A stretch of 64,000 bases of DNA from Leucoraja erinacea. Its lineage: Eukaryota. The number at the start of each line of letters is the position of its first letter. The first letter of the stretch is position 1. The notes under the pieces are model-generated. The model did no database searches and was not told the origin of the DNA. It worked only from the letters and a program-made list of their open reading frames with translations. The stretch spans positions 10,974,001-11,038,000 of the forward strand of contig NC_073408.1 of assembly GCF_028641065.1 (NCBI RefSeq). The letters run 5' to 3'. The translations under genes and the position numbers were made by a program. Shown here piece after piece: positions 1-64,000 of the stretch.

Positions 1-1243
1 ATTGTGGGAAGCAGAGTTCTAAAACAAAATGTGACAATCTTACTGGAGACCAAAACATAATTTGTGAGAGTGAATGTGCAAAAGAACATTCAATGGGCAG
101 CCACCACACACAGTAAAAATACCCACTTTCAAATCACAGAAAAATAAAAAAGTTTGGAACAAACTAATTTCCTCAGACATCTTTAGCTTAAACAATTTAA
201 ACTATCAACTGTGTAGGGAATTTGGAAGTGTATAAACTCAGAACAAATAGTGCTGAAACATAACCATCTACAGACATTTATTTACAGGCATATAAATAAG
301 AAAATAATGTGGATCATGAATCTATATCAATCAGACAAAGCTTTCTACAATTTTAGCTGCTAATCTGCAAATATTCTTCATAATGTTATTATTGAATTGA
401 ATTTTCTCTGTGCATTACTCTGTCAATAATTGTTGTCTCATTCAGGATTCTTCTAATCCATTGCAGGTCCTGAGGCAGGATCCGTGTCAGCAATTGAGTT
501 TGAATAATCACAAAAATGTATTTGGACCCCAGTATTTTCAAGCATGTTTACCACTGAACTGTTACACAATATTGTTCGATGACCAGCATGTGCATGTCAT
601 AATTTTAACTAAAACTACCATTCCTTGGGGCCCACATATATCTTCACTTATTTCTCACCGTTGAATCTGCAGTAAATGACTCACACGGTAAGTACAATAT
701 CGGGTTGGAGAAACAAGGAACTGCAGTTGCTGGTTTACAATAAAAGACACAAAAGGGCTGGAGTAACTCAACGTCACGCAGCATCTCTGGAGAATATGGA
801 TATGTGACGTTATCCATATAATATAGGACCCCAGTACAATATAGAGATATAGCATGCCCCATCTAGCCCACGTTCCAGTAGACACACAAGGCCAAACACT
901 TACCCCATTCCCAGCCCAAAACAACCACAGCAGTATCTCCCTGTCACTTGCTTGACTCTTCCCCCATCAAGAACTCTGCTGCCGCTATCTGCTGCTTTGT
1001 GAAGTACTGCTCACCCTTTCTTCTATTTGTTGCTTGTGCCATATTATGTGGGTTTGAACTCTAATCCAGATTGGAACACAGACGCTGGGCTAGTCCTTTT
1101 GGATCGGGCATTAAACTGAGACTTTCTTTTTGTTCAAGTACAAATAAAAAGATAATTTGATACTGAACAAAGTGAGATTGTTTTTCCTTGTTTCACCCAG
1201 GGTTCATTCCTTGTTTAAAGCCACTAGCAAGATTATTTCAGAT

Positions 1244-1480
1244 ACACAAAAATGCTGGAGAAACTCAGCGGGTGCAGCAGCATCTATGGAGCGAAGGAAA
1301 TAGGCGATGTTTCGGGCCGAAACCCTTCTTCAGACTGAACAATCTGATCAGTCTGAAGAAAGGTTTTGGCCCGAAACGTCGCCTATTTCCTTCGCTCCAT
1401 AGATGCTGCTGCACCCGCTGAGTTTCTCCAGCATTTTTGTGTACCTTCGATCTTCCAGCATGTGCAGTTCCTGCTTGAAC
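1244..1480. mobile_element. Penelope-like non-autonomous insertion; inverted pLTR pair with hammerhead-like cores on both strands
   Basis: Inverted arms of ~95 bp. Core CTGAAGA...GAAACGTC at 1353-1380 (+) and CTGAAGA-AGGGTTTCGGCCC-GAAACATC on the minus strand within 1303-1337. Flanking direct repeat AGATTATTTCAGAT at 1230-1243 and 1481-1494. Confidence 0.75.
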
Positions 1481-2229
1481 AGATTATTTCAGATTATGGC
1501 ATTGCACCATGCACCACTACAGTCGACTATAATCTATATGTAATCCACTGTTAATAAAGAATGTAAAAAGAACTTCAGTATTAATGACAAAAAAGAACCA
1601 TTCAGTTCATGGTGTCAATTTCTCTTTGCAGTTATGCTCATAGCTCTATTTCCTCCTGCTTTAAAGAGGTGTGTCACATTCACTTGCAGGGTGTGGAGAT
1701 TGCTGGTAAAGTTACCTGTCCATTATTACCCTTAGGTACTGGTGAACTGCATTTGTGAACCATTACAGTGTGGCAAAGGCGTTCTGATATTGTTATTAGG
1801 TAGGAACATTCTAGGACACAGACCCAGCAACATTGAGGGAACAGCAAAATATTTCCAACTCAGAATGGCACGCCACTTGAAATGCAGACTTCTTATGCAC
1901 GTGCTTCCCTTATTCTTCTAGGTCTTACATGTGGGGTGCTCTTGAAGCAGTCTTGGCAAATTGTTGCAGCACATTATAAAGATAGCACATGCTCAGCTAT
2001 GGTATATTGGTGATAGAGAGGGTGATTGGTGTAATAAGAAGAGATTTATAAAATATTTCGTGCTTCTATAACAAATTTTCTCTTCTCCTTTCGACATTAT
2101 CAATAAAATGTGAAACATTTTTTTTCAGGTGTTGCCAATTGGATGAAACAATCTGCCCTATTTACCAATTATTCATTTTTAAAACATCAACACTCCTCTG
2201 TAGTGCGGCTCCTTGTTTAGGAAGATCTA

Positions 2230-2500
2230 TTTAAACAAGAGACTTTGTGCCCTCTCCGGTAAACAGAAAAGATTCTTCAACATTATTTGAAGACCAGATG
2301 AGTCCTTAGTAAGATGACCATTTTTTTCTACTCAATATACTTCAGCATGGCCAATATCCAGTTCCTATCACAGTGATGTTTGTGGAAACCTGCGGGACAT
2401 AAATTACATGCTACGTTTTGCTATTTTGCAAGAGCAATTAGGATTCGAAAGCATACATTTGATTGCAGTAACGCACCAAGAAACTTGTGTGTTCTGCTCT
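2230..2500 (+). mobile_element. Highly decayed Deu-domain SINE relic (SacSINE1/AmnSINE1-like)
   Basis: Degenerate match to the Deu-domain text as I recall it (ccctctccggtaaacagaaaagatt...tatttgaaga...tgtttgtggaaacctgc). Similar relics occur near 21400-21760 (-), 44440-44700 (+) and 53580-53900 (-). Confidence 0.45.
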
Positions 2501-4937
2501 GTAAATACAAGTCTTTTTATGTGGTAATAGCATCTTCAAAACTAACAAACACACTATTACCACAGAAAACACAGAAACATAGAACAGTATAGCACAGGAA
2601 CGGGCCTTTCTGCCCACAATGTCTTTGCCGCATATGATACTAAGTTCAACTAATATTCTTTGCCTGCACGTAATCCATATCTCTGCATGTCCACAAAATG
2701 CCTAAATGCCTCTGGTAAAATCCTCTAAAATGCCACTATCATATCTGCCTCCACCACCACCCACAGCAATACGTTCAAGAAACCACCATCTTGTGTAAAA
2801 ATAAAATATACTCAGCACATGCTTGTCCTTTTCTTTCTGTGATGTTAATATTGATTTGACCTGACACATCTTCACCATGCATGTCCCATTCTTTCTCCTT
2901 ATTTAGCTTAAAATTCAATCGAGCTTTTTTCAGAAAGCCAAAATCTGTTCATCCAATTCCCATTTTCTAGCTCCAGGTCTTTAGTCGTTTGGGTTACACC
3001 ATTTTAAGTACACATAAAAGTACATCCTAACCATTGTGGTTTTATCCTTTCAAGTAGTAGGTTGCAAATATACCCACCATGAGCATGAGCACAAATTCCC
3101 TCAAATCCTTCTTCCAATTACTTGAATTGATATGCCCTAGTTTTAGAATTTTTTGAGAGAAATAATTTGATAATATGATGTGTTTGCAAATATTTATCTT
3201 TCATTTCTCTCAGCTCCTCCTTTCCTTTCTACTATAACCTATTACTGAACATATATAGTCACAATTCTTGCCTTCTTTCAAATATGATTTTTTCAATTGT
3301 CTGCAAAATGAACTCATCACAATGATAAAGTATTGGTGATTCATTCTGATACTTAGCTTCTGGCTGATCAAATGCAAGAATGAAAAAGAATATGATTTCC
3401 AGAAATTTCTAACTAGATTTGAAAAGATCTAACAATTTCCAGGAAAAAATCTTCCCCACATTTTAATGGAGGAAATGTGGATTTAAGAACATTAAAGTAT
3501 GGTGCTCAACATCCATGAGCCAGGATAAAATACATGGAGCTCATTTTTCAATCTTATACAAAGATACCATTCCAGTCTTTAAACACAATAAGAATAATGT
3601 TCCTCTACTTGAACTCTATGCCAAGCATTAGCTTACCCAGACAATCGCTGACATCTTCTGCACCTATTTTTCACCAAAGTCTCAGTAGATTAGAAAGTTC
3701 AGTGACAGAAAGTTCTAGCAAAGCTGGTACATTTATCCATGCAAAAAAACCTCCTCCTACAGTGACGCAGATGGCTCTTCGACCCAAGTGGCTCAAAAGA
3801 TAATTCTTCCACAAAACACCATACACGACATAGTGACTGTGATAGGAGGTGGGGGTATGGTTGGAGGGAGGCAATCAATCATCTTATATTTGAAAAAACA
3901 AAAATGTATCAAGTATAATGACTTTGTGTAGTCCCCACAATGAGTTATTTATGAGCAAAGGTTTCATATACCTGAAATGTGTAGCATTATAAAAAGTTAA
4001 CATTATGGAGAAAATTTGAATAAAAGAGACATTTATTCTTATCATAACGACAAGGCATTCAAAAACACTTGCAAGCACATTCCATGTCCAATTGCAACAA
4101 AACACCTTATTCTCAATGAAGAATGAAATAAACCCCGTGGGATTGGTAAAGGTACTGGATGTGGCAAAGAACAAGTAACGATTTGGCAGCGGATTTTGGG
4201 AGCAAAATGTGCCTTTGCCATTACAATCGATGCAAGGATGTGCAATTGGATAGGAACAGCATGGGGAGAACAAGCTAGGTGTGGGTATCAAAGTTAGGGT
4301 TAAGAAGGGTGCTGTTTGGCAAATGGAGGGGAGGTGCCAGAGAAGACATTTATGCAATAAAGGTATAGACATCCATTGATGTGTGGGATTGGTCGGAATT
4401 GATCTAAAAAAAATGAGTCAGATGGGAAAAGACCAGTAAATTAGTAGAAGACACCCATGGTTATACCTTGCAAGTAATGGAAGGAGCAATCTAACAGCAA
4501 CAGCAATGGGGTCATGGGAAAATATATAAATAAGAGGGATTAGTGATGAAGGAGAGTGGCAAAACCGTTAGGGGATTTCAAAAGAAAGGACGTGCCATTA
4601 AGAGGTGGGATAATGCCAGGTGGCCAGAGAGAAAGTCTGCAGGAAAAGGGTGGCAGTGTAAGGAGAAATGGGCAACAGAGTGGTCAGTGAAGGATATGTC
4701 ATAGAGAGATATATTGAAGCAGGCCCTTCAAACCACAGGATCCACACTGACCATCAACCAACCATTAGTGCTCACCCCACATGAATCACTTTTTTTCCCC
4801 TAAATTTTCACCCCCACTCTCATCATCAATCTAATCCCACCCCTGCAGATCTGACCACTCACCCACACACTATTCGCAATTTACAATGGCCAATTAACCA
4901 GCAATTAAAATAACCATTTAAAATGTGATGAGAGAGG

Positions 4938-5090
4938 AAAATGCTGGAATAACTCAGCGGGATAGGCAGCATATCTGGAGACAAGGAATGGGCGACGTTT
5001 CGGGTCGAGACCCTTCTTCAGACAGAAGGGTCTCGACCCGAAACATCACCAATTCCTTCTCGCCAGAGACACTGCCTGATCCATCATTTT
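4938..5090. mobile_element. Penelope-like inverted repeat with intact hammerhead-like core on the minus strand
   Basis: Minus strand 5025-4990 reads CTGT-CTGAAGA-A-GGGTC-TC-GACCC-GAAAC-GTC-GCCC, followed by a partial inverted copy. Confidence 0.7.
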
Positions 5091-5239
5091 GTGTGAGAGA
5101 AAGGTAATGGCAAGAGGCAAGGACAAGTTAGTGGAGGGTTGCGACAGGTTCGGGACGTGGTAAGGGCATAAATGTATGTTTGATGAAAGCGACGGTGTGC
5201 GTGTGCAGGGAAGGGGGTGTGAGGCTGGCTAGGTCAGGG

Positions 5240-5640
5240 TCATTCCCGGACGGGCACCTCTGACCAAAGATCCTAGAGGAGCTCCTCGAATATCTTTGGC
5301 TCTGACGGTGAGCACACGCCGAGGAGAAGCTGGTGCTGCGGCCATGGGGCCAATCAACGCTGCAGGGCGGGACATCCGGCCTTCCTTGCCAGCTTATCCC
5401 CTGAAGAAAGTTTGTGCTTCACTTACCCGCACTCCGTTCGCTGTGTCTTCGGACATGACCCCAAATCGGAGCTCCACGCGGCAAAGCAGCCAGAATCCCC
5501 GACCTTCCGAGTGGGAAACTGAATGGGATTTAAAGGCGCCTTTTCCTCACCACCGGCACCCTCTCCCTGGCGGCGCCATCTTCCCAACGTCACCTCCTGC
5601 CCAAAGCGCACGCGTATAGGGGGTTGCACGAAAGGTCACT
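5240..5640 (-). promoter_or_regulatory. CpG-island promoter of the minus-strand gene
   Basis: CpG-rich stretch with YY1-like AAGATGGCG (minus strand, ~5574-5582), ACGTCA half-CRE (~5587-5592) and NRF1-like GCGCACGCGT (5606-5615). Confidence 0.6.
5427..5456 (-). CDS. Putative first coding exon (MSEDTANGVR) of an unidentified gene running off the left edge
   Basis: ggggtcATG at 5456, 10 codons, then a canonical donor CGG|GTAAGT. Lies inside a CpG island just downstream of a YY1-type motif. Confidence 0.5.
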
Positions 5641-6672
5641 TCTTCATACTGAACTGAAGAACATAACGTCGTCCATGTACACGGAAGCTTTAACTTACGC
5701 TCTCGCTCCCTGGGATTGTCACCCGAGTTGTGTTCTTTTTAATGGGTTTGGCAAAATGCACAAAACACACCACACGCAAATAAGACAGTTGTGAGGGTGT
5801 GTCATGTCTACTCCAGATTTGAAAAGGATGGGTTTGTTCAGTACTACTGATGACTGTTGTATCTAATTATGAATTCCCTCCCCAAAGCCCATTTTGTAGA
5901 CCATTTCCATTATGTACTTATGAGAAGTTAGCCAAGCTGCTGTTGGGGCTTGGTAAATTCTCAGACAGATGCTGTCCCACACAAATTCAGCCTGAGAGGA
6001 ACCATTATACAGAGATGTGGTGCTTGGAGAATATGGTATGGGTGAGAGGCATTAAGAGTGCACAGAATACGACCCTCACATTCTCATCAGCAGTTGGTTC
6101 AGAATAAATGAATCCCATACCAAAACAAAATATTACATATTTGATCAAATATGTGTATAGTATTTACAGGCCTCTAATGCTGCTGTCAGTAAGAAATTAA
6201 TAGTTCTGTTGTCGTACATATGACACGCATGACAACCCCTCCACATGGCCAGTCTAGTCATTGGCCAATACCAATAAAATGAATATGAAGTAAGAAATTG
6301 GAAAAAATACCGAATCCTCATTTTTTTTTAGTTTCGTTCAGAGATAAAGCATGAAACAGGCCTTTCGGCTCACCGAGTCCACACTGACCAGTTATCCCTG
6401 CACATTAACACTAAAGATCATAGAGCGGAGCCACAAAGACCATGACCTTTGATTGACACAATCCTGTACAATTATACTAAGCCAATGAACCTACGTCTTC
6501 GGAATGGCAACGGGGTGTAGTGGATTAATTTCCAGAGACTGCAAGAAAATCGGAAGGTTTGAGAATCTGGGAGTTCTACTTGATTCCCAAAGGGAACGAA
6601 GAGAAAGTATAATTATTTTTCATTAAACCTTGAAGAGGACAGAAACTACGCCAGAGGAGGGTGAACCCGAGG

Positions 6673-6899
6673 CAGGGCCGTCTTCACAGCATTATAGCCC
6701 CCACCCGGGCAAAGCAGTGCACTGGGGCCGCTACACTTCCAGTTTCTTTATGTCGAATATGCCGTCATGCACTTGCGATGTTTTTCTCCGCTTTCATGTT
6801 CTACAATAACATTCTACAATGCACAGATTAGCATGGGGGCCCTATGCTCGTGGGGCCCCGGGCAACTGCCCAGCGTGCCCATTAGTAAAGACGGCCCTG
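6673..6899. mobile_element. hAT-family MITE
   Basis: Terminal inverted repeats CAGGGCCGTCTT / AAGACGGCCCTG. 8-bp TSD ACCCGAGG (6665-6672) / GCCCGAGG (6900-6907). Confidence 0.8.
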
Positions 6900-6939
6900 G
6901 CCCGAGGGGAAAGTAAAATGAGAATGAAAAAGCAGTGAA

Positions 6940-7860
6940 TGAGATGTCGTCGCCGAGATGCTGCGGGAAGCCGGCGTTGCCTGGAAACCGAATATAAACA
7001 GCGAGTGCTGGAGTAACTCCGCGGGTCTGACTCAGACTGCATCTCTGAAGAAAAGGAATAGGTTGCGTTTATAGATTCTTGCCTGGAATCCGCAGGCCAG
7101 GTTGCCGGGGTAGCGGGGCGCCGTGGGCCTGCTCCTCCGCTCTCGCCGACGGGAGTTTGTGAGACCCGCTCTCACTCCCTTTCCCCCCGGCTCCCGCAGT
7201 CGGGACGGGCAGGTGGAAGTTAGACCGCGGCCTGGACATCTCAGTGTGTGTTTGTGATGCAACGGCCTTCCAGTATCAGGGCAAGAGAGAGAGAGAGAGA
7301 GATGGTGGATAAATCCAGGCTCTGCACATGAATTGATCATTGGACAACTCCTTGTCAACGGGCAGGGCGACCACAAAAGTCCTTGCAGGCCATGAAGTGT
7401 TCTGAAGTGTCTTGGCTGTTGCAATGGACGAAGCGGCACCGGCATTGCATGGCTCGGCACCGGGAGACCGAAGGGGAGGAATTATGTCTATTTTCGGTTT
7501 AAACCAGAATCTGCAGTGCCTTCCTGCACAATTGGTGGTGTGATGGACTCGAGAGTTGACATACTCACTTGACATCTGATTACACAAACGCGAAGCGCCT
7601 GGGTATTAAACGTGCTTTATTGATTTTTGTTTGTCGCCCCATAATGCTTTAAAGGTGAAACTTGTCGCTGGGACAACATCCCATAAGTCCTGACCTTGCA
7701 GAGTGCAGTGGTTTAAGACGTTGTCACCGCCATAAAAGGAAGATCAATAAACGTTTGTATTTGACAGCGACGCCACCCGCCTAAAATGGTCTGTTTTAAA
7801 AGTGCATTCGCTGCGTGCTGAGTTTATTTGAGCACATCCGATTTGTTTTCACGCTCGGGG
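6940..7860 (+). promoter_or_regulatory. CpG-rich promoter with RFX X-box-like motifs upstream of the uncharacterised plus-strand gene
   Basis: GTTGCCTGGAAAC 6976-6988, GTTGCCGGGGTAGC 7101-7114 and GTCGCTGGGACAAC 7664-7677, in CpG-rich sequence. Confidence 0.55.
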
Positions 7861-7868
7861 TTAAACTC

Positions 7869-7915
7869 ATGGCATCTAATAAAACTGAGAAAACATGGGA
7901 TGACTTGCAGGAAAG
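7869..7915 (+). CDS. Uncharacterised gene, coding exon 1 ([16 protein letters not shown])
   Basis: ATG at 7869; donor AG|GTAAGG; phase 2. Confidence 0.6.
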
Positions 7916-10900
7916 GTAAGGAATGAGCTGTTTTCTTACAGTAAGTCTCGTTACAAAAAACACTATAATGTTACATATAGATTGAGTTTCATCAGGATTT
8001 GATTGGAACCAAATTGTCGTAAATACTCTGAGAAGTACTCCACTCCGTTATTCCACGCATTGAAATTCATGAAATATTCAAGGTATTTTGACAGGATTGT
8101 GAAGACACACTGAAGTGGGCGCTGTTATCTCACAACACACACTGATTTACACTTCAACTGCATTGCAGATAATCTCGTATCTTTCACCCTTATGCAGTAT
8201 GAGACTGAACTGCAGATGATGGTTTACAAAAAAAAGTGCTCGAGTAGATCAGCCTCTCGGGCGTACACAGATAGGCTACGTTTCTTGATCCTTGTTCAGA
8301 CTAATTGTTGTAGGGAAAAGAAAGCTGGAAGAGAGGCAGAGACAGGACAAAGCCTGGCAAGTGATAGGTGCATACAGGTTTAGTTTAGAGATGCAACATG
8401 GAAACATGCCCTACAACCCACAGCTACATAGATCACGTGTTTACATCTGAAGAAGGGTTTCGGCCCGAAACGTTGCCTATTTCCTTCGCTCAGCTGCGCC
8501 CGCTGAGTTTCTCCAGCATTTTTGTGTTCCTTACATAGATCACGTGTTCACGCTATTTCTATGTTATCCCACTTTCTCATCCACTCCCTACGCTTTAGGG
8601 GAAATGTTATAGATTGGCAGAGGGGTCAAGAAATGGGAGACATAAAATGGGGTGATTGGCAAAGGAATCTAAGGTAAAAAGAAGCAACATTTATTTACAA
8701 AACAAATGGTTAGAATTTGTAATGTACTGGCAAAGGTAGTAATAAAGTCTAATTCTTTGTACTTTAGAATTTAGAGATACAGCGCGGAAACAGGCCCTTT
8801 GGCCCACTGACTCCGTGCCGACCAGCACTATCCTACACACTAGGGACAATTTATAATTTCGTCAAAGCCTATTAACCCATAAACCTGTATGTCTTTGGAG
8901 TGTGGGAGAAAATCGGAGCACCTATAGAAAAGCCACGCAATCACAGGGAGAATGTACAAACTCCATACAGACAGCACTCATTGTCAGGATTGATGTGGCG
9001 TTTTAAAGCAGCAACTCTACCACTGTGCCACCCCAGTCCTCTTGTCGCTTGTTGCTCCATAAATATCCAGAGAGAGAGAATTAGCAGTGCTTTGGAAAGA
9101 AGGCAGGAGAGTGGACCAGCTGGATTGCTTTTACCTCAAACTGTTGCAGAATCAAAAGATTGTAACCATTCTTTTACCCTGTAAGCCCCTAATTGCGTTG
9201 TCCATTCCTTTGCAGTTTTAATCGCATTCGACAACAGCTTGGCCTTGTTCCCTGGACGCATCAAAGTGACCGCCCAAAGAGTCAGCTTGTCAGGCAGAAG
9301 GTGCACTCCCCATCCTACCTGCCCAGGTATGCTTATTTCAAAGATTTTATTTGTAGAACAGAAAATGGGAGCACTATTCTTCGACTCGATTAAATCATTA
9401 CTGATGTGCTCTTCAGTTTCATTCACGCAAGTTTGCTGAATGTCCTTTGTATCCTTAACCCACAAAGTCCACACACTCTGTTCTGAAATTTCAAGAGACC
9501 CTCTGTATCCACAGCTTTTCAAGGGGGAGTTCCGGGCATCTGTGTGAGAAAGTATTTCTTCATTTCATCTTTTGTTCTGGAGTGAAACATTTCCTCCCTA
9601 TCTATCGTATTAAGTCAATTTAAACAGCTCACCCCATATCTAGTAAAACCAATGGAATGTACATCAAGTCTCCTAATCGTGATGCTGATGAAAGCTTGTC
9701 TCTTGGGTGGCAGAAATGGAAGCTTACAGTGAGTTTGAATCTGAATTTACAGAATCCTTTAACTTCAGTAACGTTAAGAAAATCTGAGTTTCAGATCTGA
9801 TTCTTTTCATCATTATGTGAACTAGAACGGCTCAGCTCTCCCCCTCAAACCGCTCCTAGGGCACAGCAGCAGAGTTGCTGTCTTATAACACTCGGGACCC
9901 GGGATCAATCCTGACTATGGACGCTGCCTGTACGGAGTTTTGACAGCGTGGGTTTTCTCGGGGCGCTCCAGTTTCCTCCCACACCAAAGACATTCAGATT
10001 TGGAGGTTAATTGACCTTGGTTAAAATTGTAAATTGTCCCTAGTGTGTAGGATAGTGCTGATGTACGGGGATCGTCGGTCAGCACGGACTTTTCATTACG
10101 TTTTCTCATTCAACGGAGGAATATGCTAATTAAATAGCATTGTTCCCGATGTTAGGGAAGTCCAGGACAAGGGGTCACAGCTTAAGGATAAAGGGGAAAT
10201 CCTTTAAAACCGAGATGAGAAGAACTTTTTTCACACAGAGAGTGGTGAATCTCTGGAACTCTCTGCCACAGAGGGCAGTTGAGGCCAGTTCATTGGCTAT
10301 ATTTAAGAGGGAGTTAGATGTGGCCCTTGTGGCTAAGGGGATCAGGGGGTATGGAGAGAAGGCAGGTACGGGATACTGAGTTGGATGATCAGCCATGATC
10401 ATATTGAATGGCGGTGCAGGCTCGAAGGGCCGAATGGCCTACTCCTGCACCTAATTTCTATGTTTCTATGTCTATGTTTCTAAATGGCTGTGCTGCATTG
10501 TATACCTTGTGAATATTATGTTAGATATAGTAATTGTTTATATCTTGTTATTTTACCACAATTAGCTTGGTAATTATTTTCTCTTTTGCACACTCTCACG
10601 CTTTTAGGTTGGTGGTTACATCTGATGCAATTTCCAAAAGACCCGTTGCTGATCTTCGACGGGATCACTGGGTAGTCGTTCCTCCACTGTACAATAACAG
10701 GCAAGGGGAATACAAATCTGGTTGCAATAATAATAGATCTTTCATTGTGAAAAATATATTAGATTATATAGATGAGGAATAGCTGCTTCTGGACTCATAT
10801 TTAAAATAGAGTATTTGCATCACATGAAAGAATGTTTCTGAGGAAACATTTCTTATCCTGGAAGCCATGAGTTGCTTGCAGGCTTATTCCAACCAAACGC

Positions 10901-13900
10901 AATTCCGAGGCCTGACAATGATTTGGAGATTGGAGATCTTGAAAAAAACAGGAAATTATTGGATCACTAGACTAATTGTAGGTCTGAAAGGTGTGTAATG
11001 CGTATGAGATATCTTCACTTTGTTATCAGATTTATTCGATAAGGGAAGAAAAATGTAAAATGCTAAAATGAAAAACAAAACAAAAAAGAAAAAACATAAT
11101 TCGATGAATATGATTGGAAGCTTTTTATCACTTCCTCAATTCTGCACTAAACCAGCATTTTATGGGCTGGTACTTTAGAACAGAACGGAGGAAGTGTTGC
11201 CTTTTTTGAGGGGCAGTCTTTCTTGTGCTTTGTTAAATATTTAGTCAAATATCACAAAACGCTTGTTGGTTGGTCTTGTTGGATATAAATTGGCTATCAT
11301 GATTATTTACATCACGACCGTGACTTGGTGCGATTCCAGAGAGTGCTGCACTAAATATATTCTTTCATCACCAACAAGTATAATTCACCAGCTCCATCAT
11401 GACTACATCACCTAGATTTAATCTAGTACTTAATTCTTAGAGCCGACACCTTTCTGATGAAACGTTAAATCCCCATCCACCTTGTGTGCGTGCTGTTGAT
11501 AGATTGTTGTTTAAAAAATGCAATATCCAAGACGAGTATAGAGATTTAATTTTACCCCTTCAATAACATTTGCTTATGAGGGAACTTTCTAAGTTGATTG
11601 ATCAATACAGGGCTGCTGCCTTACAGCACCAGAGGCTCTATCTGTGTAACTGTGGGTTTCCTCCGAGTGCTTTATTTTCATCCCATATCCCAAAGGGTTG
11701 TTGGCTAATTGGCCTTTGTGAATTCTCCCTAATGTGTAGGGAGTGGATGAGACAGTTAGATAACAGTGAATTAGTCTGAACGGGATGGTCATCGTGGCCC
11801 TAGTGGGCCAAATGGCCTATTTCCATAGATAGACACAAAGTGATGGAATAACTCAGCGGGTCAAGCAACATCTCTGGAGAAAAAGGATAGCTGACGTTTT
11901 GGGTCGGGACAGTTCTTTGTGTATAAAGCAGCTTCTGCAGTTCTTTGTTTCTACATTTTGGCCTGTTTCCATGCTGTATCTCTAAACTTTAAGCAAAATT
12001 TGCCTATAGTAGTTGTGCCTCAGAAAAGATTGTGATGGTTATGGGTAAAAAGAGCTTGTGGGTACGACATAAAGCGGTTTTCTTGCCAATTTGCACAAAG
12101 GGACATGTATTTGTTTATTCCCGCTACATTGGATTAAGTCTGCCCAAATTTTTTTTCTTTCATCTGAACATGACAATATGACTGGATATCTACAAGTGTG
12201 ACATTAATAAAATGTTAAATGCATTACACATTAAATAACTGAAATGCACATGTCTCCAATGTGGCAGCCATTGTGAATTTCCACAAATAACCATGATATG
12301 AATGACTAAATAACAAGCTTTTGGAGGTGCAACTTGAGGAAAACATATTGACGAGAGGTCTTGCAGCAATTTAAAATGGTGTAAGAATTACTGTTTGCCA
12401 TTGACATGTTAAGATCAATGATTTGCTTTCTTTCATTGTGCAGTTTGAACAAAGAAGATGCACCAAGTAAGTCGATGCACAGCAACTTTCAGCAGCCAAT
12501 CAGTCATCTAAAATTCTCTCCCAGCCCTGATGTTGTTATAGTTAGCTCTACGGATCATCCTCTGCAGGTAAGACTTTGCCAGAGGAGGCTGAATATGCCA
12601 GTATTCTTCATGAATGGCTTTGGCTGTGGTGTTTTCTGATGAGTCGGTTTCTCTTTCATATTTTCCATTTATTTTCATTCTTGCTGGAATGTGGAACATT
12701 TCCACTGTGCCGAATGTTCTTTAGTATCTCAGCAAAGTCACCTTTCTCCTCTGTAAGTGGCACTGATTGCTGAAGCATTAATTAATTGTATTGGAATTCC
12801 AGTTAAGTGTGATGAAGTAGTAATTTGGCATCCACAAGTCCCGAAAGGTCTTAATGGAAAGCAATTAGAAGCACAAATTTAATTTGTTTTTTTCCTCTCC
12901 CTCTTGACGACTACTACTATGTTGCATTGCACATTGAGTTTGCATGCAGCAAGAACTCCCCACCAAATGAAGCAGTTCATGTTTGCCTGCGGCAAGGCAG
13001 AGACAGTATTAATAAAAAGATACAAAGTGCTGGATAACTCAGCAGGTCAGGCAGCAGCCATGCAGAACATGGATAGGTGACATTTCGGGTCAGGACCATT
13101 CTTCAGACTGACGTTTTGGGTTAGGACCCTTCTTCAGAATACATAGACAGTATTCTGGTTGATAAATGGCAAGTAGCATTCATGTCACAAAAGTGCCAGG
13201 CAGTGACCATTTCCAGCAAGAGATTCTAACTACCTGCTTGAGAAGTCACAGGCTAAGTATACGGTGACAAGAGATTTGCCTCCTGATGTCCCCAGCCTTT
13301 CCTTCATTTATGAGGTGCAAGTTAGGATCACGACTTTCCACTTGGCTGGATGAGTGCAGTGCCAACCATTGTCAAGCAACTTGAAACTGTCCTGGACAAA
13401 GCAGCCTAGATGATGGTACCTCATCACCACCCTATTCCCTCCACTACCAGAATGCAAAGACTGCAACATGCGTCATGTGTAAAATACTCTCCTAGGCTAC
13501 GCTGACTACTCCTCCCAAACATGCAACTTCTATCACCAAAACTGACTGGGGCTTCAGACACATGTGAACACTGCCACCTGCAGATTTTTCTCCAAATTGT
13601 ATACTGTCCTGATTTGGAAACATGCACTGTTCCTTCATCATACCTCCCCAACTGTCTTCACCAGGATTGTAGCAATTCAAGAAGATGCCTCACCATAACT
13701 TTCTCAAGGCAGTTAGGGATGAACGACATATATACTGATTATGCTAGTAATGCGCAAATCTTGAAAACTGAATTTAAAAACAAAAGTATGCCTTTTCTCT
13801 GCAGTATGGCAAAGTTCACAACCTGAACCAGCACTTTAGAATAGTGATATAAATTACCACCACTCTGTGAATCCCAAAAGCATTTAAAATGTTATTGATT

Positions 13901-16900
13901 TTTGTAAACACATGTTTTCGCATGTATAGATGTTATTGGGCAATCTTAGAAGCAGAGGATGCTGATGTCCATGCACACTTTGAAAAACATCCAGAAAAGA
14001 ATGCCAGAGCACTGTCGAACGACAGATAGGAAGTCTCCCAGTGTCCCTCGACCACTAGCATCAAACCGTACAAGTATTAGGTTAAAGATAGACATTTTAA
14101 AGATAGATAAAGATTAAAGATGGGTGACGTTTCGGGTCGAGACCCTTCTTCAGGGTCTGAAGAAGGGTTTGAAGAAGGGTTTCAACCTGAAACATCACCC
14201 ATTCCTTCTCTCCAGAGATGCTGCCTGTCCCGCTGGGTTGTTCCAGATTTTTGTGTCTATCTTTGGTTTAAACTAGGATCTGCAGTTCCTTCCTACACAA
14301 CTAATGGATTATTTGAGTTTAGAGATACAACATGGAAACAAGCCCTTTGGCCCACAGAATCTATGCCAATCATTGATTACCTTTTCACACTAGTTCTATG
14401 TTAATCCACTTTTGCATCCAGTTCCAACACACTAAGAGCCATTTACAGAGGCCAATTGACCCACAGGTCTATGGGATGCGGGAGAAAACTGATGCGGTCA
14501 CAGGGAGAACATTCAATCTTCATGCAGAAATCGAGGTCAGGATAGTGAGAAAATCTCACTTTTTTATGGAAGTGTGCTGCTGTTATTGTCTTTGGTGTTT
14601 TCTACTAGAACGATTACTTTGGGATAAAGAAAGGAAAACTAATTGTACGATTTCATTTGTTTTTAGAATACATCTTTAAGAAGACGAGAAGAAGACTATA
14701 AGGTGTCAACAAGAACTTGGAACCCCAGTTCAGGATTTGAGAGGGTAAGAGAGCAAAACATCTTCATCTGTGGCTGAGCCTTTGAGGGGTTTTGCTTCCA
14801 CCTCTTCATCTGTACCACAAGAAATAAGATGCCAGGAAAAATAACTTCAACCCTCCAATACCCCCCCCCCCCCCCCCCTTAGTTCAGATTCAGATTCAAT
14901 TTCAGATTCAATTTTAATTGTCATTGTCAGTGTACAGTACAGAGACAACGAAATGCAACAAAATAGTTCTTCCTGCTCCAAGAATTTGCCAGATATTGTG
15001 AGGTTTTGAAAAAAAAATAGAAAATGCTGGGAAAGCTCAGCAGGCCAAACGGCATCCGTGGACAGAGTGACAGTTCACATTTCAAGTGGAAGACCCTTCA
15101 GCAGAACAGAAGGATCTTCATCAGTTTGGATGCAGGATCTTCAATCTGAAATGTTAGCTATTTCAAATTACTCAGATATTGACTCACCGGATGAGTTTGT
15201 CTAGCATTTTCTGTTGTTTTATTTTAGAGATCAGGTATTTACAAAATAAAATTACTGAATATATTCACTGTAATGTACCTTATTGTAAAGTAGCGCTTAG
15301 AAGAAATGACATTATAAACTCCCTGATATGAAGGATGTGCAAGGCACAGTTTTTTAAATTCCTGCCTTTCTGCTTTCAACCCATCAAGTTTATTCGTCTC
15401 GCAGAACTACTATTAATTGTTCTTACTATTCTCACCACATTCCTGTAATTTCTATTCCTCGGCTACACACTTGGGACAATTTATGGTAGTCAATTAACCT
15501 ACCAAATTCACACATCTTTTGGATGAGCACCCAAGTAATGTGCACACATTCACAGGGAGAATGTGCAAGCTCCATACAAACAGCATGGAGGTCAGGATTG
15601 AACCAGGTCACTGGGGCTGTGAGGTAACATAGAAACATAGAAAATAGGTGCAGGAGGAGGCCATTCGGCCCTTCGAGCCTGCACCGCCATTCAATATGAT
15701 CATGGCTGATCATCCAACTCAGTATCCTGTACCTGCCTTCTCTCCGTACCCCCTGATCCCTTTAGCCACAAGGGCCACATCTAACTCCCTCTTAAATATA
15801 GCCAATGAACTGGCCTCAACTACCTTCTGTGGCAGAGAATTCCACAGATTCACCACTCTCTGTGTGAAAAATGTTTTTCTCATCTCGGTCCTAAATGATT
15901 TCCCCCTTATCCTTAAACTGTGACCCCTTGTTCTGGACTTCCCCAACATCAGGAACAATCTTCCTGCATCTAGCCTGTCCAACCCCTTAAGAAATTTGTA
16001 AGTTTCTATAAGATCCCCCCTCAATCTTCTAAATTCTAGCGAGTACAAGCCAAGTCTATCCAGTCTTTCTTCATATGAAAGTCCTGACATCCCAGGAATC
16101 AGTCTGGCGAACCTCGCTGTACTCCCTCTATGGCAAGAATGTATTTCCTCAGATTAGGAGACCAAAACTGTACACAATACTCCAGGTGTGGTCTCACCAA
16201 GACCCTGCAGCAGAACCTCCCTGCTCCTATACTCAAATCATTTTGCTATGCTCTACTAACTGCAGAATACAAGCAATAAACAATTGGAGGAATTTGCCAC
16301 AGTGGAAAATCCATTGGATGGTGTTGATAGGTCCTCTGGTCATGTAACATTATTCCATTTGACTGCAGGAATTAACAGCCTACTATCCCTTCAAGGAAAA
16401 CCTTGCCTGGTACTTTGTTGATGCAATTATTTTGGAGGTGATTCAAGACAAGTTGGTGCCTGACATCCTGATGGAACTGCTATTAAATGACAACACTAAG
16501 GTACTGCCCAGAGCCGATATTGTCATTGTCAAAGCTTTATTCAGATGACGTATGGTTGCTGTGTAATAGTTTCTATACCTAATGTATGTAGTGCTAAAAT
16601 TTGCTTTTTGCCGTAAACATTCCAATGTTCGTACCACACTTGAATTTATTTTCCAATGTATTTTATCCAACTGTGTTAGCATATCCCTCTATTTTTTTTC
16701 ACTTTTTTACTCGTCTCTATCTGACAGCTTATTAAACATATCATTGCTATCCACGACTATCACTCCTTGCGGCAGCGTGACCTTCATAATTACCACTCTT
16801 AGTTTAATATATTTTCCTTTGAATTCTCAATTAGATTTATTAATTATGTTTATTCCCATAATAGTAACTGTCACTTTTCCAAAGAGAAAGTGCATCCTAG

Positions 16901-19900
16901 CGGTTATATTCAAGATATATACAACTCTTAGGGCTAACGGAATCAAGGGATATGGGGAGAAAACAGGAACAGGGTACTGATTTTGGATGATCAGCCATGA
17001 TCATATTGAATGGCAGTGCTGGCTCGAAGGGCTGAATGGCCTACTCCTGCACCTATTTTCTGTGTTTCTATATCTATGTTTCTAGTTGTTCTTGTCTTTT
17101 ATCATCTCTGTCACTCGTTTTTAATCTTTGTGCATTGTTTCTGAATCTTTTTTTTACAATGTGGAAGCTTTAACTGTGCATAACATGGGGTGGCCTGACA
17201 AAGAAATGAGTAGTTTGACCAAGATATGTGGGGACTAAAATGGTAAACAAACTGTATTTATTGATATTGAGAGTGAAACTGTACATGACATTTCAAATTG
17301 AGAACACTACTAAGGACTTGATGGATTTTCTCACTAATGTGGGACTACAAGCAGTGTATAGTACTCTAAATAAGATATTTCCTGAAGACCTGGGTCATAT
17401 ATTGTAACTGTCAGAAGGATCTACAAAGTTCCAATCTTAGTTTGTGTTTTCTGATGAACTGCGTTATTGCAGAGTAAGTAGCTATCATGTTTGACCCAGG
17501 TAGCCCGATTTAGTAAACCTTGCTAAAAAATATAATATAAATGTTGATTGTGATGGAATTGTTTCAACTACTAGATTTGTTGTACAATACTGGAAATTGG
17601 GTGTGCGTAGTGGGAGTGGAGTCTGGGAGATCTATAGCACTCACAAAATGCATTAATGTTATCAGTAAAGAAAATTGCAGCAAAATTATTGTATCGTCTA
17701 CAATGTATGGTAAATGCAGAGTTATTTCTTATCATATTTGTTCACCATTGTTTATCTCCAAGGTTACACATTAACAGCTGAGCCCAGTTTGCTGTGCTCA
17801 CTTTATTTCTTATTCCACAGAGTTGTGCCTAACTTTTTCCTAACATTGCTTCGTTACCCTTTCTTCTCCCTCTCAAATGTTTTGTCAAATCGTGGAATGA
17901 TCACTATGCTGACGATGTTCAATTCATGTCAGATTAGAACGGATATGAGGAAATACTTTTTCACACAGAGAGTTGTGAGTCTGTGGAATTCTCTGCCTCA
18001 GAAGGCGATGGAGGCGGTTCTCTGAATGCTTTAAAGAGAGAGTTAAATAGAGCTCTTAAAGATAGCAGAGCCAAAGGATATGGGGAGAAGGCAGGAACAG
18101 GGTACTGATTGTGGATGATCAGCCATGGTCACATTGAATGGCTGTGCTGGCTAGAAGGGCCGAATGGCCTACTCCTGCAGCTATTGTCTATTGTCTATTG
18201 AACTGTTCTACAACTCCAAGACGGTGAAATTAACAATCACTCAAATGACCCTCATGTTTTTGCTACAGTTCCCTGAGCTTTATCCTTGCACATTTTGTTA
18301 ATCATCTTGCAGCTGATGGATAGTATTTTGGGCAACTCCCATCGGAGTCCTGCAATTTTTTCTCTCTTCAATCAGATTATGTTCCCTGTGTGCTGAAATA
18401 CTTTCTCGCTGCTGAATTTTCCGTAATATATCGTTCATCTCCCTCCTTTTCCAACGTTCCTCTCCTAAAAATTGGAATAGAAACGTAGAAAATAGGTTCC
18501 TTCAGCCCTTCGAACTGACACCACCATTCAAAATGATCATGGCTGATCATCCAAAATCAGTACCTCATTCCTGCTTTTTCCCCCTTATCGCGTATGCGTG
18601 CTTGACTCCTTTAGCCATAAGAGCTAAATCTAACTAATGATTAGCTTTCAACCATGCCCAGGTTGTATTTCTAGTAAGGTGATAACCTTTTAAGCCAGAC
18701 CTTTTGCATCTAGCCCATTTTATGACCTCTGTTTGTGTCTGTATATGGTTTCAAAGTCAGTTTATTGTATAATGTCCGTACAGGCAATATCTGGTGATTA
18801 TTCCAAAACCTGCCTTCTTTACATTTACACATTAGAACTAGAGTGAATGAACAGCATCATTGTGCATGAAGCTGTTGTTTAGAAAGAAACCATTCACAAA
18901 TTTGAGCCTGAAGATCTTTGGAGTCACCTGTGAATGAAACCCATATTTATACTTTCAAATACAGAATTCTGGGATGATTATAATAGAGAAGGAAAGTATT
19001 TGCGTCCTAGAGTCCGTGGCAACTTCTTTCAGAGGAATCGTTTTTTTTCCCTCGCATTCCTATAATTATTTCTCTCACAAATGCCGATTTTTAAAATTTA
19101 TTTTGATGACACTGATTGCTTCCTTGTCCATCGTGGCTCTAGACAGTGAATTTCAAATATTTTCTGCAAGAAAGAAAATCTCATATTCCCCATGCACCGT
19201 TTTTGGATTCATTCATTGGACTTGCATTCATTGGCTTCTTGGCCCTTGGCCCATCTGCTAACGGAGCTGCTCTTGTACATCTTCATCAGATCTCCTCTTC
19301 ATCTTTTGTTTGCTCTAAGGAGAACAACCTGCAAATTATCTCCTTTAATCTAAGAGCTATAATCCTTTGTCCCTGAAACTATTTTACTAAATTATCTCTG
19401 TACCCTTTCTGGAATTTTCATATCCTCTTCGCCCTCTCATATACACACCACTCTCTTTGTGAAAAGACTGCCCCCTCAGGTCTCTTTTTAATTTTTTCCC
19501 CTCTCACCTCAAGCCTGTATTAGGCTTGCCAATCCTGGGGAAAAGATTGTGCTATTCACCTCATCTATGGCCATTGTGATTTTATAAACCACTTTGGATC
19601 ACCACTCACTCTACACCCACATCTTAAGCCAGTCATTCCATATGTTGTGTAGTTTATTACTATTTTTGCTGTTTACCACATTTCCAAACTTAGTGTGATC
19701 CACAAATTGTTATTATGTACGACCATGTCTAAGTCAGTAATATCGAAAGGGAAAAAGTCTGCATCGTTTCCCAGTCTGATGATTTCTCTGTGCCAATAAG
19801 CACATTGAAAAGTTTTTAAAATATGTTTCTTATATATTTTTTTCCCCCAGCATCAGCCAGTATATGCACAGAGAGTGAAGAAATCTCACATTCAGAATGA

Positions 19901-22900
19901 ATTGCGGCAAGTATAATGAATAAATGAAACATCTACACTGTTGCTTTTATAGGTTCCTGATGCCCCAGTGTCCTTCACAATAAAATACTTTTGAACCACA
20001 GTCACGATTGTAATGTCAGAAATGCTGTAACCAGTTTGTATCCAGGAGTTTAATTGAACAGTACAGCACAAGAACAGGCCCATCAGCACACAGTGTCTGT
20101 GCCGAACATGATGCCAAGATCCTTGCTTATGTACCTGCACATAATCCATTTCCCCTTCAAAAACCAGAATGGTGGGGAAAGGGATTGGGAAATAGGGGCT
20201 GTCTGTGGACGTTCCCTCACTTTATTTATATATTTGGCATTTTCCCATCCAAATGAAAATCCAACTCCTGCCCTTTTATCTCTTCCATGCTATCTTCCAG
20301 GGCCAATGCAGTCCATCCTGGAGAAGCACGGATTCTGTTGCACATCTTCCAATTTAGTGCTTTGTATTTGGCCTGCGGTCTCTTCTGCCTTGCTCGGATC
20401 ACCAGTCAAGATTGGATCACTTCTTTGCAAAACGCTTCTATTCGGTGTGCAAGAAGATCCCTGAAATTCCTGTTACTCTTCACTTTAGTTCTCAATTTCA
20501 CACCAATTTTACATCTGTCTTGCCCTCCTACAGTACTCTATCAATGATGCTCTGTGTAAGTTTGTTATTCTTCTGAGTACATTGAACCAGTTCATGGAAC
20601 TACTCTTTATTCTCTCGGCAGATGTGGCAGTATCTTTCTTTATCAATTTGTCCCTTTGTTCTGTTTCCATCCGTCAGTTTTTAAAGTAATTATTAATATT
20701 TTTTGTCTGCACCCTGTCACTGATGTTCACTATGATCTCTCCACTTCTCCATCCCTCAGCTTCTCCATCCCTCTGCAACGTAACACATTTTCTTACTTTT
20801 CCAGGGGTCTGATGAAGGTTCCTTGACCTACTACTGACTGATGCTGCTTGACCCACCAAGTTCCTTCATCAATTTTTGTTTGTGTTTCTGATTTACAATA
20901 TTCGCAGTGTTTTGTCCTCCAATTGCTACTCATCTGTTATTAGCTTGTGGTATGATTTTTTTTTTAAAACTTTTCTGGGTGATTTTTCAAACTTTCCAAT
21001 TATATTTTACAGAATAGATCAACTAGGTGCATTCAAGCCACGGCCAGCTGTGTCAATATTGGAAACACTGTTGGAGGAAGAAATCTGTGATCTCACAAGA
21101 GGATTGATCAGAAATGTTTTTGAGGAGTTTGCCAACGTTCACCTGACCTCTATCATCATCAGTGAATTTCTGACAGAGCTAATAGAGGAGACGATTATAC
21201 CAATTCTGCCACAAATTGTAGGTCTCCTTGTTAGACAGAGAAGTACCACGTTAATGTGAATGTATCATGTTACATCTTTCTTATTGACAATCTGTTATTG
21301 ACCCAGCAGCACATTGAAAAAATATTTCTGTCATATTATATTATACTATCAAAATAATAGTCAGAGAAAATTTATTTTATTTGTTGGGGATTTCAAAAAA
21401 ACAAGTAAAGAGAAATGTTCCTTTGTTTTTGATTATGTGCACCTCAAAGTACCTCACAATTAATGCTTAAAATATTTTCACTGATGCATAAGGTAAAACT
21501 TGAAAGCCATTTTGTGCACCATCCTCCTGCCAGTAGAAATGTGATAATAAATCAGGCATTTCTGTATTAATGAAGGTTAGATATTAAGCAGGGATTTCTT
21601 TGCTTCCCTTTGAGTTTTTTTGCTAAATGTCTCACAGCAAAGATAAACCCCCAGCAGTGCAGTACTCCTTCAGTACTCCACTGAAGCATCTGCCTTGACC
21701 TTTGCGATTAAGTCTATGGGGTGGCACTTGAGCTCATAACCTTTACGCATACTACCTACTGGAAAAATGATGTGTGAAGTTTTAATATGGATTTTAAGCT
21801 ATGGTAGATATGGAACCTCTGAAGTGTAATCAGTGTTACCACAGAGGGAACTTGCAAAAAACCCAATGATGTCGGTTGGGAGCAAAATAATATTAAGCAC
21901 TTTTTTTCAAAAGTAGCATTGGATTTTCAAGTTCTTGGTTAATCATCTCATCAAAAAGACTTCACCATGCAAACTTTCTCCAGAACTGCTCTACATCGTG
22001 GGACTGGAATTTAGGCTCACATTTTAAGAGTGGACCTTGAGCTAATAATTCAATACCCTGGGTCAGCTTAAAGAGGAAAAGTCCTCTCCAGAAAATATTA
22101 TTCCTTAATCGATACTGTCAAAAATAGTATCATAGGTTTTGCTTCATTTCTGTTTATGAAGTGCTGTCAGTCCAGAAGTAGTAGTTTTCCTACTTGTATA
22201 AATCTGTCTTAAGTGTACTCATAGTAGGTGGCTGTAACTGCACAACCACTGATCAAATTAACCCCACTTATTAACCTCACAGGTGAAAGAAGCAGTACAT
22301 GAGGTGCTGCTGGAGGAGATCCTGCAGGAAGATATCCTTCCAGGCGTGTTAGATGAGGAAATGAGGCATGTTGCACTGCTAGAGTTAAGTGAACATGCCT
22401 CTAAAGTATATGAACAGCAGCTAGGGGAGGTAAGAGGTGATGGTGATGGTGATGGATCCTTTGCATATATAATCATCAGAATCAGAATCGTCAATTTTTT
22501 TTCATTTGGACCCCTGGAGGTCCAAGTATGTTTTTGCAACATAACACACAGGAATTTGGTTTGCGATTTAACAGTCATACCAACAGAAGTGATTTGCCAA
22601 AAAAACTGCACTCTATCCAATGTTCAAAGTCTCTTGCTGGCGATGGCGATTGTCCCACGGCCATTAAAGCCAGCCGGGTGGTGCGAGGTCGCAGAGTAAG
22701 TCTTGGTGTTTGGTGCCCCCGGTGTGCGCTCGCAGAGTCCGCGGCATTAAAATGTGGCCCCCTTGGATTCGACCCCGCTCGGGCGGGAGAAGGCAGAAGC
22801 CCCGAAAAGCGGTCTCCCCCCAGGGAGCCGTGGGCTCGGGCCGTCGTCCACAGACCTGTAGAGAGCCTCCGACTCTCCGGCTGGCAACAGGATAGCAGCG

Positions 22901-25464
22901 CTCCTCCACCGCTCCGGACCGGCCATCCTCCGCGACATTTCTGAGTCGACACCCGAATGTCTCTTCGTTGGAGGCCGCTCCTCGTCAACGACGACTGAGC
23001 TGGTAAAGGTCGGGTTATGCAGTCAAATACTTGCACCTGAAGGTTGACACACACCCCAACATAAAATAACAAACACTACATAAAAACACAGACAAAAAAT
23101 AATAAAAACGCGGACAGGCTGCAGAGGCCGCTGCTGGCCAGAGCCGCGCCGCCTACCGGAACATCATAATCGTAATTTATTAGCCAAGTATGTTTTGCAA
23201 CATGCGAGGAATTTGGTTTGCGATACAGTCATACCAAAGAAGTATTTGTAAAAAATTCTATCCAATGTTTGCTCTTGCTGGGGTGAGTGTTGTTTGAATT
23301 TTGCATTAGATTATAGCGTAAGCAATGCCAGCTTTGAGCATTTCACTGCATTCCTCTCGTATGTGTATGTGATCACAAATACCCAACTTGAGGACATTTC
23401 TGACTTGCACAATATCTGGCTGACTGTTATGCAGTATACCTCTGAAGAAATGCAGAGGATGCCTATGACTTCTTCAATCAAATGTTTTTAAGTTGTAGAT
23501 CGTGAATTCAAATGTTAGTGCCAAGATTCATTCCAGTGTTGATTCAGCCAAAGTTTGAGGGATTAAGGGGAACGTTATAAATAAAATGGAAGTGTATCTC
23601 CTGTCACTTGGAGAATTTTCATGGGGACAGCCATAAAAATGCCAAATAAAGAAATAAATATTATCGCAACGTTTGGCTCCTGCAAAGACCCAGGCCAGGA
23701 TCCATCGGGACTTGCATTTTAGTGAACATGATGTTTATTGATAGTGAATAGATGCATTGTGTAGGAAATTGATTCATCCAGATATGTTGTATTTCATGCA
23801 AGAGATGGTAGAATCTGTAAATGTAGGACGTGACTATATCAATGAACAATATTTTGTAAAACCACAAGCATAATCAAGCATTACTAATTAGCATACGTCT
23901 GTGCAGGTCAGAACATATGCTGGCAAGCGACTGATTGACATGTTTCTTTTGGAGATTATGTTGAAGGCTTTGGGAAATGAAGGGAGAGCATTCTCTGAAG
24001 AGGTTGAGCTGGACAGGATGTTAGACAGTAAGTTCTATTCTACTCACACCCACACACAACAGAAGGCTTGGGATAAGCAACTAACAATGTACTGACAATG
24101 GAGCAACAGTGCTGCATCTAGGGCTTTCACATTTTCTGCCCACATGCTGAGTTTATTGTAATATGACGCCAAAGGTTTCCCAGCAAAGGATGAGGGAAAT
24201 ACGAGTGCTTATGAGATTCCATCCTTTCCTCTGTATCTTTTGTGTTGCTGAGGACATGTTGCAGAATTTGCAGCCCAAAACCCAGACTATAATGTCGAAA
24301 AGATGGCAGGATGTGAAGAAATGGGGGGGGGATTCTATTTGGAAATACTAATTGATTTATAATTGCACTGAAGCGCAAGAGTTCATAACTTCCAGTCAGC
24401 TGAGAATGATATCACTGCAACAGAGCTGAGCAGGTGTATTCTCAAGCAAGTTCGCAATGAATGTTTCGTTTATTTTGTCACAGGATCTTTCTTTGCTGGT
24501 TGATAGCTGAGAAGAGTTACCTCATCCTTTTTCAGGTTCAATGCTTGACATCCTTTTGGACCAGTACCTCAACATCAGCCATTCCAATTGTACAACCATT
24601 GACAATGTGGCACTGAAGGATTACCATGTGAAGGCTTTTACTGATGTGGTGAGTCCATATTTTTTACAACTGATTCCCACTATTTCCTTTTGGGATGTTA
24701 AATCCTTCCCCTTCTGTAAAGCCATTATTTTTCTCAATAATAATTTTCATTTATTATTTTTACAATTATCAAGGCAGGGGATTAAAAAAAAACAATTTGC
24801 ACTTCCAGTATCCCTTAGCAGCAACAAGCTAGCTGCTCTACACTACATACCCAAATACCCTTAGAACAAATACAGCACAAGTTATGTACAATAAAAATCC
24901 CTCGAGCTTCAAACCTGATTTCCAATAATCTACTCCAGACTTAGTTCAGTTCCCACCCTGATTATACATGGACACATGGTCACTTTGAACTAGCTTGATA
25001 AGTTAAAGTAACAACAAACCGCTAAGAAGCTTATTGTGCCGGATTGTGCAGCATCTGTGGATTGACGACATTTCAGGTCGGAACATGCAGTGTGAAACCA
25101 AAGCATTATCTCTCTGTTTCCGTCTACAAATACTGCCTGACCCGCTGAGTTCCTTCAGCAGTTTGATTTTTGCTCCAGATTCCAACATCTGCAGTCTCTT
25201 GTATCTCTTGACACACTATGGGCTTTTTGACGTTGCATGTGCATTGAATGTTATGAGGAGAAAATAGGAATTCTATGGTGTAACGCTGCCCACCACCCTG
25301 CAGTGAGATTGTCAGTGAATTAATGATTGCCCTCTGTTTATCTTGAACAGGCGCTCAATGTGATCCTGACAGAAATGAGTGAACATATGGACGAGGACAT
25401 GGCTGATCTTTTCGAGTATGAAAGACAAGTAGAGACTTCATTGAAGAGTAATGAAGTTGGATGA
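7869..25464 (+). CDS. Multi-exon gene for an uncharacterised ~410-450 aa acidic, helical protein (whole coding span)
   Basis: Phase-consistent exons: 7869-7915, 10608-10700, 12444-12567, [13950-14080], 14667/14681-14744, 16369-16500, 19851-19906, 21013-21217, 22283-22429, 23907-24027, 24536-24648, 25351-25464 (TGA). Joined frame is open: 448 aa with exon 4, 409 aa without. Confidence 0.8.
8442..8531 (+). mobile_element. Short Penelope-like/hammerhead insertion nested in a SINE
   Basis: CTGAAGAAGGGTTTCGGCCCGAAACGTTGCC core. 17-bp TSD TACATAGATCACGTGTT at 8425-8441 and 8532-8548. Confidence 0.75.
8765..9030 (-). mobile_element. HE1-like tRNA-derived SINE
   Basis: Reverse complement of the SINE at 42600-42925 (tttagagatacagcgcggaaacaggccct...gcagcaactctacc). 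Confidence 0.7.
10140..10481 (+). mobile_element. CR1/HER1-type LINE 3' end
   Basis: Encodes the CR1 RT C-terminus (TRGHSLRI...[14 protein letters not shown]) and ends in TTTCTATG tandem repeats. Confidence 0.9.
10608..10700 (+). CDS. Uncharacterised gene, exon 2 ([31 protein letters not shown])
   Basis: Acceptor cttttag; GC-type donor AG|GCAAGG; phase 2/2. Confidence 0.6.
12444..12567 (+). CDS. Uncharacterised gene, exon 3 (LNKEDAPSK...DHPLQ)
   Basis: Acceptor ctttcattgtgcag; donor CAG|GTAAGA; phase 2/0. Confidence 0.65.
13150..13770 (+). mobile_element. Old degenerate LINE fragment
   Basis: Similar to a second diverged copy at ~38700-39270 and to minus-strand ends at ~1690-2030 and ~37585-37730. 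Confidence 0.5.
13950..14080 (+). CDS. Uncharacterised gene, possible exon 4 ([22 protein letters not shown]...TSIR)
   Basis: Open frame, phase 0/2, but a weak acceptor (gcaatcttag) and weak donor (AG|GTTAAA). Confidence 0.4.
14120..14300. mobile_element. Penelope-like inverted repeat with hammerhead-like cores
   Basis: Minus strand reads CTGAAGAAGGGTCTCGACCCGAAACGTCACCC. Plus strand reads GGGT-CTGAAGA...GAAACATC-ACCC, giving a GGGT/ACCC stem I. Confidence 0.65.
14667..14744 (+). CDS. Uncharacterised gene, exon 5 ([26 protein letters not shown])
   Basis: Acceptor ttgtttttag (alternative at 14681); donor AGG|GTAAGA. Confidence 0.6.
15626..16239 (-). mobile_element. CR1/HER1-type LINE, 5'-truncated
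   Basis: ORF 15719-16090: [29 protein letters not shown]...WNSLP; catagaaa tail repeats. Confidence 0.9.
16369..16500 (+). CDS. Uncharacterised gene, exon 6 ([44 protein letters not shown])
   Basis: Acceptor tttgactgcag; donor AAG|GTACTG; 132 nt, phase 0/0. Confidence 0.75.
16910..17083 (+). mobile_element. CR1 LINE 3' tail fragment
   Basis: GIKGYGEK...aatggcctactcctgcacc tail. Confidence 0.8.
17929..18200 (+). mobile_element. CR1 LINE 3' end
   Basis: [21 protein letters not shown] followed by the CR1 tail. Confidence 0.85.
19851..19906 (+). CDS. Uncharacterised gene, exon 7 ([19 protein letters not shown])
   Basis: Strong acceptor tttttttcccccag; GC donor CG|GCAAGT supplies the phase 2 needed by the next exon. 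Confidence 0.7.
21013..21217 (+). CDS. Uncharacterised gene, exon 8 ([25 protein letters not shown]...IIPILPQI)
   Basis: Acceptor ttttacag; donor ATT|GTAGGT; lies inside ORF 20876-21259. Confidence 0.8.
22283..22429 (+). CDS. Uncharacterised gene, exon 9 ([17 protein letters not shown]...YEQQLGE)
   Basis: Acceptor cctcacag; donor GAG|GTAAGA; phase 0/0. Confidence 0.85.
22470..23162 (-). mobile_element. GC-rich non-autonomous retroelement, probably Rex1-associated, in intron 9
   Basis: Minus-strand head TTCCGGTAGGCGGCGCGG at ~23161, CpG-rich body, and a tail (ccaagtatgttttgcaaca...gaatttggtttgcgat) repeated at ~23186-23270. Confidence 0.5.
23907..24027 (+). CDS. Uncharacterised gene, exon 10 ([22 protein letters not shown]...RMLDS)
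   Basis: Acceptor tctgtgcag; donor A|GTAAGT; phase 0/1. Confidence 0.85.
24536..24648 (+). CDS. Uncharacterised gene, exon 11 ([13 protein letters not shown]...[10 protein letters not shown])
   Basis: Acceptor cctttttcag; donor GTG|GTGAGT; phase 1/0. Confidence 0.85.
25351..25464 (+). CDS. Uncharacterised gene, last coding exon ([37 protein letters not shown])
   Basis: Acceptor tttatcttgaacag; phase 0; TGA at 25462-25464. Confidence 0.8.
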   Translation, partial: ALNVILTEMSEHMDEDMADLFEYERQVETSLKSNEVG

Positions 25465-26990
25465 CCTGGCTGCTGATGTCAGGGTGGCTCTTTGTATTCC
25501 AGCTTGCTGCATCAAAAGAAGACAAACATATATCTTCCATCTTCTCATAATTTTAACATTCTGTAACAAAGCTGTTTTTAAATTCAATTTGTTATTTGAA
25601 CTAACTGTCTTACAGATGAACAGTAGCTATTAAGTTGGCCAAAGCAAAGGAACACTTCCCTGCTCTTGGAAGACCTTGTTCAGCTGTAAAGTGTTTTTAT
25701 AAGGATTGCACTTGAAACAATGCATCCGTTGATCAGTTCTTCAGGGGACTTTAAGGAATTTAATTTATGGAAGACTCAGTTGACAAAAGATCTTTTCACT
25801 TCAGGAGTCGCTTGGGCACTTCTTCACTGTGCAGTGAAATGGCAACATGTGTACGAGTGTGAAAATGACTTCAGGACCATTCCTTCTCCACAGATTAACA
25901 ATTGCCATTCTGCTTCCGTATACCTTGATCATTGCTACATTCAGTAATTCTAATCAAGTGTCTTCAGTTTTGAGGAATTTGATGCACAGATTAATTGATA
26001 ATGTTAAATGAATTGGTCATGGTTCAAATGTTTTTTTGTAACACAGAATAGACAATAACTGACACTGCAAAGTGATGCTGTCCGAAATCTAATGAAGTGG
26101 TTCAGGAGATTCATTTATTGAACGACAGATACTCCGAGATGAGCAACTATGAAGGATGACATAACACATGTTTTTTTTAACGGAGGAAAGTTGTGATGAA
26201 ATTGCTGGTAGTTTGGGAGAATAATAGCCAAATTACAAGGTACCTATGACTGATCTTAGAGACTCTCACTTGCAGCAAGTGGGTTTAGGAGTTGAGAAAG
26301 AGTATTCATCTCCAGCCTACCCTTAGTCTTCTGTCAATTTAGGTGACCGTCGTGGTTCTGTGGTCGCACTTTAATCTCCAAGCCAGATGGATGGTGGATT
26401 CAAGCCCAACTTCAGAGATTTAAACACAAAATATTGGCCGACACAATAACTCAAAACTGATTATGCATAAACTAGAGCCTCCACCTTTGCTTTAATAAAA
26501 AAAGCGTGATTAAGTCCTATCTTGGCTATTGTGCCTATGACCAGGCCACATTTCAGCTTATTCAAAATTCATACTTTGATTTCCTGTGAATAATATTGCA
26601 CAAGAAATTTGTTAGAATGGTGATGACTGAGACCGAAGCTATATCGGGCTATATTGAATACTTTTGTAACTTTGTCAGTGCCTTATACGTGGCAACTCTT
26701 TGCATACTTTGTGTATTGTGTGCGAAACAAAGAATTTCACTGTGCCAAGTACATGTGACAATAAAGTAATATCATCACCATGATAAAATACTTCAGTTGC
26801 CTCAAGTGAGTAGATTAACAGTGGTTGTTATCATTAAAGAAGGCATGGGGATGATTTGTGGAAATGAGGAAAACAAAAATAATACTGTGAAATATGAGCT
26901 GGTGTGAAGACAATGGTGGAAGTAAATTCAATAATAACATAAAAGAATCTACATGAGACATGAAAGGGAAAATATACAAAGTTAACCTAA

Positions 26991-27170
26991 CCTATACACC
27001 TGGACCATTTCCGACACTGACTTCCACCTGGCACTCATATACACCTGGAGAAGGGTTTCGACCCGAAACGTTGCCTATTTCCTTCGATCCATAGATGCTG
27101 CCTCACCCACTGATTTTCTCTAGCATTTTTGTCTACCTTTGATTTTCCATCATCTGCAGTTCTTTCTTAA
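26991..27170 (+). mobile_element. Penelope-like insertion carrying an RT-like remnant and the pLTR tail
   Basis: Peptide YTWTISDTDFHLALIYTW (26995-27048) is joined to GGGTTTCGACCCGAAACGTTGCC and the family tail. Diverged 15-bp TSD ACAAAGTTAACCTAA (26976-26990) / ACAAAGCTATCCTAA (27171-27185). Confidence 0.65.
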
Positions 27171-29779
27171 ACAAAGCTATCCTAAACACTGCTTCTAAAT
27201 ACTTTCTTGTTTATACCTTTTTATTACTTAATTTTTTGTAACAACATCCAATACATATGAGTTTTTAAGTTATTGAGTGAAACTCCTACACATTAAATGA
27301 ATTCATTCGGGTGCTGAGAGGATATCACTTCCAATGTAGTACGGGCACCACAGTTAGCATTTTTACTTCTGGGGTGGAAAGTAATCATGGTTCACTGGCC
27401 ATGTTCAATGACCTTCTGTAAGATATATTTGGATGGTGGATAAGGGCAGAATCCGTCTACATTTGAATGATACCCACATTTAAAAAGCACACTGACACTC
27501 TGAAAGCTTTACTAGTACAAATAATATTCTTGCACACATCACCAGGTTTGCTCCCTGGCTAACTTCTTTCCTACCCATCCAAGAGAACCTGGATCATTCC
27601 AGTCTCTGTAAATTGGCGTTAAATGGCCCGTTCTTCCATTGCATTGGGAAAGGTCTTGTTTTAACATGCCCCAAAGGATTTCAGCTCAGAGAAAACACTC
27701 AATCATGTAGATTTGCTAGCACGGTGGATTAAATTCCATCTTTATAATTGGTGCTCAGTGTTGGATACTTGTCTCAAGAGTTACCATCCACTGAACTTGG
27801 ATTAACATTTATGTTTCAATTATTATTAGTTTTGGCTGCAATTGGAGTATTGCATGCAGTTGTGGTCACCCCATTACAGGAAGGATGTGGAGACTTTGGA
27901 GAGGGACACCAGAATGATGTCCGGATTAAGGGATATGAGCTACAGGAAGAGGCTGAACAGATTTGGATTGTTTTCTCTGGACTATCTGAGTTGCGGGGGG
28001 GATCCCAATAGAGTTATATAAAATGATGCGAAGCAAGGATAGGGTAGACAGTCAAGACCTTTTTCTCCAACTGTTGCACCACTCTGCTGCCCATACAGAT
28101 GAGAAAGCCGTGGAATTTTCAGACTTTTATTTTTTTGAGTAAAACATAAATGTCACAGAATACAATTAATGGAAATCGGACTTTTATTGTTCACTATCTT
28201 GTCCAGTAAACTGCTGAAATGCCTGAGATAGTTCTTCTCGTTTAGCTTGGATTAATTGAGGCACCTGTTCTAAACGAGTCGAAATCCATTCCCTGAAAAA
28301 TAAAAGTCAATTATTATTGCAATATACAAGGGACCGTATGGATACATCCGTGATGTTGGGAATATTTGTTGTGGACATAAGAGGGAGATTTACTTTACAT
28401 CTCTAACCCTTCTTGAATGTATTTGAAGAAACTAAAGACAAAGCTTCGCTCTTTAGAGAACCTGCTATTAATTACTTGAGCAGTACAGAATTATAAAATC
28501 AGTTACATGAAGATTTCTCTTCACAGTTGCCTAAGCATCAGATGTTGCTTTTATACTAACTTCTTTAACATCATAAACATTTTGTCATTACCTGCCCGAT
28601 TGAATTGTGGGATTGGTACTCAGATCTTGAATAACACGTTTTGCAGAATCAACCAGTCCCTGTGCAAATGTTCTTATAGAATCAATAGGCCCAGATGAGG
28701 AACTGGTTTCTTCTTCCAAAGGGACAGCATCACAAGCTGTAAGTTAGAGATGGAAATTACAGAGATTAGAACTGAGCATCTAAAAAAGATAATGCCTGTG
28801 CATGTCAAAGTATGAAAATATACAAACTAAGTCAGGAGACAAGGCAAAAATCCAACTCCATTCAAACGATATTTTATCTTAGCCAATTGTTTCACCATGA
28901 TAAAAGGGCTGATTTTAACAATGACAGGTAATTCAGGTTATGGAAGAATAAGGATGAGTGCTAGTAGCTCCGGCTCCAAAATGCCGCTATTTGACAGTGA
29001 CTCATATTAATCCCCAAGTTATAGCATTTCAGAGTGTATGAAGATGGGACTTTGGATGGGAGCAAACAATCTCTTATTAGTAAATAACATTGAACTAATG
29101 GAACTCCCACCACTTTTTTGTCATTGAAATTGTTATTAATGGAAAAGGAAATGTTTGGTAGGTGTGCAGTCAAGCTTGAGCTTTAACTGCTGTGGGAGAG
29201 TTTAATAAGGCAGTGCGGAGGGACTGATTTCTAAACTGAGCTATGTAGAATTGATAAGAGTTCAGAGCTAATTGGGTATAAAATGTGGACACAGTTTCAT
29301 TCCCCAGTGCTCAAAGTTTTTCATTTTAGATAATAAGTACCTGAGGAAATAATGCAATTTGTTATCTTTATCTCTGAGGAATATACGAGTCGTATACAAG
29401 AACAAACTGCAGGAGGACCTCAGTGAGTCAGGCAGCATCTGTGGAGGGAACTGGTCAGACGATGTTTTGGATCAGGACCCTTCAGAGTGGAGAAGGAGAG
29501 GGAAGCTAGCTGATAGAAGGAGATGAGGGGAAAAGAGGGGCTAGACATGTCCCGACCTGAAACATTGTCTGTATATTTCCCTCTACAGATGTTGCTTGAC
29601 CTGCTGAGTTCCTCCACCTGTCTGAATTTTGCACAAGATTCCAGCATCTGCAGGTCTATGTGTCCCTAAGAATCATATACATACCAACCAGTGTTGCAAC
29701 CAAAAGAACCAGAGCTGTGATTTGAATCTTCATTTTGATTATTTTCGCCTTTCTGTTTTCTGGATTGAATTAGATAAAT

Positions 29780-30000
29780 TGCAGTTAGTTAACTATGTTG
29801 TTGAGTTAGTGAATAAGCAATAGTGAGTAGGCTGTTTAATTGTTGGTCGAATTTCCAGACTGACTGGAAGCTGCTCTGGAATTGTCTTTATTGCACTTTA
29901 CTCCAGAGAAAAACTAAGTTACACAACACGGCAAAAAATATTACGTAATGGATTGGTGAACTTTGATCTCGTCTGCACTTGTGATGGCAAAAGTGGATAC
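29780..30000. promoter_or_regulatory. Candidate liver/intestine enhancer
   Basis: GTTACACAA (29918), palindromic ATTACGTAAT (29940-29949) and DR1/HNF4-like TGAACTTTGATCT (29957-29969) in non-repetitive DNA. Confidence 0.35.
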
Positions 30001-30171
30001 GGTGACATTTCCATTCACTCCTCAAGCATGAACCAAACTTTTAAATTATCCCTCTCATTTCCATTCTCACCTTGGTTTCCGACATTGTTCCAAAATGGGT
30101 CAAAGTAATCTCAAATAGCACCACCACTTCTTCCAATGAGAGCCATATGAATTTAAAACTGATTTAAAAAC

Positions 30172-30201
30172 ATATAGATTATATATATATATGTATGTGT
30201 G

Positions 30202-30250
<49 letters not shown>
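30172..30250. repeat. (TA)n/(TG)n compound microsatellite
   Basis: Dinucleotide tracts visible directly. Confidence 0.95.
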
Positions 30251-30926
30251 TAAAAAACATTTTATTCTGTATTAGAAGCATTCTATTGCATTATTCAATA
30301 ATTGTGGACCTGTTTCCATGCTGTATTTATAAACTAAACTATAGCAGAAATAATCAGCATTAATTCTGGCTGATGGCACACCTCCCTAGGCTGACCTGAG
30401 GCTAGCTAAATTATCAGCATGGGCCGATCAGCTTTAGACTATAGATAAAGCACAGAAACAGGCCCCGTACACTACTATCCTACTCTCTGAAGGACAATTT
30501 ATAATTTTACCATGACCAATTAACCTACGTTTTACGGCAGTGCGGGGTGCTAAGAGGATGTGGAGGTGATGAGACCACAACCATCCTTTTCACATCCTTC
30601 TGTAGGACTGTGTTCGGAAATTGAATTAATACATAAAATGATTTTGAATGAGTGTTTTATAAAGTTTAAATATGGCAACCTGACTTTGGTACTATGAATC
30701 ATTTATAAAACCGTGTATTCTGCATGATCTCATTCTTATATAGTAATTATTATTAAATAACCAGCCTATTCAGACAATGTAAAATTTCTCATTCAATTAT
30801 GTTGTTCAAAGTCACTAATGAGGCTTTTGAATCCTCTAAGGATCACGATTTTATCCAGCTCTTCCGAAAAATATGAATTGCAGCTAAACTTACATTTGCA
30901 CAGTCTAGCATTGCACTTAGCAGCTC

Positions 30927-31295
30927 TAATAATAATAATAATAATAACTTTATTTGTTAAGCACCTTAAAAACAACCAAAGCTGACCAAAGTGCTGTACA
31001 GAAAAAAGAAAACAAGCAAGACATCATAAAACAGGCAGAACAACAGAACATACAACTAACACGAGGCGCATAAATTACATACAAAAATCCAAACAATAAA
31101 TTAAAAAACGTACGAACAACGCAGCAAAACCAAGCAAATAAAGTTAATAAACAATCAACACCTCACTGGTCTACAAAGGCCATGGAGAATAGATATGTCT
31201 TCAGGAGTGACTTAAAAACAGCTAGAGAAGGGGCCTGTTTAACGTGCAGAGGCAATTAATTCCACAATCTCGGAGCCGACACAGCAAAGGCAAGA
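30927..31295 (-). mobile_element. L2-type LINE 3' fragment
   Basis: (TAA)n tail followed by ctttatttg...caaagtgctgtac and ttccacaatctcggagc, typical of L2 ends read on the minus strand. Confidence 0.55.
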
Positions 31296-31525
31296 CCAAG
31301 CTCTAGAAAGTTACAGATTTGTATTTGATCCAGAAGTTCTTCAAATACACCATTTTGCAAAAAATATAATTTATTTTTGAATCAGTATGGTGCTGGAGGT
31401 TATATCGTTTAGCCTGTGCATTAATTAACATACATAACCTGACTAAATACCATTAACTATTTCTTGATTAGTAAGGGTGTGAAAGGTTATGGGGAGACGG
31501 CAGGAGAATGGGGTTGAAAGGGAAA

Positions 31526-34500
31526 GGGGGCGCCAGTGTACAGCGGATGGAGGAAGACGAGCTTTAAGGAGCTCCCATCCGTTCGGTTTAAAATTGTTTA
31601 AAATCACCATCTTTCACTCAAGGTCGCTCTCAGAACTTTTCACAGCCTGTTTATCCACCTCGGTGTGGTACAGTCCTGCATAAAAAGCCCAGTAAATGCC
31701 AAACACATTCAAGGGAAGAGCTAAACAAAAACCGCTAGCAACCTTGGCTAACAAAGTTGAAGATAGTGACTTTAATAGTCATAGCAAGCGGCCATTCCAC
31801 ACCAACAGGTGCAATGCTGAGAGAGATGTCAGGTGCAATTTTAAAGGCCATCAACGACCGCTTTGATCAATTTGAGACCAAGTTTGCATCTCTTCAGTCC
31901 TCACAAAATGCCTTGATGGTCCGAATGGATTCCATGGATGAGATCGCTGGAGAGCATGACACCCGCCTGACACTAATGGAGAAAAACATAAGCGAAATAC
32001 AAAGGGAAAACACCCTCCTGCGAGCAAAAATCAACGACCTAGAGGGCCGTTCGCGTCGAAATAACATTAAAATCGTGGGTATTCCAGAAGGGGAAACCAA
32101 CAGAGTTTATCCGCGCCCTCATCCCAAAACTGCTGGATGAGACACACTTCCAAAAACCACTTATCATTGACCATGCACACCGCACCCAACAGCCGAAGCC
32201 CACGGAGGGAGCCAGGCCTCGCACACTCATCGCCAGGGTCCATTTCTTTCACGAGAAAGATATGATAATACAACTTGGTCGACAACGGACAGCTAGTCTT
32301 TATCTTCCTGGATTTGTAAGAATATTCCATTTCAACTTGTTTCAATGGTTACAGACCCAAATGGCAGATATATTATGATCACTGGAAATATTAATTCACT
32401 TCCTGTCACACTACTGAATATATACGATCCAAACATTGATGATCTAAATTATTTCCGTAAAGTGTTCGACTTAATTCCAGACCTCAATACCACCAATTTG
32501 CTAATGGGCGAAGATTGTTACCTTGACCCATATCTTGACTGGCTCTCCATCCACAAGCCCACCCGCAATAGCATCTGTTCAAAATTAAACAACCTGATTA
32601 AGTCTCGCAATATTGTTGATATCTGGAGGATACAACATCCAACGGACAAAGACTTCATTTTTTTCTCATGTCCACAAATCACACACAAGAATTGATTATT
32701 TCCTAGTGGATGCAAAATTAATATCTAGCATTGAACATACCAAATATCATAATAGAAACATAGAAATTAGGTGCAGGAGTAGGCCATTCGGCCCTTCGAG
32801 CCTGCACCGCCATTCAATATGATCATGGCTGATCATCCAACTCAGTATCCCGTACCTGCCTTCTCTCCATACCCCCTGATCCCCTTAGCCACAAGGGCCA
32901 CATCTAACTCCCTCTTAAATATAGCCAATGAACTGGCCTCAACTACCCTCTGTGGCAGAGAATTCCAGAGATTCACCACTCTCTGTGTGAAAAAAGTTCT
33001 TCTCATCTCGGTTTTAAAGGATTTCCCCCTTATCCTTAAGCTGTGACCCCTTGTCCTGGACTTCCCTAACATCGGGAACAATCTTCCTGCATCTAGCCTG
33101 TCCAACCCCTTAGAATTTTGTAAGTTTCTATAAGATCCCCTCTCAATCTCCTAAATTCTAGAGAGTATAAACCAAGTCTATCCAGTCTTTCTTCATAAGA
33201 CAGTCCTGACACCCCAGGAATCAGTCTGGTGAACCGTCTCTGCACTCCCTCTATATAATATATTGATATCAGACTACAGTCCAGTATTCCTAGACTTGAA
33301 CCTTGCTCTGCCTAAACAAAGCTATTGTTGGTGCTTTGACCCGTATTTGCTCACAGACCAAGTGTTTATTGACTTTTTGACAGCAAGGCTGGTCCTTGAG
33401 ACCAACGATACGGGGGATGTATCAGATTCTACGCTCTGGGAGACCCTTAAGGTAGTAATGAGAGGTCATATAATATCCTATGAAGACTCCAAAAAAAGGG
33501 AACAGCGTCATCAATTGGTAGAAATTAAAAATGCACTTCTAACTCTTGAACAGACTTACAGGAACTCTCTCTTACAAGAGGATTACAACTAAATCTTGAA
33601 TTTAAAATATGAATATAATCGCATTCTTAGTGGAAATGTTTGCAAGCTTCTACTCAAGCTCAGACAGAGACACTTTGAGTTGGGCGATAAACCGAGAGAT
33701 GCTGCTGGCCACTCAATTAAAAGGGGAACAGGCGAGTCATGCAATCCATAAAATCAAATCCAAAACAGGTGATTTGCTTACCAATCCTAAAGAAATAAAC
33801 AACCGCTTCAAAGTATTTTATTCAGAATTATGTACTGCTAAACCTCAGGCCGCTAATGCAGATTTTGCAGGTTTCTTTGACTCCCTCAGTTTGCCAAAAC
33901 TAGATGAATCAGCCAGGCTAGAACTGGATTCAAATTTCTTAGAAAGCGAGCTAGTTGAGGCTATTAAATCTTTTCCCTCCGGTAAAGCAGCTGGCCCGGA
34001 TGGATTTGGTTGTGAATTCTACAAGGCATTCCATAAGTCGCTTGTCCCACTCCTAATTAGGATGATCAATGATTCGATTAAGAATAACAGGTTTCCGAAT
34101 TCTCTGTATGAGGCAAATATACGTATCCTGTTAAAAAATGACACGGATAAAACTGAAGCTGGCAGCTATAGGCCTATTGCTCTCCTCAACCTTGATCAAA
34201 AGGCTGTCACAAAAATATTAGCTAAAAGACTGGGGAAGCATGTTTCATCAATTATACACCCTGATCAGACAGGGTTTATTCCAGGTAGATTTTCACTTTG
34301 TAATGTTGGGGGGATTCCAGAGCGGCCATCTTATCCTTAGACGCCGAAAAAGCGTTCGACCAGATAGAGTGGTCCTATATGTTAGAGGCACTTAAAAGAT
34401 TTGGGTTTGGGGATTCCTTTATTGCGTGGGTCAAAACGGTGTATCTTTGTCCGACATCATCCATCCTCACTAATAATGATAAATCCGGACCTTTTGACTT

Positions 34501-34735
34501 ACAACGTGGGGTCAGACAGGGAGATCTTCCATCCCCCTTACTCTTTGATATTGTTCTGGAGCCTCTCGCAATAGGTATCAGGCGTCACCCAAACATCAGG
34601 GGTATGAAGGTGGGGAACGTGGAAAGTGTGTGGGGCTTTACGCCGATGACACATTATTATATCTCTCCTAGCCAGGAGCCTCTGTTCCCCCCTTGTTAGA
34701 TTTTATTAAATCATTTGGCAAGCTTTCTGGATACA
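31526..34735 (+). mobile_element. Decayed L1-clade LINE (ORF1 plus partial ORF2), interrupted by a CR1 and truncated by a SINE
   Basis: ORF1 coiled coil with DLEGRSRRNNIKIVGIPEGE. Endonuclease motif DPNGRYI. RT motifs KAAGPDGF, SYRPIALLN, HPDQTGFIPGR, RGVRQGD and YADD (~34640). Many frameshifts and stops. Confidence 0.9.
32755..33254 (-). mobile_element. Young CR1 LINE inserted into the L1 ORF2
   Basis: CR1 RT C-terminus ORF 32842-33105. TSD ATAATA at 32749-32754 and 33255-33260; removing it restores the L1 reading YHNILISDYSP. Confidence 0.9.
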
Positions 34736-36639
34736 CAGGAATGTGGGAAGAAACCTGGAGCACCCGGTGAAGCCCCACAGAGACACAGGGAGAATGCACA
34801 AACTCCATTGACAGAATCGAACCCGAGTCTCTGGCGCTGTAAGGCAGCAGCTCCACCACAACACCACCGTGCTGCCTTGAAATGCATCCAGAGAATACAA
34901 CAATTATTTCTCTAGATGAACGTTGAGATTTTTCTGCCATTGGATCTAATTCAGATAAAAGTAAATTTTATTGACTAAAATGATTTTAAAGTGACAACAG
35001 GGATGTGGGAACTGAGAGCCAGAGGCAGCATGTACCCAATTTTTAGAGAAGTCAAAATAGTTAAAGAGTGTAAGATGGTAAAATTAAGAGGTAGGTAAAT
35101 GTCCGCCATGGCTTAGTTGGTTATTGTTTGCTTTGAGTCAGAGATTTACCAATAAAAAAATCAGGCTGCTACTCCACTGCTGTACTGAGAGATTGCCACA
35201 GAGTTGGATGGTAAGAAGTTACATTGAGAAGCCCTCGGTACTCGATGGTGCAGGTAAAAGGTTCCTGAAAATATTTTGCAAAAGGGCAAGCTTGTTATCA
35301 CCAGATTTTTGACCAAACACCAACATTGCTAAATCTCGATATCTAGTTATCAACCCCTAAATAGCCATGCAGTGCAACAATGAGCGGTTGAGTTTTCTAG
35401 AACAGAAGCCGTACATTAAAAAAGCACGTTATTGCTTTTAGATGCTTTGGAGACATCTAAGTCTATAAGTTTGAACCCATGTCCACACATTAACAATGAG
35501 AAGAGAGAATAAGTTGAATGGAGCCTTTTAGTATTCCTTGCTTTTAAGCTCGAGAGACAATTGATCCTTGAATAGCCATGCTGCCAATGCAAGAAAGTAG
35601 ACATATATCAATGGACATGTGGGGTGGAAGATGGCAACCTTCACGTGGTCCGCCCTGTTTCAACTAATGCAATCAACTCGACGTGCACAAATGGAAGATC
35701 AAATAGAACAAGTTGTCCAACAACTTTAGGTTGTGCACGCCACATGAAAGAAGAAGAATGGACATGTATATTTTTGCATATAGATACGCAAAGACTTGTG
35801 GACAGTGAACCAGCTTGAATTTGTGGTATAACATAAGAAAGGTCACCAGCCCGTTTTACACCACTACCTGATTTTATAATCCTGGTTTCAATACAAGTTC
35901 TAAGGGAGGAGATGGAAAGCTGATTGATAATTTGTTATATATATTTCTTGCAATGCACAAAGGAAAAGGTCTAGAAATGTATCCGTGTAAAGCTGTAACA
36001 ACAGGCATTGCAGAATTTAAAATCTCTCCAATGCAATTCACCTAATTTTGCCAACATATTTCGGTCTATCGTAACACCAGTTGTTGACATTGTAACCTAA
36101 TCTTCCTTCCCTCTACACCTACATTTCTTCCTCTGGTTTGGTAGAATGAGGTCTGAGTTATTAAAACTTCTGTGGCAGATCGGGACGCTGCACAGATAGA
36201 ATCACATGGAAGATTCAGGTCCAAACCAGAATCACATCTTGAAATCTAGTGTGTATTTCATATTTGTTTTTTTTTTTTCTTTTAGTAATTTTAGTTTTCA
36301 AAAACTGCTTATAAAATTAGTCAATGCCTCAATATTTCAACGTTGTTCCCTTTGGGTTATTTTTTTCCTGTTTCCTTTCATTTCTCTCTTCCTTATAATA
36401 GACATTTCTAAACACGGTTACATTTTCAGTTAGGAGTTACCACAAATAATCTCCCTGATTCACAAAATATTCTGTATTTTTTAAATGGAATTAAAATATT
36501 GATTAAATAATAAGTAACTATCTTGTTTCAAATAACAGCTCTCATCTTGGCCCGCGAAGCAGAAAAAAGCAACTCTTACCTCAAACTGTGCAAGTTTCTT
36601 TGAGCATCTGTGAAACAAGTTGCCCAGATATATATAGCC

Positions 36640-36920
36640 TGATAAGGATGATTGGATTAAGATAGGTAAATTCTGTTGACTAATGATTAATGGGTGCTTG
36701 CTCTTGTGTCATGAGTGAACTTTAGGTCAAGAAGTTTGAAAGTTCTCTGGCATCTCTGCTGATCTAGCAGCCTGTGTACCTCGAGATTAAATCAATACAT
36801 CTATACCCAAGTACTGCATGTCTTGCATATAGTGTTGCGTTAAGTTGCCCTGATCGCATATCCTTGATGCATTCTCATTGATATGAATATTTTGGATCAA
36901 ATCTACACTCGAGTTGATAA
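36640..36920. promoter_or_regulatory. Candidate liver/intestine enhancer (GATA/HNF1/HNF4/ONECUT motif cluster)
   Basis: TGATAA 36640 and 36915; HNF1-like CTAATGATTAAT 36680-36691; TGAACTTTAG 36716-36725; AAATCAATA 36789-36797. Confidence 0.4.
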
Positions 36921-39900
36921 AGCCTATTTTTTTCTGGCAGCTGAAGTGGGGTTTGGGGAGGGTGATTTTCAGAAAAATGGAAACATTTTGAACTTAAAGC
37001 CAAACTATTGGAGTGAGTGAAGGGAACCATTTCTCACAGGAAGGACAATTAACTCCAGAAATGGTCCCAATAAAAAAACAGTATGGATGCACAGAGACTA
37101 ATATAAATGTTCAGGGCTTTAATCACAACATTTTTGTTTTATAAGTTTATCAAGAAATTGTGAAACAAATATTATTGTTTTGGCATTTCTCAATTCTCAG
37201 GTAGGGGATATCATTGGCATGGCCAGTATTAGAATGCAGACAGTACACCACAGGAACGGGCCCTTTGGCTCAAAATGTTTGTGCCAAACATGATGCCACG
37301 TTAAACTGATCTCATCTGCATGTGCATGATTCATATCCCTCTATTCTTTGCACTTCCATGTGTCTATCTAAAAGCCTCTTAAAGGCCACTATCTGCCTCC
37401 ACCACCACCACCACCCGTGGCAATATGTTCTAGGCCTCTGCATAAACTTGCCCCGCACATCTCCATTAAACTTTCCCCCTCGCACCTTATAACTATGCCC
37501 CCTACTGTTGGACATCTCAACCCTGGGATAAAGGTTTTGACTGTCTACCCTATCTATACCTCTCATAATTTTTCATACTCGTATTTATTGCCCATCCATA
37601 ATTGTCCTTGAGAAAGTGGTGGTGAACTTCCTTCTTCAACTCTTGCAATCTTTCTGGTGAGGGACATTCACAATGTTGATCATGGAGTTTCAGGAGTTAG
37701 ATGCAATGAGCGTGAAAAGACAATGTGCAACATGCATGAACGGACAAGGACAAAGGACCTTTGGCCTAAACATTAATTCTTCATTCTTATTTTCTGCTTT
37801 ATTTCTTCATTTTTATTTAAGATTAATTGATCATTGTATGTTCCTGCATTTAATCCAGTACAACTATTGACAAAATTGCAAATGTGATATGATATCCTTT
37901 TTTTTTAATGATATGGTTTCCATTCTTAACTTTAATAACAAATGCTATTTATTTTATTTATTCATGTGTATATATATTTATATAATGGTATATGGACACA
38001 CTGATCTGTTCTGTAGTCATGCCTACTATGTTCTGTTGTGCTGAACAGCAAAGCACGAATTTCATTGTCCTTTCAGGGACACATGACAATAAACTCTCTT
38101 GAACCTGGAATCTATTGTGTTGATCATGTTAACGTACTGAGGGTGAGCATTGGACTTTTAAGATAAGTGATAAATACAGAACAACAAAGTTAGTCGGAAA
38201 TTACATTTAAGATAATTGAAAATGCCAGAGGGGAAACAAGATTTAATTTTACACAGCCGGTGAGTTTCATTCATAATAGGCTGCATAAAGTGGTAGTGTT
38301 TTATTGGAGCTCACATTGACTGATTACCTGAGCTATGAAACCCTCTCACCAGAAATCAGATTGCTGAGTCCTGATTTTTTCAGTGGTCTGTGATTGAAAA
38401 GTGTGAGCAATATGTGGCAATTTCACACCAGTTAAGAATTTGACTGGACTATTGCAGATTATAACTTCAACACAATATTCACTTCAGGGACATGTAATGG
38501 CGTTGTCGTCCTTGAAATCCTCTTTCAGGAGCCTTGCAGGGCAACCTCGGCCATATTTCTGTGGGCATTTATTAAATAGGTACTCCTTAGACAACATGGT
38601 CTTAAAGTCTTAGTACCATGTTGGGTGGCAGCAAGGTAACTAAACGTTTTAGCTATATCCCAGAACTAAAGCGATTCCCAGCAGTGAGAGCAACTGTTGG
38701 TTAATATGTGGCATCAAGGAGTTCTGTAAAACTGAGGTCACTAGGTATCAAGGGAAGAAGGGTTGGGGTCATGGCTCATATGAGAAGATGGTTCTGGTTG
38801 TTGGAGGTCCATCATCTTCAAAGCACAAGTTAGGCGTGTGAAGGAATCCATTTGCCTGGATGTGTGCAGGGCTAACAACTCTCAAGAAGTTCAACAGCAT
38901 CCAGGGTAAATCAGTCTCCTTGATTAGTTCCACATTAAGCATTGGCACACAATGACTGCGGTGTATGCTATCTATAACATGCGTGGACTCTCCCAGACTA
39001 CTTCCTAAACCTGTGACCTCTAGAGCAAGAAGAACAAGTAGACCAGGTACAGGAGCACATTACCACCAGCAGGTTCCCCTTCAAGTTGCACACCATGTTG
39101 ATTCAGAAATGTATTGCCGGCTCTTCATTGTTAGTGGTTCTAATTCCTGGAACATCCTTCACGCCAGCATCATACAATGACCATTGTGGCTTAAGGAGGT
39201 ATCTGACTACCAGCAAACGCAATTGGAGTAGTCATGGTAATACATGCTGATCTTTTCAGTAATGCCTAGATATTGAAATATTATAATTAAACAAAAACGA
39301 GCAGATTGCCTAAATCAAATAGATTTGAATTGGAGAGCTAGATATTGGAATTGGTGTAAGTTGAATGGGTGGAAATTTGGGGAACTGGTCATTGTGACTC
39401 GAGCGGTTATTCTTATTCCATTTCCTTTCCACACAGTCAGTATTGGTGGGTATTTGTGAGTGGCATTTCACAACTGACACTTGCCCCTTACCTGATATCC
39501 ACACACACAACTTCATACCACTGCTTGTTTTAGCCTGAGATCTTTGTGGTCTCCATGACTGAGTTTCAAATATCAGGGTCCCAAAATGGAAGAGATGGAA
39601 GGAGAGCTAGAAGCACAGGTTTGGGTGAGTTATGATAAGAGCAAACTAAAACAAACTGGAAAAACTTAGTTTGAAATCAACCAGATGCCCTTCCACGGAC
39701 ACACAATATGAATTCATCACTCACTGTGGCACTGTTCTTTGCAGACCAAAGTGGAGGCCCCAGTTCAATTGGTGTCAGAAGTGGCCTTCATCTAGGGAGC
39801 GCAGCTCCACCAAGTCAGGGAATCAAAGAAACCCAGCAAGATTCCAATCTTCAAATGTTACTTGCTAACTCTTTCTGGGGCCGGGAGATGTGATACGGCT

Positions 39901-40529
39901 CTTCTGGGAAACCCAGTCTGACCCATTCTATCAGTGAGGTTTACAAACAGGAATGTCAATTGGACAAGGTTGTTGTTGATCACGACATAACCTGGACCCC
40001 TGAAAGAGCAGTGAAAAAAATCTTCATTTTTCTGGACAAAGATCAGTATATTGCTAAATCATCAGGTGATGAGTTGGCCTCAGGCTTTTGCTGAACTTTG
40101 TCTTTTAAAGTTTCTTCACAAAACATAACACATATCCTTGGACTTTGCACAGATGATAAATTATCTCCACGGTCATCAATTTGGTGGTATGAGTTGTCAC
40201 CTGAGTTCACAGATATTTGTAGGCCAGTTGGAACAATATTTACTCTTGGTTACAGTTTTACTAACCTCTCCGATATCAGTGTGAGATAACGCACTGGTTG
40301 AAGGAGAGTTATTTTGTGTTTTTAAGGATTTGTCCCTCGAATAAAATTCAGATTTAATGCCATCCAGCAATTCTTTGCCTGTGAAGGGTCTTGGTGAGTG
40401 AGGTGAGATGCAAAGGCTGAGGTGTTGAAGGAATGGGTGTAACAACTAGATGACACCAAGATAGAAACAGTCATAGTCATAGTGTTATACAGCATGGAAG
40501 CAGTTCCTTCGGCCCAACTTGCCCATACT

Positions 40530-40870
40530 GAACAAGATGGCAGAGGAGCCGAACCTCTTCTTTGCTCGCTTTGAAGTGGAGCCACCCGAGACAGCCACAT
40601 CACACCACATGGTCCACAGCAGCCTAACCCTCAAGATAGAGGAGCATGAGGTGAGGTGCACGCTGCGGGCCATCAATCCAAGGAAGACTACTGGTCCTGA
40701 CGGCGTCTCTGGACGAGTGCTGAAGGACTGTGCAGACCAGCTGGCTGGAGTCTGTACGAAGATTTTCAACCAGTCTCTGGCCCAGTCCACTGTCCCACCC
40801 TGTCTGGAGTCCGCAACCCTTGCCCAAAAAAACCCACATCTCCAGCCAAATTATGTCCATTTGGGTGTCC
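40530..40870 (+). mobile_element. Rex1/Babar LINE RT fragment
   Basis: GPDGVSGRVLKDCADQLAGV.TKIFNQSLAQSTVPPCL motif in ORF 40519-40917. Confidence 0.8.
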
Positions 40871-41482
40871 CTGGTCCAACTGCCCTACACCAGCACCTAC
40901 AGTATATAGGTGACTGAGTGAAGGAGGAGAAATAACCTGTCTATGAAATCTTCCATAACTTTCCACATTCTAAACACATTTAGATTAATTCCGAGTTTCT
41001 TCATTTTACTGCTGTAAGATTGTTTTTAAAAACTCTACCATAATTAACACTGGTACTCTCTGATCAAAATGTTCTAATTATTGGCCGTATATCAACCATT
41101 ATGTAGTCATGAAATTCATTGAACTTGCTGTGAGACTGGTAAAATGAACCATTCTGTTCCAGGATGTGAACTTTGATTGTGCCTTTGTGTTTCTAACTCT
41201 ATAAACATGCACAGCACACTTTGTGTTTGGTTAACTAACAGTCACGCTAGTGCAAGCACAGCATTGGACTTTAAACAACAGATTAATCCCCAAATAATGC
41301 ATCTATGTGTGAGGACAGAGAGAGATAGAGAGAGAAAGAGAGAGAGAGAGAGTTTGAGTGTGTGTCTGAAAGTATTCACATGCCTTTGTAAGAATATATG
41401 CGGATTTGTTTGTGAGAATCCAACACAATGAGCAATAATGACTATGAGTCTCCTTCTTTGAGCACGTCCTTTGTGAGAGTGA

Positions 41483-41666
41483 CATAGAAACATAGAAAAC
41501 AGGTGCAGGAGTAGGCCATTCAGCCCTTCGAGTCTGCACCGCCATTCAATATGATCATGGCTGATCATCCAATTCAGTATCCTGTACCTGCCTTAATCTC
41601 CATACCCTCTGACCCCTTTAGCCACAAGGGCCACATCTAACTCCCTCTTAAATATAGCCAATGAAC
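41483..41666 (-). mobile_element. CR1 LINE 3' tail
   Basis: Same tail as the other CR1 copies. Confidence 0.85.
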
Positions 41667-42599
41667 GTTTCAGTTGAGAGTGTGTTCCCTTTGACTGTTC
41701 CCTTGAAGTGTTGTCTCTATGTGTGTCTGTCAGCGTCTATCTGTGTGTGTGTGTGTGTCTGTGGGTGTATCTGTCCTGTGAAGTGTCTTGTAATCTGCCA
41801 ATGTACCTGCGCCACCGAGAGTGTAATATTTCTATGAGAGTGCGCAAATACAGAAAAAGAGTTGCAATATTTTCACTCATTTAACTCCCCTTTAACTTCC
41901 AATCGCGAAGTTAAATGAACTTTACATCGGAATATTATTGAGAAACAGGGTTATTGATTGAACTGAGTGAATGATTCTGTAGTTTCAACATGACACAGAT
42001 TGGCACAGGCTGGGCTATTTTTCCACTGAACCCATTGCTTTTCTGAAGTAGAAAAACATATTATTCCCCTAACATTATAATATTAGTAAAACAAGAAAAA
42101 CATGAAGGAGGCAAGAGAGCCAGGGTTATGAAGGGGAGACGGGGATAGAGGCATCAGAAGAGGGAGGTAAAGAGCCCAGGTAGGGAATACAGCGAAGGGA
42201 GAGGGGCAGGAAGGGAAGGGGGGGGATAGAGAAGCAGAGGAGAGAAGACAAGGAAACCATCGGAGTAGGAGAGAGAAGGGGTTAGAGCAGGACGATGAGG
42301 ATAAAGAGGTGGAAGAGGAATGGTAGAGGGGGGGGGAGAGAAATGTCATCATTGCACAGTTTGCATAGAATAGGATTCTGATTTCACAATACACAAGCAC
42401 AATACTATGGTGCAATAGCTTTATTGCAGAGGGAGAGGGGATTCCAAGTATGCTTGTCTTATTAACCTCATCCAAGAATTCAGTCAGTGGATAAGCATGT
42501 CTTGGTCTTTCAGAATCTAAATGAGTTTTTCCAGCACTGGCTGTCGACTAGGGTGAACAATACCACTCTCGGGGTGTAGGTTGCCTGAACCAGAGGTTG

Positions 42600-42925
42600 A
42601 TGGCGGTCACAGTGGCGCAGCGGTAGAGTGGCTGCCTTACAGCGAATGCAGCGCCGGGGACCCGGGTTTGATCCCGATTACGGGTGCTGCCTGTAGGGAG
42701 TTTGTACATTCTCCCCGTGACCTGCATGGGTTTTCTCCGAGATTTTTGGTTTCCTCCCACACTCCAACGACGTACAGGTTTGTAGGTTAATTGGCTTGAT
42801 AGAATGCAAAAAATTGGCCCTAGTGGGTGTGGGCTGGTGTTAATGTGCTGGTCGGCGCAGACCCGGTGGGCCGAAGGGCTTGTTTCCGTGCTGTATCTCC
42901 AAACTAAACATAAAAATAAACTAAA
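42600..42925 (+). mobile_element. HE1-like tRNA-derived SINE, full length
   Basis: A-box TGGCGCAGCGG, B-box-like GGGTTTGATCCC, CR1-like 3' end ggccgaaggg...ctgtatct and (CTAAA) tail. Confidence 0.8.
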
Positions 42926-43457
42926 GGAGACTGGTTAGTAAGAGAATGTTAACTTCAGCAAGCCATGATGTAGGGAACACTGGCTCTCTATGTACCCTCT
43001 CCTTCTTATGCAATCCCTCGGGTCAAGGCTAAGTTGCTTTCCCTCTATTTCATCGATGCCTGGAGTAGTTGGACCCACAGATTCAATGGCAGAAGGCACC
43101 TATAGGACCGGCTTGTGGGTGGTATAGGAGGTGGTGTGTTCATTTTTCCTTTTTTTGTGGATAAACACATGCTCCCAGTCAAATGTCTTGAGGTTCTCAG
43201 CATCATGTCTCATTGAATGGTCATGGGTAAGATTCCCATGAAATTGGACCATGAATCACAAAACTCTGAGAATATCCTTGGAAGATTTATTTTGCCTTCT
43301 GCTAACCTTTTGCTATTTCAGTGCTCAAAATGTCCATGTTTCAGAAGATATTTGTAAGACGAGGTGGATTTCACCTGTAGTTAGATTTTGAACCTCCAAC
43401 TTTCCACTTCAAAGGCTTGGACTTCATTGACTAGATTGCTGGGTTGGATCTAGTTAA

Positions 43458-43763
43458 AGGGCCTATCCCACTGTACGAGCTGATTCAAGAGTTCTCCCGA
43501 GTTTCCACTGATTCGAACTCGGAGAATTACGGTAAAAGCCGTTCGGAAGTACTCGGGGTCTCGTGGACATTTTTCAACATGTTGAAAAATCTTCACGAGC
43601 TTACCGCGTTTCCCGAGTACCTGCCGTTAGCGTTACGACCCGCTAACAGACGTCCCAAGCTCCGACGTACCCGCTACGTACATTCCACGTGCTTACCACA
43701 AGTTTGATTATTTTTTAAACTTGGGAGAGCTCTTGAATTACCTCGTACAGTGGGACAGCCCCT
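43458..43763. mobile_element. PIF/Harbinger-type MITE
   Basis: Imperfect TIRs of ~47 bp (AGGGCCTATCCCACTGTACGAG... / ...CTCGTACAGTGGGACAGCCCCT). TAA TSD at 43455-43457 and 43764-43766. Confidence 0.8.
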
Positions 43764-43796
43764 TAACAGTCCAGGCAGTCAATGATATGAACACAC

Positions 43797-44201
43797 TAGA
43801 AGATTGAGGGGGGATCTTATAGAAACTTACAAAATTCTTAGGGGGTTGGACAGGCTAGATGCAGGAAGATTATTCCCGATGTTGGGGAAGTCCAGAACAA
43901 GGGGACACAGTTTAAGGATAAGAGGGAAGTCTTTTAGGACCGTGATAAGAAAATCAATTTTCTTTTCACACAGAGAGTGGTGAATCTCTGGAATTCTCTG
44001 CAACAGAAGGTAGTTGAGGCCAGTTCATTGGCTATATTTAAGAGGGAGTTAGATGTGGCCCTTGTGGCTAAAGGGATCAGGGGGTATGGAGAGAAGGGAT
44101 GCTGAGTTGGATGATCAGCCATGATCATATTGAATGGCGGTGCAGGCTCGAAGGGCCGAATGGCCTACTACTGCACCTATTTTCTATGTTTTCTATGTTT
44201 C
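43797..44201 (+). mobile_element. CR1 LINE 3' end
   Basis: [12 protein letters not shown]...WNSL coding remnant plus ttctatgt tail. Confidence 0.9.
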
Positions 44202-45019
44202 CAATTCAATCAATCAGTCTTTTCTCTATTGTCCACAAAGGCAAAACACAACGATGATTGAGAATAAATCACATTGTTGCCAATGTCCATTATGTTCATC
44301 TAATTAACCTGTGGCTGATTATCTGTACAGAGGTCTGGATGTATCTGCGTCATCTTTGATCGGCCAGTTTGCAGCATGATTGCTCAGTCACCAATACAAT
44401 GCTCTCATTGTGTTGATAAACGAACGCTGAACAGGCAGTTAACCCACTCAACTCTGAATCAGATGGTTGTGGACTCAAGACCTTCTGCTGAGATTTGAGT
44501 CAGTACCCCAAAAAGATAGTCCCTTGCTGCTACGGGAGAGGGAGGAGATTGCTGCAACATGTCAAACCTTGCCTTTAGGCTGCGGTGTTAAATGAAGCCT
44601 ATCTCTGGCCTCTCAGCTGAACACAAAGGAATTACAACCCAATTTGTAGATTTTTACTTAGTGTCAATATCTGTTCCGTGACCATTGCTCATTAATATTA
44701 CATTGTAACCTGAACAAGAACTCTTTTAAATAATTCCATCTTCACAATATCGGATAGTTGGCAGATATCGAGAGCTGTTTGCTTTCAGTGGCATGCAGGG
44801 TTTGGATGAGCAGTGAGAGAAGCTGAGTTAAGGCAGTGCTTGGCCCTAGAGAAGAGTAGGCCCATAATTAGGGAGTCATTGGCGCTGAGTTTTTGAAGCT
44901 TCATACTCTCCTGGTATCAGAGTTGGTCCAATATGTGGAGACCGGACCCTCTGAAGTAGTTGCCATGATTTAGGGTGAGGGTTTAAGTGAGATACAGAGC
45001 CCCAGGAGGAACAATATAA

Positions 45020-45597
45020 TCACAGGATGAAACTAAAAACTTGGATGTTATGTTGAGGCTTCATGAGGCACTGGTCAGACTGTATTTGGATTATTGTGAG
45101 TTGTTTTGGGCCCAATGTCTGAGGAGAGATGTGCCCAAATGATCCCAGGGATGATTGGCTTAATGTATGATGAGCATTTGACGGCATGGACTCGCAAGAG
45201 TTTAGAAGGATGAGGTAGGACCTCATTGAAACTTCCCGTCTAGTGAAAGGCTTGGATAGAGTGGATGTGGAGAAGATGGTTCCACAAGTGGGAGATTCTA
45301 GGACTAGAGGGTGCAGCCTCAAAATAAAAGGACATACATTTGGAAAGGAAATGAGGAGGAATTTCTTTAGTCTGAAGGTGGTGAATCTATGTAATTCACT
45401 GCCACAGATGGCAGTGGAAGCTATTGGGTATTTTTGAAGAGGAGATTGACATGTTTTTGATTAGTAAGGGTGTCAAAGGTTCTTGGGAGAAGTCAGGAGA
45501 ATGGGGTTGTGAGGGAAAGATAGATCAGCCATGACTGAATGGTTGTGTAGACTTGATGGGCCAAATGGGCCAATTTCTGCTCCTTTGACTTATGAAC
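45020..45597 (+). mobile_element. Older CR1 LINE fragment
   Basis: KGLDRVDVEKM...SRTRGCSLKI...NSLPQ remnant. Confidence 0.8.
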
Positions 45598-46104
45598 TCA
45601 TGATCTGAGCTGAGGGAGATTGTTCTCCTGCCAAGAGTCACGCTGCTAAAACACCGGAAATGGGCAGGGTTTCCATGCCTACAAGGATAGCTGCACCAAA
45701 TGTTACAAGCAGATTGGAAGTTTAAAGAGCAAGAGGAGTTGGTCCATTGGATTCTATAGTGTGTGTGAATGAGTGAGGTTTTGCCTGTTGGGATTATGTG
45801 CGGATCTGGAATGTATTCAACCAAAGTCGACGTTAAATGTGTTGGACAACTTTAGGAGAGAGCTGTTTTCCTCCAGTGACTTTGCTGCTGATACTTATAT
45901 CAGTCCAAATGGTTATGGATTACATTGAACGGTCAACAAATTCTCATTATCCAGGTCAAAAACATCAAAGTGTAAATGAGTAACTGTAGTCTGAAACTAT
46001 AAAGAGACCGAAATAAATTTGCATAGCATTTTAGATGTTAAATATGAGTAAATCGCAGGTTTTCGTTTCCATTCAGAGATAGATCGTACCTTGAAACATC
46101 CACC

Positions 46105-46150
46105 ATGATGATCAAGACAACTGTGATTTCAATCATCCTCACAATCTCGG
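46105..46150 (+). CDS. Apolipoprotein-like gene, signal-peptide exon
   Basis: MMIKTTVISIILTIS-G; donor G|GTTTGT, phase 1; possible upstream acceptor at 46076/46077. Confidence 0.75.
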
Positions 46151-49100
46151 GTTTGTATCTTTAATTTTCCTCTGGTTATTTGGTGTGGTACCTGATCTAA
46201 AGATAGGTTTTTGTACCATTCTCAGAACCACTAGAAAATGGTTCTGAGAATGGTACAAACTCAGCACACATCTTCACCGTATTCCAATACCCAATTGCAA
46301 TTACTGAGCCCATCTTTCCATCTTCATTACTCTGCACCTAGCAAACCCTGATATCAGTTTGATCTCCTTCGGTATAATGCATCAAGCCAGGCACACAACA
46401 GGAAAATATCTCTCAAGGGCAGTTGTAGAAACATAGAAAATAGGTGCAGGAGTGGGCCATTCGGCCCTTCGAGCCAGCACCGCCATTCATAATGATCATG
46501 GCTGATCATCCAACTCAGTATCCTGTACCTGCCTTCTCTCTATACCCCCTGATACCTTTATCCACAAGGGCCATATCTAACTCCCTCTTAAATATAGCCA
46601 ATGAACTGGCCTTCTGTGGCAGAGAATTCCAGAGATTCACCACTCTGTGTGAAAAAATGTTTTTTTCATCTCGGTCCTGAAAGATTTCCCCCTTATCCTT
46701 AAACTGTGACCCCTTGTTCTGGAACTTGTGTTTAATAACTTGGTGCATAAATTGGAAAAAGTACAAGTGGTTATTCTTTAACAGGCAAGTTTATAACAGA
46801 GGGATGCAAAAAGAAGAGTAGTATGAATGAGAGGAGGATTAGGTCATTGTTAAATGATCTGGGGTATATAACAGGTGGGTGTGTCATAAATTGGTTTGAC
46901 ACAGGTGGGATTAAGCAGGCAATATACACCGGGCAGGTACACCAGGCAAGTGTTCAACAGACTGGTCCTAGATAGGCTGTTACTGAATAAATAACACTGC
47001 CTGGTATTAAATGAACACGTAAATACTGTTGGGGGTACAGCAGTTGGATGTACAACTGGTGTTATTAAGTGAGCAGTTATGTAGTAGATGGGTGTTTAGC
47101 AAGTGATCAGCATAATACTGTGTGCCTAACTCTTCCACTGAAGATTAATTGCTCTCAATACACCTTCAGGTAACCTGCATGTGACAGTCCGGTAGCTAAG
47201 ATACAGAATTATAGAACAATTACAGAATTACAGCAAAGCCATGATGTTAACACACAAACAGCCTTGTGAAGCAAAGGGCTTTGTCTCTGCTCTCAGGGCC
47301 AATTCATAACCTAGAACAAACCATGTCCGTGAAGTAAACTATAGGTTTGTTTAGACACAGAATGCTGGTGTAACTCAGCATCTCTGGAGAAAAGGCATAG
47401 GTGACAATTCGGTTAGAGGCCCTTCATCAGGCTGTCATAATCAGACTGTTTAAATCATATAGATTTTTTTTTAATTGTGCTCCTGCTCTATTCCTCCCAT
47501 TTCCTTTCTCTCCGAAGGCTCGTTGGCCCATGAAGAAGATCAGCTACTAAGTGCTTTGACTGAATGCATCAAGGAATTGAAGAACGATGCCAAAGATGGT
47601 GCAGACCTGATCCAAGGTTCAAATGTTGACCAGCGACACCTGTGAGTACCAGATGTGAGGTGGGGTGACTGGCACTGGCTGGGATCCTGTTAAAAGAAAT
47701 GGCAAAAATATTGAATAAGAAAAGTTGGTACATCAAATCTAAATTGGTCGGCCTACAAAAATTGATCAGACTCTGCAAAGTGAATGGATTGAGCCAGCTT
47801 CAGTTATTGAGTGGAAGGGAATGATCTGCAAATGGTTGTTAAATGAATGGGTGTTTGTTGGTGTAGGCCATTAGGCCCCTTGTGCTTTCTCTGTCATTCA
47901 ATACTATTATGATCCATCTCCTGCCTCAACACCATATTCCCATACCCACTATCAGCCGATTGTGTTGAAAAATCAATCCATATCGTTCTTAAATGAATTC
48001 AGTGATCTGCCCTATGCAGTTGTCCATAGTAGTGAATTTCACAAAATCAGTGCAAAAATGTTCCCTCATCTCAGTCTTAATGTTTTATCTTATATCCCAA
48101 AGTTCTCGTCAACTCAGCTAGGATTAAACAAAGCTATCAGGGATTTATGATAAACAAATCATGTATGATAAATGTACTGATGTATTTGGAGGCTACAACT
48201 GGTAGAGTATCCAGCGGATGTGGTGTGTTTGGATTTTTTTATGACCTCTGATAAAGTCCCATGTAAGTGGCAACTACACTGGATTGAGGGCAATGTACTA
48301 GCACAGACTGAAAATTGTCTCACAGGCAGGCAGCAGAGAGTAGGAATTAGAGGTGGTACAGCAAGGAACAGTGTCTGTTTAATTTAGTTTAGAGATACAG
48401 CGCAGAAAAGGCCCTTCGGCCCACCGAGTCCACACCAACCAGCGATCGTCAAACATTAACACTATCCTACACACACTAGGGACAATTTATACCAAGCTAA
48501 TTAACCTACAAACCTGTCGCCTTTGCAGTGTGGGAAGAAACCGAAGATCTCGGAGAAAACCCACGTGGTCACAGGGAGAACGTACAAACTAGATACAGAC
48601 AGTACCAGTAGTCAGGATCGAACCCGGGACTCTGGCGCTGTAAGGCAGCAACTCTTCCACTGCACCACCTTGGACCCCAAGTATTCACAATATATATTTG
48701 TGATTTGGATCAGGGAGCTGGGTGAGTCTGCGTCTGCCAGTAAAATGAAACTGAGTGGGATTGTGAGCTATGAGAAAGGTGGTAAAAGGTTTCAGGCCAA
48801 TTTAGACAAGTTGAGTGAGCAGACATTCTTGGGAGATGTCGTAAAATATAGATAGTGTGAAAAGAGGATAGAAAGTAACTCAGCGGGACAGGCAGCATCT
48901 CTGTGGGAACATGGATAGGTGACATTTCCAGACTTTGTGTCTATGTTTTGAAAATCAGCATCTGTAGTTCCTTGTGTCTACGTAGATGGTGTGAAGTTAT
49001 CCTCTTTGGTACGAAAAATACAAAGGCAGATTATTGCTTAAATGAGAATAGCTTAGGTAGTGTTGATGTACAATGGCATATGTATTCTCTTGCATACCAG

Positions 49101-51015
49101 TTACTCGAAGCAATCATGCCAGTGAGGCAAGCAGTTAAGAAGGCAAATGGTACATCGGCCAGTGCGAAAGGTTTTGAGTATAGGAGAAACAATGCCTCGT
49201 TCCAATTATACAAACCTTTGGTATAATTACAGTAGAATATTGTGTGCAATTTTAGTTTCCTTGCCTATGAAAGGGAAGAACTTGGTACAAAGATTCACCA
49301 GACCATATTCCAGATGGAAGGGTTCTTGCCAGAGGAGAATTTGTGTCATTCATGTTCATTGGAGTTTAGAAGAATAAAAAGACATCTCATTGAAACATAG
49401 ATAATTCTGTCACAGTGTTAGGGAACGAGTTCAGACATTTAGGATGGTAAGGAGGAGAACTTCTTCCTCTAGAGGTTAGTGAACCTATGGAATTCTCTAC
49501 CACAAAAGACAGCGAAAGTTAAGTCACTAAAGTTGCTTTAATAATTTGTTAAAATATTAAGGAGTTAAATATATTTAAGTAGGAGATTAATTTAGTTTAG
49601 AATGTACAATACAAGAAATTGGATATGCTGGTTTATACCAAAGATAGACTCAGCTAACCCGCTGAGTTATTCAAGCACTTGGTGTTTATATTTAGTTTAG
49701 TTTAGAGATACAGCCCTTTGGCCCATCAAGTCGCGTACGATCACCCCTAACACTAGTTCGATCTTACACACTAGGGACATGTTTTACAGAAGCCAATTAA
49801 CCTACAACCTGCACATCTTTGGAATGTGGGATAAAAGCAGAGCACCCGGAGAAAACCCACGTGGTCACAGGGAGACGGTACAAATTCCACTCAAAAAACA
49901 CCCATAGTTAGGATCGAACCTGGCACTGTCAGGCAGCAACACTGCCACTGCACAATTTCTTGACACAAAAAGCTTTAAAGGGTCCAAAGAGATAGCAGGA
50001 ATTTGTCATTGAGATAGGTAATCTGTCATGATTGTAGTCATGGCTTGAAGAGCCAAATGACCTACTCCTGCTATATTTCCCATGTATATATGTATCCATC
50101 ACCAAATTCCCACCACAGGCACTAACTGCGAGGATGTTAGGGTGATTTCACTCTCCGCTATGTTCTGCATCTTCATTAAGTATCCAGTTCATAGTCATAC
50201 AGGGTGGAAACAGGCTCAACCTGCCCACACCGGCCAGAATGTCCCATCTACACTAGTTCCACCTGTCTGCATTTGGCCCCATATCCTTTTAAACTTGTCT
50301 TATCCATGTACCTGTCTAAATGTTTCTTAAATGTTGCGATAGCGCCTGCCTCAACTACTTCCTCTGGAAGCTCGATCCATACACGTATCACCCTCTATGA
50401 GGTTATGACTCGAAATATCCAGTCACTAGGAAACTTCCAAGCAAAGCAAACTTTGAAACTCATCTCCTTTCCTTTTCTTGTTGCTTCCCCAGCATCACAC
50501 CGTACAACCCGAGTCTGGCTCTCCTCAGAGACAACTTTGAAACAAAGATGTCGGAGAGAACAGATGCTATTCAGCAGCAGTTTGCACAGCAGCTGGGCGA
50601 CCTGAGTGATAGGCTGTCAGCGGCCATCGAGAACGTGCGGCTGACGATGAGCCAGAACGTCGAAGCACTTTCGCAAAGGCTGACGCCCAGTGTCGAGAAA
50701 CCCAGCCCTCAACACAACAACACCAACAAACATCAGGGGCAGGTATCGAATCCCAACAACAAGGACCTTCCGAACAACACGGACAACGCTAAGGAGGTGA
50801 GGGATGTGCTGGGTCCATTCTTTCCGCAACTGCAAAAGAAAATCACGGAAGACATGGTCAACCAAGGTGTGTCAGCCCATGAGGGGGGGAACATGGACAA
50901 AGTTGACCAGGTCCTCGAGGAGCTGCTCAGCAAGTTGACTCCTATTCTTAAAGATACTTATAGAAAGGTGAGCCAAATGTCCAGCGAATTGGCCCTGAAA
51001 GCTTGTGTCAAATAA
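46105..51015 (+). CDS. Divergent apolipoprotein A-I/A-IV/E-family protein, 230 aa, secreted (whole coding span)
   Basis: Exons 46105-46150, 47518-47641 and 50493-51015, with the apolipoprotein intron phases 1 and 2. Kozak ccaccATG; signal peptide MMIKTTVISIILTISGSLA. Middle exon is 14/32 identical to the neighbouring ApoA-IV. AATAAA at 51254-51259. Confidence 0.85.
46426..46724 (-). mobile_element. CR1 LINE 3' end (intronic)
   Basis: [24 protein letters not shown] remnant and tail. Confidence 0.85.
47518..47641 (+). CDS. Apolipoprotein-like gene, middle exon (SLAHEEDQLLSALTECIKELKNDAKDGADLIQGSNVDQRHL)
   Basis: Long pyrimidine tract ending in aag; donor CT|GTGAGT; phase 1/2. Confidence 0.85.
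48380..48670 (-). mobile_element. HE1-like SINE inserted in an older CR1 fragment
   Basis: tttagtttagagatacagcg...aggatcgaacccggg...gcagcaactc. Confidence 0.75.
50493..51015 (+). CDS. Apolipoprotein-like gene, last exon (amphipathic helices plus Asn-rich insert)
   Basis: Acceptor ttgcttccccag, phase 2; includes ORF 50548-51015, ending KACVK*. Confidence 0.85.
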
Positions 51016-52098
51016 TTTGAGTGCAGAGGTAAGGATGAGGGAGAGAGAGAGACTTGTGATCCGAAAGGTGGTCCTTTACATCGGTAACTAACCAACTAAC
51101 TGAAAGCAAACCGTACGACTGTTAAATGCTTGAAAACAAAATCTGGAGTCGTACAACGAAGATCTCAGCATCACCATCAAACAGTAGGTAGAATCGATTG
51201 TTCACTTCAGTGGCGGCTACATAAAGGACAACAAAATCAAGGAGATCTCGCAAAATAAAATTCCCCCCGTGTACAAACGTCAATCAGCAGAATATTTAGT
51301 CTCAGCCTTCAGCTATGCCGATCTTCCAACACCAGCATTTAGAGAACTATAAGGAAACTAGAAAAGTGCATTACCAAACGACATCTTTGAACTGTGGAAT
51401 TGTTTTGAAACTCAAAATTGCTTGATGTTGTTAAAAGCCTTTTATCACCTTTCCAATTCATTTATTTGGGGGGAAAGGGTTGATTCTGGAGTCGTTATTT
51501 AAAAATTTCGAGCCTGCTTTGTAGAATGTGGATTGCTGAACTCCCTCTTCTGTATCTCTGCAATCTCCATCAGTCTTGTAACTTACTCTCTGTGATATCC
51601 TTTCTGATATGCAGCTGCAATTCTGATCTCGAGTAACCTTGAGTTTAAAGTATTCTAAAATTACTATCCATGCCATTGAGGTCCTGCAGTAAGTTTCGAA
51701 AATTTCCTTTTCAAAAGGAAGGAAACAAGCAAGGAAATTGACATAGTAATGAGCAAGGAGACAAACTACAACTGTATCAAATTAAAAGTTACATTTAGGA
51801 AAGTGTACAACTTGGAGAGAAGCTTGGGTTTGAAACTAATCGCCCGTAATAAACAGGAGAACCTGAAATGTTGACTCTCCCTTCACAAGTTCTGCAACCT
51901 TTTACATTTTACTTCAACGTTTGCAGTATTTTACTTTTAGACATAAGTTATTAGACAAAAAAACTTTAAAGGGAAAAGTATGGTGTGAATTACAAATGAT
52001 GAGTGTCCAAGCATTTCTTGTCCTTGTCCAACCGTCTGCAGTCAAATCCCCCTCTCATTTGTATATATCTATTACTTGCCAGGCATTGATTAGCCCCT

Positions 52099-52285
52099 GT
52101 TTAAGAGGGAACTGCAGATGCTGGAGAATCGAAGGTTACACAAAAAAGCTGGAGAAACTCAGCGGGTGCAGCAGCATCTATGGAGCGAAGGAAATAGGCA
52201 ACGTTTCGGCCCGAAACGTTGCCTATTTCCTTCGCTCCATAGATGCTGCTGCACCCGCTGAGTTTCTCCAGCTTTTTTGTGTAAC
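52099..52285. mobile_element. Penelope-like insertion forming a perfect 76-bp-arm palindrome
   Basis: Arms at 52134-52209 and 52211-52286. 15-bp TSD CATTGATTAGCCCCT at 52084-52098 and 52286-52300. Confidence 0.85.
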
Positions 52286-52655
52286 CATTGATTAGCCCCT
52301 CCCAGACTTCTTTCCCAACACCTTCCAAAGCACAATGGTGTTATGGGTAATGTTGCAGCCTCAGGGCTCCAACATGCTGGCTTCAGTCTTGAACTTTGTT
52401 GCTGACTGTGTGGACTGTATCCGTTCTCCCAGTGGTCACATAGGTTTTCCTTGGGTGCTCCAATTTCCTCCCATATCCCAAAGCTGTGCAGAGTGGGAGA
52501 TTAATTGGTTGCCATTAATTACACATAGTGGAGGTCAATGAATCAGGTTGAAACTAATGGTCATGTGAGAGATGAGTTTACAGTGGAGGAATGGACAATG
52601 GGATTGATATGGGAAAGACATTGATTCAAAGGGCAACTGGTCTACATCAAGAACA

Positions 52656-53139
52656 ATAGAAACATAGAAAATAGGTGCAGGAGTAGGCCATTTGGCCCTT
52701 TGAACCTGCACCGCCATTCAATATGATCATGGCTGATCATCCAACTCAGTATCCTGTACCTGCCTTCTCTCCATACCCCCTGATCCCTTTAGCCACAAAG
52801 GCTACATCTAACTCCCTCTTAAATATAGCCAATGAACTGGCCTCAAGTACCTTCTGTGGCAGAGAATTCCAGAGATTCACCACTCTCTGTGTGAAAAATG
52901 TTTTTCTCATCTCGGACCTAAAAGATTCCCCCCTTCTCCTTAAACTGTGACCCCTTGGTCTGGACTTCCCCAACATCAGGAACAATCTTCCTGCATCTAG
53001 CCTGTCCAACCCCTTAAGAATTTTGTAAGTTTCTATAAGATCCCCCCCTCAATCTTCTAAATTCTAGCGAGTACAAGCCGAGTCTATCCAGTCTTTCTTC
53101 ATATGTAAGTTGTGACATCCCAGGAATCAGTCTGGTGAA
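52656..53139 (-). mobile_element. CR1 LINE 3' end
   Basis: ORF 52746-53009 is the CR1 RT C-terminus. Confidence 0.9.
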
Positions 53140-55799
53140 GCAATATGACTCTGGTGAGGCAAATGGCAATATGAGGGGAAAATTTTTAATTTTAAAATTC
53201 TAAAGGTTGCAAATGGTATTTTACAGAAATATAAGTACCCACACTTCTAAAATTAGGTCTTTAGGGGGCAGGTGTGGTTCAAAAACAATTTCATCTCCTT
53301 AAAAACAGTGGTGCCTCTTTCAAGAGGACATCGTTTGCAACAGTTTTTATTGTGAACAATGTGCAAAACTGGCTGAATTGTACATTGAGTTAACAATCGT
53401 ACTTGTATTAAATAGTTTGTTGTCTTCTGTAAAAGAGTTTCATTGACAGCATTTTTAATATCTGTATTTAACTGCCTCGTGGAGACTTCTGAAGTAGCTG
53501 TCACTTCACACAGTGTTGATAATGTGAATAAAGTTTGGGTGCAAATTCCAGTCCATCCTAATGTAATCTTTTAAGGAGAGGCTTGCATTTATATAGCGCC
53601 CTACAACACCCCAAAATACTTTACAACAATTTTGAAGTGTTGCAATGCAGAATTTAGACACAACACCCTATGAACAGCACTAATATAAGTGGTTTGATAA
53701 TACTGTTCAATCCACAGTAGATAGTGATTTCATGAAATTACAGAGTACCCCACTACCATTTGAATAAGGTTATGGAATTTTTGGTGATCAGGTGAATGGG
53801 CAGATGAGGCTTTGGTTTAAAATCCATTTAAACAACATTTCTTCAATGTCACTCTGGAGTCTATATATTGATTATGCTTTCAAATCCCTGACGTGTTTCT
53901 CACTCGTGATTCAGGTCAAAGTGTTGCACAATCAATAAGACCAGATGAATGTTGGCATTGGTGAATTTAGGGGAGGGTGCAGGGGCTCTGAGTGGAAAAC
54001 CCACAGAGGGAGCTTGCAACCAGACAAGGGAAATAGACAGGAATGACAACATTAGAGGAAAGTTCATGAAGAACACATTTTTTGACCGGGGATGGTGTAT
54101 ATGGAGAAAGGGGAATAGAATTTTGAAAATCTGTGCAACATACCTTCCTCAAGCAGAGTCTTTAATGGGTGCATGTGGATCCAAGACAGAAGGAAATCAC
54201 TGAAAATCAGGTGGAAAATTGAAGTGAAAACAAGATGCTGGAAATACCCAGCCGGTCAGGCAGTGTGTGCGGGAAGAGAGAAGTAGAGTTATTGTTTCAG
54301 GTCAATGACCATTCATCAGGATGTGAGTGAGATAATTTAAGCTTTGCTGGAAAAAATGTTGTGTACGTGAGGAGATGTATCCCAAGATATCGGGGGATAA
54401 AGAGGAAGGTGGACCTTAAACATACAATATAGAACATACACATAGGAACATGCCATTCAGGTCACGATGTCCTTGCTGAACATGATGCCAAGTTCAACTA
54501 AACTCATCTGCTGCACATAATCCATTTCCACATCCAGTTCAAGAAACTGTATTTCAGAAACATGTATGCCAGAGAATTGGGGAATGACCGATATAAAAAT
54601 TGAAGTAGAATTGATCTGGACAATTAAAGACCATTTTACTGAACTTCTGTCATAAGGGTAATGTTGATGCTTCAAATGTTTAACTTACTAATTATATAGG
54701 TTGAGGAAAGGAAGATATTGTTTAACAAACATGACCAACAGCTCAAAAGAAGTGATGGATAAGAAGGACTGAGGGATGAAATGGCTGTGAGTGAATGACT
54801 TTCTGAAAAAAAACCTGTACAGAAGTCACTGTTTGAGATTAAGGGAAGAGCAGCAAATTGGATTCAAAACTATCGGTTGATGGAAACAAGAAGTTAGAAT
54901 TAATGAAAACTTGAATGGATAAGAATATGAGCAGGAAAAAATGGTGATTAATATAGAATTAGTGTAAATGGATAGCTGAGGGCTGGCAAAGACCTGATGG
55001 GCTGAAGGGCCTGTTCCATGTTGTATGTTTCATGGGAATGTTTCAGCCGGGTGGGAATCAGCAGTGAGTTCCATTACAGGGAATCTTTGTGCACTTGCTG
55101 CAGAGGGTGATATTCACATTTTCATATAACATTTAGAATAAATAATTCATTACACCAAAATATGTTTTTGCTAATATGGCCGGCTGGTGCACAGTTGGTT
55201 GTCAGGCTGCAGGGTGCCATCATGGGGTGGGTGTTGGTAACACTGCTCTTTTCAGTACATACTAGTACCCTCGTCCACATTACAGTCATTCCTTTCCAAC
55301 CCACTGTGTGACCTGTGTGAATTACCCCCATTGTCAGAGCAAGGAATTGCTCCTCCCTTGCAAGGGATGTCTTAGACATACACATAGACATAGAAAATAG
55401 GTGCAAGAGTAGGTCATTCGGCCCTTCGAGCCAGCACCGCCATTCAATATGATCATCCAGAATCAGTATCTTGTTCCTCCTTTCTCCCCATAATCCCTTG
55501 ATTCCGTTAGCCCTAAGAGCTATATCTAACTCTCTCTTGAATACATTCAGTCAGAGGCTCAGCTTTCCATTGCAGCCACACATGTCTTACTACAAGTGGT
55601 CACAGCACCACAGTCTTCTGTGATCTACACTCTGCGCTGCCCGTAAAGGTCTAATCACCCTCTCCTCTGCATTTCTGCAGCAAGGATGCCATCTGTAAGG
55701 TCCTTACTGCAAATTGTTTGCACTAATATAGATTTTTAAAAACTTGTCTTCTCTTCTTCCCAGTTGCCCACCGGTCCCCGCAGAGAGTGGTTAAACACA

Positions 55800-56220
55800 G
55801 CCTAGTTACAGCCTAGTCCATCACAGAGTGGTCTATCACAGTCACATAACGTCCCTCCATCCAGTCAATCTCCCTGTGCTTCGCATCGGGAAGGCTGCAA
55901 GTATCACCAAGGACACTTGTCACCCTGGACATTCCTTTCAAAGGAACTGGATAGTTCAGAAATCCCAGATTAACACCAGCTTCTTTCCCACTGCTGTACG
56001 TCCCCCGAAAAAAAATCTCCTCTTCACACCCCATTCCCTTCTTATATTTGAATTTTATTTTGTGCTATTCAGATTTCACACTACAATCTTTCACCTTTCT
56101 AATGTTTTGCACTTGTGGTATTTAATGCTGTATGAATCTTTACTGTAGGTATACTGTTTGCTTTGTGGGCTTCACGTAAACAAGAACTTTTGTCGCACCC
56201 CATTGTGTATTACAATAAGC
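55800..56220 (+). mobile_element. Decayed Rex1-like 3' fragment
   Basis: KAASITKDTCHPGHS...SFFPTAVR remnant followed by an AT-rich tail. Confidence 0.55.
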
Positions 56221-56455
56221 TAATCAGAATATGAAATAAATCATGGAACATTATTAGCTGAAAGATGATTCAAAGTTTTATTGCAGGTATTTTACAGTTC
56301 ACACTCTGGAATTGTAATCAATGATTTTAATATATTCCTCTGAGCAAAAAATAAATAGATTGAGTCTAGTTATATTTATGCATCTTGTTTTCTGTGCTCC
56401 AAGAGGACCCATTATCCTGACACATAGATCAACTGAGTACCTTTCTACTTCTCAA

Positions 56456-57365
56456 TTAGTTCTGCAGATTCTGCCAGAAGTCGTTCCATACAGTTGTGAG
56501 CTTGGTCTGAAGTTGCTGCTGAACGTTGCCTCCATTCAGGGCAAGTCCCTCTTGCATCTCCCTCACATTCTGACTGATGATCTTGTTCAGCTGCTCAGTG
56601 TAGGGGGCCACATTCTGATGGAACTCCTCGATTCTCTGGTTGATGTTGGTGTTGAGATTTTCGATGTATGGGGCCAGGTTCTGGTCCATGCTTCCCACGG
56701 TCTCGTTAAGTTTTAGCTTCAGTTCGGCGATGTAAGGGTTCAGCTTCTGGTTCAGATCTTCCACGTGTTCGTTGACCTTTGTCTGGAGCATCTCGGCAAA
56801 AGGCACCACCCTCTGGGTCATTTCTGCAATCTGCTGGTTCATCTTCAGCTGGACCTCTTCGGTGTAGGGAGCCAAACTACCGCGCAGCTCCTGGACATTC
56901 TCATCAAACCTGGAGCGAAACTCTTCAGCTTTGGCAACCACATTCTGCTTGAAGTTGTCCATATTTTCATCGATCGTCATCTGGAGCTCTTCAGCGTAGG
57001 GAGTCAGGGTTTCCCTCAGGTTCTCTGCGCTCACTTCCAGTTTGGCCTGAAGCTCTTCAGTGAAGGGAGTCAACCTCTGCCTAAGTTCCTCCGCATTCTT
57101 CTTCAGCTGTTGGCCAAGTTCTTCAGTGTAAGGTGTCAACCTCTGATGAAATTCTTCAATGTTATTGCTAATCGTCTGATGGACTTCATCAGCAAAGGGA
57201 GAAAGTTTGACTTTCAGGTCTTCCAGCTGTTCTCTTATCTGCTGGTGAAGGCTGTCAATGTCTACTGTCATCTTCTCACGAAGATCATCTGTCAAAGGAG
57301 TCAATTTCTGTCGGAGATCCTCAGCATAGTTATTGACACTCTGCAGATTCTCCTCGATAAGATGA
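56456..57365 (-). CDS. APOA4: ApoA-IV last exon (22-residue amphipathic repeats)
   Basis: Acceptor ctctcttttccag, phase 2; within ORF 56456-57454. Confidence 0.92.
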
Positions 57366-59321
57366 CTGGAAAAGAGAGACAAGTGTTTGTCAAACTTGTT
57401 ACAGAGAAGAGATACATTAAGACAGAGCTCAGCGTAAGTCTGTGACTGAAACAAATGCTTTACAGAGGGAAGCAGAGCTCAGGAAACGGAAGGACATTTG
57501 GATCAGGAAATCTGTTCAGGTTAATTCAGTATGTTTATTGGGAAGAGAGGTTAGGATTCTCCCAATGTCTTTCATTTATTCTGTCCTTTCCTAATTGGTA
57601 CAATTTGAGAGGAAAATAAAGAGTGCAGTGAAGCACAATGATTTGAATGCTTTACATTATCTGATTGTGGAAAGGCATTCACATTGATTGGTAAAACTCT
57701 ACAAGTAGTTAGGTAATAATGTTTTAGAGAGATTACTGAGGGGATGATTAACACTGCAAAGGTTATATACTCTTAGGGTTTTGAAACTAAACTAGCAATT
57801 CAAAGTAAATGAATTAACTTGTGCCAGTGCCTGCATTCACAAATGCCATTCCTATAACTGTATCTGTATTAGTCAAGTCAAGTCAAGTCAAGTTTATTTG
57901 TCACATACACATACGAGATGTGCAGTGAAATGAAAGTGGCAATTATTAATATTTCCAGCTGAACCTATTCATATCATTCCCCTATTTGTACCTGAACTTT
58001 CCACCCATGGAGATAGAGAGGCTGCTGGTCTAACAAATCCATGAAGACTGGCCTAATGATATCAGCTTCTGAATTCATTTCGCACTGAAGAGCATTTACA
58101 TTTTAGTGGTTAAATAAATTTGGAATTAAAAATATAGGTGTTGTTACTGGTGAGTGGATTGTCATAAAGACCCAGCTGCTTCACTAATGTCCTTTTTGGT
58201 CCATAGTTGAGATCTCACTGACTTCTTTAATTAGCCTATCAACAATTAGGGATGAACAATAATGTTCATAATCTAGAAAATTGAAAGAACCTCTCACAAT
58301 GTTACAAAGTTACTGTTTACAATTTTTTTCCTGACTCTTTAATTCTTCCTGGGGTAAAGAGGTTGAACTTTTCCAATTGCCCCTAACAAATCCCCAATAC
58401 TCACTTGAGTTGCTGGCTGACTTCTGAGCTTTGAATCAGTTCTACACCATCCCTGGCTTCCTCGGCCAATTGGTTGATGTAATTCCAGAAGGCTTCATGA
58501 ACCTGATCTCTGTTGTACTCAGCACGACAGTCTATGAGAAAGAAAGAATGAGATAATCAGAATGGGAAGACGAGAGGAACTTTCCCTGCATCCACTCCTC
58601 ATATGTGCGGCAGGGTGGGGTAGTGGTAGAGCTGTTGCCTTACAACTCCAGAGGCCCGGATTTGATCCTGACTACAGGTGCTGTCTGCATGGAGTTTGTA
58701 CGTTCTCCCCATGACCTGCATGGGCTTTCTTCGGGTGCTCAGGTTTTCTCCCACATGCCAAAGATATACAGGTGTGCAGGTTAACTGACTTGGTATAATT
58801 GTAAATTGTGCCTACTTTGTGTAGGATATTGTTAGTGTGCGGGGATCGCTGGTCGGCGCGGACTCGGTTGGCCGAAGGCCCTGTTCCCGTGCTGTATCAC
58901 TAAACTAAACTAAACTAAAATTACACAACAGATGGGCCACAAGACTTCACCAGATCCTGGTGACCACCAGTTTTCTTTACTGGAAATACTGCTGCGTGAT
59001 TCAAGGGTAAAATCCCTTGTCTTTAAATATATGGAAACTGGGCTTAACACAAAATCAGAATGGAGAGGAAGCAAGCTTCACCCAGCAAACTAATGTTGGA
59101 AGAAAGAACAATGCATGGGGCTCCAAAAGTCTGATCTGAACTTAATTCATATCCATATAAGTAGCATGAAGATCTTCAAGAAAGAATGCTTGAAAATCAT
59201 AAATGATAACAAAATCCCAATCACAGTCTAAGTGCAAGAAAACAGGGAATGAGGAATATTTGAAGCTGATACCTTGGACCAAGACTGCGGCAACAAGCAG
59301 GAGGATTGTCTTCGGAAACAT
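56456..59321 (-). CDS. APOA4: Apolipoprotein A-IV, 361 aa (whole coding span)
   Basis: Coding exons 59321-59273 (49 nt, MFPKTILLLVAAVLVQ), 58531-58405 (127 nt, DCRAEYNRDQVHEAFWNYINQL...EVSQQLN) and 57365-56456. Proline-punctuated 22-mers (PFADE, PYTEE, PYAEE...). Exon sizes and N-terminus parallel human APOA4 as recalled. AATAAA at 56282-56277. Confidence 0.85.
58405..58531 (-). CDS. APOA4: ApoA-IV middle coding exon
   Basis: Acceptor ctttctttctcatag; donor AA|GTGAGT; FWNY motif. Confidence 0.9.
58612..58920 (+). mobile_element. HE1-like SINE in an ApoA-IV intron
   Basis: Same family as 42600-42925, with (CTAAA)n tail. Confidence 0.8.
59273..59321 (-). CDS. APOA4: ApoA-IV signal-peptide exon (whole exon 59363-59273)
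   Basis: ccaccATG Kozak; donor G|GTATCA, phase 1. Confidence 0.88.
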
Positions 59322-59932
59322 GGTGGAGTTCTCCAACGGTTTGCTTTCTCTTTTGCAGAAAACCTACATAAAAATAAAGGTCAGTTATTCCAGGGTTTAA
59401 ATTCTCATTGAAAACACGCTGTGCGTAATTGTCTCCTTCCAAACTCCATTAAAAAGAACACAAGAAAACAGAGCAGGAGTGGACCGCCTAGCCCTTGGAG
59501 CATGCCCTGCCATTAAGATTAAGGCTGACCTTCTGGGCATCATTTTACTATCCTCATATCGCCCAAATCGTTGAACATCCAGAAATCTATCCATCCCTAT
59601 TTTGAATTAACTTAATGACTGTGCTTCCACAGTGCTCCAAGGTAAAGAATTCCAAAGACTTCCAACCTCTAAGTGACAAAATCCTTTCTTTTCTCAGTCC
59701 TAAATGGCCCGGCCCTCATTCTGAAATTCTACCACCGATCCTAAAGATTTCAGCCTGGGAAAATATCCTCCCTGAATGCAGCCTGCCAAGCTGCAATTAT
59801 AGCCTGTAACATTACTGAAAATAGAAAATCCCACCGCTTTGCCTTGACCAGTTGCCTCAACACTCAGCGATCCACAGAGATAGTCGCTGGAAGGATAAGC
59901 AAGCAGGCAGCCTGGGTTGGAGCTCCTCTCAC

Positions 59933-59968
59933 CTGTCTCAGATCTGCTCCTCCTGAAGGTCTGTGTGT
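59933..59968 (-). other. APOA4: Putative non-coding exon 1 of ApoA-IV
   Basis: Donor CAG|GTGAGA at 59933/59932, about 55-60 nt downstream of a TATA-like TTTATATA (59996-59989). Confidence 0.6.
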
Positions 59969-59984
59969 CAGCCAACGCGCGCTC

Positions 59985-60180
59985 ACTCTATATAAAGGCA
60001 CCTTATCAGTGGCTGATAACAAACTGGCACACGTGTGTTCGATTCATGGACTTTCCCTGAATGCCAAGAGAACGTGGAGCTTCCAACAACACTGTCACTC
60101 TGAACTGCTGCCTTAAATATGACCAACTCAATCCCGAGAGGGCAAAATCCATTCAAGACTCAACTGAGTCCAAAGGCCAT
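59985..60180 (-). promoter_or_regulatory. ApoA-IV proximal promoter (TATA, paired GATA, E-box, HNF4/DR1 sites)
   Basis: TTATCA 60003 and TGATAA 60014; CACACGTGTG 60028-60037; TGGACTTTCCCT 60047-60058; AGGGCAAAATCCA 60139-60151; AGTCCAAAGGCCA 60167-60179. Confidence 0.7.
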
Positions 60181-61024
60181 GATTTATTACATCTATAACA
60201 TTTTGATTGCTCTATGGACTGACTATGAAGTGTTTTGAATGGAAACGTTTCCATTGGCAAGAACTTGGCAGTACCCAGAGGGTAGACACAAAACGCTGGA
60301 GTAAATCGACCCGAGACATCACCCATTCCTTCTCTCCAGAGATGCTGCCTGTCCCGCTGAGTTACCCCAGTATTATGTGTCTATCTTCGGTTTAAAGCAC
60401 CATCTGCAGTTCCTTCCCACACAGCACCCAGAGGATTTGAGGTAGTCGGCAAAGGAAGCAGAGGGGAGATGTGGGCATCATTACACAATGAGTAGCCATG
60501 ATCTGGAATGTGCCCTGACAGAGGGTGGAAGTAGACATAAATTCCCACCGTGAATTGGATGATAGGAAACAAATGGACCTGGGGAAAGAATATGGATGGA
60601 GGAATTAATTCCTTAAAACAGACATGATGAGTCCGAAGAGAGGTTCTGACCCGAAAGGTCACTTCGTTTTCTCCAGAGATGCTGTCTGACCCACTGAGTT
60701 ACTCCAGCATTTTGTGTCTGTATAAACTGCAGTTCCGTCCTACACATGATGAGCCAAACAATCCCCCACCTAAGAGGAAGGATTCTATTTTACCTCATTT
60801 GAGCTGTCGAAAATTTGCTAAGACCATCAAAACTATCCAGAGGTGTATGTTCACATAAGCCAAACCCTTATTCTTAAGGACACAGTGTTTTTGGTCATAA
60901 CATTTGCAGCATATGTAGAAATGACTGTACAAGGGTAATCATCACTAGAAGCCACTTCTTTATCATAGAGTCACAGAGACAGATAGCACAGAAACTAGCC
61001 CTTTAGCTCTCTGAATCCTTGCAG

Positions 61025-61335
61025 ATGGCAGCACGGTGGCATAGCGGTAGAGCTACTGCCTTACAGTGCCAGAAACCTGGGTCCGATCATGACGCCGGGT
61101 GCTTGCCCGTACGGAGTTTGTACGACCTCCCCGTGACCTGTGCGGGTTTTCCTCCAAAACCTTTGGTTTCCACCTACACTCCAAAGACATACAGGTTTAT
61201 AGTTTAAATGGTTTTGTATAAATGTTTAATGTAAAATTGTCCCCGGTGTGTGTAGGATAGTGTTAATGTGCGGGGATCGCAGGTCAGTGTGGACTCAGCG
61301 GGCCTGTTTCCGCGCTGCATCACTAAACTAAAAAG
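61025..61335 (+). mobile_element. HE1-like SINE
   Basis: A-box TGGCATAGCGG and the family body. Confidence 0.75.
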
Positions 61336-61976
61336 ATCATCATTGTACGCTAATCCTACCTTAATCTCATGTTTTTAATTCCCCCATTTTCTCATCAACC
61401 TTCCCCAGTTTCTACCACTCACCTACACACAACCTACCAACCTGCATGGTTTTGGGATAGGGAGGAAATTGGAGCACCTGGAAGTAACTCATGCGATCAC
61501 AGGGAGAATGTGCAAACTTTACACATACGCATGTGGCCCCTGCCGCATACAGGTAAGGCAGTAGCTCTGCTAGTAGCTCTGCTAGTTGTGCCACTGGCTG
61601 CTAGTACAATGTCAGGTGGCTCACACATCTTTGGGGTATTGGCAAGGCTGCAAAGACTACAGCAAGTGAGACTGAATGAGTTTGGGAAATCCACACACTA
61701 TTGCACTGAGTACAGAGTAAGTGAGCAGGGAATCATTACTACAAACGGTGCTTGAGGAGAATGGCAGGCTGTCTATATTGGAACATTAAACTATGATAAG
61801 ACAGGAAGTGTTTAATACGCATTTGAAGCAGATGGTGATGGCTTTTCTGAGTTAACAATATAATAAAGTATTGGGAGGAGGAAACAGCAAGCAGAATAAG
61901 TACATTTACTATACAGGAAAACTATTGTTTTAGCAGAAATAGATTTGAACACCTCTACATTGATACTTAGTCTTTT

Positions 61977-62231
61977 GATATCTCATAGGGTATTTGACAT
62001 CCTCGCTGAGGCAGTCAAATGTTTGGTGTCCACTTTAATACAATGCCCCAAATAATTGTCTAAAGCTATAAATCTGGTACTTGGATTCTAATTCCAAACG
62101 ATGATACGTCATAGGGTATTTCATGTCCTTCTCACTGAAGCCGTCAAATATTAGATTCCTACTTTAATCCAGTGCCCCCAATAATTGTCTAAAGCTGTAA
62201 ATCTGGTACCTGGAGTCAAAAGCCAAGAGAT
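61977..62231. repeat. Diverged ~126-bp tandem duplication
   Basis: Both units contain TCATAGGGTATTT...ACTTTAAT...TGCCCC.AATAATTGTCTAAAGCT.TAAATCTGGTAC. Confidence 0.8.
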
Positions 62232-63094
62232 GCAATTGACGACTAGATCATTGAATGGAAGAATCCGCACATCTCTGTAACTGTGGGATCCTCTGAGATT
62301 TAGCATTTGTAGACTTACACATAAGCACATTCAACCAAGGTTTTTACTACACTAGATGTCACATTTAATATAGTGCATTGGATTATTATTGCTATGAAAA
62401 AGGCATAAAAGAACCAAAGGGAGTTGTGTTCTGTGCAAGGTGCAAATATGAATGTATGTGGTGTATCTAAGCCAATCTGTGGGGCAGAGGAAGCATCTTC
62501 TCCATTGGGACAAGTTTACGCAAAAGCCAGGAAACCACATTAATGTTGTCAAGACAACCGTTCAGATCAAATGTACATTCAGGTTAAGCTCAATGCTTCA
62601 AATGCAACAACATGGGACACATTGTGCGAGTCTGCAAAGTTGAGGAAGTGATAAGGTGCCACATCAAATATTGTTGTGGAAAATAAAGGCTGATAGTAGA
62701 GTTGGTAACGTACTTGATTGAAGTCTGGCTTGTTCACAGACAGCTAGGCAACTCAGCAAAAATGGTCCTTTTCTGATTGGGGAGATAAAATGGTTAGTGT
62801 GTCACAGGAATTGGTGCTGCATAAATGACCTGCATAAAGGTATGGTGTTAAATTTGCTGATGACACAATGATAGATGGGATATATCATGTATCATTATAC
62901 TGATGGGATATGAGGAGCAGAGAGGTGACACATCATCCTGTGATTATTTATGACTACAGAAATGTCAATCTGATCTTCCAATAATTGAATTATTTGTCAC
63001 TGCCCTTTTTACCTTGACTCATGGGGCTGAGTCATTAATAGTGCTGTGAACTTGGCTCTGGGTTCACCTGCCTGAGAATCATTCAGTTCTCTGG

Positions 63095-63410
63095 TTTAGT
63101 TTTGTCTTAGTTAAGAGATACAGCATGGAAGCAGGCCCTTCGGCCCACCGAGTCCACACCGACCAGCGATCCTGACACATTAACCCATCTTACACACACT
63201 ATGGACAATTTTCCCTTATACCAAGCCAATTAACCTACAAACCTGTACGTCTTTGGAGTGGGGGAGTAAACCGAAGATCTCTGAGAAAACTCACGCAGTC
63301 ACGGGGAGAACGTGCAAACTCCGTACAGACAGCCCCCCCCTCAGTTGGGATCGAACCCGGGTCTCTGGCACAGCAAGCACTGTAAGGAGGCAACTCTATC
63401 GCTGTGCCAA
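63095..63410 (-). mobile_element. HE1-like SINE
   Basis: Reverse complement of the family sequence seen elsewhere in the window. Confidence 0.75.
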
Positions 63411-64000
63411 CTGTTGTTCAGAGTTGAACACCACTTTGAATCAATGCTGCATTCCGGGCAGGAACTCATTCTGCTGATCTCCCCAAGTCAAATTGAGTTA
63501 TTGACATTTGCAGTGAGGTACAATGAAAATCTGCTTGCAGCAGCATCGCAGGCACATAAACTCAACAAACACACAAAAATATAAATTACATATCAATTAG
63601 AATCACAGAGTCTTACAGTGTGGAAACAGGCCCTTTGGCCCAACTTGCCCACACCTGCCACATGTCCTATCTACACTAGTCCCACATGCCTGCATTTGGC
63701 CCATATCCCTCTAAACCTGTCCTATACATGTACCTGTCTTAATGTTTCTTAATTTTACTACATACAAATTCAACAAGATCATGAAAAGAAAATGATTGTA
63801 CATAAAACAGAACATTCGTGTAAGAATACACCATTAGAAAACGAGGAAGAATTAGGTACACAAAAATGCTGGAGAAACTCAGCGGGTGCAGCAGCATCTA
63901 TGGAGCGAAGGAAATAGGCAACGTTCCGTAAAGATTGCTGATTTTAGTTCATGACGCGGATAGATCTACATCTCCGAATACAGATTTGAAAAATTCTCTT

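What the first reader, a model, noticed from the sequence alone, without database searches (positions are those of the whole stretch)
46105..51015. Divergent apolipoprotein paralog facing APOA4 tail-to-tail
Seen: three exons splice in frame into a 230-aa protein with a signal peptide (predicted cleavage SLA|HE). The introns have phases 1 and 2, as in the neighbouring APOA4. The middle exon aligns to APOA4 without gaps: DQLLSALTECIKELKNDAKDGADLIQGSNVDQ vs DQVHEAFWNYINQLAEEARDGVELIQSSEVSQ, 14/32 identical. The ORF track shows only the last 155 aa. Established: ApoA-I/A-IV/A-V/E share this exon architecture and a W-x-Y motif in that exon. Here the motif is lost, the 22-mer array is short and irregular, and the gene is inverted relative to APOA4. 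Inference: a lineage-specific, neofunctionalised exchangeable apolipoprotein that fits none of the standard A-I/A-IV/A-V/E/C classes.
Basis: partly seen in the sequence, partly recalled or inferred. Interest (0 to 1): 0.8.

Follow-up and report, generated by a model that had tools for sequence, protein, structure and literature searches.

The report
Short ApoA-IV-like apolipoprotein gene of skates
This is an intact three-exon gene for a short secreted lipid-carrier protein, an offshoot of apolipoprotein A-IV shared by skates, sawfish and rays, already predicted in public databases but never studied.

Summary
Exons 46105-46150, 47518-47641 and 50493-51015 (+) have proper splice sites and intron phases 1 and 2. 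They add up to 230 codons, facing a 361-codon APOA4 gene tail-to-tail.

The gene is conserved. A public 230-aa prediction from Amblyraja radiata has the same structure. Orthologs exist in Pristis pectinata, Mobula hypostoma and Hemitrygon akajei at 41-49% identity.

It does not stand outside the standard classes:
- All non-family sequence hits are A-IV(-like).
- A profile of the four orthologs matches human ApoA-IV from residue 1 (E 2.8e-24). ApoA-I scores 5e-9 and ApoE 0.056.
- A small tree nests the family inside chondrichthyan A-IV-like genes.

Derived traits:
- It is about 130 residues shorter than the neighbouring APOA4.
- The W-x-Y motif is lost in all four orthologs.
- A penultimate cysteine is invariant.
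- Skates carry an Asn/Pro-rich linker.

Expression is unshown: four RNA runs gave zero reads on the exons. ApoA-V was not tested, and ApoA-I orthology was only weakly rejected.

Verdict: a real, divergent, truncated ApoA-IV paralog of modest interest.

The parts
45998..46003 (+). TATAAA box 107 nt upstream of the start codon (candidate promoter element)
   Evidence: Pattern scan. It was the only TATA-like site found in 45800-46104. Its function is not tested.
46105..46150 (+). Exon 1: start codon plus most of the signal peptide (MMIKTTVISIILTIS + 1 nt); followed by a phase-1 intron
   Evidence: donor GTTTGT. 14 of 15 residues are identical to the Amblyraja radiata protein P0002.
46151..47517 (+). 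Intron 1 (phase 1), holding a high-copy retroelement fragment (about 46426-46766)
   Evidence: ORF 46515-46766 minus strand, with the repeat-typical ...GIRGYREKAGTGY tail. RNA reads pile on 46262-46804 only, most with loose ends that fit nothing here.
47518..47641 (+). Exon 2, 124 nt: end of the signal peptide, predicted cleavage SLA|HE, and the first amphipathic helix; W-x-Y motif replaced (L-T-E-C)
   Evidence: acceptor tract, donor GTGAGT. 39 of 40 residues are identical to P0002. 14/32 identical to exon 2 of the neighbour. Mean hydrophobic moment is 0.428 against 0.201 +/- 0.062 in shuffles; 2 of 500 shuffles reach it.
47642..50492 (+). Intron 2 (phase 2), full of interspersed repeats
   Evidence: reads only on repeat stretches 48253-48976 and 49520-49881, with many 'goes back' joints and loose ends.
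50493..51015 (+). Exon 3: 173 codons plus TAA. It encodes helical repeats, an Asn/Pro-rich linker (exon-3 residues 64-98, two NNT sequons), C-terminal helices and the conserved penultimate-region Cys.
   Evidence: Pfam PF01442 E 4.2e-13, 49.9 bits, below the cut-off of 90. 164 of 173 residues identical to P0002. Hydrophobic moment 0.307 against 0.205 +/- 0.026; 0 of 500 shuffles reach it. Sequons and Cys.
51254..51259 (+). AATAAA, the first polyadenylation-signal hexamer after the stop codon (about 240 nt downstream)
   Evidence: Pattern scan; not tested.
59273..59321 (-). Neighbouring APOA4 gene, exon 1 (MFPKTILLLVAAVLVQ + 1 nt), phase-1 donor
58405..58531 (-). Neighbouring APOA4 gene, exon 2, 127 nt, with the FWNY motif; phase-2 donor GTGAGT
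56456..57365 (-). Neighbouring APOA4 gene, exon 3 (302 codons + split codon + TAA), a regular proline-punctuated 22-mer array
   Evidence: ORF. (PF01442 250.1 bits, above the cut-off). (acceptor AG 57367-57366; 361 codons in all).

Best explanation
It is a functional three-exon gene for a short (230 aa) secreted exchangeable apolipoprotein. It arose by duplication and inversion of an ApoA-IV-like gene within cartilaginous fishes. It has been kept in batoids (skates, sawfish, devil rays, stingrays).

Shown:
- the intact gene model, with the family's intron phases
- orthologs of equal architecture in four other batoid species
- closest sequence affinity to ApoA-IV
- significant helical amphipathicity
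- derived traits, compared with the neighbouring APOA4: no counterpart of roughly its last 115 exon-3 residues, loss of W-x-Y, an invariant Cys two or three residues from the C-terminus, and in skates a decayed central 22-mer pair that is now an Asn/Pro-rich linker with two N-glycosylation sequons

Inferred mechanism:
- The signal peptide is cut near A19|H20.
- The mature protein of about 24 kDa binds the surface of plasma or yolk lipoproteins. It does so through two amphipathic-helix blocks, about residues 22-120 and 156-229, joined by a flexible linker.
- The lone conserved Cys makes a disulphide-linked homo- or heterodimer, as in human ApoA-II. That comparison is recalled.
- It is probably made in liver, intestine or yolk-sac, like other family members.
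For: Gene model:
- Splice sites, phases and 230 codons. TATAAA lies at -107 and AATAAA about 240 nt after the stop.
- The same protein is predicted independently: XP_032905635.1, 'uncharacterized protein LOC116991269 [Amblyraja radiata]', 230 aa. The window's exon 3 is 164/173 identical to it.

Orthologs:
- Pristis pectinata 'apolipoprotein A-IV-like' isoforms (49% identity), Hemitrygon akajei (41%) and Mobula hypostoma (225 aa).
- All are open throughout. 66 columns are invariant, including C228.
- Synteny (upstream gene followed by this gene on one strand) is kept in the stingray. The exons of the fused model P0005 map to 9214-24648 and then 47496-51012.

Family:
- PF01442 at E 4e-13 to 1e-17 in all four orthologs' proteins scanned.
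- The ESM Atlas's nearest clusters are all apolipoprotein A-I/E/A-IV.

A-IV affinity:
- phmmer over 1.84 billion representatives gave 6 hits at E<=0.001. Three are family members and three are A-IV or A-IV-like.
- The profile against PDB gave human ApoA-IV 2.8e-24 (positions 1-207 to residues 1-203), best ApoA-I 5.3e-9 and ApoE 0.056.
- By BLASTP, the best non-family partner of every member is the window's own APOA4 exon 3 (29-33% identity, 65-101 bits).

Tree:
- Family clade 100/100. It is sister to a sawshark A-IV-like protein (92/88), inside a chondrichthyan A-IV-like group (96/94, then 84/85), with tetrapod A-IV apart (98/95).
- Holding the family with ApoA-I costs 10.1 lnL, p-AU 0.034.

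Amphipathicity exceeds shuffles.
Against: - No transcript evidence. In 4 RNA runs (4 of the 12 raw-read RNA runs listed) depth was 0 in every bin covering the three exons; reads fell only on intronic repeats. This negative is weak. Tissues are unknown, only 5-32% of each run was read, and I had no positive-control gene on the stretch laid.
- All orthologs are below Pfam's gathering score (44.9-64.5 bits against 90).
- The tree has 14 rows, one ApoA-I as root, and no ApoE, ApoA-V or ApoC-III. Repeat proteins align ambiguously, the candidate branch is long, and the AU groups were named after seeing the tree. p 0.034 is marginal.
- The ESM Atlas ranks ApoA-I and ApoE clusters (0.93) marginally above A-IV-like ones (0.91).
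- The AlphaFold model is unreliable (mean pLDDT 40.7), so helices and the disordered linker are only indicative.
- Lipid binding, secretion, glycosylation and dimerisation are all inferred.
Confidence: 0.68

Rival explanations
1. It is the fast-evolving batoid ortholog of another canonical class, not an A-IV-derived paralog. ApoA-I is the most plausible on size (230 aa) and cluster position. ApoE, ApoA-V or a proto-ApoC-III are less likely.
For: - Its size is ApoA-I-like. The ESM Atlas's top clusters by features are 'apolipoprotein A-I' (266 aa), 'A-I-2' (255 aa) and 'apolipoprotein E', all at 0.93, just above A-IV-like at 0.91.
- Liu et al. 2019 (PMC6854765, passages seen) report ApoA-I and ApoA-IV as the only classes in cartilaginous fish, so a gene next to APOA4 could be the A-I.
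- Otis et al. 2015 (PMC4348566, passages seen) note that fish apoA-IV genes cluster with apoE.
- Its inverted orientation, convergent with an A-type gene, recalls human APOC3 facing APOA1. So does a 124-nt middle exon. Both of these points are recalled, not tested.
Against: - The profile scores human ApoA-IV 89.5 bits, against 39.5 for the best ApoA-I and 16.6 for ApoE.
- No ApoA-I or ApoE protein reached E<=0.001 in the exhaustive search of 1.84 billion representatives, while three A-IV(-like) proteins did.
- The AU test disfavours placing it with ApoA-I outside all A-IV-like rows (p 0.034).
- No Pfam ApoC-III hit at E<=1 and no ApoC-III chain at E<=10 in PDB.
Confidence: 0.17
2. It is a decaying or silent duplicate in this species: an intact-looking ORF that is no longer expressed or used.
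For: - Zero reads on all three exons in 4 RNA runs.
- The central repeats have degenerated to an Asn/Pro-rich stretch in skates.
- The exon 1 donor is weak (GTTTGT).
- The public contigs carrying the exact ORF look genomic, not spliced. The 51-aa member P0003 reads from intron into exon 2.
Against: - The frame is open over 230 codons here and in A. radiata, with only 11 amino-acid differences.
- Four further batoid species from different orders keep full-length open orthologs with 66 invariant columns.
- The helical hydrophobic periodicity is preserved.
- The sawfish gene has three predicted isoform classes under many accessions. That usually reflects transcript support, but this is inference.
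Confidence: 0.1

Closest known systems
Apolipoprotein A-IV (human APOA4; the skate APOA4 gene 5.4 kb away at 56456-59321, minus strand)
   Same: - Signal peptide in exon 1/2, intron phases 1 and 2, and middle exons of 124 vs 127 nt.
- Collinear alignment from Met1 to about residue 203 of human ApoA-IV, E 2.8e-24.
- 29-33% identity to exon 3 of the neighbour.
- Amphipathic helical repeats.
- A TATA box close to the ATG is compatible with A-IV's lack of a 5'-UTR intron. The A-IV feature is recalled; the transcript is not seen.
   Different: - 230 aa against 361 aa (neighbour) and 396 aa (human precursor chain 9hx4_F).
- No counterpart of roughly the last 115 residues of the neighbour's exon 3.
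- W-x-Y replaced by L-x-C/R/S in 4 of 4 orthologs.
- An invariant C-terminal Cys that the neighbour's exon 3 lacks.
- Below Pfam's gathering score.
- Opposite strand.
Lineage-specific ApoA-IV paralog expansions in teleosts (zebrafish apoA-IVa, b.1, b.2, b.3)
   Same: Local duplicates of A-IV-like genes that form their own subfamily, only loosely tied to amniote APOA4 (Otis et al. 2015, PMC4348566, passages seen).
   Different: The zebrafish paralogs are described there as expressed, diet-regulated genes. Nothing in the passages I saw speaks of a truncated, Cys-bearing form. The batoid gene has no expression data.
Small exchangeable apolipoproteins (ApoA-II, ApoC-III)
   Same: - Short secreted amphipathic-helix proteins thought to derive from the same ancestral gene structure.
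- ApoA-II dimerises through a single Cys (recalled).
- Human APOC3 is the one inverted gene in the APOA1/C3/A4/A5 cluster (orientation recalled).
   Different: - No detectable sequence similarity: no Pfam ApoC-III or ApoA-II hit at E<=1 and no such PDB chain at E<=10.
- At 230 aa it is more than twice their size (sizes recalled).
Sawshark 'apolipoprotein A-IV-like' P0006 (Pristiophorus japonicus) and basking-shark LOC144691106 (P0007)
   Same: - Nearest non-batoid relatives: 29% and 27% identity.
- P0006 shares the M-[IL]-[IL]-K-T-T-V signal peptide start and is collinear over residues 1-217.
- P0006 is sister to the family at 92/88.
   Different: - P0006 keeps the Trp (FWSD) and is 449 aa with an internal duplicated block.
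- Its best BLASTP partner is the skate APOA4, not the candidate family.
- Orthology is therefore unresolved.

Membership tests
Exchangeable apolipoprotein A1/A4/E superfamily (Pfam PF01442) | Significant match to the family profile | tested here: inconclusive
   Exon 3 scores E 4.2e-13 but 49.9 bits, below the curated cut-off of 90. The orthologs score 44.9-64.5 bits, also below it. The family profile hits human ApoA-IV at E 2.8e-24, so homology is secure although Pfam's own threshold is not met.
Exchangeable apolipoprotein A1/A4/E superfamily (Pfam PF01442) | Shared gene architecture: an intron inside the signal-peptide codons (phase 1) and a second intron early in the mature protein (phase 2), with one long last exon | tested here: met
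   Candidate exons 46/124/520 nt and neighbour exons 49/127/907 nt, with identical phases.
Exchangeable apolipoprotein A1/A4/E superfamily (Pfam PF01442) | N-terminal secretory signal peptide | tested here: inconclusive
   By eye there is a Lys, then a hydrophobic core TTVISIILTI, then SGSLA|HE with small residues at -3/-1. It aligns to the ApoA-IV signal peptide. No signal-peptide predictor was available.
Exchangeable apolipoprotein A1/A4/E superfamily (Pfam PF01442) | Amphipathic alpha-helical 11/22-mer repeats | tested here: met
   Mean 18-residue hydrophobic moment at 100 degrees is 0.307 (exon 3) and 0.428 (exon 2). Shuffles give 0.205 and 0.201; 0 of 500 and 2 of 500 shuffles reach the observed values. 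Proline punctuation is regular in the ray orthologs and broken in skates.
Apolipoprotein A-IV (orthologs of human APOA4) | Closest sequence affinity to ApoA-IV among apolipoprotein classes | tested here: met
   (details under Best explanation).
Apolipoprotein A-IV (orthologs of human APOA4) | One-to-one orthology with APOA4 | tested here: not met
   The adjacent 361-codon gene is the far better APOA4 counterpart (PF01442 250 bits; the QQLN|HLIEENLQSVNNYAEDL exon junction reads like human A-IV). The candidate is a separate 100/100 clade. It is therefore a paralog.
Apolipoprotein A-IV (orthologs of human APOA4) | Long array of about thirteen 22-mers (mature protein about 376 aa; figures recalled) | tested here: not met
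   230 aa. The alignment to A-IV ends near its residue 203. There is no further A-IV-like coding remnant after the stop (tblastn at E<=10).
Apolipoprotein A-IV (orthologs of human APOA4) | W-D/N-Y motif in the middle exon | tested here: not met
   Present in human A-IV (vmWdYf) and in the neighbour (FWNY). Replaced in 4 of 4 batoid orthologs and in the window.
Apolipoprotein A-IV (orthologs of human APOA4) | Three-exon gene without the 5'-UTR intron of the other classes (feature recalled) | not testable with these tools
   No transcript was seen. TATAAA 107 nt before the ATG is compatible. The sawfish isoforms with upstream coding extensions leave it open.
Apolipoprotein A-I | Groups with ApoA-I rather than A-IV | tested here: not met
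   Profile bits are 39.5 (best A-I) against 89.5 (A-IV). BLASTP to the Galemys ApoA-I part gives E 0.03 to 6e-6, always weaker than to A-IV rows. AU p 0.034 against family + A-I. Only one, mammalian, ApoA-I was available, so the test is weak.
Apolipoprotein E | Sequence affinity to ApoE | tested here: not met
   The best ApoE chain scores E 0.056, 16.6 bits. No ApoE row could be put in the tree.
Apolipoprotein C-III | Match to ApoC-III sequence models | tested here: not met
   No ApoC-III family among Pfam hits at E<=1 for P0002. No ApoC-III chain among 33 PDB sequences at E<=10.
Apolipoprotein A-V | Sequence affinity to, or orthology with, APOA5 | not tested

The most novel reading that the evidence does not exclude
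Cartilaginous fishes are reported to lack the small apolipoproteins (A-II, C-I to C-IV) of bony vertebrates (Liu et al. 2019, passages seen). Batoids may have made their own small apolipoprotein independently. They would have done so by truncating an inverted ApoA-IV duplicate and fixing a C-terminal cysteine. The result would be a disulphide-linked dimeric (ApoA-II-like) or regulatory (ApoC-like) lipoprotein component, with a glycosylated flexible linker in skates. That would be a convergent, datable origin of a 'small apolipoprotein' class.
Probability: 0.2. Interest if true: 0.55.

Novelty: new variant of a known kind. Interest (0 to 1): 0.3.

Why it matters
Apolipoprotein evolution in cartilaginous fishes is described in print as just ApoA-I plus ApoA-IV (PMC6854765). 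This locus shows at least one more conserved lineage: a short, Cys-bearing, W-x-Y-less A-IV derivative shared by four batoid orders or families. It has so far appeared only as automatic predictions ('uncharacterized protein', 'apolipoprotein A-IV-like'). No paper in the searched library names these accessions.

If it is expressed on lipoproteins, it would be a natural experiment in how a long exchangeable apolipoprotein is cut down to a small one. It could also bear on lipid transport in animals that lack albumin-type fatty-acid carriage and store lipid in a huge liver (both points recalled). As it stands it is an annotation-level refinement, not a surprise for the field.

Tried and rejected
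- Exon 3 alone against the 5.8-billion word-indexed collection found only its own cluster (1 of 104 candidates). Exon 2 alone has no Pfam family.
- The third homolog search, with a mixed A-IV alignment (A2), was meant to pull in ApoA-I, E and A-V. It returned 15 proteins. All the named ones are ApoA-IV: mammals plus one snake. The tree therefore has no ApoE or ApoA-V. Its single ApoA-I was cut from a fused mole model (P0014).
- The AlphaFold2 model on the 4-sequence alignment had mean pLDDT 40.7 and pTM 0.24. I did not run fold search on it, because a low-confidence model gives meaningless matches. The ESM Atlas structure hits (TM 0.34-0.48, bacterial helical proteins) are uninformative.
- The ESM Atlas search on the upstream gene's product (P0005 residues 1-385) gave no usable hit. 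The identity of that gene is unresolved.
- The ApoC-III idea (inverted orientation, 124-nt exon, both recalled) was rejected for lack of any sequence signal.
- A tblastn search for decayed A-IV repeats beyond the stop codon, or elsewhere in the window, found only the two known last exons.
- dN/dS could not be computed, because no ortholog DNA was obtainable.
- The search of earlier findings by words found nothing.
- The literature searches gave no paper on this gene. They might show whether a gene like this was counted as chondrichthyan ApoA-I or ApoA-IV.
- The joined step was left out. The window's three exons were never joined, typed, translated as one or searched as one. Full-length searches used the public Amblyraja radiata protein P0002 instead.

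Full report
WHAT IS THERE. I read 45900-51200 and translated the three proposed exons separately.
- Exon 1 (46105-46150) starts with ATG in a CCACCATG context. It encodes MMIKTTVISIILTIS plus one base and is followed by GTTTGT.
- Exon 2 (47518-47641, 124 nt) follows a polypyrimidine tract and AG. It ends before GTGAGT.
- Exon 3 (50493-51015) follows ...ttgcttccccag and runs 173 codons to TAA.
- The lengths are 46+124+520 nt = 230 codons, with intron phases 1 and 2.
- TATAAA lies 107 nt before the ATG. The first AATAAA lies about 240 nt after the stop.

They were searched piece by piece, and the joined step was left out.

THE NEIGHBOUR. The ORF at 56456-57454 (minus strand) is the last exon of a canonical ApoA-IV gene (PF01442 250.1 bits). 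I located its other exons:
- Exon 1 is 59321-59273 (MFPKTILLLVAAVLVQ plus one base, the same CCACCATG context).
- Exon 2 is 58531-58405 (127 nt, with FWNY).
- Exon 3 is 57365-56456.
- Together they make 361 codons with phases 1 and 2.

The two genes are convergent, with their stops 5440 nt apart. The ungapped 32-residue alignment of the two middle exons is 14/32 identical.

IT IS A CONSERVED GENE.
- Exon 3 alone found only its own cluster in the word-indexed collection.
- That cluster holds XP_032905635.1, 'uncharacterized protein LOC116991269 [Amblyraja radiata]', 230 aa. It is the same three-exon product. It differs from the window at 1 of 15, 1 of 40 and 9 of 173 residues in exons 1-3. The window therefore comes from a close relative of that skate.
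- With this public protein, an exhaustive phmmer search of 1.84 billion representatives gave only six hits at E<=0.001 (names):
  - the window's own ORF;
  - Pristis pectinata 'apolipoprotein A-IV-like' (49% identity, full length);
  - a Hemitrygon akajei fused model (41%);
  - a Pristiophorus japonicus 'apolipoprotein A-IV-like' (29%);
  - a Cetorhinus maximus uncharacterised protein (27%);
  - a vole ApoA-IV (23%).
- A profile search added Mobula hypostoma LOC134340773, 225 aa (3 proteins at E<=0.01 among 5525 candidates).
- The four batoid orthologs align end to end without frame problems. 66 columns are invariant.
- The stingray fused model's exons map collinearly to 9214-24648 and then to 47496-51012 of the window. 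The upstream gene and this gene are therefore neighbours on one strand in both lineages.

WHICH CLASS.
- Pfam sees PF01442 in every ortholog (E 1.4e-11 to 1.4e-17), but always below the gathering score (44.9-64.5 against 90 bits).
- The four-sequence profile was searched against all PDB sequences. It gives human ApoA-IV at E 2.8e-24 (89.5 bits; profile 1-207 aligned to residues 1-203, signal peptide included). The best ApoA-I scores 5.3e-9 (39.5 bits) and the best ApoE 0.056. No ApoC-III or ApoA-II chain appears among the 33 sequences at E<=10.
- By BLASTP, every family member's best non-family partner is the window's own APOA4 exon 3 (29-33% identity, 65-101 bits). The alignment covers only about the first 190 residues of that exon.
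- A 14-row maximum-likelihood tree was rooted on the single available ApoA-I, a slice of a fused mole model. It gives:
  - tetrapod A-IV 98/95;
  - a chondrichthyan group 84/85;
  - within that group, the candidate family (100/100) sister to the sawshark protein (92/88), then the basking-shark protein (96/94), then the skate APOA4.
- Forcing the family outside all A-IV-like rows, together with ApoA-I, costs 10.1 lnL (p-AU 0.034). Forcing the three other chondrichthyan rows into a clade without it gives p 0.013.
- These tests are post hoc, on few rows, with ambiguous repeat alignment and no ApoE or A-V. I read them as moderate support for an A-IV-derived paralog.
- The ESM Atlas places the protein among apolipoprotein A-I, E and A-IV clusters without discriminating (0.93 against 0.91).

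DERIVED FEATURES.
- W-x-Y is replaced in all four orthologs and in the window (ALTEC, ALRDC, VLRDR, VLRDS). The sawshark relative keeps FWSD.
- A Cys two to three residues from the C-terminus is invariant (C228). It is absent from the neighbour's exon 3. Skate and sawfish have a second Cys in exon 2.
- In rays and sawfish the central part still reads as proline-punctuated 22-mers. In skates it is an Asn/Pro-rich stretch: 9 Asn and 5 Pro in 35 residues, with two NNT sequons. 7 of its 35 columns are invariant, against 24 of 63 in the helix before it and 22 of 75 in the C-terminal helices after it.
- Helical amphipathicity is significant: exon 3 has a mean moment of 0.307 against 0.205 +/- 0.026 (0 of 500 shuffles reach it). 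Exon 2 has 0.428 against 0.201 +/- 0.062 (2 of 500).
- The AlphaFold model is helix-linker-helix but unreliable (pLDDT 40.7). It was not used for fold search.

EXPRESSION.
- No listed holder of the stretch is an RNA run.
- I laid 4 of the 12 raw-read RNA runs offered (three studies). Depth was 0 in every bin covering the three exons. All reads sat on intronic repeats, mostly with loose ends.
- Tissues are unknown, only 5-32% of each run was read, and no control gene lay on the stretch. This is a weak negative.
- The public contigs with the exact ORF look genomic: P0003 reads from intron into exon 2.

LITERATURE.
- Liu et al. [quoted passage not shown] Their supplements, which I could not open, may show how genes like this were counted.
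- Otis et al. 2015 (PMC4348566; passages) describe lineage-specific apoA-IV paralogs in zebrafish.
- A nurse-shark plasma proteome (PMC9207270; passages) and a catshark transcriptome (PMC4362833; passages) mention A-I and A-IV, and A-IV and E, respectively.
- No paper in the searched library holds LOC116991269, XP_032905635, LOC134340773 or XP_051896039 (0 papers).

VERDICT. This is a real, intact, conserved gene for a short secreted ApoA-IV-derived apolipoprotein of batoids. It is already present in databases as unstudied predictions.
- The claim that it fits no standard class is too strong.
- Neofunctionalisation is untested.
- Interest is modest. The bolder reading is an independently evolved, Cys-dimerising 'small apolipoprotein' of cartilaginous fishes. 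That remains possible and testable.

Noticed in passing
window 9214-24648 (+): A multi-exon gene for an acidic, helical protein with no Pfam family lies upstream on the same strand. Its stingray ortholog is fused to the apolipoprotein in the public model XP_072885941.1 (P0005). That fusion is probably a read-through or mis-joined prediction. The ESM Atlas gave no usable hit for it.
   Followed up: partly
window 46426-46766, 48874-48928, 32842-33105, 52746-53009, 15719-16090, 16582-16980, 17714-18025: A high-copy retroelement fragment recurs across the window. Its ORF tail reads ...[14 protein letters not shown]...[13 protein letters not shown]. Copies in the candidate's introns attract hundreds to thousands of RNA reads per run with loose ends. 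This reflects expression of other copies elsewhere, not of this gene.
   Followed up: partly
window 31757-34699 (+): A run of ORFs that looks like a decayed LINE-type element, with endonuclease/reverse-transcriptase-like translations. It was not scanned against any family library.
   Followed up: no
protein P0006 (Pristiophorus japonicus 'apolipoprotein A-IV-like', 449 aa): The model contains an almost exact internal duplication of a block of about 75 residues (EISEEMELLREKLSPVAG...APQDVL). This suggests an assembly or gene-model artefact, or a very recent repeat gain. It matters for deciding whether this is the shark co-ortholog.
   Followed up: no
proteins P0007/P0011 (Cetorhinus maximus LOC144691106 and LOC144691094): Two nearly identical A-IV-like genes in the basking shark branch closer to the candidate family than the skate APOA4 does (96/94). 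This hints at a wider, unmapped expansion of A-IV-like genes in elasmobranchs.
   Followed up: partly
proteins P0004, P0009, P0010 (Pristis pectinata isoforms X1-X3): The sawfish models carry 21-113 extra N-terminal residues before the conserved MIIKTTV start. These are read in frame from upstream exons and the 5' leader, and are probably not part of the secreted protein.
   Followed up: no
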